A stretch of 64,000 nt of DNA from positions 2,240,001 through 2,304,000 of the forward strand of contig CM000150.2 of NCBI GenBank assembly GCA_000004695.1, given 5' to 3'. Numbering within the stretch: position 1 is the stretch's first letter; each line of letters opens with the position of its first letter. A model generated the notes under the pieces. The model made no database searches and was not told the origin of the DNA. It was given only the letters and a program-made list of their open reading frames with translations. Below, piece after piece: positions 1 to 64,000 of this stretch. Source of the stretch: Dictyostelium discoideum (Eukaryota). Position numbers and translations under genes: made by a program.

Positions 1-3000
1 ACGAAGCAAATGTTTTAGATTATTTAAAAAGAGTAAAAGCAAGTAATTTAGAAAATTTAATGTTTTTCACAAACATAGATTCTTTAGAGGTTTCAATATT
101 ACCAGTGGGAAGTAAAAAATTAGAACAACAAATTTCAATTCATAAAAAATCAAGTTTATCATTAATTACAAACCAATATAATAATTTAATGAATATTCCA
201 ACACAAGTATCAGAATATACATTCACTATTATACCATCAGAGAAATCAAAGATAACTGAAAAATATATTATAGGTCAAGTAATTGAAGAAGATTTCAAAG
301 ATCTATCAGAATATCCAGATAATAAAGCATTGAAATTTTTATCAATCTATAATAATGAAAAAAGAAAACCAGTTGGAGGTGTCGCATTTAAATTACCAGA
401 TTTCTCACTTCCTGAATACAAATTCACACCAAAATCATTTTGTTATTTACCATACAAAGATTTAATTTCAAATATTCCAGTTCACATTCATGCAAACTTT
501 TCAACAACAAGTTCACGTGATATTTTAGAAAATGCCAAATCTTCAAATTTATATAATATTGAAGAGATACTCTCTAAAAAGGTTGATCAAGTAATACAAC
601 AATCAGATAGTTTCCAACTTTTTTGGAATCAATTAATTGTAACTGAAATTATAGCACCACTCTACATTAATACATTAACTCTTTTCAAAAACAAATATAT
701 TAAAGGTAATGATATAGATATAATTTCAAAATATCATGATTTCTATTACTCTCGTTTCCCAGTATTAAGTGATTCGTTGTCAAATCATTCAATTCTAGAA
801 ATGTTAGCAAATAAGTTTTACTCATTAGTAAATTCAGAGAATTCCGATGTATTCATCCATTACCCTGGTGTTGAAGTTTTAAAGAAACCAAAAGATACAT
901 TTTATGCAGAGTTGAGTTTCTTCTTATCAAATGCATATTCAGATTCAATTTTAAAGTGTATTAGTCACATTGGTTTCAATGTTAATGTTTGTCCATTTAA
1001 AATTTATTTTAGTTTTAAGTCACCAGATAACTGGTTAACAGAAGAAACAATATCAAATGCCTTGAAAGGAGAGAATTTAAATCCTCGAGTAATAAATACT
1101 CAAGATATTGCAAATATAATATTATATTTCTCAAAAATGCCAGAATATCTAGATAACTGCCAAGTATTGATTTTCAATGATAAAACAAGGGGTTTTGTTA
1201 ATATTGAAAACAAAATAATAAACCAACTATATAACCAAACTCATTTTGAAATGACTCAAGATGTTTTAAATTTAAAATTCATTGACAGTGAACTTACCAA
1301 TATTATCAAAATGTGTAAAAATCCTCTCATTTTGAATTCACTTAAAACGATTAACATCTTTGATTTCAACTATGTATGTATTCATATATCATATTAACAC
1401 TTTAATTTTAATATTAATTTTTTTTTTTTTTTACAAAACTAGGTTGATTTTTATTTCCACTATCTCTTACCAAATTTCAATATATTATCAGCTGAAAAAA
1501 ATATCTCATTTTTAAACAAATTATTGGAATACTTTACATTTGAAAAGAACTATGATTTTAAATCAATAGACCATCTTCTAATATCTAAAGATAGAATAAA
1601 AATACTAAAAGGTTCAAAAGTTTTTCCTTTTGTTAAAAATGGTATTCAAGAGTTTACTTTAATTTCAAAATTATTCAATCCAACATTTAAACAACATGAT
1701 TTCATATTAGATTATCCAGATTTAGATCATTCAAAAGAAAATATCAAAATTTTTAGATATTTAGGTATCAGAGATATATTAAAGAAAAATGATATTGTAA
1801 ATCAATTCAAAAAGATATCGTCAGAAGTTTATAGTGGAAACACACCTTTGGAAACCTTAATTGAAAGAGCACGTCTATTATGGAAATCAGAAAAATGTGT
1901 CAAAGTATTTAATGAATTGATAGAATTAAATATTGTACCAGTCAAAGAAAGTAATATCACTGGTAGTAGAAAAATATCATTAGGATTGATGCCAATTACC
2001 CAAGTATGCCACCATCTCTATGAAGATCTATATTTTTCAGTAAAACTACTTCAAGATGTAGATATTAAATACCCACCAGGATATGGTCACATTGACTGTG
2101 AAAAAATATTTGAAAATTTCGTTAATCTTCTTACAAACATCATAGATTGGAAAGAAGTAAAAGTAAATGGTAGTTTAGTAATAGACCCCAAAATCATACA
2201 AATGCTAATATCAATGTGTGGTCATTTAGAAAACTATACTGGTAATTTCTCATCAGAACTTGTAGAAAGAATTCAACGTATCCCAGTATTAAACTCTACA
2301 ATATCTATTGAATTTACAAATATAGTCATGGGAACTGATGCAAATAATTTGAAACCATTTTTCAATATTTTACCTTCAAATTTTTCAACTTTTAGAAATT
2401 TTTTCAGTAAAATTGGTGTAATAGAATTAAATCTAAACACAATTGTAATGGGATTAAATAGATTTTTACATGATGAGATTGATACTGCCGAAGGAATTAG
2501 ATCGTTAAACTATCTCTATGAATTATTATTTAGTTTTGGTAGTGAATTGGAAACATTTAAAGATGAACACCCAACATTACCAGTTTTCACTAAAAAAAGA
2601 TTTATAAAACCATCCAATCAAGTTTATTCATTCTCTGGTGTACCCACCGCAAGAATTTATACTGAATCATTTTATGAAATCCATGATTCAATTAGAGATA
2701 ATTATAAACAATTGGGTGTTTTAGAATTATCTTCAATATTAAGAGAAGAACTAGACAATGAACTCACCAACCTTGAAAATGAAGATTTGGAGGATTCAAT
2801 TGGAAAATTTTTAAATACCTTTATTAAGGAAAATCAACAATTTATTTCAAGAGTTAATCATCTACAGTTGAGTCAAATCTTGAAAATTACAGTTAAATCA
2901 GGAGACATTAGAACCAAATTCATTTTAAATGGACAAGATATCACTAAAAACTCAAAAACCAAATGTTTTTATGATCAACCAAATTCAACTCTTTATTTAG

Positions 3001-3566
3001 AAAAAGGTATTTCTAAAAGTGAAGCATTCAATTACCTATTTAATTCCACTGGTTTGAATGTAAACTCTTCAATTGTATCAAATCTAGAAAGAGAGTTTGT
3101 AAATGATGAACCAATTGTCGATCCAGTTGATAATTTCTTGGCTCAAACTAATCAAAATGTGGTTGTTAATTCTATTGATGACAACCATACAACTTTAATC
3201 CAAAAAATTCATTGTAGACACTACAACACCATTGCACTAAGAAATCGTGAAGCTGCTGAAACTTTATTCTACAATCAATCATTAATTAGACAATCAATTT
3301 ACTTTTACTATGTTTCAACAGATATGCTACTAAGAAGTCTTTTGGTTTTTTATTTTGATAATAATATTCCAGATTCTCTTTCAATTACTCGTATGAGAGA
3401 TGTATTATCCAGAAAATCAACTACAACCATACCACACATTCCAGATCGTTTCAATGATTTCAAAGAAGCCCACTTAAAAACAACAAACATCAATAGTAAT
3501 GATCTAATTGAATTTCGTTCAATTACTTCTCAACTATTAAACATTTCTAATCAAATGATGAATTAA
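1..3566 (+). CDS. Sacsin-like HATPase-repeat protein, upstream tandem paralog. 3' portion only; the 5' end lies outside the window. Exons 1..1373 and 1443..3566.
   Basis: Reading frame is open from nt 3 (EANVLDYLKRVKASNLENLMFF) and is collinear with 8991.. in the complete downstream copy. A GTATGT donor at 1374 and a CTAG acceptor at 1441-1442 join FDFNY|VDFYFHY in phase 0. The track ORF 1524..3566 starts at TTG, not ATG, and its frame is open back to the acceptor, so it is a terminal exon and not a separate gene. Stop TAA at 3564-3566. Confidence 0.7.
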
Positions 3567-4140
3567 TAGAAAATAAATAAATAATATATTAACTTTCTTT
3601 ACGTCAACCAAATTCAATTTATATTTTATACAAATGTATTTTTTATATTTTATATAAAAAAAAAAAAATTATGACCATTAATTATTTTAGAGTTTGTAAT
3701 TCTTTTTATTATCCTATTTTTATAATGAATTTGTTTCTGAATGAAACAATCGGTGATGGATTTAACCATACATTTGATTCAAATAAATTAGAAAATACAA
3801 TAATTAAATAAAAATAAATATATAAAAAAATTGTGTGCTTTTTTATTTTTTTTTTTTTTTTTTTTTTACATTATTGGAAATGAGGCAATAAAACCCCATT
3901 TGAATTAATTTTTTTTTTTTTTTTATTTTTGAGAATCTGGCAATTGAGATTTAACCCCCTTTTTTATTTATAATTTATCTCTTAAAATTTTAAGTGGTAA
4001 ATAATAAAAAAAAAAATTTTTTTTTTATTTTTTTTTTTTTTAATACTAATCATCACCACTTTTTTTTTTCTTTTTTTTTTTATTATTTACCTTAGTATTT
4101 TTATTTATTACATATTTAAATATTATTTTTAAAAGAGATA

Positions 4141-7100
4141 ATGCCCAAAACTAAAGATCAAAGACTCAAAGTATCTCATTCTTTAAGAAATAATCTTCTA
4201 AACTATCCAGTAAGTTCAAATAAATTTAAATTTTTTTTTTAAATTAAATTCTTTTTTTTTTATTTTTTTTACAAACACAAAAATTGTTTTTTTTTTTTTT
4301 TTTTTATGCTGACATGAAAAATATAATGATATTAATAAATTATAAAAAAAATATATGATAGGAATCAAAAATAGTTAGAGAGTTGATTCAAAATGCAGAA
4401 GATGCTCTAGCTGATACATTCATAATAAAGGTTGATGAAGGCTCATATCCAAATAATGGGTTATTAATTTCAAATGATAACCAAGAAATTGAAAGTTCAA
4501 AAGAATTATTAGGTCCATCAATTTTAATTTATAATAATGCAACTTTTCATGAACAGGATTGGGAAGGCATTTGTGAAATTAATCAAGGTAGTAAAAAAGA
4601 AAATTTAAAAAGTGTTGGCAATTTCGGTTTAGGTTTGTACTTTTTATTTTTTAAAAAAAAAAAATATATACATCTTATTCTAATTTTATTAATTCTTAAA
4701 ATAGGTTGGAACAGTGTTTATCATATAACAGATAATCCAATTGTTTATAGTGGTAATAATGTTTGGTTTGCAGATCCAAATGAAAGAATTGGTGGTGGTT
4801 TATTCTTTGATTTGGACGATGAAGATGATTATAACAAATGTTTTAGTTTTTTAGAGCCATTCATTCAATTCAAAGAATCAAATTGTAACCCAAAAGAATA
4901 TTTTAATGGTACAATCATTCGTCTACCATTGAGAATATATCCAAGTGAAATCAAAAAAGCTGTATTAACAATGGATGCCATAAAGAAAATTTTAAATGAA
5001 TTTTCAAAAGATATCAATGAAATATTGATTTTCTTAAAGAGTTTAGCATCAATTACCATCATTGTTAATAATCAGATAGTCAACTCTGTAAAAATAAAAA
5101 ATTATTCCAAAATTAAAGATCAAAGAGAAAAGGTATCTTTATTCTTATCAAAAATTGTAGATAATGAAATGAACAATCCAAGTAGTGCTGTAGAATTAGC
5201 TGAAATTTTATGCAGTAATAAATCACAATCAAATTGTGAATCTACATTTCAAATTGATTTAGAAATTTATAGAAATGGTGTCAGTCAATTAATTTCATAC
5301 TTGGTTTCGCAAGGTATCTATATTGATAGGAAATTAATTGAATTAGTTAAAAAGAATAAAGAAATCAAACTCATATCATATGGTGGTGTAGCAGTTCCAA
5401 TCAGTTTAGATAGTTCAATAAATTTCAAAGGTAAACCATTTACATTTTTACCAATTGGAGCATTAGTTTATGATATTCCTTTACATGTCAATGGTTACTT
5501 TAGATTAAGTAATGCAAGAGATAATATCATTTATTCGTTAACTGAAGTTGAAGAAGCATCTGAATCATTATCAAAACAATGGAATAAGTTTATATCAGAA
5601 ACTATTATTCCTTATTTCTATGTTAAATCGTTGGAATATTTAAAATCAAATTATCTTGTCAAACTATACAATTATTTCCCATACAAATGTAACAATGAAA
5701 ATTATCAAGGTCAAAGCCCAGCATATGATATATCAATCACTACAATGAAATCAATTATCGGTGGTAAATACTTTTTAAATTACTTCAATTCCCATGAATA
5801 TTTACCATTGATAGGTAGTTTAATCATTTCAAGTTCAGATATACCACCAGATTTCGTTTTAACCATCATTCGTGAACGTAACATTAAAACAATCTTTTTA
5901 TCAAATGAATTATTAAACCATTTTAATAATTTAAGAATTTCTTTACTTTGTTATTCTAAACAATATTTATGTAGTCTATTAGTTTCATCACCATTAAAAC
6001 AATACTCTGAAGATGTTATCAATTACATTTGTTGCACTGAAATCATTGAAGGTGGTCATTTAAATATGGTCAATATTTTACCAACAAATTCAAATAATAT
6101 TACATTAGATTGTTTAAAATCAACTCAAACACTCCCATATTTCCCATGCCAAAATTACCATAGTAATTTCGGCAGCCATATTAATTTTGGCATGGGACAC
6201 TCATATATAAATATAAATCAATTCCTTTACATGAGTGATCAAGTCTATGATCTCTTATTCAGGTACCATGGCCAAAGCTTGACCTTCCATTTAAAAATAT
6301 CAACAATGCCACCAAACTTTAGAAAATTTATTTCAGCAATTTGTAGAAAATATTGGAATATTGGAGAAATTAAACTTTCAAATTTTCTCACTAGTCTCAA
6401 ATCTTTAAGCAACAAATTTTTAAAAGAACATATAATAACAGTTTGGGGTTGTATCGATGAATTAGGCATAAATGAAACTTTAGAATTATCAAAAATTAGA
6501 TCCATACCTATTGTTCCATATAGATCGAGTCCAACTCAGACTGATGTCACTAGTTATGATAAATCTTCATTGTTAATGTACAGATCAAAACTCTTGCCAA
6601 TTGAACCAATATTAAACAAATTAAATATATATATAATAGAGGAAGAACATCAATTCAATAATTTATTACATGCAACGGCTTATATTTCAAAATTGTTAAA
6701 TTATCTTAAAAATGTAGATTTATCATTAGATTCAGATGAAATTGATAAATTAAGAATTTTTTTAGTCGAATCGATTCACCAAGCCTCTATTGCCGATATT
6801 TCAATTTTTTATAATTTACCAATTCACCCATGCATTGGAAACAGTGATCAAAAGTTTAGTAGTATAACTAATAATAGCATATGTGTGGATTATGAAAAAA
6901 TTGATCAATATGAAATTAAAGGATTGAAATTAATAAAGGTTAATGAATTATCAAAATATAAAAGAATTGTCGACTATATACCAACAAAACAAATTTTAAT
7001 AGGAGAAAAACAGGTTTATAGGTATTATTTAATTCAAAATATTAGTTCCTTTGAATTAAATGTTTCAATTGAAATTATTACAGAATTTTTAACTCTTTAT

Positions 7101-10100
7101 GGTAATCATTATATCAATGATGGTGCATTAAGAAAATTTAAATTTATTCCATCTGAAAATGATGTTTATTCAACTCCTGATTCATTTTATGTTTTAAGTC
7201 AACTCGAAAGGGATTTAATAAGAAATTTCGAACCATCTAAAATTTTAAATCAATCTTTGGATGGTTTAACTGGTTATTTATCTAAATTTGGCTTAAAATT
7301 TAAACCATCAGATAAACATATATGTTCAAAGGTTATTGATTTTCTTTCAAATCAAGATTCAATAGAAACCTATCAAACTTTTATGGATTATTTAAATCAA
7401 AGAGGTGAGAATATTGGTGATTCATTAATTGATTCTTTCAAAGATATCCCATTTATTCCATCCAGTGAATTCGATACCTATGATGGATTTGGCTCAAATG
7501 AATCTAAAATTTCTTTATCAGAGTGTGCATTATCAAGTTATAAAGATTGTTTATTCACTGTAAAAACTCCAATTAAAGTAATCAAAAATTACAAAAACCC
7601 CATTAACAAATACCTATCATCAAATTTAAATGATAACATTATTCAGCATTTGATTAATTTAAATTCTATGGAATTCAATGATGAAACATCATTCGATCCA
7701 AATATAATTTTCAACAATACCTATAAAAGAATTGATGATTTAATTAAAACTTCCAAACTAAATGATGAACAAAAAAAGAAAATCTCTCAAATTCAATTAA
7801 TTTGGTTAGATGGCCAATTAGTACCAAAAGAAAAAATATTTTATAATAGTCCAAACCCAAATTTAGATTTTAAACCTTACTTTTTTATCACCAAACCTAC
7901 ACAAGAACATCTCTTTAAATTTTTAAAATTAAAAGAAATACCAGATTTAAATGATTTCATTAGATTAATCAAATCTATTCAAGATACATATGATAAAGAG
8001 AGCTCAAATTCAATAGATTTATTTGAATTGGTTATTTATTCTCTCCAAAACCCTGCATTCAATAAAGAATTACTTATTGATTCAAAAATAAAATTACCAA
8101 CCACTGATAATCAATTTGTTGAATTTGAAAAAGTAATTTACATTGATCATTCATGTTTACCTCAAGAATTCATTGATTTAGGACACAGTGCATTACATAA
8201 TAAAATTTCTGAAAACACTGCATCAAAACTCAGTATTACAAAACTTTCTCAATTGATTCAAAGTCAAGTAGCATTTGAGAATTCATTTGGACAAAAAGAA
8301 GAATTAGTCGATCGTTTGAAACAAATTTTACGTGATTATAAAGTAGAAGTATTTTTAAACGAAATGGTTCAAGTATGTATTATCTTTCAAATTATTGATT
8401 TAATCATTACTCTTTTTTTTTTGAAATTGTACTAATTTTTTTTATTTTTTTTTAGAATGCTCATGATGCTGGATCAACAGAAGTAAAATTAATTTTAGAT
8501 TGTAATTCTTTAAAACAACAATTTTTAAAAGAAAATCCAGAGATAAGTACACTATGTAAAGATCTTCCATCATACTTTGAAAGTTCTTTACTTTTTTATA
8601 ATAATTCAGTTTTTACAGAAAAAGATATTAAAAATGTTCAAGTAATGTCAGCATCAATTAAAAAACAAGATGAAAATTCTATTGGTCAACATGGTTTAGG
8701 TATTAATTCTATGTATTCATTCAGTGATTGTCCATGTATATTAAGTGGTGAATATTTGATGATTTTCGATCCATTCGTAACACATATCGGTCAATCAATA
8801 AACTATTCACATGGTGCTAAATATAAAATTTCAGAATACAAAACATTTTTAAAATACTTTAAACCATTTCAACATTTACAATCAATTTTAGGTTTTGATT
8901 TAGATGATGGTAAATTTAATGGAACAATCATTCGTTTACCACTTCGTAAAACATTAAATGATGATCGTTTTATTAGTCCACAGAAATGGAACGAAGTAAA
9001 TGTTTTAGATTATTTAAAAAGAGTAAAAGCAAGTAATTTAGAAAATTTAATGTTTTTCACCAACATAGATTCTTTAGAGGTTTCAATATTACCAGTGGGA
9101 AGTAAAAAATTAGAACAACAAATTTCAATTCATAAAGAATCAAGTTTATCATTAATTACAAACCAATATAATAATTTAATGAATATTCCAACACAAGCAT
9201 CAGAATATACATTCACTATTATTCCATCAGAGAAATCAAAGATAACTGAAAAATATATTATAGGTCAAGTAATTGAAGAAGATTTCAAAGATCTATCAGA
9301 ATATCCAGATAATAAAGCATTGAAATTTTTATCAATCTATAATAATGAAAAAAGAAAACCAGTTGGAGGTGTCGCATTTAAATTAATAGATTTCTCACTT
9401 CCTGAATACAATTTCACACCAAAATCATTTTGTTTCTTGCCATATAAAGATTTAATTTCAAATATTCCAGTTCACATTCATGCAAACTTTTCAACAACAA
9501 GTTCACGTGATATTTTAGAAAATGTCAAATCTTCAAATTTATATAATATTGAAGAGATACTCTCTAAAAAGGATAATCAAGTAATACAAACAGATAGTTT
9601 ACAACTTTGTTGGAATCAATTAATTGTAACTGAAATTATAGCACCACTCTACATTAATACATTAACTCTTTTCAAAAACAAATATATTAAAGGTAATGAT
9701 ATAGATATAATTTCAAAATATCATGATTTCTATTACTCTCGTTTCCCAGTATTAAGTGATTCGTTGTCAAATCATTCAATTCTCGAAATGTTAGCAAATA
9801 AGTTTTACTCATTATTAGATTCAGATGTATTCATCCATTACCCTGGGGTTGAAATTAAAAAGAATCATAAAGATACATTTTATGCAGAGTTGAGTTTTTT
9901 ATCAAATTCTTGTTCAGTTTCAATACTAAAGTGTATTAGTCACATTGGTTTCAATGTTAAGGTTATTCCGTTTAAAATTTTTTTTAGTTTTAAGTCACTA
10001 CCAAACTGGTTAACAGAATATACAATATCAATGGCCTTGAAAGGAGAGGATTTAAATCCTCAAGTAATAAATACTCAAGATATTGCAAATTTAATATTAT

Positions 10101-12535
10101 ATCTCTCAAAAATGCCAGAATATCTAGATAACTGCCAAGTATTGATTTTCAATGATAAAACAAGGGATTTTCTAAATATTGAAAACAAAATAATAAACCA
10201 ACTATATAACCAAACTCATTATGAAATGACTCAAGATGTTTTAGATTTAAAATTCATTGATAGAGAACTTACCGATATTATCAAAATGCTTTTAGATCCT
10301 CTCATTTTGGATTCACTTAAAACGATTAACATCTTTGATTTCAACTATGTATGTATTCATATATCATATTAATATTTTTTTAATTATACATTAACATTTT
10401 TTTTACAAAACTAGGTTGATTTTTATTTCCACTATCTCTTACCAAATTTCAATATATTATCAGCTGAAAAAAATATTTCATTTTTAAACAAATTATTGGA
10501 ATGCTTTACATTTGAAAAGAACTCTGATTTTAAATCAATCAACCATCCTCTAATATCTAAAGAAAGAATTAAAATACTAAAAGGTTCAAAAGTTTTTCCT
10601 TTTGTTAAAAACGGTATTCGAGAGTTTACTTTAATTTCAAAATTATTCAATCCAACATTTAAACAACATGATTTCATATTAGATTATCCAGATTTATATC
10701 ATTCAAAAGAAAATATTGAAATATTTAGATATTTAGGTATCAGAGATAAATTAAAGAAAAACGATATTGTAAATCAATTCAAAAAGATCTCATCAGAAGT
10801 TTATAGTGAAAATACACCTTTGAGCATTTTAATTGAAAGAGCACGTCTATTATGGAAATCAGAAAAATGTGTCAAAGTATTTAATGAATTGTTAGAATTA
10901 AATATTGTACCAGTCAAAGAAAGTAATATCATTGGCAGTAGAAAAATATCATTAGGATTGATGCCAACTACCGAAGTATGCCAACATCGCTATGAAGATC
11001 TTTATTTTTCAGTAAAACTACTTCAAGATGTAGATATTAAATACCCACCAGGATATAATCAAATTGATTGTGAAAAAATATTTGAAAATTTCGTTAATCT
11101 TCTTACAAACATCAGAGATTGGAAATTGATTCAAGTAAATGGTAATTTAGTTACAGACCCCAAAATCATACAAATGTTAATATCGATGTGTAGTCATTTG
11201 GAAAACTATACAGGAAATTTCTCATCAGAACTTGTAGAAAGAATTCAACGTATCCCAGTATTAAACTCTACAATATCTATTGAATTTACAAATATAGTCA
11301 TGGGAACTGATGCAAATAATTTGAAACCATTTTTCAATATTTTACCTCCAAATTTTTCAACTTTTAGACATTTTTTCAGTAAAATTGGTGTAATAGAATT
11401 AAATCTAAACACAATTGTAATGGGATTAAATAGATTTTTACATGATGAGATTAATACTACCGAAGGAATTAGATCGTTAAACTATCTTTATGAATTATTA
11501 TTTAGTTTTGGTAGAGAATTGGAAACATTTAAAAATGAACACTCACCATTACCAGTTTTCACTAAAAAAGGATTTATAAAACCATCGAATCAAGTTTATT
11601 TATTCGATGGTGTACCCATTAAAAGAATTAATACTACATCGTTTTATGAAATCCATGATTCAATTAGAGATAATTATGAACAATTGGGTGTTTTACAATT
11701 ATCTTCAGTTTTAAGAGAAGAATTAGACAATGAACTCACCAACCTTGAAAATGAAGATTTGGAGAATTCAATTGGAAAGTTTTTAAATACCCTTATCAAA
11801 GAAAATCAAGAATTTATTTCAAGAGTAAATCATCTTCAGTTAAGCGGAATCTTGAATATTACAGTTAAAACAGGATATATTAGAACTAAATTCATTTTTA
11901 ATCGAAAAGATATCACTAAAACCTCAAAAACCAAATGCTTTTATGATCATTTAAATTCAACTCTTTATATAGGCATAGAAAAAGGTATTACCATAAGTAA
12001 AGCATTCAAATACCTATTTAACTCCACTGGTTTGAATGTAAACCCCTCAATGGTATCAAATCTAAAAAGAGAGTTTGTTAATGATGAACCAACTGATGAT
12101 AATTTATTCTTGACTCTAAACGTTGTTAATTTTGTTGATGTTAACCAAACAAAAATCCAAAAAAATCAATGTAGACACTACAACACCATTGCATTAAGAA
12201 ATTTTCAACTTGCTGATACTTTACTCAACAATCAATCATTTATAAGAGAAGCCTCATACCATTACTATGTTTCAACAGAAATGTCAATGAGAAGTCTTTT
12301 GGTTTTTAATTATAATGATATCCCCTATGCTTTTTCAATTACTCGTTTAAGAGGTTTATTATCTAGAATAAGTATTACAACTGAAACCATACCACAGATT
12401 CCAGATCTTTACAATAATTACAGACACACTCATTTAAAAAATGAAGAAATCAATCGTAGGGAACTATTAAGATTTCGTTCAATTTCAAATCAATTATTAA
12501 ACATCTCTAATCAAAAACTAAATGAAAATATATAA
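4141..12535 (+). CDS. Sacsin-like protein with at least 2 HATPase_c-type sacsin repeat regions, about 2670 aa. Exons 4141..4209, 4362..4632, 4705..8372, 8456..10348, 10415..12535.
   Basis: Exon 1+2 gives [38 protein letters not shown], which matches the sacsin N-terminus pattern (..L..[20 protein letters not shown]). Across intron 2 the frame reads GNFGLG|WNSVYHITD, which matches sacsin GRFGIGFNSVYHITD. Exon 4 opens a second repeat (NAHDAGSTEVKL..GQHGLGINSMYSF). Donors are GTAAGT (4210), GTTTGT (4633), GTATGT (8373) and GTATGT (10349). All exon phases are consistent, and the total of 8022 nt is divisible by 3. The GTIIRLPLR motif recurs in exons 3 and 4, showing internal repeats. Confidence 0.75.
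8991..12535. repeat. Downstream copy of a tandem segmental duplication; the upstream copy is 1..3566. The unit offset is about 8.97-8.99 kb.
   Basis: Direct comparison shows 1..60 matches 8991..9050 almost exactly. 1397 corresponds to 10372, 1524 to 10496 and 3566 to 12535. By eye, the encoded proteins are roughly 90 percent identical, with in-frame indels. Divergence is greater toward the C-terminus. Confidence 0.85.
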
Positions 12536-12669
12536 ATAATAATAAAAATAATAATTTAATTTTTAAATTTAATAAATGTGTATTTATTTATTTTTTTTTT
12601 TTTATTATTATTTTTTTTTTTTTTTTTGAAAAAATAATAGGAATAAAATATAAACTACCTATATAAATT

Positions 12670-12710
12670 TTTATTATATTTTATTATATTTTATTATATT
12701 TTATTTTATT

Positions 12711-12753
<43 letters not shown>

Positions 12754-12814
12754 TTGTATTTATTGTATTTATTGTATTTATTGTATTTATTGTATTTATT
12801 GTATTTATTGTATT

Positions 12815-12848
<34 letters not shown>
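12670..12848. repeat. Composite minisatellite: (TTTTATTATA)3, (TTTA)n, (TTTATTGTA)7, then a poly-T run.
   Basis: Read directly from the sequence. It lies in the 327-bp convergent intergenic spacer between the sacsin-like gene (stop 12535) and the GT13 gene (stop 12863). Confidence 0.9.
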
Positions 12849-12851
<3 letters not shown>

Positions 12852-12862
12852 CCAAAGTTTTA

Positions 12863-14746
12863 TTAAAATGATTTATCTTTACAAATACAAATTCTTGAAG
12901 CTTCGGATTTCTTTGGAGGTTTTGAAGTACAACTTAATTTACTATATTGATTTGTAGTCCAACAAATGCCATCTTTATCTTTGATTGGATAAAATGTATC
13001 GGTATTATTACTTGGTATATAGTTTACTTGACTACAATGTTGTTCCAATTGTAGTAAAACTATAGTACTATCAGTTAATAACATCATATCAGATTCTAAA
13101 CATGATACTTTATGTTTTTCACAAAAGTCTTTACAAGAGAAAACTTTTTCAGCCAAAGTAATATCCAATGAGAGATCTTTATCAGTTCTAAATAGCATAG
13201 TACTTGTTAAAGGATTTGTGATGGTTGGATCAAATTCTTCCTTTGGAAAATCATTGAAAAGTATACGTTGACTTTTATTTCTTTGTTGTTGACTATAGAA
13301 TGGTGAATAGGTACCAACCAAATAAACTCTTTTGCCAAAGAAAGTGGTCTCAATAACACCTTTATAGATACCTCTAACAGCGCCACCATTGCCTCTACCA
13401 ACCATTTGAAGTTTATCGATAACTGCATCCCATCTTGGATCGTCATTTGATTTTGCTGGTACATAATAAACGAATCTATTTGAAGTTGAGAACATCATTG
13501 GTATTGAATTTAAAGTATCAACTTCGGTGGCTCTCATAATACGTTTCTTTACTTGAAGATCGTATTCGGGTGAGAGATATTTTGAAAGATTCATATGATA
13601 GGTATGAATGGTGGTAATCTTTGGAAGATAGAAATTATAATTACCCCAACCATCTTTCTCTGGTTGATCTTTGAAGATTGAATCATAGTTTCGTTCTAAT
13701 AATGGAGCATGTTGCGAACGTGGAATCTCTGGAAAAATACAAGAATCACCAGAACGCATTGATTGTTGAACTATAACATCCCATGGTGTAGTTGATTCGA
13801 TTTGCCAATTTGGTTCAATACGTTTTTTATAGATTTCTCTTGAGATTAGGAAACCAAGTCCACCGAAATGATCTTGACGAAGGAATGAGAACTTATTCTC
13901 AAAGTTTGATCTTGATTGCTCAACATTCCATTTGAAACCATTATCATTCCATGCAGAAATACCAAATATGCTTGGATCATAATTCATCAACTTTGAAAGA
14001 TGATTAAAATACTCCAATGAATCTGGTGACATAATTAAATCCTCTTCTAAAAAGATAACTTTATCACTGGTTTCATTATTAAACATAAATGAAAAGATTT
14101 CTTTATAATGTGAATTCATATAGTATTGTTTCTCTTCATTTGATAACACTTGATTGGAATTTGAACCCTCTTGAGATTTCTTTGAAATACGATACTCTTT
14201 GGTTACATTATACTTTGATAATATATTTTGAACTGATTTACCATCATTGAAAACTTTAATTCTATCAATGTTTGCATTACAATTATTGATTAGATTTGCA
14301 AGTAAACGATCTAAATGTTTTGGTTTATTTGATGTCACAATTGCAATGGGTGGATGATCATATAACCTATCAAGATTAGCTGTGATATCAGAGTTCTTTT
14401 TAATTCTAAATTTTCTAACTCTTTCATTGTCTGGTCTAATTTCATCTAACCATTTAACTTTATATAAATCTGATTCAATGGTTGCGTTATTTAATTTCAT
14501 ATTCTCTTTAATTGTTTTAGTTAATTGACTATCACTCCATTCTGCTCTCTGTTGTTGTTGTTGTTGTTGTGGTTGTTGACCTTTATTATTATTATTACCT
14601 CCAACTACACCACCAACACCTCTTTGAGATCTCTCTCTAAAATTCTCTTCATCACTTGAAAAAATGAAATAAAATATGAGTAAAATAAAAACAGCTCCAA
14701 ATATTAACCTCTTTTTATTCGTAATTAAATTTTTACTATCAATTAT

Positions 14747-14749
<3 letters not shown>
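12863..14749 (-). CDS. Type II membrane glycosyltransferase of family GT13 (GnT-I / MGAT1-like) with an extra ~290-aa Cys-containing C-terminal region.
   Basis: Motifs SAWNDNG, FGGLGF, PWDV and PEIPRS align with MGAT1 SAWNDNG, FPGLGW, WDDW and PEISRT. An N-terminal TM segment (LIFGAVFILLIFYFIF) follows a short cytosolic tail. The ATG is at 14749-14747. The track ORF extends to 14881 only because the poly-A run reads as poly-Lys, which is rejected. Confidence 0.8.

Positions 14750-14816
<67 letters not shown>
14750..14816. repeat. A homopolymer of about 65 nt. It reads T65 on the plus strand, which is A65 immediately 5' of the GT13 ATG on the coding strand.
   Basis: Seen directly in the sequence. 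Confidence 0.9.
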
Positions 14817-15546
14817 GGTTTTTTTTTTTTTTTTATATATGTATATTTATTTGTGAATGTGTAAAAAAATATGATTACCAAATTAAAATAAAAAAAAAAA
14901 ATTAAAACATTTTGTGTGTGTGTTTTTTTTTTTTTTCTTTTTTATGACAAAAAAAAAAAAAAAAAAATAAATTAAATAAAATTAAAACATTTTTTGTAAA
15001 CAAAGAAAAAAATAAAAAAATACAAAATCAAAATAAAGTCAATGGTGTGTGTGTGTTAAATGAATAAAATTTTTTTTTTTTTTTCACTTTTTTCAGTTAT
15101 GTGTGTTATAATTAATTATAAATCCAAATTCAAATAATGACTAATTATTTATATTGAGCTTTCATTATTACCTATTTTTTTCTTTTTAAAAATTATTTGT
15201 ATTTTTTTTTTTTCAAATAATGTTCTTTTGGAAAAAAAAAAAAATCCAAAAAAAAAAAATAAAATTTTGATTTGTTGAAAACCAATTTCTGATTTTTTTT
15301 TTTTTTTTTTCAGCCGAAATCAACAAACTGTTTTAAAATAAAAAAAAAATTTAAAAAATAATAAAAATAATAAATAATAATAAACAAAAGACCATTAAAT
15401 AATAATTACCATTTTAGATTTTTAATAAAAAATGATGATTTTGTTTTGGATTTTTAATCTAAATCAATCGCTATTATGTATTTATTAATTTGGCATATAA
15501 TACAATTTTCCAAAGTGTACATCGTTTGGCTTATTCTTTGTTGTTG

Positions 15547-15586
<40 letters not shown>

Positions 15587-16022
15587 CTTGAATTCGTAGG
15601 TGGAAATAATTAGTCTGTTTTCTAACCATTGGTAATCAATACAAGAATTTGGATGGAATTTCTGGTCATATAGAACTGTCGCTCTTAAAAAAAAAAAAAA
15701 AAAAAAAAATTTAAATAAAATAAAATAAAATAAAATAAAATTAAAATTTTGATCATATCAAGCTTTTTTTTTTATTTTATTTTATTTTTTTTTTATTTAT
15801 TTTTTTTATTTTTTTTTTTTTTTTCGAATTTTGTTTTTTTTTTAATTTTTTTTTTTTTTTTTTTCTTGTGATCAAATTCATTGTTTTTGAATAATAAATA
15901 ATAATAATAATAATAATAATAAATAATAAATAAATAAATAGAATTTTCATAATTTTCAAATAATTAGAAATTCTTTTTTTTTTTTTTAAAAATTATTATA
16001 TATATATATTAAAAAAAAAAAA

Positions 16023-17759
16023 ATGAAAACTCCAACTAAATATTTCATTATATTTATTTTATTAGCTGCTTTAGCAGTTTTTGTATCTGAAGCCACTTCA
16101 AAAGTTGGACAACAAACAACCACAACTACTCAACAAGTTAAATGTTCAGGTTTACAATGTACTCTCAATAAACTTATTGTTGCTGGTATGTAAATTGATA
16201 AAAAAAAAAAAAAAAAATAAAAATAAAAATAAAAAAAAAGAATTTTTAAAAATCCAAATTAATTAATATTTTTACAAATATATTAATATTAAATTTATTT
16301 TATTTTATTTTTATTTTTTATAGTTGGTAAATTTACAATTAAACAAATTTTAGTTGGAATTGTTATTGTATTAGCAACAATTGCATTACATCAACAATAT
16401 GTTATTACACAAAAGAAAGGATCATTACCAGGACCATCATTCGTTCCACCATTCTTTGGTATGCTTTTCCAATTGATCTTCACTCCATTCTCATTCTATG
16501 AAAAACAAGAAAAGTATGGACCAATCTCATGGACATCAATTATGAATAAATTTGTACTTTTTGTCACTGATGCCGAGATCAATCGTCAAGTTTTCAAGGA
16601 AGAGAATGCCAAATTGTACCTTTCATTGGGTGCAAAGAAGATTCTCACTGAAAAGGCCATTCCATTCATTGAAGGTGCTCCACACAGACAATTACGTAAA
16701 CAATTGTTACCATTATTCACCATTCGTGCTCTTTCATCCTATCTTCCAATTCAAGAATCCATCGTCGATGAACATATTGCCATGTGGATTAAAAACGGTA
16801 AAGCCGATATCAACGCTCGTAACAATTGTCGTGATCTCAATATGGCCATTTCAACCGGTGTTTTCGTAGGTAACAATACACCAGAATCTGTTCGTGATGA
16901 TATTGCCAAGAATTTCTTTGTCATGAATGAAGGTTTCCTTTGTCTCCCAATCGATTTACCAGGTACCACTCTCCGTAAGGCAATCAATGCTCGTGTTCGT
17001 TTAGTTGAGATCTTCACTGATATCATCGCCAAAAGTCGTAAGAGAATGGGTGATGGTGAAAAACCACAATCTCTCATTGATCTCTGGGTTGAACATTTCC
17101 TCAATTGTCCAGAAGAAGAAAGAGATGAACTCAGCAATGACACTATTATCTTTACTCTCTTAAGTTTCATGTTTGCCTCTCAAGATGCTCTCACCTCTTC
17201 ATTGGTTTGGACCGTTCAATTAATGGCTGAACATCCAGATATTCTCGCTAAAGTTAGAGCCGAACAAGCTAGCCTCCGTCCAAATAATGAAAAATTAGAC
17301 CTTGATACCATGAGACAAGCCACCTACACTCGTATGGTAGTTTCTGAAATCCTTCGTTTCCGTCCACCAGCTGTTATGGTTCCACATGAAAACATTGAAG
17401 ATATCGTCATTGGTGATAATGTTCACGTTCCAAAGGGTACTATGATTCTTCCATCCATTTGGTCTGCTCACTTCCAAGAAGGTGGTTACTCTGATCCATA
17501 CAAATTCGATCCACAACGTTTCGATTCTGTCCGTAAGGAAGATGTCACTTGTGCTAAAAACTCACTCGTCTTTGGTGCTGGTCCACACTTTTGTATTGGT
17601 AAAGAACTCGCTAAAAATCAAATCGAAGTTTTCTTAACTAAATTAGCAATGTCAACTGAATGGACTCACAACAAAACTCCAGGTGGTGATGAAATTATCT
17701 TTGGTCCAACTATTTTCCCAAAGGATGGTTGTAACATTACTATTAAAGCTCGTAATTAA
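16023..17759 (+). CDS. Cytochrome P450, possibly CYP61/CYP710-like sterol C22-desaturase. Exons 16023..16185 and 16324..17759.
   Basis: Heme-binding signature FGAGPHFCIGK, with His in place of the usual Arg as in CYP61/710. LPGP..PFFG lies near the N-terminus. The TM anchor ILVGIVIVLATIAL is in exon 2, which has no Met before MLFQL, so an upstream exon is required. A GTATGT donor at 16186 (phase 1) and a TATAG acceptor at 16319-16323 are phase-consistent with the ATG at 16023. The exact family assignment is tentative. Confidence 0.7.
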
Positions 17760-18508
17760 ATTTAAATATTTAATTTCAATTTAAAATTTAAAAAATAAAA
17801 ATAAAAATAAAATAAAAAAATAAACAACAATACATATAATTTTGTTATTATTTAAATAAAAACTTTATTTATTTTTTTTTATTTAAATAATAACAAAATT
17901 ATTTATTAACTTATTTTTTTAAATCTATTATTATTATTATTATTTTCTCATTTTAAAAAGATTAATTTTTGTCAATATTTTTTTTTTTTTTTTTTTTTTT
18001 TTGAATTATAAAAATTGTAATCAAAATATTTTTTAATTTTTTTTTATTTTAATAATTCCAAAAATAGATCAAAAAAAAAAAAAAATATCCTTTTTTTTTT
18101 TAATTTCATTAAATAATTAATTCACCATTGTTCAATACTTTTATTTATATTGAAAAAAAAAATGAAAGCTTCTTATTGATTTTACCACTCACACACATTT
18201 TCACACCAAATTCAAAAAATTACTTAATATTAATTCCAACAGTTAACACAGTATGTGTGTTTGTGTGTGAGTGAGTAGTGGATATCATTGTGTTATATTA
18301 AATAATTAATGAAAAAAAAAAAAAAAAAAAAAAAAAAAATAATAATAATAATAATAATAATATATGGAATAAAATAAAATAATAATTTTAAAAATATAAA
18401 TAATTAAAATAAAATAAAAAAAAAAAAAAATCACTATACAAACAGATTGGCATTATTAATAACAATACAAATTTATCTGTACAAAATTATAATTAAAAAT
18501 AAATAATT

Positions 18509-18554
<46 letters not shown>

Positions 18555-18755
18555 AAATCAAATATAAATAATATATAATATAATATATATATATTTATAT
18601 TTATATTTTTTTTTTTTTTTTTTATTTTTTTATTTTTTAAAAAAAAGGAATAGGAAAAAAAAAAAAAGTGGTTTTGTTGTTTTGTACATCACCACAATAA
18701 AAAATTTAAAATTAAACTCAAAATCGAAATAATTTAATCATTATTTAAATCACAA

Positions 18756-20867
18756 ATGAATCAAAATTTTGGGTTTAAACTTTTTTTCCTTTTTTTCTTT
18801 TTTTATTTTTTTTTTGGTATAAATTGTTCTCAACAACAACAAAAACAAGAACTTCAAAATAAAAATTATAATAATATTTTAAATTATTTAAATGAAACTT
18901 TTAATAATAATAATAATAATAATGATAAAAGTAATATAAATAATAATTTAAATAATAATAATAATATTAAATTATGGGTATTTTTTAATTCAAAAGAAAT
19001 AATAAAAGTTAATAATAATAATCATAATGATATTAAATTAAAAATTGGTATTAATAATGAATCAATAAAAAGAAGATCAAAATTATTAAAAAAACAAATT
19101 ATAGATGATACAGATTTACCAGTTTCAGAAAATTATATAAATCAAATTTTACAATGTAATAATAAAATTGTTAAACTTGGATATAAATCGAATTGGTTAA
19201 ATTCAATTTCAATTTCACTTTTATTTGATGATACAGATAAAGTTTCATCAGCATCCTCATCTTTTTCACCATTGTCTAGAATTGAAATTATTGAAAATAT
19301 TACAAAATGTATAGTTTTGAAACCATTTGTTGAAAAGATTGATATTGTTTCAAAATTAAAAAAAGTTAAAGAATCAGAGACAGTTACACCAACACCACCA
19401 TTGGAGAGTACTTCAGTTAATGAAACATTTTATGGTAAATCAGCAGATGGTATTAAACAGATATCAATGGATAAATTGATAGAGATGGGATTGGATGGTA
19501 GTGGGGTTGTAATATTAATAATTGATGATGGATTCTATAAGGATCATCAGTGTTTTAAAAAATTAAGGATTCTTGGTGAACTAAATTTGGATCAACAATC
19601 TCCCCATATGAATGATACACAAGATAGACCAATGATGGAGGAAGACCATGATCATGGTACTGCAACACTATCAGTTTTATCATGCGATATGCCAGGTGTG
19701 ATGATTGGTGGAGCACGTAATGCATCCTATCTATTGGCAAGAATAACGATATTCGATGAAATCGATAGTTACATTGAAGAGGACCAATGGGTAGTAGCAT
19801 TGGAATGGGGTGAAAAAATGGGTGCTGATTTAGTTTCATCATCTCTTAGTTATTTATTATCTTTCAATTACAGCTTTGCCGGATTGGATGGTAAAACCTC
19901 TCACACAACAATTGCAACCAATTTGGCAAGTTCCAAAGGTGTACTTATTGTAAATAGTATGGGTAATAATGATTTTAGTATATATGGTGCACCAAATGAT
20001 GGTGAAAATGTCATATCGGTAGGTGCTGTAGATAGAAGGGGTAATATGGCATACTTTTCATCTATTGGTCCAACTGCAGATGGTAGAATCAAACCTGATA
20101 CCCTAGCATTGGGAATTGATATCTATGTAGCATCCATTAGTGGTCCTTCAAATTTCACTCGTATGAGCGGAACATCATTCTCTTGTCCATTGGTCGCTTC
20201 TGCAATTGCATTACTAATGCAAGCTAAACCCAATTGGACTTCAACACAACTTCACGAGGCAGTTATTGATTCTTGCGAATGGTCAATTTATCCACATTAT
20301 TACATGGGTTGGGGTATTTTTAATGTATCGAAAGCATTATCATATAAACCAATTCCAATGAATAATACTTGTTTTAATAATTGTAATTCAAGTGGTTTAT
20401 GTTGTAAAATTTCAAATAACAATTTTAATAATAATAATAATAGTTTATCCACACATTCAACATCCTCATCATCAATATCTCAACAAAATTATTTTAATTC
20501 ATGTAATTGTGCAAATGCATATTATGGTAGATATTGTCAATATAAAAGGATAGAATGTGGTTATCGTTGTAAATATGATTTTCTAGGTGAAACAAAATGT
20601 CAAAAAAATAATTTTAATGATAAAATTTCATTTAGGTGTATAAAATCATCACAATATAATAATTCAATTGTAAATTTTGACCCATATAAAATTCCAACCA
20701 CTTGTAAAATTATTGGTGATACTCGTCCTAATCAAAATAAATTTATTAATGACGATAATGATAATGATGATAATAATAATTCTTCAAATAATAACAATAA
20801 TAATAATTTCAATTTATTTAATAATTATTTATTTAAATTATTTATTTTAATTTTAATTTTAATTTAA
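18756..20867 (+). CDS. Subtilisin-like serine protease (S8) with an I9-like propeptide, an EGF-like Cys-rich region and a hydrophobic C-terminal tail that is likely a GPI signal.
   Basis: Catalytic triad context: IDDGFYKDHQCF (Asp), HGTATLS (His), GTSFSCPLVASAIALL (Ser). A signal peptide is present. The C-terminus is FKLFILILILI. Single exon. Confidence 0.85.
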   Translation: MNQNFGFKLFFLFFFFYFFFGINCSQQQQKQELQNKNYNNILNYLNETFNNNNNNNDKSNINNNLNNNNNIKLWVFFNSKEIIKVNNNNHNDIKLKIGINNESIKRRSKLLKKQIIDDTDLPVSENYINQILQCNNKIVKLGYKSNWLNSISISLLFDDTDKVSSASSSFSPLSRIEIIENITKCIVLKPFVEKIDIVSKLKKVKESETVTPTPPLESTSVNETFYGKSADGIKQISMDKLIEMGLDGSGVVILIIDDGFYKDHQCFKKLRILGELNLDQQSPHMNDTQDRPMMEEDHDHGTATLSVLSCDMPGVMIGGARNASYLLARITIFDEIDSYIEEDQWVVALEWGEKMGADLVSSSLSYLLSFNYSFAGLDGKTSHTTIATNLASSKGVLIVNSMGNNDFSIYGAPNDGENVISVGAVDRRGNMAYFSSIGPTADGRIKPDTLALGIDIYVASISGPSNFTRMSGTSFSCPLVASAIALLMQAKPNWTSTQLHEAVIDSCEWSIYPHYYMGWGIFNVSKALSYKPIPMNNTCFNNCNSSGLCCKISNNNFNNNNNSLSTHSTSSSSISQQNYFNSCNCANAYYGRYCQYKRIECGYRCKYDFLGETKCQKNNFNDKISFRCIKSSQYNNSIVNFDPYKIPTTCKIIGDTRPNQNKFINDDNDNDDNNNSSNNNNNNNFNLFNNYLFKLFILILILI

Positions 20868-20958
20868 TATTGCAATAATATAATTAATAATAATAATAAT
20901 TTATTTATATAAAATTAATATAAATAAATAAATATATAAATATATTAAATATATATCT

Positions 20959-20995
<37 letters not shown>

Positions 20996-21573
20996 ATTGA
21001 AAAAAAAAAAAAAAAAAAAAAAAAAAATTATTTTAAAGACACACCACGATACATCATCAAATTACAAATTTTTTTTATTATAAATTAAAAATTTTTTATT
21101 TTTTAAATAATTAAAAAAATGCTATGTTAATTTTTTTTTATATAAATTTATATATATAATTAAATACCCTTTTTTGTCATACCATTGTTTTTTTTATTAT
21201 TTTTTTTAATAATTTTGATAATCTATTAATAGTATTAAAATTAAATAGTTCTATTTTTAGAAATTTTTGTATGTTTGGGATTATAGTGAGTGTTTTATAT
21301 GTGAATTTAAAAAAAACCCCTCTTTTTTTCAAAATCAAATATACGCAGACAAACATTTGTTTTTTTAATTATATTTTATTTTTTTTTATTTTTTATTTTT
21401 TTTTTTTTATTTATTCAAATATTTCTTTTCTATTTTATTACTTCGTATAAAAAAAAAAAACAAAAAAAAAAACCAATTATTAAATTCCATCATTGCAAAT
21501 ATTTATAAAAAATATATATTAAAAATATAATTTTATAATAATAAACAATTATTGTTTTAAAAAAAAAAAAAAG

Positions 21574-21617
<44 letters not shown>

Positions 21618-21645
21618 AATAAATAAATAATTAAAATTTAATAAA

Positions 21646-23586
21646 ATGAAAATAAATTATATTTTATTATTAATTTTATTATTAATTAAATTAATAAACT
21701 CTTTTAATTATGAATTTGATGGCAAATATAAAATTTCAGAAAAATTAACTGACCATTTAATAAATAATCAAGATGAAGAAAATATTAAAATTTGGGTTAC
21801 TTTTAATTCAAAAAAAAAAGAAAATTTTTATAATATCGAAGAGTTTTCAAAAAACAATGGATTAAAAAAAGAATCAATAGAAAGAAGAATCAATAGATGT
21901 CATGATAAAAATAAAATTATTGATGATAGTGATATTATAATTAATCAAGATTTTATAAATCAAGTTTTAACCTGTGGTAATGAAAATACAATTAAATTAA
22001 TTCAAAAATCAAATTGGTTAAATTCAATCTCAATCTCACTTTTAAAAGAAACTTCAAATAAATTAATTGATTGTATAAAATCATTAGAATTTGTTGAAAC
22101 TGTAGATTTAGTTACAAAATTTAAAAAGAAAACAACGACAACAACAACAACTAAACCATTATCATCATCATCTAATGAATTTAATGGTTGTTTAAAAAAT
22201 GATGAAGATAATTCAAAATTTGAAAAAGAATTTAATAATTTAATTGAAAAGAAATTATTAGATTTAAAAAATAAATTATATTCATCATCAGCATCAGCAT
22301 CAGCATCAGCATCATCTTCTGATTCATATTTCAATGAAATTCCTGATAAATATTATGGTTATTCAAATACTGGATTGAGACAAATTAATGTTGATAAATT
22401 ACATGAAATGGGATATGATGGTTTTGGAATTAAAATTTTAATAACAGATACTGGTTATAGAAAATCTCATGAGGTTTTTAAACATATGAAAATTATTGGT
22501 GAATATAATTTCTTAAAGAATAAAAATAATACACAAGATGATTTTGATCCATTTTTTAAAGATGTAAATGAACAACAAACTGGCCATGGCACATTTACAT
22601 TATCAACTTTGGGTGGTTATAGACCTGGTGTTTTAATAGGTGCAGCATATAATGCATCATTTTTATTAGCTGAAACTGAAAATGCTACAAGTGATTTCCC
22701 ATTGGAGGAAGATAATTGGATTGCAGCTATTGAATGGGGTGAAAGCCATGGAGCTCAATTAGTATCCTCTTCATTGGGTTACGAAAATTGGTATACCTAT
22801 GCAAATAAGGATGGTCATTTTTCAAAAATTTCAAGAGTGGCAACAATGGCAGTTAATAAAGGAATGGTGGTAGTAATGGGTGTTGGTAATTCTGGTGATT
22901 TGGGTATGGGAATACCTGCAGATGCAGAATACGTTATATCAGTGGGTGCAATTGATTCAAATGGAGAAAGAACTGAATTCTCTTCAATTGGGCCCACTGC
23001 TGATGGGAGAATAAAACCAGAGGTAATGGCATTGGGACTTGGTAATTTAGTTGCACATAATTTAAACGATACCACCTATGATCGATTTGATGGCACAAGT
23101 TTCTCTTGCCCATTGGTAGCATCTGGTATAGCATTATTAATGCAGGCTCATCCAAATTGGTCACCAAAACAAATTTATGAAGCTGTGATTAGTAGTGCTT
23201 CAAAATCTAAATCACCAGATTATTTAATGGGTTTTGGTATTTTTAATGCCCTAAAAGCATATGAACACAATCCAACAAATTCATCCGATTGTACAATTAA
23301 TGGAATTGGCTGTTCAAATTCAAATGGTAGATGTAATTTACAATCAAAGCAATGTCAATGTGAATTACCATTTTATGGACAGTTTTGCCAATACAATAGA
23401 ATTCCTTGTGGTCAAAGATGTTTATTTTTAAATTCAACTTGTGGAATTCCTTCTAATAATTTTAATGTATCATTTACATGTATTGAACCAAACATTGGTG
23501 ATTTTTCAAATCAATCTCCAAAATTAAATAACAACAATTTTTATAAATCATTATTTATAATATTTTTATTTTTTATTTCAATTTAA
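21646..23586 (+). CDS. Subtilisin-like serine protease (S8), a tandem paralog of 18756..20867 with the same architecture.
   Basis: DTGYRKSHEVF, HGTFTLS and GTSFSCPLVASGIALLMQAHPNWS. Shared blocks WVTFNSK and SNWLNSISISLL. Cys-rich tail (CQCELPFYGQFCQYNRIPCGQRC) and hydrophobic end (FIIFLFFISI). Confidence 0.85.
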   Translation: MKINYILLLILLLIKLINSFNYEFDGKYKISEKLTDHLINNQDEENIKIWVTFNSKKKENFYNIEEFSKNNGLKKESIERRINRCHDKNKIIDDSDIIINQDFINQVLTCGNENTIKLIQKSNWLNSISISLLKETSNKLIDCIKSLEFVETVDLVTKFKKKTTTTTTTKPLSSSSNEFNGCLKNDEDNSKFEKEFNNLIEKKLLDLKNKLYSSSASASASASSSDSYFNEIPDKYYGYSNTGLRQINVDKLHEMGYDGFGIKILITDTGYRKSHEVFKHMKIIGEYNFLKNKNNTQDDFDPFFKDVNEQQTGHGTFTLSTLGGYRPGVLIGAAYNASFLLAETENATSDFPLEEDNWIAAIEWGESHGAQLVSSSLGYENWYTYANKDGHFSKISRVATMAVNKGMVVVMGVGNSGDLGMGIPADAEYVISVGAIDSNGERTEFSSIGPTADGRIKPEVMALGLGNLVAHNLNDTTYDRFDGTSFSCPLVASGIALLMQAHPNWSPKQIYEAVISSASKSKSPDYLMGFGIFNALKAYEHNPTNSSDCTINGIGCSNSNGRCNLQSKQCQCELPFYGQFCQYNRIPCGQRCLFLNSTCGIPSNNFNVSFTCIEPNIGDFSNQSPKLNNNNFYKSLFIIFLFFISI

Positions 23587-24501
23587 TAAATATTTTTAAT
23601 TTTAACAAATAAATAAAATTTATTATTATTATTTTTTTCTTATTTGTTAAATAGTTTTTCTTTTTTTTTTTTATTTTTCTTTTATTTAATAATATAAAAT
23701 TTTTATTAATTTTGTAGTGCATAGAGCAATTGCTTTTAGCTCGATTTCTTAGTAGAAAGAAATTGTTGTTGTTGATATGGTTTCTGTTTTTGTTTGTATG
23801 AATTTGAAGAGGTGTGACTGTAGAGTGAGAGCAATGGTGAGAGTATTTTTTATTTTTTTTTTTTTTAAAAAAGGTTAATAATTAATTGAAATTAAAAATG
23901 GACAAAATTTATATTTAAATATATTTTTAGTTATTTGAATGTATATTAAATATGTTTTTATTTATATAAATATCAAATAAATAAATTAATCCAATATTAA
24001 TTATTATAATTTTTTTTATTATTTTTTTGTAAGGTTTGATAATTTTTGCACATCTCCAGCTCTCAGACAAAACATTTCTTTTTTATTTTTCTTTTTATTA
24101 AAAAAAAAAAAAAAAAAAAAAGAAATCGCCTACCCGGAAAGCTGGAGTGAGCCAAAAGTTAATCAAATTTTACCAATAAAAATAATAATAATAATAATAA
24201 ATATTAATTTTTTTTTACTAAATTCTAAGTGAATTTCTTTTTTACCAAATTCTAAAGTGACTTTATTTGATAATAAAAAAAAAAAAAAAAAAAAAAAAAT
24301 TTATATATATATTTTTAATTAATAAAAAAAAAAAAAAATATATAAAAAAATTAACAAAAAAGAAAAATATTCAATAAAAAAAAAATATTCAATAAAAAAA
24401 AAAAAAAAAAAATAGAAAATGAAAAGTAAAAAAAAACAATTTAATTATTTGTACTAATTTTTCTTTATTTAATAAAAATTAATAAAAAAAAAAAAATAAT
24501 T

Positions 24502-25089
24502 TTAAATACAAATTCCAGATGAAATTGGTAAATTTAAAAGATTACCTGAGGGACTACACATTTTAGTCCAATTTGAGCATTGTGACATACCTTCCATTTG
24601 AAGACACAAAGAGGAGTAAATTGGAAGTACAGCACAGCTTGGACTTAATTTTGTACATTTTTCACAGCCATCCATTGCCATATCATTACAAATACTTTTA
24701 ATACTTGAAAAGATATCCATAGTTTTTGGGAGATTTTTAATTGATTGTATTCTTGAACATTGTTTAATAACAGAATCTTTTGAACATAACTTTTTAAAGT
24801 TATTACATCCACTCATTCCTGGCATATCATGGGTACAACTATCACCGAGTATTGAAAATTCATCACAAGTACCATTTGAAGATCTCACTTGTTTACATGA
24901 TTTTTGAATTGAACAAATTGGCATGTATGGCATACTAGAGCATAGACGGTTAATATCTACTCTAATATTAAATATTGGATATTCATAATTAACACAACTT
25001 GGGTCATTTGAATGTGTAACACAATCAATTTCTCCTTTAATTTTATATATAAAACTAATTAAAATTAATAATATATTTAATATTTTCAT
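24502..25089 (-). CDS. Small secreted Cys-rich protein (195 aa) built from repeated Cys-flanked MxxM modules. Candidate metal (Cu) binding protein.
   Basis: Signal peptide MKILNILLILISFIYKIKG. An internal duplication pairs CTHDMPGMSGCNNFKKLCS with CLQMEGMSQCSNWTKMCS, and CSSMPYMPIC with CNDMAMDGC. Single ORF. Confidence 0.6.
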   Translation of the reverse strand: MKILNILLILISFIYKIKGEIDCVTHSNDPSCVNYEYPIFNIRVDINRLCSSMPYMPICSIQKSCKQVRSSNGTCDEFSILGDSCTHDMPGMSGCNNFKKLCSKDSVIKQCSRIQSIKNLPKTMDIFSSIKSICNDMAMDGCEKCTKLSPSCAVLPIYSSLCLQMEGMSQCSNWTKMCSPSGNLLNLPISSGICI

Positions 25090-25488
25090 TCTTTAATTTT
25101 TTTTTTTTTTTTTACTTTTGCACAAACTTTTATTTTATTTTATTTATATTTAATAAATTTATCGATCAACAAAAAAAATAAAAAAAAAAAAAAATAAAAA
25201 AATAAAAAAAAAATAAAGTTGTTAAAGGGAGGAAAGTGTTAAAAATGAAAAAAGAAAAATACAATTTTAATTTTTTTTATCAAATAGAAATATAAATTAA
25301 TAAACCAATTATTATTAAAATTTAGTAAAAAATAATATTAAAAAAATATAAATTAACTTTGTTTAACAGAAATTTTAAATAGTAACTTTATAATTTTAAA
25401 ATAAATATTTGACCACAAACCATGGATTTTTAAAATGTTTTTTTTCCTTAATGTTTAAGACTCCTCAGTTATTTAACATAATTTTAAA

Positions 25489-25503
25489 GCAGGAATCGAA
25501 CAC
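25489..25503 (-). promoter_or_regulatory. External B box (exB) about 28 nt downstream of the minus-strand tRNA-Asp gene.
   Basis: The reverse complement reads GTGTTCGATTCCTGC, a B-box-like GTTCGA.TCC motif outside the tRNA. This is a known feature of many D. discoideum tRNA genes. Confidence 0.5.
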
Positions 25504-25531
25504 TTGGCCATTCTTTCGAATTCTTAAAAAG

Positions 25532-25603
25532 CTCCCTGTCCGGGAATTGAACCCGGGCCTTTCGCGTGACAGGCGAAAATCCTCACCACTAGACCAACAA
25601 GGA
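25532..25603 (-). tRNA. tRNA-Asp (anticodon GUC).
   Basis: The reverse complement is TCCTTGTTGGTCTAGTGGTGAGGATTTTCGCCTGTCACGCGAAAGGCCCGGGTTCAATTCCCGGACAGGGAG. The cloverleaf was checked by hand: acceptor stem with one G-T wobble, anticodon stem TTCGC/GCGAA, loop CTGTCAC, and T arm CCGGG-TTCAATT-CCCGG. It closely resembles metazoan tRNA-Asp-GTC. Confidence 0.9.
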
Positions 25604-26320
25604 TTATTTGATGATTTTTTATTTTAAATATGTTTAAGCGTTTTTTTTTAAATTATGAACAAATCAAAGAAAAAAAAAAAACAAATATATTTTAAATTTT
25701 TTTCAGTGAATAGGTTTTTAGGAAAAACGAAATTGGTTTATTTATTATTGTGATTTATATCAACCATTATTGTAATTAATGGTGTCTGTTTTTGAAAAAA
25801 AAATTAATATCCATAACTTAATAACCTTAAAATTTAATTAAATTTTTTTTTTTTTTTTTTTTTTTATCTTGAGATTATTATTTTAATTTTATCCAAATAA
25901 TAAAAAAAATATATATATATTTCCTTAAAAATATTTACACTTTACATTTGAAATTTATTTAAGTTTTTTTTCTTTTAAAATAATATTAAAATTAAATAAA
26001 AATATATATATATTTTTATTTGAATCCAAATTTTTTTTTCATTTTTTTTTTTCATTTTTTATTTTTTTTTTTATTTTTTTTTTTATTTTTTTTTTATTTT
26101 TTTTTTATTTTTTTTTTTTTTTAATTTTTTTATTTTTTGTCCGAGTTTAAAAACAAACAAAAAACAGTACCCACACAAAAAATTTATAAATAGTTTAAAA
26201 TAAAAATAATATCAAAATAAACACATATAAATGATTTATTAAAAAAAAAAAACAATAAAATAAAATAAATTAATAAATAAAAAAAAACAATAAAATTAAA
26301 TAAATTAATAAATAAATTAA

Positions 26321-26355
<35 letters not shown>

Positions 26356-26620
26356 AATTATTTATATATAAAATAAAAACCACACCCAAAAAAATTTTAT
26401 TTAAAAAAAAAAAAATAGTTTATAAAATTTTATTTTAAAAAAAAAAATAGTTTTTTTTATAAAACTATTTTTTTTTTTTACATATACAAATAAATATACT
26501 TCAAAATAAAAAAGGTGTTTTAAAGAAAAAAAAAGAAAAAGATAAATATTAAATAAATCCTATCAATAATAAATTATAGTAATAATAGTAATAGTAATTT
26601 TTGTATAAAAAAAAAAACAG

Positions 26621-26658
<38 letters not shown>

Positions 26659-26963
26659 ATACGTAATTTTTTTTTTTTTTTTTTTTTTTTTTGTGTGTGA
26701 TTCGCACTTAAACACAACAATAAAAAAAGAAACAAAACAGAGACTCCAATAATAAAAAAAAAACAAAAAAAAAAAAAAAAACAAAGATATACGTATAAAT
26801 TTTTTTTTTTAATTTTTTTTTTAATTTTTTTTTAATTTTTTTTTTATTATTGACAACACCATATAACATTAAAACACCAATTTTCTCGAGAAAATAATAG
26901 TAATAATAAATAAATAATAATAGTAATAGTAATAGTAAAAATAAATATAATAATAAAAATAAA

Positions 26964-28379
26964 ATGAAAATTGATTGTAAAAGAGTTTCATTAATTGGTT
27001 CACCTGAACCTAGATGGGGACATACTGGTACAACTTTACCTAATGGTAGTGGATTTATAGTATTTGGTGGAAATAGTAATAGAGCATTCAACGATATACA
27101 ATATTATAATATCTTTAATAATAGTTGGTCAAAAATTGAAGCAGTTGGAAATGCACCATCAGAAAGATATGGACATAGTGCAGTACTATATCAATCACAA
27201 TCAAGACCCTATAGTGATTCTTATCAAATTATATTTTTTGGTGGTAGAGCTACAAGTAAACCATTCTCAGATATTAATATATTATATGTAAATAGTAAGT
27301 TTAGTCTAGAATTCTATTTTTATTTTTTATTTTTTTTATTTGGAAAAATAAATATTCACTTTTTTTTTATTATTATTTTTTTTTATTATTTTTTAATTAA
27401 AAAAAACAAAGGTAATAGAAGTTTTATTTGGAAACAAGTTACAACTAAATCAATTGAAGGTAGAGCAGGACATACAGCAGTAGTTTATCGTCAAAATTTA
27501 GTAGTATTTGGTGGACATAATAATCATAAGAGTAAATATTACAATAGTGTATTATTATTTAGTTTAGAGTCGAACGAATGGAGACAACAGGTATGTGGAG
27601 GTGTTATACCATCAGCACGTGCAACTCATTCAACATTTCAAGTTAATAATAATAAAATGTTTATATTTGGTGGATACGATGGTAAAAAGTATTATAATGA
27701 TATCTACTATTTGGATTTAGAGACATGGATTTGGAAAAAGGTGGAAGCTAAAGGTACACCTCCCAAACCAAGGAGTGGTCATTCAGCAACAATGATTCAG
27801 AATAATAAGTTAATGATTTTCGGTGGATGTGGATCAGATTCAAACTTTTTAAATGACATTCATATACTACATATTGAGGGTGCAAATGAGTATAGGTGGG
27901 AGCAACCCTCCTATTTAGGTTTAGAGATTCCTCAAGCTAGATTTAGACATACAACCAATTTCATTGGTGGTAGAGTTTACATTTATGCTGGTACTGGATC
28001 TGGTAATTTAATGGGTGATCTTCACACTTTAGAATTCTTGGATGATAATAATACTCCTTTAATACCAATTACAATCTCAATACCAATCACAAATTCAAAT
28101 AGTATTGTTGGTTCACCTAATACCTCAATTAGTTGTGGTGTTAGTAATAGTGGTGCTAGTAGTAGTAGTGGTGGTGGTATTAGTGGTCATCCTTCAATTT
28201 TATCATCTTCATCTTCATCTTCTTATTTATCAACTTCACCATTATCAACTTCATCTTTAGCTTCAAGTTATCAAAGTTCTCAAAGTTTACAATTTAATCA
28301 AAATCAAAATCAAAATAATAATAATAATAATAACAATAATAATAATAATAATATTCAAACAACAACTACAACAACAACA

Positions 28380-28434
<55 letters not shown>

Positions 28435-29242
28435 TTGAGTCTAATCAACAACAACAACAAATTCAACACCAAACATCACCAATGTCAGTATTATCAAGAT
28501 CAAATTCAAATATAAGTTTAAATTCATTAAATTCATCAAGTTCATCAATATTATCAACACCATCAACACTTTCAACAACAACTACAACTACAACAACATC
28601 ACATGCATCACATACATCACATACATCAAATAGATCAAATGGAAGTAGAGGTGGAATACCATCAATACCACCATTTAATGGAAGATCATCAAATCATAAT
28701 AATAATAATAATAGTAACAGTAATAATTATAATAATCATCAACAAACCAAAACTAATTCTGCCGAAGAACTAATATTGGAAGAGTTAAAATCTTTGAATA
28801 TTTATGATCAAGCTGCTTGTAATAAAGATTTTCAAACCAATTTAAAAAGAGTTGAAGAACTTTTTAATCAAAAAATTAAACATGAACAAAAGTATCGACA
28901 ATCATTGGAAGAGAAATTGGGTAAAGCAAATCATCAAGTTTCTTTATTAACAAATCAAATTCAAAGTATCATTCAAAAAGATGAATTAACCTCTTTGAAA
29001 AAGGAATATAGTGAATTGAAAAAGAAACATAGTTTACTCTATTCAGAGGATATTGATGATTTACCAACTGAAACTTGTTTAAAACTTGAAGAAATTCATG
29101 TAAAATCTTTAGAAAAATTAAGAGTTAAAAAATTACCATCTTCTAATCAATTATCAACATTACAACAACAAATACCACAACAACCAACAACAATAATATG
29201 TAATAATAGTCAAATAATTCAACAACAACCACTACCACCATT

Positions 29243-29300
<58 letters not shown>

Positions 29301-29912
29301 CCATTAGAAATTCAAGAACAATTAACAATGTTACAATTACAACTTTCACAATTATCTCAACAACAACAAAACCAAATCGATAAACAACAAAAACAAGAAA
29401 AATTACAACAAGAACAACAACAACAACAATTGAAAAATATTAATAGATTATCAATTTCATCAAATAGTTCAACATTATCATCAAAAGATAGTTTTTATTT
29501 TGAATCAAAGATTCAAGAATTATCAAATCAATTAAAAGAGAAACAACAAGCTATTACCGATCGTGATAATAAAATTAAAGACTTTGAAAATCAATTAAAT
29601 AAATATAAATTAATCGGATTGGATTCATTGGATCATTATCAGCTTTTAGAGTTGGAATCAAGTTTTCATAATGGTTTAAAACAAATTGGTTCTATAAAAG
29701 ATCAAAGATACCTCAATCGTTTGGTTTCACTGGAAAAAGAGAAAGATCAATTAAAAGATCAAAATAGTTGTGTCATTTGCGCTTCAAACCCTCCAAATAT
29801 TGTATTACTACCATGTAGACATAGTTCATTATGTTCAGATTGTTGTTCAAAATTAACAAAATGTCCAATTTGTAGATCCCATATTGAAAATAAGATTTCA
29901 ATTTATCAATAA
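26964..29912 (+). CDS. Kelch-repeat beta-propeller, coiled-coil and C-terminal C3HC4 RING protein (putative E3 ubiquitin ligase). Exons 26964..27294 and 27412..29912.
   Basis: Kelch motifs (GGN..., W.K....G..P..RYGHSAV; [10 protein letters not shown]). RING: [36 protein letters not shown]. The intron has a GTAAGT donor at 27295 (phase 1) and a CAAAG acceptor at 27410-27411, joining ...[15 protein letters not shown]. Poly-N and poly-Q tracts are present. Confidence 0.8.
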
Positions 29913-30571
29913 TTTTAAAAAATTGAAAGAAAAAAAAAAAAAAAAAAAAAAATAGCAATAATACCGATAAATTTATATATTTAAATGTAAATAAGTAAAA
30001 ATATTATATCTTTTTTTATAATATTATTAAATTAAAAAAAATAAAAAAAATTTAAAAAAAAATAAAAAAATAAAAATTAAAATTTAAAAAGTTTAGGTTT
30101 ATTTTTGTAATAAATATATAATCAATAAATAGAATATATTCTTAATTCTTGATTATTAAAAAAAAGTATATTATTTTTTTTATTTTTTTATTAATAATTA
30201 ATGGTATCAATCAAAATAACTGGAAAAAAGTGATAAACTAATTTAATTTTTCAAATGAAAAAGATGGAACTTTTTTTTTTTTTTTTTTTTTTTTTTATGG
30301 CTATTAATACATACGTAAGGTTTATAAATATTGAATGCAAAATAAATAAATAAATAAATATATATATATATATATAAATTAATTCCTCTATCCAATAATC
30401 TTTTTTAAATTATCTTATTAAATATACATTATCCAAAAAAATCAACATGATCCAATTTTGAAGAAAGAATAGTTAAAAATATTACTATTCATTTTTTTTA
30501 AATCTCCCCTCCTTAATTTCTAATAAAGCTTGATTTATTGTATTTTTTTTTTTTTAAAAATTAAAAAAAAA

Positions 30572-30617
<46 letters not shown>

Positions 30618-30762
30618 TATATTATTGTTTTTTTTTTTTTTTTTTTTTTGGTTGATTCGGTTTAAGGGTTTTTTTTTTTTTTTTGAGCTTGTCTGAATTA
30701 AAAAAAAAGAAAAAAAAAAAAAGAAAAATAAAAATGTATTACTTTGGTTATGTGATTTTAGT

Positions 30763-30906
<144 letters not shown>

Positions 30907-31072
30907 TGAATGATTATTTAATAAAATGTAAAATGAAAAAAAAAAAGAAAAAATAAAGAAAAAAAGGTGGAAAAAAAGAATAATGAGAATTGATTTTTTT
31001 TTTTTTTTTTTTGAAAATGTTAAATAAATATACAAAACAAAATGATTTAAGCCATCAATACCTAGAAAAAGC

Positions 31073-33030
31073 TTATAATTTTCTTAATTCTTTGTTTCTA
31101 GCAAAGAAAGAAGTTATTACAATTAGACCACCACAAACAGTAAATCCAACACCGGCAATCCAAAAGAAACCATCATTAATATCACCATTTGCAGCGGATT
31201 TATCCATACCAGTACCAAGTCCATAACTTAATAAAGAAATGATAATAGCATACATAGCAAATAAGAAACCCAAGACAGAGGCTAATGGTGTACCTGATGG
31301 AGCATCATCTTCGTCACTAATATCATTCTCAACCTCAACTGATTGAGATGATGATGACTCTTGTTGTTGTTGTTGATTATTATTGGTAGATTGTTCACCT
31401 AATTCTTTAGCAAGATCATCAACAGATTCTTCTGGAGTCATTGGTTTAATAGTTAAATTAGTTGTACTAGTATTTATATCGGAAATATCTGATTTTTCAC
31501 TATCAGTATCTGAATTTTCTTGATGAACATTATCACTATCATGATTGTCATGAGAATTTAATGGGAATTTTGATTGGATGAATGAAAGGAGTGAAATATC
31601 ACCAGCAGCCCAGAAAGCGGAAACTAAAGTCCAAATTGGAATCATTGAACAAGCAATAGCGGTTGGAGAACTTAATTTTGGTGGGTAAACCAATACCCAA
31701 ACTAAAGAGCAGAAAAGACCATCAATTCTAACCCACCATAATGGATTCTTTAATCTATTACCAAATTTGACAACCAAAATTGAACCAACAGCTTCACCGA
31801 AATTAGAACCACCAGTAAGGATACCACTTAAAGAGCCTTGGTGTAAAACCTTTTTAGCAAAAGTTGGGAATAATAAATTCTCTAATAATCTATGTAAAAC
31901 TTGTGGTAATACATAGGTTGTAATAATCCACCAATATTTAACACTAAGAATATGACGAGCACCAACTAATAATGAATAAAAGTAATGGTAGATTCCAGAG
32001 CCAACAGTTTTGAAAGAGTGTATAATTATACCATCTTTTTCAGCTTGTACATCTTTTGGAGTCTTTATAACAGTTGGTGGGAATGGTTGTGAAACCCAAA
32101 AGAAGAATATGGCACCTAGTAAAAAGAAAACTGGTTGATGAGATAAAGCGAAAACTGGTCCTAATTTTTCAATCAATGGAGTTGAAAGGAAAGCACCACC
32201 AGTACCGGAAATTTCATAGAATAAATGAATGTAACCATTCAATTTTGATAATTTCTTATTATCACTTCCCAATATTTGTCTTGGTGTTAATTTTCTACTA
32301 ACCTCAATCATACCAACGAAAATTCCCATTAAGCAATACAATGGTACCACCAAATAACGATTCCATGATCCAAGTTGATCAACACTTATCTTTGTACCAG
32401 TAGATGCACATATTATAATAAAAACTGTAATTAAAATTGCCATTGAAAACATAACACATGATGTAACTCTACTAGCTCTATATTTTTTAACAAATGGTGA
32501 TACTAACATTGATCCAATTGACTTTTAAAATTAAGTAAAATAAAATAAAAAAAATAAAAAATTAGTTTTACATTTTTTTTTTTTTATTATTATTTTAATT
32601 TTTTACTTACTTGTGATAAAAAATAAATAATATTCATAATTGCTAAAAATGTAACACCGTTATCATTTTCAAATCTTGTAAGGACAACGAGACCAAGAGC
32701 ACTTGAATAAGTTTCAAAAGCGAATTTATAAAACATTGAAGCAAAAATAATTTTACACTCGTCCCAGTATTCAGTTAAATAAAATCTTGGGTTATATTTA
32801 CTGTATTTACTTTGAAAATTTTTCATTTCTTTTTTATCATCATCAGATGGGGAGCTTTCATTTTTTTCTAAATCCTTTTCATTGTAATTAATTATTTGGA
32901 TTTCTTTAGTATTATTATTTTCGTTAGATGTAACATTTTGTAATTCTACTCCCTCATTATTATATATATTGTTATTTATATTATTTATATTATTTATATT
33001 ATTATTATTATTATTGTTGTTGGTTTCCAT
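31073..33030 (-). CDS. Multi-pass membrane transporter (MFS-like, 10-12 TM) with an N-terminal poly-Asn cytosolic tail. Exons 33030..32611 and 32521..31073.
   Basis: The GTAAGT donor (plus coordinates 32610..32605) and TTTTAAAAG acceptor (AG at 32523-32522) join ...IIYFLSQ|SIGSMLVSPFVKKY in phase 0. There are many hydrophobic segments (FWIAGVGFTVCGGLIVITSFF and others). Family not identified. Confidence 0.65.
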
Positions 33031-33425
33031 CTTTTTTTTTTTTATTTATAAAATTTAATTATTTTAATTTAAAAAATAATAATAATAAAAAAATAAAAAA
33101 AAAATTTACAAATAATATGTAATGTTATTAATAATGAATAATTATTGATTGGAACTGATAACAATGATGTAGTATTTTTTAATTATTATTTTTTTTTTTT
33201 TTTAAAAAAATGGTTTTTTTTTAATTATTATTTTTTTTTATTTTATTTTTTTTTGACAAAAAAAGGATAATTGTTTTTATTTTGGAAAAAAAAAAAAATA
33301 AACAATTTATTATAAAAACAGATATGTATGTGATTAATAATGTTTAAAATGGTTGTGTGTGTTTTTTTTTTATTGTGAAAAGGGTTAAACAAAACTAATG
33401 GTGTTTGAGAAAAAAAAAAATAAAG

Positions 33426-33457
<32 letters not shown>

Positions 33458-33565
33458 GTTGAGTGGGAGAAATAGAAAGAGAGAGAGAGAGATTTATTTT
33501 AGTTTTTACTACCAATAAACTGACTAAAAATATTAATTTTAATAGCTGCCGAATAAATAGTCTGG

Positions 33566-33601
<36 letters not shown>

Positions 33602-34144
33602 TTTTAAAAATATCAGTTTACAAAATTATTTTTGGATAGACACTACACCTCTTAAAACTGGCCGACTTATTTATTAGTTTTGATTTATTTATTTTTATTT
33701 TTTTTAATTTTAATTTTTTTTTTTTTAAAAGTCTACACCGAAAACAGGGGAGTGTCGTTTGACTTTTCCTTTTAAAATTTTTTTTTTTTAAAAATTTATT
33801 TTTACTTTTTTTTTTTTTTAAACGAATCTGATGGGTGTTTAGTGCCGTTAGGGCAAGGAAAAAAAAAAAAAAAGAAAAAAACCTATTTTAAAAAACGAGA
33901 TTTTTTTTTTAAATTTTTTTTTATAAAAAAATGCAAAGATAAACGGCTTTTGAAAAAATTTATTAATCCGAACCCGGCTTTTGGGAATAAAATTATTTTT
34001 ATCTTTGTTTTTTTCCTATGATAGCACCATAAGGTTTGAAATAAACAATAAAATAATCGATTATTTTTTTTTTATATAGATCACATCAATATTCGAGTGT
34101 TGGTGTTTTTTTTATTCACACCATAATTCTAATAATTAATAAAA

Positions 34145-34179
<35 letters not shown>

Positions 34180-34360
34180 CACCTTAATAAAATAAAATAA
34201 ATAAAATTTTAAAAAAAAAAAAAAAAAAGAAAAAGATATTTTAGTTTAAATTTTATTTCTTTTTTTTTTTTTTTTTTTTTATTTTTTTTTAATTTTTATT
34301 TTTTTTATTTTTTTTAATCAACAATTATTTTATTTTTAAAATTTAATTATTTGTCGTTCA

Positions 34361-35050
34361 TCACCAATATTTTTTAATAAGATAAACAAATTTTTTTAAT
34401 ATAGTAGTTTCTTCAACTATTTGAGAACAACAAATTTGTGAGTTTGGAGGTGCAGTAATTTCTTGTGGTTGTTTGGACTCAACATTATTATTTGTTATAT
34501 TTGTAGTTGTAGTTTGAGTTTTATAATCATTTTTATTATAATTATTATTAATGTTGTTATTATTATTAATAATATTATTATCATTATTGTTGGTTTTTCT
34601 TTTATTTATAATTATATCTTCAATTTTTTGTTTTTTTATAAAGGCTGAAGGACTTTTATAAATTTCATTAGCAATGGCTTTCTTTATTTCACTTTGGCCA
34701 AAATCTTTATTACTATTATTGTTATTATTATCATTATTTTTATTATTTTTATTATTATTATTATTATGATTACTATTATTATTATTATTATTTATATTAT
34801 TATTATTTTTATTATTATTTTTAAAATTATTATTATTGATTGGATTCAATGCTAGTGAATGTATTAAATTGGAAGAGTTCACTAAAAAGTTTTCAGAAAT
34901 TGATGAGGTTGAAGGAGGCCCTGGCGGTGTCCTTAATCTTAAATCTCCATTATTATTCTCATTATTTTTTTCTTGTTTTTGTCTTTTATCTAATTTTTCA
35001 TTATTATTAGAATTATAATTATTAATTAAATTATTAATGTTCAAATTTAA

Positions 35051-35143
<93 letters not shown>

Positions 35144-35842
35144 TTTATTATTTATATTATTTAAATTATTATTTATATGATTATTTAAATTATTATAATT
35201 ATTATTAATATTATTTGTATTAGTTATTTTTATATTATTATTAATGAGATTAGTATTAATTTGAAATCCAATATTATTATTTCTTTTTGTTGTTGTTATT
35301 TTATTTTTATTCCTTTCAAAATAATCTTTTAGGGGTTTAGTAACTTGGAGTTTTGGTGGAGAGGCATTTTTTAATCTTGATCTTGTTTGGATGGTTGATT
35401 TTATTATGATTTTTGTTGGTTCTTTAGTTTTTGGAGGTTGAGAGTTTTTTATTGATTTTTTAGCCAAACATATTGTGCAATTTTTAACAAAATTTATTGA
35501 GTCAATTGTGTAACCATTCCAGATAAAACGAAGTGATCGAAGAATTTTTATTGTTTTAGTTATACTATAGTGATTACTTCCATGGCAATATCCGATTATT
35601 GAATTTTTAATATGATTACTAATAGGTGTCAATACTGTTTTTAATCTATTTTTTATTTTTTGTCTTGATCTAAGACACTGAAACCCACTCTTTATTACTG
35701 GATAATACTTCCTCTCTTTTAAAAGTAACTCAGTTTCCTCTAATTCATTTATACCTATCTCATTCTTCTTATTTGATATAAATTTATAAATATTTTCATA
35801 TTGAGAAATTGATTTTAATTTTAAATTTGTTTTTTTTGTCAT
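34361..35842 (-). CDS. Poly-Asn-rich protein whose only recognisable domain is an N-terminal retroviral/retrotransposon-type integrase zinc-binding (HHCC, Integrase_H2C2) domain.
   Basis: GYCHGSNHYSITKTIKILRSLRFIWNGYTIDSINFVKNCTICLAKK fits the H-x3-H ... YWpgm..di..yv..C..C...K integrase N-terminal zinc finger. No DDE core or RT domain follows. The rest is (AAT)n-encoded poly-N, ending ...ICCSQIVEETTILKKFVYLIKKYW. The 493-codon ORF is intact. Confidence 0.6.
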
Positions 35843-36259
35843 TATTTTATTTTATTTGTTTATTAACGAACCAATACAAATAATAAAAAAAAAATTGTTT
35901 AGAAAAAAAAAATAAAATAAAATAAAATAAAAAAAAATAAAATAAAATAAAATAAAAAAAAATAAAGCCTTATAGAAACACGTTATAATTAAAAAAAAAT
36001 TTTTAAAAAATAATTTCCAAAACAAAACAGTTTCCTTTTTTGGAACCCGATCAACCCTAATTAGTGTTATTGAATATTTTTTCAATAAAATTATTTAAAA
36101 TTAAAAATTTATAAATTAGCTATTTTGGGAATTATTATAATAAATCTATTTATTTTTTATTTTTTATTTTTTATACACAAATTTGATGAAAATTATTTAT
36201 ATAATTAATATAACAATTTCCTACCAAGAAAAGAAAAAATTTTGGAATTTTATTTATTT

Positions 36260-36935
36260 TTAAGAGAAAAATATCTTTTTCTTTGTTTGAATCATCATAC
36301 GACAAACAGGACAAGTTCCAACCTAATTATTGTTAATTTTATTATTTAAAAAATTAAAAAAAAAAAAAAAAAAAGAATTAGTAAAATAATATATAAAATT
36401 AATTTTAAAACTTTAAAATTTAAATTATTTAATTTTAACTTACCATTGAAGAACAATCAAAACAAGTGACAACATGAGAACATGGTAAAAAGACAACATC
36501 TCTAACACCTTCATAACAAATTGAACAACTTCTTTTTGAATCTTCATAGGTTGTTGAAGTTTGTTTAATTTTCAAATGATAAAGATAATCACGTAACATT
36601 GGAATACCAAAATAAAGTATAATACTTGTTGATAAAGCAATAACAAACCCACCATACATTAAAGTTTTAAATTTTGAATCGGCAAGATCAAAATCCAATT
36701 TATCCTTTGAGAATTGAAATGGTTCATTAACTAATCTCCATTGAATATCGTTACCAATCTTTCCAATTTTACATGATAAAACAGTGTATAAATTAATATT
36801 TGGTCTTAACACTCTCTCTTCTATTAATTGACCTAATAATTTTCTTTTTCCAAGTAATATTTCAAAGAATCTTGTCTAAAATAAACCAAAACAAATACAC
36901 CTACATGTATTAGTAATAATAATAATAATAATAAT

Positions 36936-36996
<61 letters not shown>

Positions 36997-37646
36997 TTAT
37001 TTATATATTTATTTTTAAAATTAGTACTTACAAATAAAGAATCGCCAGGTGATTGTAGTATAAATTTTGAAAAACTATTCTCTAGTGGGAATACTACATT
37101 ATCAGTGATTACATTTATAGTTTCACCTAAGGAGTCAGTTAAGGTGAATGATGGTACAGAGGTATATTGTTGTGATATTACACTTGACATTGTGGCCAAT
37201 GATGAATGTGCACATTCAAAGATTAATGATGTTGTGGTTTGAATTGCCAATACTCCACTATTTGCATTATTAGTTGTTGTGGAACTAATTATTATTGGTA
37301 TTGTATTTGAAGCTGCAGTCGATATAACATCTGATGCTGATGATGATGCTGTTGCTGTTGCGGCAATTGCAGATGATATATTTGATGATGATGCATCTTT
37401 TATAATATTTGTTAATAGTGGAGAAGTTGAATTCAACCTTGAATAAAGTGCAAAAATTAATTCACCTTCAGTGATTGAAGATGCTGCTGCAGCTAGTCCA
37501 TTTTTACTAATTGAATTTATTAACACCTCTTCTAATTCTTTAAAACTTGAAATCTTATAAATACTTGACAAAAATCTATAACTTTTAAACCAATATACAA
37601 ATTTATATGTGAAAAAAGCTAAAGGAATAATAACTTGATTCCTCAT
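36260..37646 (-). CDS. MUL1/MAPL-like membrane RING E3 ubiquitin ligase, about 369 aa. Exons 37646..37032, 36875..36444, 36322..36260.
   Basis: Two TM segments and a C-terminal RING that is complete only after splicing: CSICYEGVRDVVFLPCSHVVTCFDCSSM|VGTCPVCRMMIQTKKKIFFS*. The GTAAGT donors are at plus coordinates 37031..37026 and 36443..36438, and the acceptors are TTTTAG (36877-36876) and TTAG (36324-36323). All three junctions are in phase 0, and an in-frame TAG lies immediately upstream of the exon-2 acceptor. Intron 1 holds an (ATT)n repeat. Confidence 0.75.
36914..36996. repeat. (AAT)n/(ATT)n microsatellite inside intron 1 of the MUL1-like gene.
   Basis: Seen directly. The track reads it as poly-Ile, and that reading is rejected as coding. 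Confidence 0.85.
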
Positions 37647-38095
37647 TTTTCTTTATTTTATTTGTAAACAATTATAATAACTATTTTATCTGTGTGGTGG
37701 TTGAAATTTTTTTTTTTTTTTCATTTTTTTGTTTTATTAAAATAATTTTTTGTTTTTATTAAATTCAATTAAAATAAATTGTTTTTTTTTTTTTTTACAA
37801 AAAAAAAAAAAAAAAATTAAAATTAAATTTTTAATTACCAAATTTGACAAAAAAAATATAAATCCATTTTAAATTTTAAAAAAAAAAAAGTTTCCTTTTA
37901 AATTAGTTTATTTTATTATTATTAGTATAAATGGTTAAAATAATATAAACATTCATCGAGTAGATTTACAATGCAAATTTTTATTTTAATTATTCCTAAA
38001 TTTGGTTTATTGGTATTCCTGTATGGTTGATCACTAAAAAGTAATAAAAAAAATAAATCGGTTAGACGTATTCAAAATGAAATCTCAACAAATAA

Positions 38096-38167
38096 TCCTT
38101 GTTGGTCTAGTGGTGAGGATTTTCGCCTGTCACGCGAAAGGCCCGGGTTCAATTCCCGGACAGGGAG
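38096..38167 (+). tRNA. tRNA-Asp (anticodon GUC), identical in sequence to the minus-strand copy at 25532..25603.
   Basis: TCCTTGTTGGTCTAGTGGTGAGGATTTTCGCCTGTCACGCGAAAGGCCCGGGTTCAATTCCCGGACAGGGAG. Followed by CTTTTTAT. Confidence 0.9.
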
Positions 38168-38191
38168 CTTTTTATTTGAAAATTTTAAGGT

Positions 38192-38207
38192 CAGGAGTTC
38201 GATTCCT
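38192..38207 (+). promoter_or_regulatory. External B box (exB) about 28 nt downstream of tRNA-Asp.
   Basis: GGAGTTCGATTCCTGA duplicates the internal B box consensus outside the tRNA body. Confidence 0.5.
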
Positions 38208-38921
38208 GATGGAATCGGATATAGATTGGAAAATTTTCCATGCAAATGATAAGGATCTAAACCGAGATCTATCTAAATTTTAATTATAATATAAAAATAA
38301 ATAACAATTTTATAATTTGAACTGGAAAAAAAAAAATAATAATAATTTTCAGGTTTAATATCTCTATGACAAATATCTATTGATTCTTCATTTCTTCTTT
38401 CTTTTTTTAATTGGTTGATTATTAAATTCTATTTCTTTATAACATATATGTCGTGAAAAAAAAAATAAAAAAAAAAAAAATAATCATTGTTTTTTTTAAC
38501 TTTACATCTTTTATATTTACCAATATTCTTCTTGTAAGATTTTACCTCCTTTTTTTAAAAAAAAAAAAAAAAAACAAAAAAAAAAAACAAAATTAAACTT
38601 CAATTTTGACTTACAAAGGTTGTATTTTGTGATTTGGGTATTTGTGTTGGGTACCTTGTTTTTTCTATTCTAATATTTAATACATTTTTTATTTTTAGTA
38701 GAATTCCAACAATATTTTAAATAAATATAATTTTTATTTTTATTTCTAATTTTTTTTTTTTTTTATGCTTGTTAATATCTTTTTTACCAGAATGAAATAT
38801 TTAAAAAATAAAAATAAAAAAAAAATAAAAATAAAAAAAAAAAAAAAAATAAAAAAAAAAAAAAAATTCATTTTTATTATCTCCAACATCAACATTAAAC
38901 AAAAAAAAAAAAAAAAAAAAA

Positions 38922-41414
<2,493 letters not shown>

Positions 41415-41502
41415 ATTATTTAAAATAAAAAAAAATAGAAATGGATTAAAAAAAAAAAAAAAAAAAAAAATTATTTGTAATTGTAATTGTAACTGTATTT
41501 AT

Positions 41503-41530
41503 TTATTTTTTTGATTTTTGATTATTAACC

Positions 41531-41562
<32 letters not shown>

Positions 41563-44500
41563 CTTTGTTTTTGATTTTTTATTATTTTCTTTTTTATCAG
41601 TTTCTTCATTTTCATCAGATTTACGTTTAATTGTAATTGAATTTGGAATTGAACCAGGTTTTAAAGCTTTTGACCAATCTTCATCATTTCCTTTAACTAA
41701 ATATTTTGAAAGTGAAGAATCATTTTCTAATTGATGTTTTAATTTGTTTACAACTTCTTCAGCACCTTTTTCCAATTCACTTTCCATATCTTCAGCCAAT
41801 GGAATCATATCAGTCTCTTTGATATCACCTTTAAATGATTTGAATTGACCAGTTCTTGGAGCCACAATTGATAATTTTGGCATTGAATCTTGAATGAATT
41901 TCTCTTGTTTTTGTTTTAACTCTGTATTAATTTTACGCATAGTTTGATTGAATAATGATAAAACTTGATTTGAAGCTAAATTTAATTCACCAATTAAATT
42001 ATCAACAGTTTTATGTTGAAGACCTAATGCTAATAAAATTGCTGATTGAATCAATGAAATATCTTCAATCTTTAATTTATTTGTAAAATATAATTTTGAT
42101 AATGATGGTAATAAATCAATTACAACATGATAATCAACTATATTATTACTATATGATTCTAAACGTTTTAAATCATATGATGAAAATAATAATTCCATTT
42201 CATTTTGTGTTAATTCATTCTTTGTTGTTGACGATGCTACTGCTACTGTATTATTAACTTTCTTTTCATATAAAATATTTAAAGCAATTGATGAATTAAA
42301 ATTTCTAAATTCATAACCTAATAAATTTATAAATCTTTTTTTGAAATCTTGATGGAATGATTGTAACCAACCATCTTTACAAATTGTATTATTTTGTTCA
42401 TTATTTAATTCTCTCAACATAATACAAGTATGTTCACCAGTGATGTCATTTGAAGTTAAACGTAAATAAACTGGTAAATATTTTGATTTACTCCAAAATT
42501 GATAAAGTTGTTGAGTTAAACCATATGATACACCCATATAATGAAGCTTCTCTGGTTTTCTTTCTGAAAGTTTAAATAATAATGGTGGAATATTTGATTT
42601 TGGTCTAATAACTTCTGTTAATAATGATGCATTATCTTTTTTAACTGTTGAAATTTTTGATGAACCTTTATTTTGATCGACTTTTTCTTCGTCCTCTTCT
42701 TCTTCTTCTTGATTAACTTCATCAAGATTTGTAATTTCACCTTGATAATATTGAGTTAATAATTCTAATGCTTTACTACCATAACCCATTTTTTGATAAT
42801 CTGGATGAGTTGCAATACGAACGATTCTAACACCTGAAAGACGTGGGAAATCTTCATCTTGATATTGTTGAGTTAAAGTCCATGGAATTAAATCACCAGA
42901 TGCTTGATAACCACGTTTAATACTATTGAGAATTGATTCTTTTGCAATTTCACCCTCTAAACTAACTTGAACGGCACAAAGGATCTCTGGAAGACCAGTT
43001 GTATTATTTTCATCGATTGGTCCTAACAAAACGAATAAATGATGATCAGGTGCATCAGACATTAACAAGAGATCATTTGGTGAATTTTTATAATGACTTG
43101 ATACGAAAAGTCCAACCATCTTTTGAAGGAATGCTTCGGATGCTTTATGATAACTAAAGAGTGTATCACGATTAACATAATACAATTGACAAGCTGATGG
43201 ATGTGGACAACCTGTTGGGGAACTCTTTGCAATGGTACTATCTAAACAGAGTAATTCATTTAACCAACGTTCAATTGGATCTCTAGCACTGTAACGAATT
43301 GGTTCATTTAATTCAATTTCACGTAACATTCTACCAGTGATTGAGTTTAATGCTTTGTTACTTGAATTTGATACGACGGTTGATTGTTCACGTAATTGTT
43401 TAATCAATTTCAATGATAATGATCTACCAGTACCTTCATAACCATTGATGGTGGATGACATGAATACCAAGTATGGGCCTAATAAATTCTTTACCAATGG
43501 TAATGGAATGGCGGCTGCCTCATCGATTACAACCAATTCAGCTTGACCAAGTTTTTGATAATCTTGTGGTTGAATATATTGAATGGTTTGTCTATGAGAT
43601 CTAAAGATGTTTACACGAATGATTGCATCGTGAAATTCTGGATTGGTAGATTTAACCAATTCATAATCTACATGTTCAACATATTCCATTGAATCGAAAC
43701 CTTTGAAAACAAATTGGAATAATGTGTTCAAATTCTCTGGTGTTGGTGATGATACGAAAATATTTGAATAACCAAATGCAACAGCTGCTGAAATTGCTAA
43801 ACCCAATGCTGCAGATTTACCTCTACCTCTACCTGCGGTCAATGTAACGGTACTTCTTAAAGTTTTCTCAGAGATACTATCAATGAATGTAAGTAATGCT
43901 GTAGCTTGGTCCATGGTCTTGGTATTCTCAATCAATGCACCTGCAATATCGGTATCCTTGACTTGTTGTTTAAATTCACGTAATTCAACCTGTTCTGGTG
44001 TCTCTAAAATTTGTTGTTTTGCTTCAATTGATCTTGATTGACTTGAAATTGGTAAAATATTCAATTCATCATCCATAACTAAACATTGTTCAGATTTACC
44101 CAATGATAATAAGAAACGTTCATTAAATCTACATACAACTTCACCTTTACTATTTTCACTTCTGAATCTTGTATGAACATCCATTGTCATTGTATATAAT
44201 TGTTTTAAACTATCCATGGTTTTCAATAACAATACAATTAAACCACCACCTTCAACAGTCTCAATGGTTCTTGCTAAAAGATTTGGTGTAATTGCTTCAA
44301 AATCTTGTAATACCAACATACCAAATGTATTACCCAATATCTTGTGTGATTCTGAATAATAACTATATCTAATATTGGTTGTTGATATAAAAACATCAAA
44401 TGGATCTTCTTGATTAACTGAATCAATACCTGATGATTTTGATTTTTCTTTTAATTTCATTTTCTTCTTTTTATGTCTTTTTTTTTTTCAAATAAATAAA

Positions 44501-44779
44501 TAAATTAATTAATTAATTAATAATTTATTTCTTTATTATATTTATATATATATATATATATATTTAAAATTATACTTACTTTGAAAAACCTAAATCTTCT
44601 TTATAACACCATAAAACTGATGGTCTTGCTTTTACAATACTTTTTGATAAAATGTAATGAAGATTTGGTACTTGATCTTTACCATTATCACCAACAATTA
44701 CAAAAAAGCTACGATGATTTGTTGCAACTCCATTTTCGATTAATGTACGAATTCTTGTATCAACTTTCTTTCTTACCAT
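41503..44779 (-). CDS. nat10: RNA cytidine acetyltransferase NAT10 / Kre33 ortholog, about 1057 aa. Exons 44779..44580 and 44476..41503.
   Basis: Exon 1 (MVRKKVDTRIRTLIENGVATNHRSFFVIVGDNGKDQVPNLHYILSKSIVKARPSVLWCYKEDLGFSK) is near-identical to the human NAT10 N-terminus. Exon 2 carries the helicase, acetyltransferase and tRNA-binding regions (TAGRGRGKSAALGLAI, ELVVIDEAAAIPLPLVK, MSSTINGYEGTGRSLSLKL, VRIATHPDYQKMGYGSKALELL). The GTAAGT donor (phase 2) and AAAG acceptor give ...GFSK-HKKKKMKL..., matching human ..GFSSHRKKRMRQ. Confidence 0.9.
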
Positions 44780-45673
44780 TTTTTTTTTTTTTGTAAGAAA
44801 TTAATCCAAAATGATTTTGAAATTATTTTGGGAAAAAAAAAAAAAAAAAAAAAAAACGAAAGAATTGTCGTTTTTATGAAAAAAAAAAAAAAAAAAAAAA
44901 TAAAAAAATTAAAAAAATTATTTTTTATTTTTTTTTTTTATTTTTATATTTATTTTATTTTTTTTTAAAATTTTTTTTTTTTAAGTATTTAAAATGTATG
45001 ATCAGTTATTATTATGTCAGACATAAATTAAGTTTTTTAAAAAAAAAAAAAAAAATCAAAATTTATTTAAGGGGGTTAGAAAAAAAGAAAAATAAATTTT
45101 AAAATAAAAAAAAAGAAATAAATAATTTTATTTTTATTATTTCATTTAATTTATTTTTTTTTATTTTTTTATTTTTTTTTTTGTTATTTAATTAACTAAA
45201 ATGTATGATCATTTATTATTATGATAGCCATAAATTAAGTTTTGAAAATAAATAACAATTGTTTTTTTTTTTTTATTTTTATTTTCATTGTTATTAATTC
45301 AGAAGAAACAAATAAAAAACTTTTTTATGTAATAATTAAAAAAATAACAATTATATTTTTTTTATTTTATTTTTATTTTTATTTTTTACACCCCCAAACT
45401 ATTTTTATTTTTATTTTTATTTTTAATAATAGTAATCAAATAATTGATTTTGTTTCTGTACAAAATTTTAAAAATCTAAAAGCTTTGATCATTTATTCAA
45501 ATCCCAATCTTTGTTTATAATAACTAAAACAATAATTTATAAAAAAAAAAATTAAAATTAAAATTAAAATTAAATCAAAATCAAAATCAAAGTAACAATG
45601 TAAAATTGGAAAGGGGTCGGAAAAAAAAAATATTAAAAGGAGGTCTGAAATCGATTTTTTTCTTTCCTGAAAA

Positions 45674-45704
<31 letters not shown>

Positions 45705-46172
45705 CAAATAATTTCCGATGAATATATTTAATTGAAAATTTGTGAACTAAAGATTTTTATAACTATAATAATTGTTTTATTTTTTTTTATTTATTTTAAT
45801 TTATTGCTATAAATTTTTTATTATGGTGAAATAATAAAACCATTTTGATCATTCACTTAAAAAGTGGTTTTATAATTATATTTTTTGAAAAAAAAAAAAA
45901 AAAAAAAAAAAAACTGCGAGTGCAAACGCCATAAATGATAATTTTAATACTTTGGTAATTCTATTGATTGCTTTATTATATCTCTTTTAAGAGTTTAAGA
46001 TAAAAACAGTGTTTTTATTCCAAAACAAAAATTTATATTTTTACATTTTTTAATTTATTAAATTTTTTTTTATAATAAAAATAAAAAAATATAAAAATAA
46101 ATCAAAAAAAAAAAATCCAATTTAGTCTATTTCCCCGACAACAGTTTTCTGTTTGATTATTAGAATCATTTG

Positions 46173-46220
<48 letters not shown>

Positions 46221-46343
46221 AAAAGATCAAAAAATGTGAAAGTGTTGGTTTTCTTTTTATTTTATTTTATTTTTTAATTTTTTTTTATTTTTTTCGTTAT
46301 AAATTAAAAAAAGGTGGTTGGACAATAAAGGGGTATTATAAAA

Positions 46344-46374
<31 letters not shown>

Positions 46375-46517
46375 ATTTTTTTATTCTTTTATTATTACTA
46401 TTTTTTCTCTTTTGTATAAATAAACACCAACACTATTTAATTATTTATTTTAAGGCAAAAAAAAAAAAATTATAAAAAATTAAAAAAAATTAAAAAAAAA
46501 TTTTTAAAAAAAAAAAA

Positions 46518-47261
46518 ATGAAAAATGTGCGATTATTATTTTTGGCTTTAGTTTTATTAGCTTCAATTTGTTTAAATAAATGTTATGGATCAGGACCAGT
46601 TGTAATTTTTAATGATGGTGGATATGCTGATGATATTGTAGTTTATCAATCTTCAGTTAATAGTAATGTTGTAGAGAATGCAGAGAAAGATAACACTTGC
46701 AAACCAGGCTGGTTAAAATGTGTAAAGGCAGTGACCTACAATGAGAATGGTTTCTATGGTTTTAGAAACAGAGATATCTTTTTCACTAGTGACTGTAAAT
46801 ATATTGAATTCACCATTAAAGTAATTCCACACAGTGATGCCACTGGATCCAGCAGTAGCTCAACTGACACACCTGCACAATTAAATGATGGATCATCGTC
46901 ATCAGCAGTTGTACCACCAAAAATCCAATGTTCTGTTGAAACTGTTGGCATACCAAAACGTATCACCTTGAATTTAAATTCCACCTATGTTATGACTGGC
47001 AATAGCGAAGATTCACCAATTGATCTTTCCGATTGGTCTTTTGTTAGAATTAAATTATCCGATTTGAATGTTGATGTCGATACCTTTAACTCTTTCCAAA
47101 TTTGGGCCGATCAAAGAGATACAACCATCATTTTCGGTGGTGCTTCTTTTGTTGCTTCTCCAACTTCACTCTATCCAATTGGAACAACCTCTAATTCATT
47201 TGTACTTAAATCTTCTTTATTCTTTATTTTTATATCTGTTATTACTTTATTAATTTTATAA
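46518..47261 (+). CDS. Secreted hypothetical protein, likely GPI-anchored, with an N-terminal signal peptide, a Ser-rich linker and a hydrophobic C-terminus.
   Basis: MKNVRLLFLALVLLASICLNKCYG signal. The C-terminus SSLFFIFISVITLLIL follows a small-residue stretch (GTTSNS). No family recognised. Confidence 0.5.
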   Translation: MKNVRLLFLALVLLASICLNKCYGSGPVVIFNDGGYADDIVVYQSSVNSNVVENAEKDNTCKPGWLKCVKAVTYNENGFYGFRNRDIFFTSDCKYIEFTIKVIPHSDATGSSSSSTDTPAQLNDGSSSSAVVPPKIQCSVETVGIPKRITLNLNSTYVMTGNSEDSPIDLSDWSFVRIKLSDLNVDVDTFNSFQIWADQRDTTIIFGGASFVASPTSLYPIGTTSNSFVLKSSLFFIFISVITLLIL

Positions 47262-47830
47262 ATAAAAAAAAAAAAAAAATAAAAAAATAAAAAATAAAAG
47301 ATAAAAAAAGTAAAAATAGAAAATAAAAAATAAAAATAAAAAATAAAAACAAAAATAAAAAAAAAAAATTTTGTTAGTTTTTTTTTTTTTTTTATTTTTT
47401 TTTTTTTTCTTAGCATTATTTTTAACCAACTCTTTCTGTTCCATAAATTGGGTTTTTTTTTTTTTTTTACATTATTAGTAATAATTTATAATCAAATAAA
47501 CTTTTTTCTTTCAATATATTAAAAAAAAAAAAAAAAAAAGCTTTTTTAATTATTTTTATTTTTTTTGTTATTTCTGATTTGATTAAAAAAAATAAAATAA
47601 AAAAATAAAAAAAAATAAAATAAAATTAAATAAAAAAAAATAAAATAAATTGAAGTAAAGTTCAATTTTTTTTTTTTTTACAAAAAAAAAACTTTTTTTT
47701 TATTTATTTATTTTCATTTTAATTTAAAATTTTTATATTCTTTTTTTTTTTTTAATATTTTTCTTTTTATTTTATTTTTTTTTTTTTTATAATATCTTTT
47801 TTTCTTTTTATTTATTATTTTTTTTTTTTA

Positions 47831-47868
<38 letters not shown>

Positions 47869-47975
47869 TGTCTTCATTTATTTATTTCATAAATCAAAAA
47901 AAACAAATAAAAAAAAAAAAAAAAAAAAAATCGAAAAAAAAAAAAAAAAAAAAAAACAAAAAAATATTTATATAA

Positions 47976-49443
47976 ATGAAAAGAAGGGGTAAACAAAATC
48001 AAAATATTGACAAAGAGGAACAAGAACAACAAAATGGTAACGTAAATGGTGATGATAATGAAAATGATGAAAGCAATGAAAACGATGACAACAATCATAA
48101 TAATATGAATGATGATATAATTAATAATAATGAAAATGATTATATAATTAATAATAATAATAATAATAGTGACGACGACGATGATGATAATGGTGATGAC
48201 GATGAAACTAAACCAATTGAAAAAGTACAAATTAAAAAACCAGCAGCATCAAGGAAAAAAAAAAAGGCAGCTTCAAAAAAACAACCACCAACTACATCGA
48301 TTATAAGTGTTAGTGCATTGGAAAGTAGTGATAAAAATTCCACAAACCTTGTACCAAAGACTAGATCTAGGGGTACTATAGTTCAAAGTGTAGAAATGTT
48401 AACAAGAAAATTACAAGTTCCCATTGAAATTTGTTCACCACCACCTCAAACTTTACCAATATTACCAAATGCGCCCATATATAAAAAACAAAAATCACTT
48501 TCAAAACCAATACCACAAAAACCATCACCAAATATATCTTCAAAAAAATCGAATAAATTAGCAGCAAAACAGCAGCAACAACAGCAACAACAGCAACAAG
48601 AACAGCAACAGGATGAAAAAATGGGAGAGGAGGAAGAGGTTTCTCATCAACCACCAAAACCACCTCATCCAAGAGCATCAAAAAAGAAAAAATCTGGAGC
48701 AAAAAGAAAACCAAATAATAGAACCAACAACAATAATAGCAATAATAACAATAACAATAATAATAATAATAATAGTAATGACAGTGATAATGAAACTAAA
48801 GAACCATTGGTAGATAAAGTGAATGATCATAATGAAGATAATAGTAACGGTATTGATGAGCCAACAGAAGGAATGGAAAATGAAGATAATAACACCAACA
48901 AAAAGGAACCATTCAAAAGGAAAAACGCAGTAAAATCACCAAATCAACTTCATCCATCAATCGAATCACCACCACCACCAAGAATAAATGGAAAAACTCA
49001 TATAAGTGGAGGTAATAAAAGAAAGAGTAAATCTGTTACTAAATGTGTTATACCACTTTTAGAAGGTTTAAATGATGAGTTAAATGGTGGAGGCTCAGAA
49101 GATGAAGATGAAGATGAATATGAGGAGGAAAATGAATATATTAAAAAGAAAATAAAAATAAAGAGTAGCCTTAGACAACCACCATATATAGATGATGAAC
49201 AAGAGGATGAAAAGGAAGAGGGCAATCAAGAGGACAATCAAGAGGATACTGAAGATGATAATGAAAAAGAAGATGATGATGATGATGATGATGATGGTGA
49301 CGAAAATGAATACATAAACAGTAATAAACGTAAAAGGATAAATAGACGAACTAAGGGTGTCACAAAATCAAAAATAAAACTATCATCAATACAACATCTA
49401 TTGGACGACCAAGATGAATCATTCTATAACCTTCACAAACAAA

Positions 49444-49528
<85 letters not shown>

Positions 49529-50154
49529 TCATCCATCACTTGCTAAAGATAAGAGTGTAAAAAGGGTGAGATTTCATATAGTGGGAGAAGAGAAAGATGT
49601 GCACGAGGCTGAAACAAATGAAGAAGAGGAGAGGGAGGAAGAAAAGTTATTTCCTTCAATTGAAGAGTATTATGGTGATGGTGATGGTGATGGTGAAGAT
49701 AAAAATACAACATCAAAAACAATACAAAACAAAAATCAAACACCAACTAGGTCAAAAAGAATTATCACACCAGTGGTACCATTTCTACAAAAAGAATCAA
49801 GAAAATCAAAAATCATAGACACTGCTAACAGGAGCAATACTACTCGATCAACAAGATCCAAATCAATTAAAGATGCTGAAAGAGATAGAGAGCTACAAAT
49901 TGTATTGGTAAGAGATAACGATTTTGGAAGTGAAAATGACGATTACAACCCATCATCATTGCCTCAAAATGATCAATTCTATAGGAACCGTATAAAACTT
50001 CTCAATACAAAAGATGACAAAAAGATTCCAAAGGATCTTTTACCACCATATATAAGGAGTCAAAATCTTGAAAAAGGTGATAGTTCAGAAGAGGAAGAGG
50101 AAGAAGTACAAGAACAAGAACAAGAAGAGGATAATGATAATGATAATGATAAGG

Positions 50155-50189
<35 letters not shown>

Positions 50190-52028
50190 GATAAGGATAC
50201 AACAAATGAATTACTAGTTACACAAAAACAAAAGCAAACCAAATTATCAACTAGATCATCAACTAGATTATCAAATGGTAGTTCGCAGACTCAACCTCAA
50301 TCTTCACCTATACCTACACCTACATCATCACAACCTCAAACTCAAGCTCAAACTCCATCTCAAACTCAAACTCAAGCTCAAACTCCATATCAAACTCAAA
50401 CTCCATCTCAAACTCAAGCTCAAACCCAAACTCAAGCTCAAACCCAAACTCCACCTCAATCACCAAAAAAAACTCCACCAACACCAACAAAAACTCCATC
50501 AACACCAACAAGATCATCAACAAGGAGATTAACCACTCTTGAATCAATACCTCAATCACCACAGAAAGTTCCATCAACACCAACAAGATCATCAAGGTCT
50601 CAACAAAAAGAACAAAAAGAATTAGAACCACCATTAACACCATCGAAATCATCAAAGCTTGGACATCTTGATGATTTAATTATTGGCGTCGAGAATGGAT
50701 ATATTAATATCTATAGTACAGAGAGATGTCCACATTTAACTCATCTAAGATATGAAAGTATCAATGAAAAATTATCCAACCCAAATGAGTGGAAATGTAC
50801 AGATTGTCATTACACCCATCCACTTTTTCTTTGTTTAACTTGTAATAAAATCACTTGTGGTACATTTAAACATAAACATGTATCAGCTCATTATAAATCA
50901 TCAAATCATCCTTTGGTTTTTGGTATTAAAGATAAATTTTGTTATTGGTAAGTTATATATAACTATATTTATAAAAACTATATTTAAAAATGATTATCAT
51001 TCTAATTACTATTTATTTTATTCTATTTTATAGTTTTATTTGTAAAAAGTTTGTTGAAAATGATAATGATGAGGGCGAACTTGAATTATTAAGAGGTATT
51101 GCATATGAATCATCATTTAATTTCTTAAAATCAAGATTTAATACTGAAGAAAAGTATGTATTCAAATATATATATATAAATAGAGAGAATCATTATTCAA
51201 CTATCAAGTTATCAAATTATAGATATTATTATTTTTATTATTATTATTATTCTTTCAAAAATTTGTTTTAAAATTTTAATTTGAAAATTTTTTAACATTA
51301 TTTTTTTTTTATCAGAATTACTCAAGATGATATTGAAGAGACAGCATCAAGCTATTATGAGATGGTATTAACAAGAAAAATATTCAAAATTTGGAGTGAT
51401 TCAGTAGAACATGAAGAAGGTGATGATTGGAGATCTAATGAACGTCATTTAGATCATTTAAAGGATTTATATACTTTTGTGGCTAATAATGACCCAGAAG
51501 CATCCTCACGTTCAAAAGCTTTCTTTAAAGAAACTTTAAATGAAATGAATGAAGAAAAAGAAGAGAGAGAAAGATCATTATCAACAAAATATACAACAAC
51601 AACAACAACATCAACATCATCATTATTATTGTCATCATCAACTACTACTACTACTACTACTAACAATACTTTAACACCAACATTAATTCCAACATCAATT
51701 AACCTTTCACCATCATCATCTGCATCATATAGTATTGGTATTGATACACCAGATCAATTCGTTATGAATGAAAGATTAAAAGAAATTGAAGAGGCTGAAG
51801 AAATCATTAAACAAAAAGAATTAGAATTACTACAACAAAAACAACAAGAATCACAAGAATCACCACAGCAACAAACAACAACAACAACGACAACAACAAC
51901 AAATGAATTATCCACTAATCAACAAAACCAAAATGATTGTGATGAAAAAGATAATGATCAAATGAATATAGATAGTGAAGATTCTAAAATTCCTTCAATT
52001 TCAATAACTTCAAATGATTCTCCAACTG

Positions 52029-52059
<31 letters not shown>

Positions 52060-52489
52060 TAATAATAATAACAGTAATAGTCAACAACAACAACAGTCAC
52101 CAATTGAGAGTATGAATATTACACCTCCTGCATCTCCATTAAAGTTAACAGGAACCTTAGTTAATGATGATAAAGGTAAAAGAAATTATTCTAGTAGTTA
52201 TTTAATGTCAAAAGTTGCATCATCACCAATCAAAAAAAATAAATTGATTCCAGGTGTTACAGGTCTTAGAAATTTAGGTAATACTTGTTTTATGAATACA
52301 ATTTTACAATCATTAAGTAATATAGCAGAATTTAGAACTTTCTTTTTTGAACTTAGATTTGGAGATAATAATCAACCATTAATACCTTCAAAACCACCAT
52401 CTCAACCACCTCAACAACAACAATCATTACCTAAAGGTAGACAATTGTTCACAAATGATAATCTACAAACCAATACTATCAATTCAACA

Positions 52490-52538
<49 letters not shown>

Positions 52539-53254
52539 CACCGACCACCACAACAGCGGCAACAACTACTAATACAACTACAACTAGTAAATTCAATCCA
52601 CATCCATATCAATATGATGAAATGGGTCAACAAACTACACCATATTTAAATGGAGCTAAAGTTAGACAGAGTACATTGGAATGTTTGGAGATTTTACAAA
52701 AGAAAAAGAGCGTAACAGATAATCTTGATGATAAATCATTTACTTTGCAACTTCATTATCTATTTAGATTACTATGGTCTGGTAAATGGAGTGTTGTTAC
52801 ACCATCGAGTCTATTGGAATCAGTTTGGAGAAATATACCAAAGTTTAAAAATTATCAACAACAAGATGCTCAAGAATTCCTTTCATATCTATTGGATGAA
52901 GTAACAAAAGAATTAAATCCAAAAAAGAAATCTAATCAAAATTCATCATCTGTTGATAATAAATCACAACCACCACCACATCCAACTATTCCTACTAGAA
53001 AAAGTTCTATTAGATTAAGACAACAACAATCACCACCAACCTCACCACCATCATCACCAACAACAACAACAACAACAAAAACATCATCTTCTAGATTTAA
53101 AAAAAGAAATACTAATGAATCAAAAAAGAATTCAATTAATGATTTGGTTACCCAAAGTGATGAAAATTCCAACCAAACTATAAAAGAAACTAAAAAGAGA
53201 GGCAGAAATATTACAGATGAAAGTGATGATGAACATCAAAATGAAGAAAATCAA

Positions 53255-53302
<48 letters not shown>

Positions 53303-53953
53303 CAAACAACTCAAATACCTGATGAACAATCTGAAATAACCTTTATATCTCCAATGGATATCAATAAATCAAATAGTTCTCCAACTATTAATACACCAAT
53401 AACATCACCAACAACAACAAATACAACAACAACTGATTCATCACAAACATCAAAAACTACAGAACAACCACAACAACCACAATCACCAGATATTGTATCG
53501 AAAATTTTCCAAGGTCAATTAAAAAGTGAGATTATCTGTTCAAATTGTAACAATAATGTCTCTAGAATTGAACCATTTTTAGAGTTAACATTGGATGTTC
53601 CAGTGTTTAATCAACCAAAAAAGATAACTAGAACAAGAAAGAAATTGGCAATTGATACCACCACCACCGATTCTGATGGTAGCACATCAAATAATAATAT
53701 TTATAATCTTGAAAAATCATGTACATTGGAAGACTGTATTCAATTCCTAACAAAACAGGAAATGTTGGAAGGTAAAATGTATTTCTGTGAAGCTTGTAAA
53801 TCAAAACAAGATGCTAAAAAACAATTCACTATTCAATCATTACCAAATATCTTGTGTATCGTTTTAAAAAGATTCTCTTGGGCTCATTCAAGTAGTTCAA
53901 AAATAACAACCAAAGTTAAATTCCCTTTCGAATTGGATTTAACTCCTTTTGTA

Positions 53954-54020
<67 letters not shown>

Positions 54021-54601
54021 GTAATAATAATGATAATAGAAATAATGAAAATGACAAAACTGGAAGCAGTTCAAGTACTGATTCTGGGGTTGAAATTAAA
54101 GATCAATTACAAGAAGATGGAGATAAAAGTACATCAGCAAGTGAAGATTTGGATGATGGTATAGAATTTATAACAAATCCAATGCAGAGTGTCACTACTA
54201 ATACTAATAATACTACTACTACAACCACTACTGCCACTGATTCTGAATCACAATCAGATATTTTAACAATTCCTCAAATATCAAGTGATCAGGGTGAAAG
54301 TAATGAAAACAATGAAAATAATAAAAATGATAATAGTAATAATGATCAATCATCATCAACAACAACAACATCAACAAATGTAATTAACACTTATGAACTT
54401 TTAAATGTTATCAATCATCATGGATCGGGATTATTTTCAGGTCATTATACTGCATTTTGTTTTAATGATCAACAAGAGATTTGGGTTCATTATAATGATA
54501 GTAGATCAAGAATAGTGGCAGCTGAAGAAGTTATCGAAGATTCACAATCAAATGCTTATATTTTATTTTACCAAAGAAAAGAAATACCAACTAATCAATA
54601 A
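47976..54601 (+). CDS. Ubiquitin-specific protease (C19/USP) with an N-terminal zf-UBP (BUZ) finger and very long low-complexity inserts, about 2125 aa. Exons 47976..50947, 51034..51153, 51316..54601.
   Basis: zf-UBP: CPHLTHLRY...WKCTDCHYTHPLFLCLTCNKITCGTFKHKHVSAHYKSSNHPLVFGIKDKFCYW, continuing across a GTAAGT...TATAG intron into C|FICKKFVENDNDEGELELLRGIAYE (mini-exon). A GTATGT donor at 51154 and a TATCAG acceptor at 51314-51315 follow. The USP Cys box is GLRNLGNTCFMNTILQSLSN. The His box is INHHGSGLFSGHYTAFCF...AYILFYQR. All phases are consistent, and the total of 6378 nt is divisible by 3. Confidence 0.8.
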
Positions 54602-55153
54602 TATAAATAAATATAAAAATAAAAATAAAAATAAAAAAAAAATAAAAAAAACATAAAAATAGCAAAAAATATATTTTATCGAACAAAAAAAAAAGACAAA
54701 AAAAAAATATCCAAATATCGATTTCTTTTTTTTATTTTTTCATTTTTTTTTATTGTAAACTAATTTTTTTTATTTTTAATATAAATTTAGTATATAAAAG
54801 CACTCAAAAAATACACAAAATCATAAAAAATAAAAAAAAATAAATATAACCATTCTGTTTTTTTTAATTTTCCCAAATGGCAAATGTTTTAATCAATATT
54901 ATTTTTTTTTTTTTTTTTGTAAAAATTAAAATAAAAAATAAAAAATGAAAAATAAAAAATAAAAAATAAAAAAAAAAAATTAATTTTTTGAAATTTTATT
55001 AACCACATTAACCCTCCCTTCACACACAAACACATTACACAAATATTTCAAGATTAATTATTCATTCACACACTGTTAAAAAAAAAATAATAAATAAATA
55101 AATAAAAAAATAAAATAAATTAAATTAAAAAAAAAAAAAAAAATTCAAATAAA

Positions 55154-56270
55154 ATGAATAATATAAATTTAGAATTAAATAATGAATTTATAGTTATAAA
55201 TAATAATCAAAATGAATGGGTTAAATTAAATGTTGGTGGACAAATTATTCATACTACATTAACAACATTAACCAAAGAAAAAGGTAGTATGTTAGGATTA
55301 ATGTTTAAAAAAGATACAACATGGAAACACACAAGAGACGAGAATGGTTTCATTTTAATTGATGCCGATCCACGTTATTTCATGGTAATATTAAATTTCT
55401 TACGTCATGGTGAAATCGTAGTTGAACCAAATTTAAATTATTATGGTGTTTTATCATTAGCAAGATATTTTGGTTTAAATAGTTTAACTGATTTAATTGA
55501 TAATGAAGGTAAAAAGAAGAAGAAAAAAAAAAAAAAAAAAAAAAAAAAAACTATTATTAATTTTATTTTTTTTATTTTTTTTAGAAAATAATAAAAATAG
55601 TTGGTCAAATTTATTAGAAGAGAATTTTGTATCAAATGAATTAGATTATAATAGATGGATTGTTCAAAGAGATAGTCCAGGTTCAAATTTCATTTTGGAA
55701 GAAGGTAAATTTAAATTAATTAATAGAGCATATTTAGTTAGTAAGGAACAATTTAATCCAGATGATGGTGAGATTAGAATAACGGGTATTTGGACCAAAG
55801 ATTCACAAGAGGATTTCTTTCAAGTTGCAACACGTTCAGATGGTTCAAATCAAGGTTCACCTTATTTTGAAGTTAAAAATGGTATAGAATTTCATTATAG
55901 TAGAGGTCAAGCAACAATAATTGGTCGTGGTTCTATATTACCATCGGGTATGGTTAAAATTAAGAAACAAGGAGAATTCTTTTTTGGTGCTGGTGTTCCA
56001 GTTCATTTCGAAATTTTCGATGATGGTTGCACTGTTTCTTTCTCTTTATGGGAAACTACTCATAATACTAGTATCACAATTGAAACTACTTGTACAAATA
56101 AAAACTTAACAAACTATTTGGTAATTCATAATAGAGAGAAAATTAATACAAATAGTATGTCCTCTTGGATTTCAAATTTGAAGGTTTCAAGATGGGATAA
56201 ATCAACACCACGTAGAAATCGTTATAGAAGATTAACTGATAAGAGATTAAATTTAAATACTAGTATGTAA
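55154..56270 (+). CDS. BTB/POZ (KCTD-type T1 tetramerisation) domain protein with a C-terminal beta-rich domain of unknown family. Exons 55154..55508 and 55585..56270.
   Basis: VKLNVGGQIIHTTLTTL...GFILIDADPRYFMVILNFLRHGEI fits the KCTD BTB consensus. A GTAAAA donor at 55509 (phase 1) and a TTTTTTAG acceptor at 55581-55584 join ...DNE-E-NNKNSWSNLLEE. The A/T-rich intron contains an (A)n(T)n palindrome-like stretch. Confidence 0.7.
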
Positions 56271-56805
56271 ATTTTAATTTTAATTTTAAATAAAAATAAA
56301 AATAAAAAAAATAAAAAATTAAAAATAAAAAAAATCAAAATTAAAAAAATATTCACTGGGAAATCTGGACAAATCTTGGTTTTTTTTTTTTTTTGTTTTT
56401 TTCTCAAAATCCAAGTGCATGTTGTGGATCCCCAACTTTTTTATTTTTTTATTTGAAATTATAAAAAAAAATTAATTTTAAATTAATTAATAAATTAAAA
56501 AAAAAAAAACAATAAAAAAAAAAAAAATCAGTTAAACAACAAGGATTACAATAAAAACCTTTAAAAGAACACTCGGTTCTTAAATATATAAGAAAATTTT
56601 AAATAATTTAAGTGTTACTTGTGAAATTAAGTTATAAAAATAATTTAATTTAAAAAAATAATAATTTAAAAAAAAAAAAAAAACTGAACAAAGTTTCAAA
56701 TTGATATAAAAAAAAATCTCAAACAATTAAATTTCAAAACAAAATAAAAAAGACACAACAAAAATTTCAAATAAAAAAAATTAAATAAAAAAAAATAAAA
56801 CAATT

Positions 56806-57615
56806 ATGGATTCACATAAAGATATAAATTTCAGTATTTGGTTTTATGACCAAGATCTAAAAAGTTACATCAGAATTTTAAATGACAAAGGGAAAGAAAT
56901 TCAAATTGGAAATAATGAAACTAAAAATTTTAATGTTGCACTAAATCAAGATTTAAATTTTAAATTATTTTCTAAACAATATTTGGGTTTAGAAGGTTCA
57001 ATCCGTATTAATATCGACAAAGATAATGAAATAAGTTGTACCAATACAATTGATACTCCAATCTCTATGGATTTTATATATGACAAGACAAATAATATTA
57101 TAAAATTCAATATAACCAACAAAAGAAAGAATTTAAATAAAGTGGAAAATAACTCATTCTTCACTTTGGAAAAATCAACATTTGAAAGGAATGTCTCTGA
57201 AAGGAGTTATAATTCTCTTAAAGTTGTCCAAAGAAATTCAGCAAAGAAACCAATTTTTGTTGACATTGGTAATACTCGACGTATTACTATTCCACCAATT
57301 AGAAAGGTAATTGAAAAAGAAGAAATCGACTCAAAGGGAAAAATAATAAAAAAACCCACTGTAATTTGTAATTTCTCACCATTAAGTTCTGTTATATATG
57401 ATTTAACAACCTATGACAAAAATGGTAATGAATTAGGAAAAGGTTTTGTCACTATAATTTTAAACGTAAAATCTACTTTTAGCTCCAAAATATTTGAAAT
57501 TGAAAAATCAAAAATGCCTTCAAATTTAAAAATTAAATCAGTCCATCACAACGGAAAAGGTACTGAATTTATTTTTATTAATGAACATTCTTTGGTTGGG
57601 ACTGCTGCTTCTTAA
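56806..57615 (+). CDS. Hypothetical protein, 269 aa, with no recognisable domain.
   Basis: An intact ORF with Dictyostelium codon usage and an ATG in a good A-rich context. It is convergent with the kinase gene. Confidence 0.45.
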   Translation: MDSHKDINFSIWFYDQDLKSYIRILNDKGKEIQIGNNETKNFNVALNQDLNFKLFSKQYLGLEGSIRINIDKDNEISCTNTIDTPISMDFIYDKTNNIIKFNITNKRKNLNKVENNSFFTLEKSTFERNVSERSYNSLKVVQRNSAKKPIFVDIGNTRRITIPPIRKVIEKEEIDSKGKIIKKPTVICNFSPLSSVIYDLTTYDKNGNELGKGFVTIILNVKSTFSSKIFEIEKSKMPSNLKIKSVHHNGKGTEFIFINEHSLVGTAAS

Positions 57616-57754
57616 ACTTTTTTTTTTTTTCATTTTATTAAAATTGTACATTTTTTCTTTTACTTTTTTTTAACTATATTTTTTAAAAATTTATAAATAA
57701 ACTATAATTTAAGGATAATATTATCCAATATAAACCATTTTTTCATTAATATTA

Positions 57755-57798
<44 letters not shown>

Positions 57799-57917
57799 AA
57801 TAAAAGTGAAAGAAAATGTTGGAAATGATTTGATTGAAATAAATAAGGTTTTTTTTATTTTAATTTTATTTTATTTTATTTTCTTCTTTAATATTTTCTT
57901 AAAATTGATATAAAAAT

Positions 57918-62573
<4,656 letters not shown>

Positions 62574-62943
62574 TCTCGAAAATGTGTGGGGGTTTTTATA
62601 TTTTCAAAAAAACATAAAAATACCACCATACACGTTTATATATATAAAAGGTTATAATTTTTTTTTTTTTTTTTTATTGTTGCAAAATTTTGATTAAGAT
62701 TTGTTTTTTTTTTTTTTTTATTATTATTATAAAATTTTTGATTAAGATGTACTTTTTTTTTTTTTTTTTAAATTTAATTTTTTTTATATTTTTTTTTTTT
62801 TTTTTTTCTCCTACTGTTTTTTGATTTTTGATTTTTTTTTTTTTTTTTTTAATTTTTTTTAAAAAATTTTTTTTTATTTTTTAATGTGATATATAGTTAG
62901 ATTGGGTTGGGTTGATTGATATTAATACTGATTTGTGAATTGT

Positions 62944-62983
<40 letters not shown>

Positions 62984-63394
62984 TTTTAAAAATTTAATTT
63001 TATAATTATTTTTTTTTTTTTTTTTGTTTTAAAACTTAATTTTTTAATTATTTTTTTTTTCTATTTTTTTTTTCACTTTTTCTATTTTTTCTCAAAACAA
63101 AAAAATAGGAAGCCAAACGGAACTTTCTTTTGAAACATATGAACAAGCATATATGTGATTATAATTCGGCTTTTTTAGAATAAAAAAATAAATTTTATAA
63201 AAATGAAAATAATTTTTTTTCGAATTTTCGAGTGATCATTTTTTTTTTCATTTTTTGGTTCCACTCCAAGCATAAGAAGTATATTTTTTTTAAATTTAAA
63301 GTCAAAAAAAAAAATAAAAAAAAAAGAGATTTTTCTGAATCTTTTTTTTTTAATTAAAAAAGTTAAATGATTATTTTAAACATATTTAATTAAA

Positions 63395-63437
<43 letters not shown>

Positions 63438-63729
63438 CCAAAAGAATATTATTAGGAAAAATTTATTGAGGTTGCTTGTATTAGTTTAAAAAAAAAAAAA
63501 AAAGAACAAACAAAAAAAAACACTGGTGATTTGGTTATTAAAAAATAATTGCCATTAGTAAATAAAAAAATATTAAAAAAAGACTAAACAAAAAAAAACA
63601 CTGGTGATTTGGTGATTCAAAAAAAAAATAATTGCCATGAGTAAATAAAGAAATTAAAAAAAATATTAAAAAATAAAAATATAAAAAGATAAATAAGTTT
63701 CATCACATTTTTTTATTTTTAAACTTCGA

Positions 63730-63764
<35 letters not shown>

Positions 63765-64000
63765 ACCAACAGATTATTAGGGTTCGGAAAAATAAATTTA
63801 TGAGGTTGTTTTTAAAAAAAAAAAAAAAAAAAAGACTAGAAAATTAAAAATAAATAAATAGTTGTCTAAATAAATGTTAAAAGACAATCTTACAATTTTT
63901 ACGGATTAGTGATAAGATGAGCCTGGTCTTTGGGAATTTTTAAAAAAAAAAAAAAAAATCAAAAAAATCAAAAATATCTTGGCACCCAGCCGAAGAAAAA

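Follow-up and report, generated by a model that had tools for sequence, protein, structure and literature searches.

The window that we analyzed is a stretch of 64,000 nucleotides from Dictyostelium discoideum. Its first 12,535 positions contain the 3' 3.6 kb of the gene DDB_G0268850 (copy A) and the entire gene DDB_G0268852 (copy B). The model of copy B was assembled by hand from GT..AG sites. It covers 4141..12535 in five exons and encodes a protein of 2,673 aa with no internal stops; the four introns are all of the GT..AG type and have a GC content of 11-14%. Over all 2,673 aa the model is 100% identical to GenBank DDB_G0268852 from D. discoideum AX4. The part of copy A that lies in the window is exactly the C-terminal 1,164 aa of DDB_G0268850. 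The features are listed below; genome coordinates of the SACS domains were converted through the exon map of copy B.

1..1373, + strand: copy A exon 4, 3' part, truncated by the window start, frame from base 3, suffix of DDB_G0268850
1374..1442, + strand: final intron of copy A, GTATGT...CTAG of 69 nt in phase 0, in-frame TAA at 1395-1397
1443..3566, + strand: copy A exon 5, terminal, stop codon included; its 3' part is the TTG ORF 1524..3566
3159..3563, + strand: copy A HEPN-like C-terminal domain (candidate), last 135 codons, "...QMMN" type; aligns with the modelled copy B domain
3567..4140, + strand: AT-rich spacer of 574 nt between copies A and B, part of the repeat unit
4141..4209, + strand: copy B exon 1, from the ATG, 23 codons; model equals DDB_G0268852
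4171..5075, + strand: copy B SACS domain 1 (PF25794, Hsp90-like), aa 11-237, across introns 1 and 2, Pfam E = 1.2e-51
4210..4361, + strand: copy B intron 1, 152 nt, GTAAGT..AG, 11% GC
4362..4632, + strand: copy B exon 2, bears the ELIQNAEDA motif of sacsin repeat 1
4633..4704, + strand: copy B intron 2, 72 nt, GTTTGT..AG, in frame, stop-free
4705..8372, + strand: copy B exon 3, 3,668 nt
8295..9121, + strand: copy B SACS domain 2 (Pfam PF25794), aa 1311-1558, across intron 3
8373..8455, + strand: copy B intron 3, 83 nt, GTATGT..AG, interrupts EMVQ|NAHDA of sacsin repeat 2
8456..10348, + strand: copy B exon 4; from 8991 onward it belongs to the repeat seen in the window
10349..10414, + strand: copy B intron 4, GTATGT...CTAG of 66 nt in phase 0, contains an in-frame TAA
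10415..12535, + strand: copy B exon 5, terminal, stop codon included; its 3' part is the TTG ORF 10496..12535
12128..12532, + strand: copy B degenerate HEPN-like domain (predicted), last 135 codons, "...QKLNENI" type

Intron 2 of copy B is in frame and without a stop codon, so the ORF lister ran through it. The resulting ORF at 4383..8435 carries spurious residues (LYFLFFKKKK...), which disappear once the intron is spliced and the model agrees with DDB_G0268852. The position of intron 3 is common to the gene models of D. citrinum and D. purpureum.

An earlier note on this DNA had proposed that two ORFs of 680 aa, which both begin with TTG, are terminal exons behind short GTATGT...CTAG introns. 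Introns of this type, both in phase 0, were indeed found at 1374..1442 and 10349..10414. Excision of the first restores the annotated sequence of DDB_G0268850, of which copy A is a suffix, and the joined model of copy B matches DDB_G0268852 over its full length. The frame of exon 5 is uninterrupted back past both acceptors, at 1443 and 10415. The two ORFs are therefore truncated terminal exons and not genes of their own. The only indication that 1524..3566 and 10496..12535 could be independent genes, each with its own promoter and start codon, is that the ORF lister gives them as separate ORFs. This is very improbable, because TTG counts as a start just under the bacterial rules which this tool applies, and the first in-frame ATG comes about 190 codons inside the exon. 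Furthermore, the 27 codons between acceptor and TTG, which in copy A encode VDFYFHYLLPNFNILSAEKNISFLNKL, are kept in all aligned Dictyostelium homologues, the spliced product is identical with the annotated protein, and the D. purpureum sequence runs uninterrupted through the junction. The predicted splicing of both copies is based on the gene models together with this collinearity across species. As a practical matter, short AT-rich introns cause prokaryotic ORF tracks to break Dictyostelium genes apart and to report false TTG starts.

Comparison of the window with itself by BLAST resulted in one long alignment, which pairs 1..3586 with 8991..12541 in collinear order, 8,990 bp apart (90.5% DNA identity, 3,598 columns, 59 gap positions, E = 0). 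This agrees with the tandem duplication of a unit of about 9 kb that the earlier note had described. The note's identity of about 90 percent, which had been estimated for the proteins, holds for the DNA; the proteins of copies A and B are identical at 984 of 1,151 aligned residues (85.5%), with every indel in frame. Self-BLAST gave no second long repeat touching 1..12,535; the remaining matches were AT-rich low-complexity alignments at about 12.5-12.9 kb. We see practically no chance that the duplication is an assembly artefact. Supporting evidence for an artefact was not found, the copies differ at 9.5% of their bases and by many indels, and independent assemblies from other strains and species have equal or larger arrays.

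The joined copy B model was searched against Pfam, as the earlier note had suggested, and matches the SACS family (PF25794) in two stretches, aa 11-237 and aa 1311-1558. The whole protein gives E = 2e-117 and 391.8 bits, against a gathering cutoff of 32.8. The SACS family is defined by two motifs in each repeat, the N-terminal Bergerat-fold motif E-x-x-Q-N-A-x-D-A and G-x-G-x-N-S-x-Y. Both motifs are present in repeat 1 (ELIQNAEDA...FGLGWNSVYHITD) and in repeat 2 (EMVQNAHDA...HGLGINSMYSFSD). Aligned with each other, the N-terminal and C-terminal halves of the protein share 27% identity across 472 aa (E = 3e-26). As judged from the sequence, the architecture is that of two sacsin-type units, each headed by an Hsp90-like SACS domain with a predicted ATPase fold. 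From human sacsin only, we infer that these proteins may function as an ATP-binding chaperone or scaffold.

For the last ~135 aa the prediction is a fold like that of a degenerate HEPN domain. The fold was modelled for copy B alone, and the comparison of folds was the sole informative test for HEPN. In a Pfam search the C-terminus of copy B produced a weak, sub-threshold match to HEPN and that of copy A nothing even at E <= 10. Alignment of group-4 C-termini with HEPN ends from dictyostelids and metazoa by hhalign gave a probability of 0.33% (E 0.18), and a profile search of PDB sequences with the C-termini returned chance matches alone (E > 1). The window copies do not contain the catalytic R-x4-6-H motif of HEPN RNases. 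They also have no counterpart of the TRYP motif, which does not vary among the other dictyostelid and metazoan sequences; the corresponding stretch is either [RK]-x-x-H-L or without the basic residue. Because the Rx4-6H motif is lost, we consider binding or dimerisation a more likely role of this end than catalysis.

Next to the two genes in the window, AX4 has a third paralogue, DDB_G0268848, and so bears out the suggestion that further copies exist on the 5' side. This gene has the next lower number and is annotated on a contig record of the same size (4,923,596 bp); therefore its place is presumably on the 5' side of the window. The probable order 48-50-52 is supported by the consecutive locus tags, the contig of the same size and the arrangement in a second strain of D. 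discoideum (GCA_054859385.1). For comparison with this strain two loci were merged into a sequence of 44,160 bp, which served as a stand-in for the AX4 upstream DNA. The second strain has four tandem copies, the third of which is broken into pieces of 673, 1,079 and 114 aa. Its array is followed by GNT-I, p450 and S8 genes, the same as in the window. Positions 3908..12541 of the window align en bloc with an upstream copy of this strain (merged coordinates 9803..18443), and since this is a single block we count the spacer as part of the repeat unit. The spacer aligns with those of other copies in this strain, and the unit, with its spacer and its 8,990-bp offset, is constant and arranged head to tail. 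The spacer presumably holds the promoter and the 5' UTR of copy B. Each gene of the array is predicted to have five exons, four short AT-rich GT..AG introns and a product of ~2,660 aa.

D. citrinum has a single copy at the syntenic site, between an uncharacterised gene of 589 aa and the GNT-I glycosyltransferase gene; all four intron positions are shared. Copy number thus differs between these genomes: three annotated in AX4, four (one broken) in GCA_054859385.1 and one in D. citrinum. The D. discoideum copies are 82-90% alike among themselves and only 72-74% to that of D. citrinum. These data are consistent with a scenario in which a single ancestral gene stood between the 589-aa gene and the GNT-I gene, as it still does in D. 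citrinum, and was amplified once D. discoideum and D. citrinum had diverged. Amplification would have occurred by unequal crossing-over with the 8,990-bp unit, i.e. gene plus 574-bp spacer, and copy number would still be variable among strains. The same clustering by species could also arise if the duplication were older and had been homogenised afterwards, and D. citrinum had undergone loss.

The copies resemble one another in a mosaic fashion. Over the first ~800 aligned bases, A and B agree at 97-98%, which is above the 94-95% that each shows with its counterpart in the other strain (A with c2 and B with c4). The relation is reversed in the last ~650 columns, in which A and B are 76-82% identical and the counterparts across strains 93-96%. 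Hence paralogues within a genome are closer than orthologues between genomes in one segment and more distant at the 3' end. The silent changes are unevenly distributed (Fisher p = 0.0012), and among the three AX4 proteins the nearest neighbour switches along the length. This mosaic points to gene conversion, which may hold parts of the copies similar while the HEPN-like 3' end escapes it and now exists in two sequence types. Taken together, we are highly confident that 1..12,535 contains the last two of three head-to-tail genes on AX4 chromosome 1, with a probable origin by unequal crossing-over and conversion.

The array genes evolve fast. With D. citrinum as the reference their dN/dS is 0.33, and A compared with B gives 0.62; the flanking genes have values of 0.04-0.11. 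The earlier note had pointed to the extreme C-terminus (...NISNQMMN in copy A, ...NISNQKLNENI in copy B) as the most divergent part and had suggested relaxed constraint. The two ends read as it stated, and this part is indeed the one that diverges most. Its constraint is relaxed, with a dN/dS of ~1.0 over the last ~130 codons and 0.43 in the remainder of exon 5. High values of this kind could mean that one of the window copies is a decaying pseudogene, the divergent C-terminus being a sign of lost function. The persistence of the weak Pfam HEPN signal in copy B and its absence from copy A would fit with decay, as would the plainly broken copy in the other strain. However, copy B has an open frame of 2,673 codons and copy A one of at least 1,164, at ~25% GC, a composition prone to stops; no indel breaks the frame and the splice sites are preserved. 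Each C-terminal type is also under purifying selection between strains, with a dN/dS of 0.38-0.43, although the counts are small (9-12 silent and 16-18 replacement changes). We therefore regard decay as improbable for either copy.

Another view is that the array is under diversifying selection, and that the gain of copies and the fast HEPN-like end are adaptive rather than the result of neutral relaxation. In the C-terminal domain the dN between the paralogues (0.265) exceeds the dN to D. citrinum (0.20-0.21), even though the dS between the paralogues is lower, and dN/dS of the array genes is 3-10x that of their neighbours. Copy number differs between strains, and similar arrays occur elsewhere. 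In D. purpureum at least three copies of ~2,670 aa are arranged head to tail (DICPUDRAFT_78657, DICPUDRAFT_97832 and a third gene), and a pair of them shares 90% identity. This array occupies a different locus with Rhomboid and Syja_N genes as neighbours. The genes have five introns at differing positions, and the NY|VDF site has no intron, with a gapless alignment across the junction. The low identity to the D. discoideum copies (~34%) fits an independent expansion. In T. lacteum three copies share one contig. Conflict systems have also been connected with HEPN domains and with expanded sacsin paralogues (PMC3710099). On the other hand, dN/dS is clearly >1 in no segment, the C-terminal estimate is based on ~130 codons, the adjoining S8 peptidase genes likewise diverge fast in protein sequence, and the RNase motif is gone. 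Diversifying selection thus seems unlikely, but it deserves more weight than decay.

A further step would be to view the sacsin-like arrays of social amoebae as a conflict-related family, not housekeeping chaperones, with the HEPN-like end as a specificity or effector module. We consider this rather doubtful, slightly more so than diversifying selection as such. If it were true, the HEPN-like end would be directed at pathogens, at mobile elements or at strains that are not kin.

The genes of the array are already annotated, and the premise that they are novel is therefore wrong. GenBank and dictyBase list DDB_G0268852, DDB_G0268850 and DDB_G0268848, which are the same genes as the array described here with no structural differences. 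In these records they are labelled as hypothetical proteins, while UniRef names them "Sacsin/Nov domain-containing protein"; the three locus tags are mentioned by no paper of the library that was searched. The earlier note's view that such proteins are unusual in amoebozoa fails for dictyostelids. Sacsin-like proteins occur in every dictyostelid genome among our matches, often in several copies, and sacsin with HEPN was already listed for Dictyostelium and Polysphondylium in 2013 (PMC3710099). With public annotation in a model organism and slime-mould homologues described in 2013, the discovery value is small; this is a known, ordinary, fast-evolving family with a modest evolutionary angle. 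That angle is a clean, dated example of array growth, with one copy in D. citrinum and three or four in D. discoideum, and a putative example of conversion that acts over most of a unit while a 3' domain escapes.

The proteins of T. lacteum, P. violaceum and H. album have a similar size (~2,660-2,730 aa) and are likewise built from two SACS units and a C-terminal domain. These other dictyostelid proteins retain a clear Pfam HEPN match (e.g. E = 7e-15) together with TRYP, whereas the D. discoideum/purpureum group has lost both. Human sacsin (SACS), which is mutated in the ataxia ARSACS, is a protein of 4,579 aa with a ubiquitin-like domain at its N-terminus, three SIRPT/SRR repeats and a DnaJ domain before the C-terminal HEPN. 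Copy B, in contrast to the three repeat units of the human protein, has two SACS stretches and one internal duplication, and the two proteins are just 26-30% identical across ~15% of the query. Ubiquitin-like, XPCB and DnaJ domains were absent from the 2,673 aa of copy B, for which Pfam at E <= 0.01 returns SACS alone; among the homology matches the ubiquitin domain (PF00240) is confined to vertebrate sacsins. The D. discoideum genes differ further from human sacsin in their putative, degenerate HEPN and in their organization as a multi-copy tandem array. The function of human sacsin is poorly understood, and independent of this window a tractable amoeba with simpler two-repeat paralogues could be a model for it.

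When the opening 14 kb was compared with the complete window by self-BLAST, positions 1..3586 aligned with 8991..12541 at 90.5% DNA identity (3,598 columns, E = 0), an offset of 8,990 bp between the two sacsin-like copies. This single long off-diagonal alignment bears out the tandem duplication described in the earlier note; the search gave no other long match, only AT-rich low-complexity similarity at ~12.5-12.9 kb. The upstream copy (copy A, 1..3566) enters the window with its 3' part only; the downstream copy (copy B, 4141..12535) is complete. The identity of about 90% that had been quoted for the proteins is the DNA value; the spliced proteins are identical at only 984 of 1,151 residues (85.5%), and all indels are in frame. 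GC content ranges from 16 to 32% in 2-kb windows, with the sacsin genes at ~25%; their introns are short and AT-rich.

The splice structure was read from the DNA as follows.

1374..1442, last intron of copy A, 69 nt, GTATGT...CTAG; flanking exons end at 1373 and resume at 1443
10349..10414, last intron of copy B, 66 nt; flanking exons end at 10348 and resume at 10415
4141-4209, 4362-4632, 4705-8372, 8456-10348, 10415-12535, exons of copy B, hand-built from GT..AG sites

Both last introns lie where the earlier note had placed them. Each is in phase 0, and the ORF lister breaks at both because of an in-frame stop codon within the intron. The TTG starts in the ORF track are a product of bacterial-code listing. 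In the terminal exon the first in-frame ATG comes after ~190 codons, and the 27-codon stretch from the acceptor to the TTG is conserved across all the Dictyostelium homologues that were aligned. Copy B starts with the ATG at 4141. Three more GT..AG introns were placed upstream by reading the DNA by hand, and two of them interrupt conserved sacsin motif sequences (GNFGLG/WNSVYH and EMVQ/NAHDA). The resulting CDS of 8,022 nt encodes 2,673 aa with no internal stops; intron GC is 11-14%. Intron 2 (4633..4704, 72 nt, GTTTGT donor) is in frame and stop-free, so that in a naive reading the conserved GLGWNSVYH motif of DDB_G0268852 gains 24 residues that do not belong to it; this accounts for the odd LYFLFFKKKK... 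residues in the ORF 4383..8435. All four intron positions recur in the gene models of a second D. discoideum strain and of D. citrinum. In D. purpureum the intron set is different and the last-intron site lies in uninterrupted coding sequence; these genes still align without gaps across the D. discoideum junction. The sequence comparisons thus strongly suggest that splicing joins the terminal exon to the upstream exons.

The spliced models are the annotated proteins, which, together with the cross-species collinearity at the junction, upholds the reading of the 680-aa ORFs as terminal exons. The copy B model matches DDB_G0268852 of D. discoideum AX4 exactly in a string comparison (100% identity, 100% coverage, 2,673 aa), and the 1,164-aa translation of copy A coincides exactly with the C-terminal end of DDB_G0268850 (2,661 aa). 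The window is accordingly nuclear DNA of a eukaryote. A third AX4 paralogue, DDB_G0268848 (2,660 aa), is 83-86% identical. Like DDB_G0268852 it is recorded on a contig of 4,923,596 bp, taken to be chromosome 1 because of its size, and from their consecutive even locus tags the genes would follow the order 48-50-52 (last digits of the tags). On these grounds the guess that more copies exist 5' of the window was right. Both genes in the window carry existing annotation, so the feature is already known; it is an ordinary one. A literature search on the three locus tags DDB_G0268848, DDB_G0268850 and DDB_G0268852 found none that mentions them in the library covered; therefore the evolutionary pattern of the array appears to be undescribed, yet it is of a common kind.

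At the syntenic site D. citrinum has a single copy, in the order 589-aa gene, SACS, GNT-I (minus strand), P450 and two S8 peptidases; those that follow SACS there also lie downstream of the array in the window. Four copies, head to tail and with a mutual DNA identity of ~90%, are present in the assembly GCA_054859385.1, which carries the label D. discoideum. The third of these (18923..25082 in the merged sequences L001/L002) has internal deletions, is ~2 kb shorter and is called as 673 + 1,079 + 114 aa; it is likely a pseudogene and an instance of copy-number polymorphism. At least three tandem copies occur at an unrelated locus in D. purpureum, and three share one contig in T. lacteum. The D. 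discoideum copies have 82-90% protein identity among themselves and 72-74% to D. citrinum. The simplest reading of these arrays would be repeated, lineage-specific tandem amplification via unequal crossing-over. In D. discoideum the amplification would be later than the split from D. citrinum, because dS is 0.12 between paralogues and 0.50 to that species. In flanking housekeeping genes (window 12863..23586 against L001), dS between GCA_054859385.1 and AX4 is 0.035-0.13. Such values seem high within one species, and the strain may belong to a lineage that has diverged.

Other features of the window are the following.

18756..20867 (+) and 21646..23586 (+), neighbouring subtilase (Peptidase_S8) genes, an older tandem pair (45% identity over 417 aa); quick protein divergence between species (identity to D. 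citrinum 85% and 79%, adjoining P450 98%), though dN/dS, first gene only, is low at 0.08-0.11
25531..25603 (-) and 38096..38168 (+), tRNA-Asp(GTC) genes ~12.5 kb apart on opposite strands
26964..29912 (+), Kelch-repeat and RING-finger gene
34361..35842 (-), ORF with integrase zinc-binding (H2C2) domain
36876..37646 (-), adjoining ORF with no Pfam match
41503..44460 (-), NAT10/TmcA-type RNA cytidine acetyltransferase
47976..50951 (+), ORF with a zf-UBP finger at its extreme end
51362..54601 (+), next ORF, with a UCH ubiquitin-hydrolase domain
57918..60545 (-), protein kinase

The integrase-type ORF and its neighbour are separated by a few hundred bases from the tRNA-Asp gene at 38096, in a region of 17-21% GC, probably the remnant of a tRNA-targeted retrotransposon. 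The zf-UBP and UCH ORFs probably belong to a single large deubiquitinase gene that an intron divides, an ORF-track artefact as in the sacsin genes; GC (28-32%) and AT skew are both unusually high there. Nothing out of the ordinary was noticed in the Kelch/RING, NAT10/TmcA-type and kinase genes.

The similarity between the AX4 copies is not uniform. At the start of the shared 3.6 kb, over ~800 aligned bases, A and B agree at 97-98%, more closely than either does with the corresponding copy of the other strain (94-95%); the final ~650 columns show the opposite, with 76-82% between A and B and 93-96% between strain counterparts. Along the shared region dS between A and B rises from 0.05 to 0.29, and silent changes at identical-residue codons number 12/408 among the first 450 codons and 30/351 among the final 450 (Fisher p = 0.0012). 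The nearest pair among the three AX4 proteins also varies by position: 50 and 48 at both ends, 52 and 50 in alignment columns 600-1,200, and 52 and 48 (98%) near column 1,500. Such a mosaic would be expected if the copies exchanged sequence by gene conversion or recombination while the 3' end was spared.

dN/dS by the Nei-Gojobori method
copy A vs copy B, 0.62
strain counterparts, 0.39-0.45
A or B vs D. citrinum, 0.33
flanking GNT-I, P450 and S8 genes, 0.04-0.11

The family is fast-evolving yet still under constraint, and both copies in the window retain long open frames. In the ~130 codons at the C-terminus, A vs B gives dN 0.265, dS 0.260 and omega 1.02; dN exceeds that to D. citrinum (0.20-0.21) despite the lower dS. 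Within either C-terminal type the strain counterparts have an omega of 0.38-0.43. These values, from small counts, would fit copies that diverged quickly once duplicated and then came back under constraint, which is close to the proposal of relaxed constraint or subfunctionalisation at the C-terminus.

The sacsin profile matched the joined model twice: SACS (PF25794), at aa 11-237 and 1311-1558, is its only Pfam domain, with no DnaJ, ubiquitin-like or any other domain at E ≤ 0.01. The protein halves form an internal repeat (27% identity over 472 aa, E = 3e-26). The T. lacteum, P. violaceum and H. album homologues carry a clear Pfam HEPN domain at the C-terminus, in which a TRYP motif is invariant; no such end is seen in the D. 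discoideum/purpureum group. At the C-terminus of copy B the HEPN match stays below threshold (E 0.018; 15.6 bits, cutoff 22), copy A has none in the Pfam search, and profile-profile comparison of the D. discoideum C-terminal domain with HEPN was not significant. AlphaFold2 predicts a helical bundle for the last 135 aa (pLDDT 73.6, pTM 0.71). On this mixed evidence we have moderate confidence that the paralogues differ most in a degenerate HEPN domain, one that lacks the Rx4-6H motif.

The observation in the earlier note is thus confirmed and its interpretation supported at its core. Its remark that such proteins are unusual in amoebozoa fails for dictyostelids, since sacsin with HEPN in Dictyostelium and Polysphondylium was reported by Anantharaman et al. 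2013 (PMC3710099). One reading alone would, if true, make the genes more interesting: they may form a diversifying, conflict-related family that is built on an end derived from HEPN. Human sacsin has three repeats, a J domain and a UBL, whereas these genes have two repeats, neither J nor UBL, and a degenerate HEPN; they are members of the SACS-domain family without the full architecture of human sacsin.

Follow-up and report, generated by a model that had tools for sequence, protein, structure and literature searches.

A stand-alone CTRA-domain paralog of the P80 ectodomain in Dictyostelium discoideum and its possible part in copper handling

The product of DDB_G0268858 in Dictyostelium discoideum is, on sequence evidence, almost certainly a stand-alone CTRA (CTR-associated) paralog of the P80 ectodomain. 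We consider it reasonably probable that the whole of a wider description also applies, in which the protein is a secreted or lumenal paralog of P80 and, at the same time, its partner in the capture and hand-off, or buffering, of Cu(I). The gene lies in a stretch of 64,000 nucleotides of AX4 chromosome 1 (the window), in which G+C content is about 22% and intergenic DNA carries long A/T runs. Its open reading frame (ORF) exactly matches XP_647021.1 of D. discoideum AX4 (= DDB_G0268858 / Q55EJ9). Databases annotate the gene as encoding a "hypothetical protein," and a full-text literature search for DDB_G0268858 and Q55EJ9 returned no paper naming either. In kind, the protein is already known. 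The accessible text of a 2023 preprint (Strenkert et al., bioRxiv 10.1101/2023.10.19.563170) mentions that Dictyostelium has a soluble protein with a single CTRA domain, derived from P80 and analogous to Chlamydomonas CTR3. We infer that this protein is DDB_G0268858, because ours was the sole stand-alone CTRA cluster from D. discoideum found by profile and word-indexed searches.

An earlier reading made from the sequence alone (the sequence-only reading) had described a 195-aa frame at 24502-25089 on the minus strand, and the frame is exactly as described, followed by a stop codon. Features of the gene are given below; the coordinates of the domain and motifs were verified by translation.

24502..25089, minus strand: complete single-exon coding sequence of DDB_G0268858 / Q55EJ9, 195 codons plus TAA (ORF list and sequence)
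25033..25089, minus strand: predicted signal peptide, residues 1-19, MKILNILLILISFIYKIKG (hydropathy and P80 alignment)
24508..25023, minus strand: CTRA domain, residues 23-194, from first to last conserved Cys (profile search, P80 identity, and AlphaFold2)
24757..24942, minus strand: half-repeat A, C50-C111, containing motifs 1 and 2 (hhalign against half B)
24508..24690, minus strand: half-repeat B, C134-C194, containing motifs 3 and 4 (hhalign against half A; BLASTP cross-matches)
24895..24942, minus strand: Cys-Met motif 1, CSSMPYMPICSIQKSC, residues 50-65, CxxMxxMxxC-x5-C (CSSMPYMPIC-x5-C)
24784..24837, minus strand: Cys-Met motif 2, CTHDMPGMSGCNNFKKLC, residues 85-102, CxxxMxxMxxC-x6-C (CTHDMPGMSGC-x6-C)
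24655..24690, minus strand: Cys-Met motif 3, CNDMAMDGCEKC, residues 134-145, CxxMxMxxC-xx-C (CNDMAMDGC-x2-C)
24556..24606, minus strand: Cys-Met motif 4, CLQMEGMSQCSNWTKMC, residues 162-178, CxxMxxMxxC-x6-C (CLQMEGMSQC-x6-C)

Residues 1-19 form the only strongly hydrophobic segment of the protein on the Kyte-Doolittle scale, where the top 19-residue windows all start at residues 1-7 and peak at 1.69. These residues align with the signal peptide of P80, and every ortholog has a signal peptide once one gene model, from D. firmibasis, is corrected. Hydropathy is consistent with the signal peptide that had been claimed from the sequence. Cleavage presumably occurs before EIDC, and the protein is presumably secreted. 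Its mature part comprises 176 residues, including 18 Cys and 10 Met. Hydropathy revealed no TM-like segment after the signal peptide and no hydrophobic C-terminal tail.

The protein falls outside the Ctr (SLC31) family as defined by three TM helices, MxxxM in TM2, GxxxG in TM3, and PF04145. Scanned against Pfam at a threshold of E ≤ 10, the protein matched no family. When the 64-kb window was searched by tblastn with a full CTRA-CTR protein, only the ectodomain was matched, all other matches having E > 7, and no Ctr pore was detected. The approximately 900 bp between the stop codon and a convergent subtilase gene are A/T-rich and contain no coding-like frame. Lacking a Pfam match, a TM segment, and Ctr coding sequence, the DDB_G0268858 product is therefore not a transporter but only a relative of a transporter ectodomain.

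Stand-alone orthologs occur in D. citrinum, D. dimigraforme, and D. firmibasis. The word-indexed search returned them as proteins of 191-196 aa; as single ORFs, which all share the same end point, they measure 193-201 aa. Because the word-indexed homolog search did not recover P80 itself, the lack of a match from D. purpureum or other dictyostelids in that search does not signify absence. The D. firmibasis model RB653_007313 (CM069769.1; L002 6001-7021) is a spliced, 191-aa product with the N-terminus MNKKKMDKKKRE and no signal peptide. From L002 6416 onward (MKIFYSILFFNLIFYLILIKG...), an uninterrupted ORF of 201 aa can be read that has a normal one. Since this ORF restores the signal peptide, RB653_007313 is probably mis-annotated through a mis-called upstream exon.

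The four C...MxxM...C units noted in the sequence-only reading are all present, and they hold eight of the ten Met in the mature protein. Two of them (residues 50-65 and 162-178) are exact copies of CxxMxxMxxC-x5/6-C, and two are variants, with CxxxM at residues 85-102 and with MxM and C-x2-C at residues 134-145. Motif 4 also includes an N-x-T sequon (N173). Four such motifs never arose when the mature sequence was shuffled 200,000 times, and three arose in only four of the shuffles. The internal two-fold repeat that had been proposed also proved real, and it is larger than claimed, extending over the whole domain. When 165 full-length homologous domains were used to build one profile for residues 40-113 and another for residues 124-193, hhalign aligned the two with a probability of 98.6% over 58 columns and an E value of 9.4e-16, the latter possibly somewhat inflated by Cys-rich composition. 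Seven Cys fall in register (50/134, 59/142, 65/145, 75/152, 85/162, 95/171, and 102/178), and this register therefore assigns two motifs to each half. Identical spacings in the two halves, with x9 before the second motif and x6 after it, favor a true duplication. By BLASTP, half B cross-matched first-half segments of an algal CTR3-like protein. Overall, the CTRA domain consists of an N-terminal Cys pair (C23 and C32) and then two homologous 8-Cys halves.

Across 165 CTRA domains, Cys are 95-100% conserved, reaching 100% for the motif Cys of motif 1, and seven of the eight motif Met are conserved at 90-96% (M53, 93%, and M56, 96%, in motif 1; M89, 93%, and M92, 94%, in motif 2; M139, 91%, in motif 3; M165, 92%, and M168, 90%, in motif 4). 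The exception is position 137 in motif 3, where 114 of the 165 domains have M and 37 have H. Judged from the alignment, this M/H exchange is ligand-like, a swap of two classical copper ligands. The two Met outside the motifs behave otherwise: M124 is replaced by almost any residue, and M177 is replaced by L, F, W, or I in homologs, suggesting a role in packing. Among the orthologs, AX4, D. dimigraforme, and D. firmibasis retain the full set of eight motif Met, and the others retain seven or eight, despite overall divergence of 25-30%. One D. discoideum strain (P0001) carries M168I.

The Cys appear to have a structural part as well. In the few Cys-deficient homologs, C152 is lost jointly with C142 or C145, and such paired loss suggests at least one structural disulfide. 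Because most of the 18 Cys of the secreted protein are probably disulfide-bonded, the "Cys bracket" around each Met pair may be a staple rather than a ligand. An AlphaFold2 model, run on an alignment of 36 sequences, is all-helical (pLDDT 91.4, pTM 0.82). In this model each Met pair lies in a short inter-helix loop, between helices 39-52 and 57-68 for motif 1 and between helices 77-88 and 93-101 for motif 2, and the last and first turns of the helices carry the bracketing Cys. As modeled, each half is made of two helix-loop-helix units with the Met pair in the loop and Cys at the helix ends. A sequence profile search of the PDB gave only a chance match (a gamma-tubulin complex subunit, E 0.013) and no PDB counterpart.

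Profile similarity makes DDB_G0268858 a member of the CTRA Cys-Met domain family. An exhaustive profile search with the protein yielded 707 clusters at E ≤ 1e-3, including 124 at E ≤ 1e-30. A unit of approximately 160 residues (profile positions about 22-183) matched as a block, one to five times per protein, and a Ctr pore lies C-terminal to one to three domain copies in 120 of the 154 homologs examined. Some homologs carry a precomputed PF04145 (Ctr copper transporter) annotation, and a 342-aa homolog from the word-indexed search has the same domain ahead of a PF04145 Ctr domain. A second profile search recovered mostly PF04145 proteins from chytrids, other early-diverging fungi, and green algae, and its top match was the cluster of D. 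discoideum P80 (Q7YXD4). In total, named CTRA homologs come from chytrids and other early-diverging fungi, Amoebozoa, green algae, and a glaucophyte. Given that the Pfam scan returned nothing at E ≤ 10, the family lacks a Pfam model. The accessible part of the preprint names the region the CTRA domain and gives the taxa of its CTRA-CTR cluster as green algae, early-diverging fungi, and Amoebozoa (10.1101/2023.10.19.563170). The sequence-only reading had taken the protein for a member of no recognized family. That part of the reading found no support, because the domain, which forms the ectodomain of Ctr copper transporters, and the protein itself have already been noted in the literature. The copper-related part fared better, being favored by homology and by conservation of the motifs.

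When DDB_G0268858 was aligned with single-domain CTRA-CTR proteins, all 18 Cys were invariant. The last conserved Cys of the fused proteins lies shortly upstream of the pore start "PPxMxMYFH." DDB_G0268858 stops one residue past its last domain Cys, whereas the fused homologs run on through a short linker to the pore. Architectures vary elsewhere in the family. Two proteins of the glaucophyte Cyanophora paradoxa (P0010 and P0195) are multi-CTRA Ctr proteins. Eight CTRA proteins (P0023, P0067, P0078, P0090, P0101, P0102, P0118, and P0151) lack a pore and end in a hydrophobic C-terminal tail; three of these tailed proteins come from Quaeritorhiza (a chytrid), Hyaloraphidium (a fungus), and Echinamoeba (an amoebozoan). 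From their sequences they look GPI-anchor-like or tail-anchored, a third architecture besides the fused and soluble forms.

The closest paralog of DDB_G0268858 is P80 (Q7YXD4, DDB_G0287297, 530 aa, "endosomal membrane protein"), which was also the sole CTRA-bearing Ctr protein of D. discoideum found by profile and word-indexed searches. Identity is 57% to P80 domain 1, signal peptide included, and 60% to domain 2, with no difference in the Cys framework or in any of the four Cys-Met motifs. The two proteins differ in that P80 has two tandem CTRA domains followed by a Ctr pore with MxxxM and GxxxG, whereas DDB_G0268858 has one domain and no pore; their genes also lie on different chromosome-scale contigs (5.29 Mb for P80 versus 4.92 Mb for DDB_G0268858). 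Reviews place P80 in the plasma membrane and, for short times, in phagosomes; they note its induction by bacteria, presume that it brings copper into the cytosol from the lumen or the exterior, and cite no functional study of it. The same literature discusses copper as an antibacterial metal in phagosomes. The P80 ortholog of D. dimigraforme (P0191, 716 aa) has three CTRA domains rather than two; the extra domain groups with domain 1, which points to recent tandem duplication within the transporter gene.

Four species and several strains have an intact ORF that includes the signal peptide. By the Nei-Gojobori method, dN/dS for pairs of those species was 0.29-0.33 at dS of 0.49-0.66. Between D. 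discoideum and D. citrinum, omega was 0.24 for the mature domain, whereas the first domain of P80 gave 0.146 and the second 0.044; the value is thus 1.6- to 5-fold higher in the stand-alone protein. These values indicate purifying selection on DDB_G0268858 that is relaxed relative to its P80 parent. In a neighbor-joining tree of nonalgal sequences, the stand-alone Dictyostelium proteins formed a clade (98% bootstrap) that was sister to a clade of all P80 domains (97%), and both fell inside a dictyostelid-like CTRA-CTR group with Heterostelium album among its members (98%). This topology fits an origin of the stand-alone gene by duplication from the P80 lineage, an event that we date no further than the four species compared. 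Because the stand-alone branches are long, its timing relative to the internal duplication of P80 is uncertain.

The surroundings of the gene are listed here by coordinate.

16461-17759 and 26964-29912, plus strand: cytochrome P450 and Kelch-repeat plus RING-finger protein, neighbors of DDB_G0268858
18756-20867, plus strand: subtilase (Peptidase_S8), 703 aa, tandem paralog of the next subtilase
21646-23586, plus strand: subtilase (Peptidase_S8), 646 aa, convergent with DDB_G0268858
25531-25603, minus strand: tRNA-Asp(GTC), about 440 bp upstream of the DDB_G0268858 start codon (Rfam)
34361-35842, minus strand: ORF of 493 aa whose product has an integrase zinc-binding H2C2 domain (E 3.5e-7); the second tRNA-Asp lies about 2 kb away
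38096-38168, plus strand: tRNA-Asp(GTC), identical copy (Rfam)

The cytochrome P450 and Kelch/RING neighbors have no evident functional tie to copper. By eye, the 646-aa subtilase has a signal-peptide-like start and, at its C-terminal end, a Cys-rich, EGF-like region and a hydrophobic tail. The two tRNAs were the only features returned by an Rfam scan of the window. In Dictyostelium, the retroelements TRE and DGLT-A use tRNA genes as landing sites. The 493-aa H2C2 ORF is probably part of an LTR-retrotransposon remnant. Downstream of DDB_G0268858, two islands of higher G+C content without A/T runs (23700-23860 and 24125-24175; minus-strand reading, e.g., "...ggctcactccagctttccgggtaggcgatttc...") had no Rfam match at the gathering threshold and could be UTR or small RNA.

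Extracytosolic Mets motifs (MxxM/MxM) are well known from yeast and human Ctr1, where they lie directly N-terminal to the pore and are thought to bind Cu(I) and feed it to the pore. These motifs occur in Met/His-rich segments that are generally regarded as unstructured and that have no Cys framework. DDB_G0268858 shares with Ctr1 the MxxM/MxM thioether pairs. It differs in that its Met pairs are placed in the loops of a Cys-rich, predicted helical domain outside the Pfam Ctr model. A Cys-Met motif is also known from green algae. For Chlamydomonas CTR1 and CTR2, "a novel Cys-Met motif" was reportedly described by Page et al. in Plant Cell in 2009 (21:928), and its definition is said to be CxxMxxMxxC-x5/6-C. 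The same motif is present in CTR3, which the accessible text of the preprint describes as a periplasmic Chlamydomonas protein that has three CTRA domains, lacks TM helices, and is induced by, and present under, Cu deficiency; according to that text, the ctr3 mutant has no Cu-assimilation phenotype (10.1101/2023.10.19.563170). As far as the same source goes, CTR3 resembles DDB_G0268858 in being a stand-alone partial duplication of a CTRA-CTR transporter that lacks TM helices, with a signal peptide that in DDB_G0268858 is a predicted one, and differs in having three domains joined by Pro-rich linkers rather than one.

We compared DDB_G0268858 with CTR3 through presumed orthologs from C. incerta and Edaphochlamys rather than through C. 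reinhardtii CTR3 itself. Its profile matched the pore-less C. incerta protein P0015 (661 aa) in three stretches (E 4.4e-57) and the pore-less, three-domain protein P0011 of Edaphochlamys debaryana (E 9.7e-61), and BLASTP against the C. incerta protein gave 35% identity (E 4e-22). In contrast to DDB_G0268858, the CTR3-like algal protein has several degenerate Met motifs in the second half. In the tree, which was made without algal sequences, DDB_G0268858 nests with dictyostelid P80-type domains. On this evidence DDB_G0268858 is an analog of CTR3 rather than an ortholog, with a separate origin, and independent origins of the Dictyostelium and CTR3 soluble forms are also stated in the accessible text of the preprint (10.1101/2023.10.19.563170). 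Two other comparisons involve unrelated folds. CopC and PcoC, proposed as analogs in the sequence-only reading, are small and secreted and have a Cu(I) site rich in Met, but DDB_G0268858 has neither the CopC fold nor the Pfam CopC signature. Fungal Bim1-type proteins, which are secreted or anchored and have been proposed to acquire Cu for a Ctr transporter, are a functional analogy only; they belong to an unrelated family and fold, with no sequence or structural similarity detected. As given in the accessible preprint text, BIM1 domains also occur fused to Ctr proteins (10.1101/2023.10.19.563170).

What the protein might do can be proposed from its sequence and from its relation to P80. It would occupy the extracellular space or the endo-phagosomal lumen, the compartment faced by the P80 ectodomain. 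There, the thioether Met pairs, possibly together with some Cys, would bind Cu(I), and the loaded protein might either hand copper to P80 or buffer it. By analogy, the hand-off role would parallel a proposal made for periplasmic CTR3. We put this functional part, i.e., Cu(I) binding on the Met-loop sites together with soluble capture and hand-off, or buffering, for P80, at slightly better than an even chance. The accessible portion of the CTRA literature contained no report of direct Cu binding by any CTRA domain. A more specific version, which we think unlikely, would make the soluble CTRA protein a dedicated copper shuttle that carries Cu(I) on its four Met-loop sites, docks onto the ectodomains of the P80 trimer, and either feeds the pore or withholds or concentrates copper around ingested bacteria.

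Other readings draw on much of the same evidence. The protein could act as a regulator or decoy that associates with P80 ectodomains, or competes for copper or for a partner, and so tunes transport, or it could be a protective copper sink. Its 57-60% identity to both P80 ectodomain copies would suit such a role, as would the presence of P80 at the plasma membrane and in phagosomes, where reviews treat copper as antibacterial; so would a constraint that is relaxed yet real (omega 0.24-0.33) and, from the accessible preprint text, the lack of an uptake phenotype in algal ctr3. However, capture and hand-off would equally need Cu binding or P80 contact, so that the same observations fit both, and a pure protein-protein decoy would have no need of the motif Met, all of which are retained in AX4. 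We regard this reading as doubtful. It is rather improbable that DDB_G0268858 is a disulfide-rich secreted protein with a role unrelated to copper (structural, adhesive, or directed at another ligand), in which the Met motifs are inherited baggage. Such a role would account for the 18 Cys, the structural disulfides suggested by paired Cys loss, the faster evolution than in P80 domains, M168I in one D. discoideum strain, and the existence of stand-alone, tail-anchored, or GPI-like CTRA versions in chytrids and Echinamoeba. It accounts poorly for the retention of seven or eight motif Met in every ortholog, at 25-30% divergence, and for the M/H interchange at position 137, which is typical of metal ligands, whereas structural Met tend to change to hydrophobic residues.

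Two further readings would deny the protein a function of its own. As a truncated copy of a larger gene on another chromosome-scale contig, with omega above that of its P80 parent and no expression record in our literature search, DDB_G0268858 might be a decaying, nonfunctional P80 fragment left by partial gene duplication. We find this very improbable, given an ORF and signal peptide that are intact across four species and several strains, dN/dS of 0.29-0.33 at dS of about 0.5-0.65, 18 invariant Cys of 18, and a clean end point one residue past the last domain Cys. The pore directly follows the domain in most homologs, and the gene could for that reason be taken as the opening exon of a full Ctr transporter whose annotation missed pore exons lying downstream. 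That is scarcely credible, since three other species have the same truncated architecture, and a downstream Ctr-pore exon was ruled out by the tblastn search of the 64-kb window and by reading of the A/T-rich downstream DNA. The candidate role that we favor for DDB_G0268858 is that of a copper-capturing or buffering partner of P80.

The finding is not a new kind of system. A known one has been re-identified with added descriptive detail, namely the whole-domain duplication, the selection values, the M/H pattern, the paired Cys loss, the predicted helical fold, and the tailed stand-alone forms. Ctr transporters are the universal eukaryotic route of copper entry, yet little is understood of how copper gets from the outside to the pore. 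As an addition to these transporters the CTRA domain is widespread (707 clusters), with neither a Pfam model nor a solved structure. DDB_G0268858 offers a minimal version of it, a single domain with 176 residues in the mature protein, and D. discoideum is a haploid phagocyte that is easily engineered. The protein is therefore a handy object for probing the role of CTRA in copper acquisition and bacterial killing. If the shuttle version were true, DDB_G0268858 would be the first genetically tractable soluble protein partner of a eukaryotic Ctr transporter, and the CTRA fold would gain a defined biochemical function.

Follow-up and report, generated by a model that had tools for sequence, protein, structure and literature searches.

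Host genes built from pieces of integrase have been documented almost only in animals, namely GIN1, NYNRIN, KRBA2, SCAND3, ZBTB11 and Imagin. GIN1 and NYNRIN keep a DDE-type core. Both have been described as integrase-like or integrase-containing (PMC5384227, PMC2836005). In ZBTB11, each of the four HHCC ligands is required for repressor function, and the canonical HHCC spacing ranges over H-x3-7-H-x23-32-C-x2-C (PMC5384227).

The genome of Dictyostelium discoideum has a transposon content of about 10% (PMC5633606). Insertions next to tRNA genes lie 13-33 bp upstream for DGLT-A and about 8-136 bp downstream for Skipper-2 (PMC5006619). In the integrase of resident DGLT-A, the NED + HHCC region makes contact with TFIIIC, a factor of RNA polymerase III; the NED of the DGLT-A IN-NTD was found by two-hybrid and pull-down experiments to bind Tfc4 residues 446-608 (PMC6101501). 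Among the cut-and-paste elements of D. discoideum are Tdd-4 and Tdd-5, with transposases that combine an H2C2 finger with a DDE core (PMC2836005).

The gene described here is probably a host gene derived from the N-terminal region of a Ty3/gypsy-type integrase and is best explained as a non-enzymatic adaptor. The region that it retains (NED + HHCC) is functionally the least understood part of integrase. A literature search returned no paper on the gene and none naming the neighbouring gene IDs; automatic database annotation of the AX4 gene is possible.

Locus and gene structure

An intact, single-exon open reading frame (ORF) of 493 aa was located at 34361..35842 on the minus strand of the window, i.e. 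the whole analysed stretch of 64,000 nucleotides from chromosome 1 of D. discoideum (AX4-type). The complete CDS of this integrase-NTD-derived gene (493 codons plus stop) was taken from the ORF list, and the position and length given in the first-pass annotation were exact. Exactly the same 493-aa product is called at the locus in assembly GCA_054883475.1. The probability of an open frame by chance is 6e-15 over the 338 non-repetitive codons of the ORF, and the remaining two sense frames contain 47 and 147 stops. The gene is present once in the 64-kb window and once in each orthologous locus examined.

The gene is neighboured by RING, MFS, Kelch-RING and NAT10 genes. The intergenic region upstream of the start codon, which reaches to the last RING-gene exon (35843..36260, minus strand), contains blocks conserved with the diverged D. 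discoideum isolate L002 and with D. citrinum, and is the putative promoter. An Rfam scan of 32.5-38.6 kb gave a tRNA only and nothing else: a tRNA-Asp(GTC) gene at 38096-38168, separated from the start codon by 2,254 bp that include the RING gene.

Domain identity, fold and missing retroelement parts

Integrase_H2C2 (PF17921; gathering score 25.5 bits) was the only Pfam domain in the 493-aa protein (aa 78-130, 30.7 bits, E 3.5e-7), and the HMMER/Pfam check of the earlier domain call was therefore significant. When the N-terminal 152 aa were scanned alone, the score rose to 33.2 bits. The earlier description, an excellent match over residues ~85-135, was right as to the H2C2 domain; it overstated a score of 31 bits, and the likeness begins further upstream, at aa 11-32. 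The AX4 score is offset by that of the D. citrinum orthologue (38.6-42.1 bits); L002 scored 29.2 bits.

A pattern search returned the canonical zinc ligand pattern H87-x3-H91-x30-C122-x2-C125, which is identical in AX4 and L002 and the same in the D. citrinum orthologue. The HHCC (H2C2) helical zinc-binding domain of integrase type spans aa 76-133 (35444..35617). Its ligands, placed by pattern search and integrase alignment, are encoded by the codons CAT for His87 (ligand 1, 35582..35584; invariant in the integrase alignment), CAC for His91 (ligand 2, 35570..35572), TGC for Cys122 (ligand 3, 35477..35479) and TGT for Cys125 (ligand 4, 35468..35470), all on the minus strand, as is the domain. 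Columns H, H, W, G, C and C were invariant between the module and its integrase matches.

Upstream of the finger, an N-terminal extension (NED/degenerate YPYY-type; aa 11-75; 35618..35812, minus strand) was delimited by integrase alignments, the AF2 model and a family HMM; it ends in a beta-hairpin at aa 60-73. Alignments to integrase-bearing proteins obtained by phmmer and BLASTP begin at aa 11-13 (P0006) or aa 13-32 (P0003), and the extension has therefore been retained too. The family HMM aligns the stretch of aa 11-75 to the D. purpureum orthologue.

A HMMER scan of 1.84 billion proteins matched only H2C2-bearing proteins and one repetitive 483-aa sequence, with the best phmmer E-values (~5e-7) going to H2C2 proteins. 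Among the matches were a full pol (P0008) and a pol fragment with RNase H and integrase (P0003), to which the alignment starts at aa 13 (E 3.7e-5). A scan of metagenome contigs returned no relatives of the module. Sequence searches of the PDB (single sequence and profile) gave chance-level matches only and no integrase, so that integrases were recovered there by fold comparison only. In the latter, they ranked first in three libraries, and the predicted fold resembles integrase N-terminal regions. The AF2 prediction, made from a shallow alignment of six sequences, has the helical-bundle fold of integrase N-terminal domains, with strands at aa 60-64 and 67-73. The model was graded confident over aa 60-135 (block-mean pLDDT 55 for aa 61-70 and 84 from aa 71; <50 for aa 1-58). 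The bundle is strongly basic (14 K+R vs 1 D+E).

A chance resemblance of the H/H/C/C pattern in a low-complexity protein, with no homology to integrase, might be read from the shortness of the domain (~55 aa), from a single-sequence Pfam score that is 5 bits over threshold and from the PDB sequence searches, which returned no integrase. It is extremely improbable, and for practical purposes refuted, given that each of three orthologues exceeds the curated gathering score (by reaching up to 42 bits), that phmmer E-values to H2C2 proteins go down to 5e-7, that the H, H, W, G, C and C columns are common to integrases, and that integrases were the top fold matches in three libraries.

No rve/DDE, RVT or RNase H domain was found in the 493-aa protein (Pfam; rve searched to E 10), and tblastn with the retroelement pol proteins P0003 and P0008 against the 64-kb window and the orthologous loci returned the H2C2 stretch only; the protein does carry an HHCC finger alone, with neither DDE nor RT, as had been claimed. 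Repeats within 28-42 kb were of low complexity, none of them LTR-like, and the inverted repeats near the gene in this interval were likewise of low complexity, with no others resembling TIRs. A flanking LTR or pol remnant, which the first-pass annotation had named as evidence against a host gene, was thus sought by repeat scan (28-42 kb) and tblastn (64 kb), and none was found. The parts of a functional Ty3-gypsy element, i.e. the DDE core, adjacent RT/RNase H/protease/Gag, flanking LTRs and the insertion distance from a tRNA gene, are missing.

Proximity to a tRNA gene had also been put forward. The tRNA-Asp gene does lie ~2.2 kb away, but this is not evidence, because the RING gene stands between and the insertion distances of the elements are 13-33 and 8-136 bp. 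Since, in addition, no tRNA gene lies within 10 kb of the D. purpureum orthologue, the argument was dropped.

A strongly basic linker (aa 126-200; 35243..35467, minus strand; 18 K+R, 3 D+E, pI 11 by composition), conserved in L002 and D. citrinum, stands at the point from which the DDE core extends in genuine integrases. In the alignment, integrases run on into the core start '...PF..v..D..G', where the 493-aa protein has 'KEPTKIIIKST' and no catalytic Asp. The linker is followed by an Asn-rich low-complexity tract evident from the translation (aa 201-383; 34694..35242, minus strand), within which a non-repetitive island (aa ~301-345) occurs only in the two D. discoideum sequences. Two further segments were identified by alignment, both on the minus strand: an island at aa 384-417 (SEIKKAI..YKSPSAFIKKQKIEDIIINKRKT; 34592..34693), shared with L002 and D. 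citrinum and, with weak conservation, with D. purpureum, and a C-terminal motif at aa 477-493 (EETTILKKFVYLIKKYW; 34364..34414), seen in the last 24 residues of the four orthologues, with the final residues KKYW (AX4), KKFW (D. citrinum) and KKFF (D. purpureum). The remainder of the ORF had been described as poly-Asn/low-complexity, which holds for the Asn-rich tract and misses the basic linker and the two conserved C-terminal islands.

A different donor was considered, in which the module would come from the transposase of a Ginger2/Tdd-type DNA transposon (Tdd-4 or Tdd-5) and not from the integrase of an LTR retroelement. Tdd-4 and Tdd-5 are D. discoideum residents with an H2C2 finger in their transposases, and the closest sequence relative, contig L009 (19% GC), bears H2C2 and DDE remnants, on a length too short to reveal whether an RNase H precedes them. 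Ginger2/Tdd transposases, however, are without the ~40-aa YPYY-type motif upstream of the finger that DGLT-A and Gypsy-1_DD have (PMC2836005), whereas the integrase likeness at this locus runs 55-75 residues upstream of His87 and includes a match from aa 32 to P0003 (RNase H-like N-terminal part + DDE core). With an alignable YPYY-type extension, no DDE and no flanking TIRs, the gene does not have the make-up of a Ginger2/Tdd transposase; as a donor, such an element is unlikely.

Conserved gene order, maintained frames and purifying selection

Loci were compared by BLAST and per-gene alignments. In two D. discoideum lineages as well as in D. citrinum and D. purpureum, the integrase-NTD-derived gene lies between the RING gene and the MFS gene (DDB_G0268862); the orthologues are 476 aa (GCA_054859355.1, diverged D. 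discoideum isolate), 375 aa (D. citrinum) and 321 aa (D. purpureum) long. The synteny and conservation check proposed earlier thus found the gene present, intact and syntenic in the diverged isolate and in both other species. All four orthologous ORFs are open, with a chance probability of 6e-15 to 6e-13 counted on non-repetitive codons only (263-338 per species). Length variation among the orthologues is always in multiples of three, every indel being in frame, and the C-terminal motif, conserved in frame past the variable repeats, indicates translation of the entire ORF.

No Integrase_H2C2 Pfam match was obtained for the D. purpureum orthologue. All four zinc ligands are lost in it (His91 is replaced by Gln, and Cys122 is absent) and the entire protein has no cysteine; His87, which is likewise replaced, is kept in L002 and D. 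citrinum. With the family HMM built without D. purpureum, the D. purpureum syntenic ORF scored 27.3 bits (E 4.7e-8); the next ORF scored 8 bits and the maximum of 2,000 shuffles was 10 bits, which supports the orthology of this ORF.

The dN/dS check gave 0.17 for the module against the D. discoideum isolate (19 synonymous and 16 non-synonymous changes; neutrality rejected, binomial p 4e-6) and 0.20 against D. citrinum. Whole-gene values were 0.24-0.37, depending on masking, and constraint is therefore moderate. Against D. citrinum, dN was 0.24 for the gene and about 0.02 for its neighbours (~10x faster). Synonymous sites are near saturation (about 1.2 for the module vs D. citrinum; 0.9-1.3 for the neighbours vs D. 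purpureum). Weaker codon bias was ruled out as the cause of the high dS, as the fraction of C-ending codons and GC3 are like those of the neighbours.

A local divergence peak over the module was observed between the two D. discoideum lineages. Introgression from D. citrinum was ruled out as the source of the divergence between AX4 and L002, since the two stand at the same distance from D. citrinum (61-62% identity).

A neutral transposon relic or annotation artefact, with a frame that stays open through AAT-repeat-rich sequence, would account for several of these features: about one third of the ORF is Asn-rich repeat, which easily stays open, the gene outpaces its neighbours in evolution, and the D. 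purpureum copy is without the defining ligands. It is nonetheless very improbable, since the non-repetitive codons would be open by chance with p ~1e-13 to 1e-15 while the other frames are filled with stops, since the position is conserved in three species despite near-saturated synonymous sites, since dN/dS stands at 0.17-0.20, and since a C-terminal motif is conserved in frame beyond the variable repeats. Open frames, conserved position and dN/dS bear out the earlier reading of a maintained gene and not a decaying transposable element.

Word-indexed protein searches, one using aa 1-192 and one a four-species alignment of the N-terminal part, gave no match in a collection that holds the neighbours and is without the AX4 protein and the 476-aa orthologue; the result therefore says little on distribution. 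Likewise, no homologue beyond D. discoideum, D. citrinum and D. purpureum was found in protein databases where the known orthologues are also missing, so that this absence carries little weight.

Proposed role and comparison with known systems

Capture of an integrase N-terminal module, the domestication proposed by the first-pass annotation, is supported by the significant H2C2 match, the lack of LTR and pol sequences, the synteny and the low dN/dS. The source would be the N-terminal extension and HHCC zinc-binding helical bundle of a Ty3/gypsy-type integrase, from a donor that may have been DGLT-A-like or Skipper-like and less likely a Ginger-type DNA transposon, the dictyostelid elements being known here by description. 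Capture would have preceded the split of D. discoideum, D. citrinum and D. purpureum. Of the element, neither the DDE core nor any other part would have survived, and the remaining module is joined to a very basic linker, a disordered tail rich in Asn and a short C-terminal motif that is conserved.

Such a protein would be unable to integrate DNA and would act as a non-enzymatic module binding DNA or protein. In D. discoideum and D. citrinum, zinc at H87/H91/C122/C125 is predicted to stabilise the basic helical bundle; bundle and basic linker may bind nucleic acid and/or dock on a partner protein or on the protein itself. This binding role is drawn from integrase NTDs in intasomes and from the HHCC finger of ZBTB11 in transcriptional repression, and the high basicity of module and linker and the binding of Tfc4 by the DGLT-A IN-NTD speak for it; the protein would most likely work in the nucleus as a chromatin- or transcription-associated adaptor. 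As D. purpureum is without the four ligands, either zinc binding is not essential to the conserved role, or the D. purpureum copy has changed or lost its function. Two lineages with zinc ligands, and D. purpureum without all four and yet with the gene kept, make up a natural experiment, a contrast that can show the role of the HHCC finger apart from catalysis and the need for zinc binding.

From the same origin, an anti-transposon role could have arisen, with the free NED + HHCC module as a decoy or dominant-negative integrase subunit, a restriction factor or a targeting factor. One possible mechanism is competition with the intasome of DGLT-A or Skipper for the TFIIIC subunit Tfc4 at tRNA genes, another is co-assembly with the element integrase, which would thereby be blocked; the divergence peak between the D. 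discoideum lineages would then reflect an arms race or balanced alleles. The Gag-derived restriction factors Fv1 and Ty1 p22 would be analogues. Like the DGLT-A IN-NTD (154 aa; PMC6101501), the retained piece (~135 aa) consists of NED + ZF, and faster evolution than the neighbours together with a divergence peak between lineages is as at conflict genes. DGLT-A elements are present in D. purpureum and deeper dictyostelids (PMC5006619), so a target existed throughout. This role appears unlikely, as the average dN/dS is far under 1 and no positive selection was detected; the D. discoideum copies of DGLT-A are all reported incomplete (PMC5633606), the gene nonetheless being intact, and the D. purpureum genome has competent DGLT-A (PMC5006619), yet its copy of the gene lost the zinc ligands. 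If true, it would provide an integrase-derived transposon-control gene outside animals and bear on the control of tRNA-gene-targeted elements in a compact haploid genome.

The preferred reading, a domesticated integrase fragment serving as an adaptor, was set against described systems. Related element modules are the DGLT-A IN-NTD (NED + ZF; PMC6101501) and the N-terminal region of Ty3 integrase (PDB 7q5b). These lie in a Gag-Pol polyprotein inside an LTR element and are followed by a DDE core and a GPY/F domain, whereas the Dictyostelium gene is free-standing. DGLT-A, which was compared by description, itself sits 13-33 bp upstream of a tRNA gene, unlike the Dictyostelium gene.

GIN1, NYNRIN, KRBA2, SCAND3 and crustacean Imagin are described as likewise single-copy, derived from Gypsy/Ginger integrases and long-conserved (PMC2836005, PMC3575427, PMC12863088), and GIN1 and NYNRIN share the HHCC motif with the Dictyostelium gene (PMC5384227, PMC2836005). 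All five, which are animal genes, are described with an integrase/transposase (DDE-type) domain; the Dictyostelium gene is without it. No vertebrate GIN1 or NYNRIN was among the matches of the library-wide scan, and neither an integrase core nor orthology to these vertebrate genes was found for the Dictyostelium gene.

The best library-wide match (E 5.2e-7) was LOC127841320 of Dreissena polymorpha (P0001). It is likewise a non-element protein with YPYY-type and H2C2 modules and no DDE core; it differs in coming from a mollusc, in its three tandem modules and in its C-terminal C2H2 fingers. An identity of 27-32% marks it as a parallel case and not an orthologue.

GIN1/NYNRIN-type domestications had been offered as the analogy, but a nearer one is the HHCC-only finger of vertebrate ZBTB11 (PMC5384227). 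No sequence relationship to ZBTB11 was detected in the library-wide scan. Like the Dictyostelium gene, ZBTB11 encodes a cellular protein with an integrase-type HHCC finger that is conserved across species, and no DDE core. ZBTB11 adds a BTB domain and C2H2 fingers, whereas the Dictyostelium protein is without any other globular domain, its remainder being basic linker and Asn-rich tail, and, unlike ZBTB11, also keeps the N-terminal extension; the spacing is H-x6-H-x29-C-x2-C in ZBTB11 vs H-x3-H-x30-C-x2-C in the Dictyostelium protein. The Dictyostelium gene is an event in Amoebozoa independent of ZBTB11 and clearly a new, non-animal instance, in a tractable model, of a known kind of transposon domestication.

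The H2C2 gene and its genomic surroundings

The H2C2 gene is a single-exon host gene of the integrase N-terminal region (N-terminal extension and HHCC zinc-binding bundle) that carries no catalytic or other element parts and is kept in place, under purifying selection, in three group-4 Dictyostelium species. Its intact open reading frame (493 codons; 34361-35842, minus strand) was confirmed as described in the first-pass annotation. Integrase_H2C2 (PF17921) was the only Pfam family identified by hmmscan in the 493-aa product (residues 78-130; 30.7 bits; E 3.5e-7; curated cut-off 25.5), and its score rose to 33.2 bits when the first 152 residues were scanned alone. The zinc-ligand pattern, H87-x3-H91-x30-C122-x2-C125, falls inside the canonical range H-x3-7-H-x23-32-C-x2-C (PMC5384227). 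By score, ligand pattern and fold the product is a member of the Integrase_H2C2 family. No rve, RVT or RNase H domain was found by hmmscan against Pfam anywhere in the 493-aa protein, even at E values up to 10, which bears out the earlier claim that DDE and RT are missing.

Assembly GCA_054883475.1, 99.8% identical to the window across 21.5 kb, has a gene call for the 493-aa product. The downstream neighbour is the MFS gene DDB_G0268862 (31073-33030, minus strand), identical to the AX4 chromosome 1 protein; upstream lies a RING-finger gene (ORFs 36435-37646 and a short 3' exon to about 36260). This third exon (36265-36330, minus strand) encodes the RING end (...CPVCRMMIQTKKKIFFS), so that the spacer to the H2C2 gene, about 590 bp going by the ORF list, shrinks to about 420 bp. 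With a Kelch-RING gene, NAT10 and an uncharacterised 830-aa gene as further neighbours, the surrounding genes are ordinary cellular genes. A flanking LTR or pol remnant, named at first pass as a sign of a stray element fragment, was looked for and neither was found: no LTR-like or TIR-like pair occurs at 28-42 kb, where all repeat families are of low complexity, and with two pol proteins (P0003 and P0008) as tblastn queries, the entire window and every retrieved locus yielded no match beyond the H2C2 stretch.

An Rfam scan of 32.5-38.6 kb gave the tRNA described next as its sole match. A tRNA-Asp(GTC) gene (38096-38168, plus strand) lies beyond the RING gene, 2,254 bp from the H2C2 start codon, and a second identical copy is located at 25531-25603 (minus strand). 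The two divergently oriented genes bracket a gene block of about 12.5 kb that includes the H2C2 gene; the bracketing is also present at the diverged D. discoideum locus (L002) and in D. citrinum, and is missing from the D. purpureum locus, where no tRNA gene occurs within 10 kb of the orthologue. DGLT-A inserts 13-33 bp upstream and Skipper-2 about 8-136 bp downstream of tRNA genes, and Skipper-1 in centromeric clusters (PMC5006619). The distance of about 2.2 kb noted previously was correct, but the argument from a preferred neighbourhood was not. Because the gap of 2.25 kb extends past the RING gene and D. purpureum has no such tRNA, tRNA proximity is not evidence for the origin of the gene. 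Integrase or retroelement identity was rejected, as DDE core, RT, RNase H, LTRs and target-site context are all lacking.

Extent of the integrase similarity and predicted fold

Residues 1-192 were scanned with HMMER against 1.84 billion representative proteins, which yielded eight matches at E<=1e-3. P0001 (Dreissena polymorpha LOC127841320, 1348 aa; E 5.2e-7) consists of three tandem YPYY-type plus H2C2 modules and C-terminal C2H2 fingers, with no DDE core. P0003 is a retroelement pol fragment (RNase H-like N-terminal part, H2C2 and DDE core) and P0008 a complete pol; the remaining matches were four short H2C2 fragments and P0007, a repetitive protein of 483 aa with no obvious relevance. The HMMER alignments of P0006 and P0003 start at query residues 12-13, and pairwise BLASTP alignments at residue 11 (P0006) and residue 32 (P0003); the integrase similarity thus begins 55-75 residues upstream of His87. 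After C-x2-C the aligned integrases run on into the beginning of their catalytic core; the H2C2 gene product instead has a basic linker there, which lacks the catalytic aspartate. In sequence, the module's nearest relative is P0005 (41% identity, 61 aa). Its source, a Logan SRR16020809 contig (1473 bp, 19% GC, from an AT-rich organism), is a frame-shifted integrase remnant retaining a YPYY-type stretch, H2C2 and pieces of the DDE core distributed across three frames.

The YPYY motif (about 40 aa, directly upstream of the finger) occurs solely in Ginger1 and a small number of Gypsy groups, including Dictyostelium DGLT-A and Gypsy-1_DD, and is missing from Ginger2/Tdd (PMC2836005). In DGLT-A the integrase N-terminal domain comprises a 74-aa N-terminal extension and an 80-aa zinc-finger region (PMC6101501). 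Derivation of the module from a Ginger2/Tdd DNA transposon is less likely, since the H2C2 gene has the N-terminal extension and those transposons are without the motif.

An AlphaFold2 model, made from a shallow 6-sequence alignment, was confident for residues 60-135 (block-mean pLDDT 84-94 for aa 71-130) and of low confidence for residues 1-58. A beta-hairpin (60-73) is followed by helices at 76-87, 94-103, 111-120 and 123-133. The top nine Foldseek matches in the PDB were PFV and MLV integrases (prob 0.75-0.97, E about 0.15-0.4), and the top matches in the viral library were foamy-virus Pol/integrase fragments (prob 1.00, E about 1e-3). The small size of the domain and the disorder of 40% of the query account for the weak E values; for the predicted model, the ranking of integrases is nevertheless consistent across libraries. 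Searching the PDB by sequence alone found no integrase.

Orthologues, open frames and selection

Syntenic loci were retrieved by using orthologues of the flanking MFS protein. Orthologues with open reading frames were located between the RING and MFS genes in the diverged D. discoideum assembly GCA_054859355.1 (476 aa; L002:7209-8639), D. citrinum (375 aa; L003:7705-8832) and D. purpureum (321 aa; L004:7566-8531), so the synteny and conservation proposed for checking were both observed. At the syntenic loci of P. violaceum and T. lacteum the gene order is broken and no homologue was found. The L002 and D. citrinum orthologues keep HHCC and pass the PF17921 threshold (29.2 and 38.6-42.1 bits, respectively). 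The D. purpureum orthologue gave no Pfam match; it aligns at the equivalent position by pairwise BLASTP (E 5e-5), and a family HMM built without it scored it at 27.3 bits (E 4.7e-8; HMM positions 4-120) in a search of 294 ORFs from three loci, with a runner-up at 8.2 bits. Shuffled versions of its N-terminus (n=2,000) reached at most 10.1 bits, versus 30.5 for the real sequence. Judged by these sequence comparisons, the 321-aa protein is clearly the orthologue. It retains V-L-x-P, F-x-W-x-G-Y-x-x-D and the C-terminal K-K-F-F; all four zinc ligands are replaced and its 321 residues include no cysteine. It would represent a natural zinc-free variant of the HHCC domain, and zinc binding would then be dispensable for whatever keeps the gene there.

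The C-terminus (aa 477-493; 34364-34414) ends in KKYW in D. discoideum; the D. citrinum protein has KKFW there and that of D. purpureum KKFF. All three formally fit a KKXX dilysine pattern, with no transmembrane segment before it. The public D. purpureum model at L004:2695-7296 joins NAT10 and the RING-finger gene (1325 aa), a fusion that is probably an artefact of annotation. In D. discoideum the two are separated by the 830-aa gene and the tRNA gene, both of which are missing from this locus.

By exact look-up in a collection of 15 billion proteins, the 493-aa protein and the 476-aa orthologue were absent, and the immediate neighbours of both, from the same assemblies, were present. Two homology searches of protein collections likewise missed every orthologue, those of D. 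citrinum and D. purpureum among them; with the orthologues missing from the collections, negative homology searches are uninformative for this family.

All four orthologous ORFs are open (chance of the non-repetitive codons being open, each at its own base composition, p 6e-15 to 6e-13); the other sense frames contain 26-147 stops, and all length differences are in frame. Selection on the module (aa 12-135), a further check proposed at first pass, was measured by the Nei-Gojobori method. For AX4 versus L002, dN/dS was 0.17 (19 synonymous and 16 non-synonymous changes; binomial p 4e-6 against neutrality); for AX4 versus D. citrinum it was 0.20, at a dS of about 1.2, near saturation. Neighbouring genes gave 0.05-0.22 and the uncharacterised 830-aa ORF up to 0.38. 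The whole gene gave 0.37 versus L002, or 0.24 with low-complexity codons masked. These substitution patterns indicate that the gene is constrained, although its dN versus D. citrinum (0.24) is about ten-fold that of its neighbours (about 0.02).

Divergence between AX4 and L002 is highest over the module (35400-35849; L002:7209-7640), at 6-12% per 150-nt bin versus 0.7-5% in most of the bins, coding or intergenic, on either side (33000-37700); pS was 0.27-0.29 in the module and 0.04-0.12 in the neighbours. Codon usage was rejected as the cause, being the same as in the neighbours, as was introgression from D. citrinum, to which neither AX4 nor L002 is nearer. With two haplotypes compared, old balanced haplotypes, gene conversion from diverged element copies and a local mutational hotspot are possible causes.

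Origin, proposed role and comparison with known families

The H2C2 gene behaves as a domesticated gene. By parsimony the capture is older than the split of D. discoideum and D. purpureum, a distance at which neighbour dS is 0.9-1.3 and saturated. DGLT-A and Skipper families are present throughout the dictyostelids (PMC5006619), and donor elements were thus available.

The product is presumably unable to integrate DNA. The module contains 14 K+R versus 1 D+E, and the linker has a pI of 11. Integrase N-terminal domains are zinc-stabilised docking and DNA-contact modules. The HHCC finger of ZBTB11, the sole functionally studied cellular one, is required for transcriptional repression (PMC5384227), and the N-terminal extension of DGLT-A binds the TFIIIC subunit Tfc4 (PMC6101501). 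By analogy with these systems and from its basic charge, the product would most likely act as a non-enzymatic, nuclear, nucleic-acid- or protein-binding adaptor. A narrower and more interesting possibility, rated improbable, is that it would serve as a decoy, either competing with element intasomes for Tfc4 or poisoning the assembly of integrase.

No description of an integrase-derived host gene in Dictyostelium was found in the literature searched; in the review 'Retrotransposon Domestication...' the word denotes the target-site behaviour of elements and not host genes. The first-pass view of the gene as undescribed stands as regards the papers searched. Neither the protein nor its orthologues are in the searchable collections, so the AX4 gene may already bear an automatic 'integrase zinc-binding domain' label. 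The analogy drawn there with GIN1 and NYNRIN needed correcting: these, KRBA2, SCAND3 and Imagin are described as bearing an integrase/transposase domain, unlike the H2C2 gene product. ZBTB11 combines its finger with BTB and C2H2 domains, and the spacing is H-x6-H (PMC5384227), in contrast to H-x3-H here. Judging from its domain layout, the mollusc protein P0001 (Dreissena) appears to be a separate case in which this integrase region was domesticated, in multiple copies; read in this way, it shows an independent origin of H2C2-only host proteins elsewhere.
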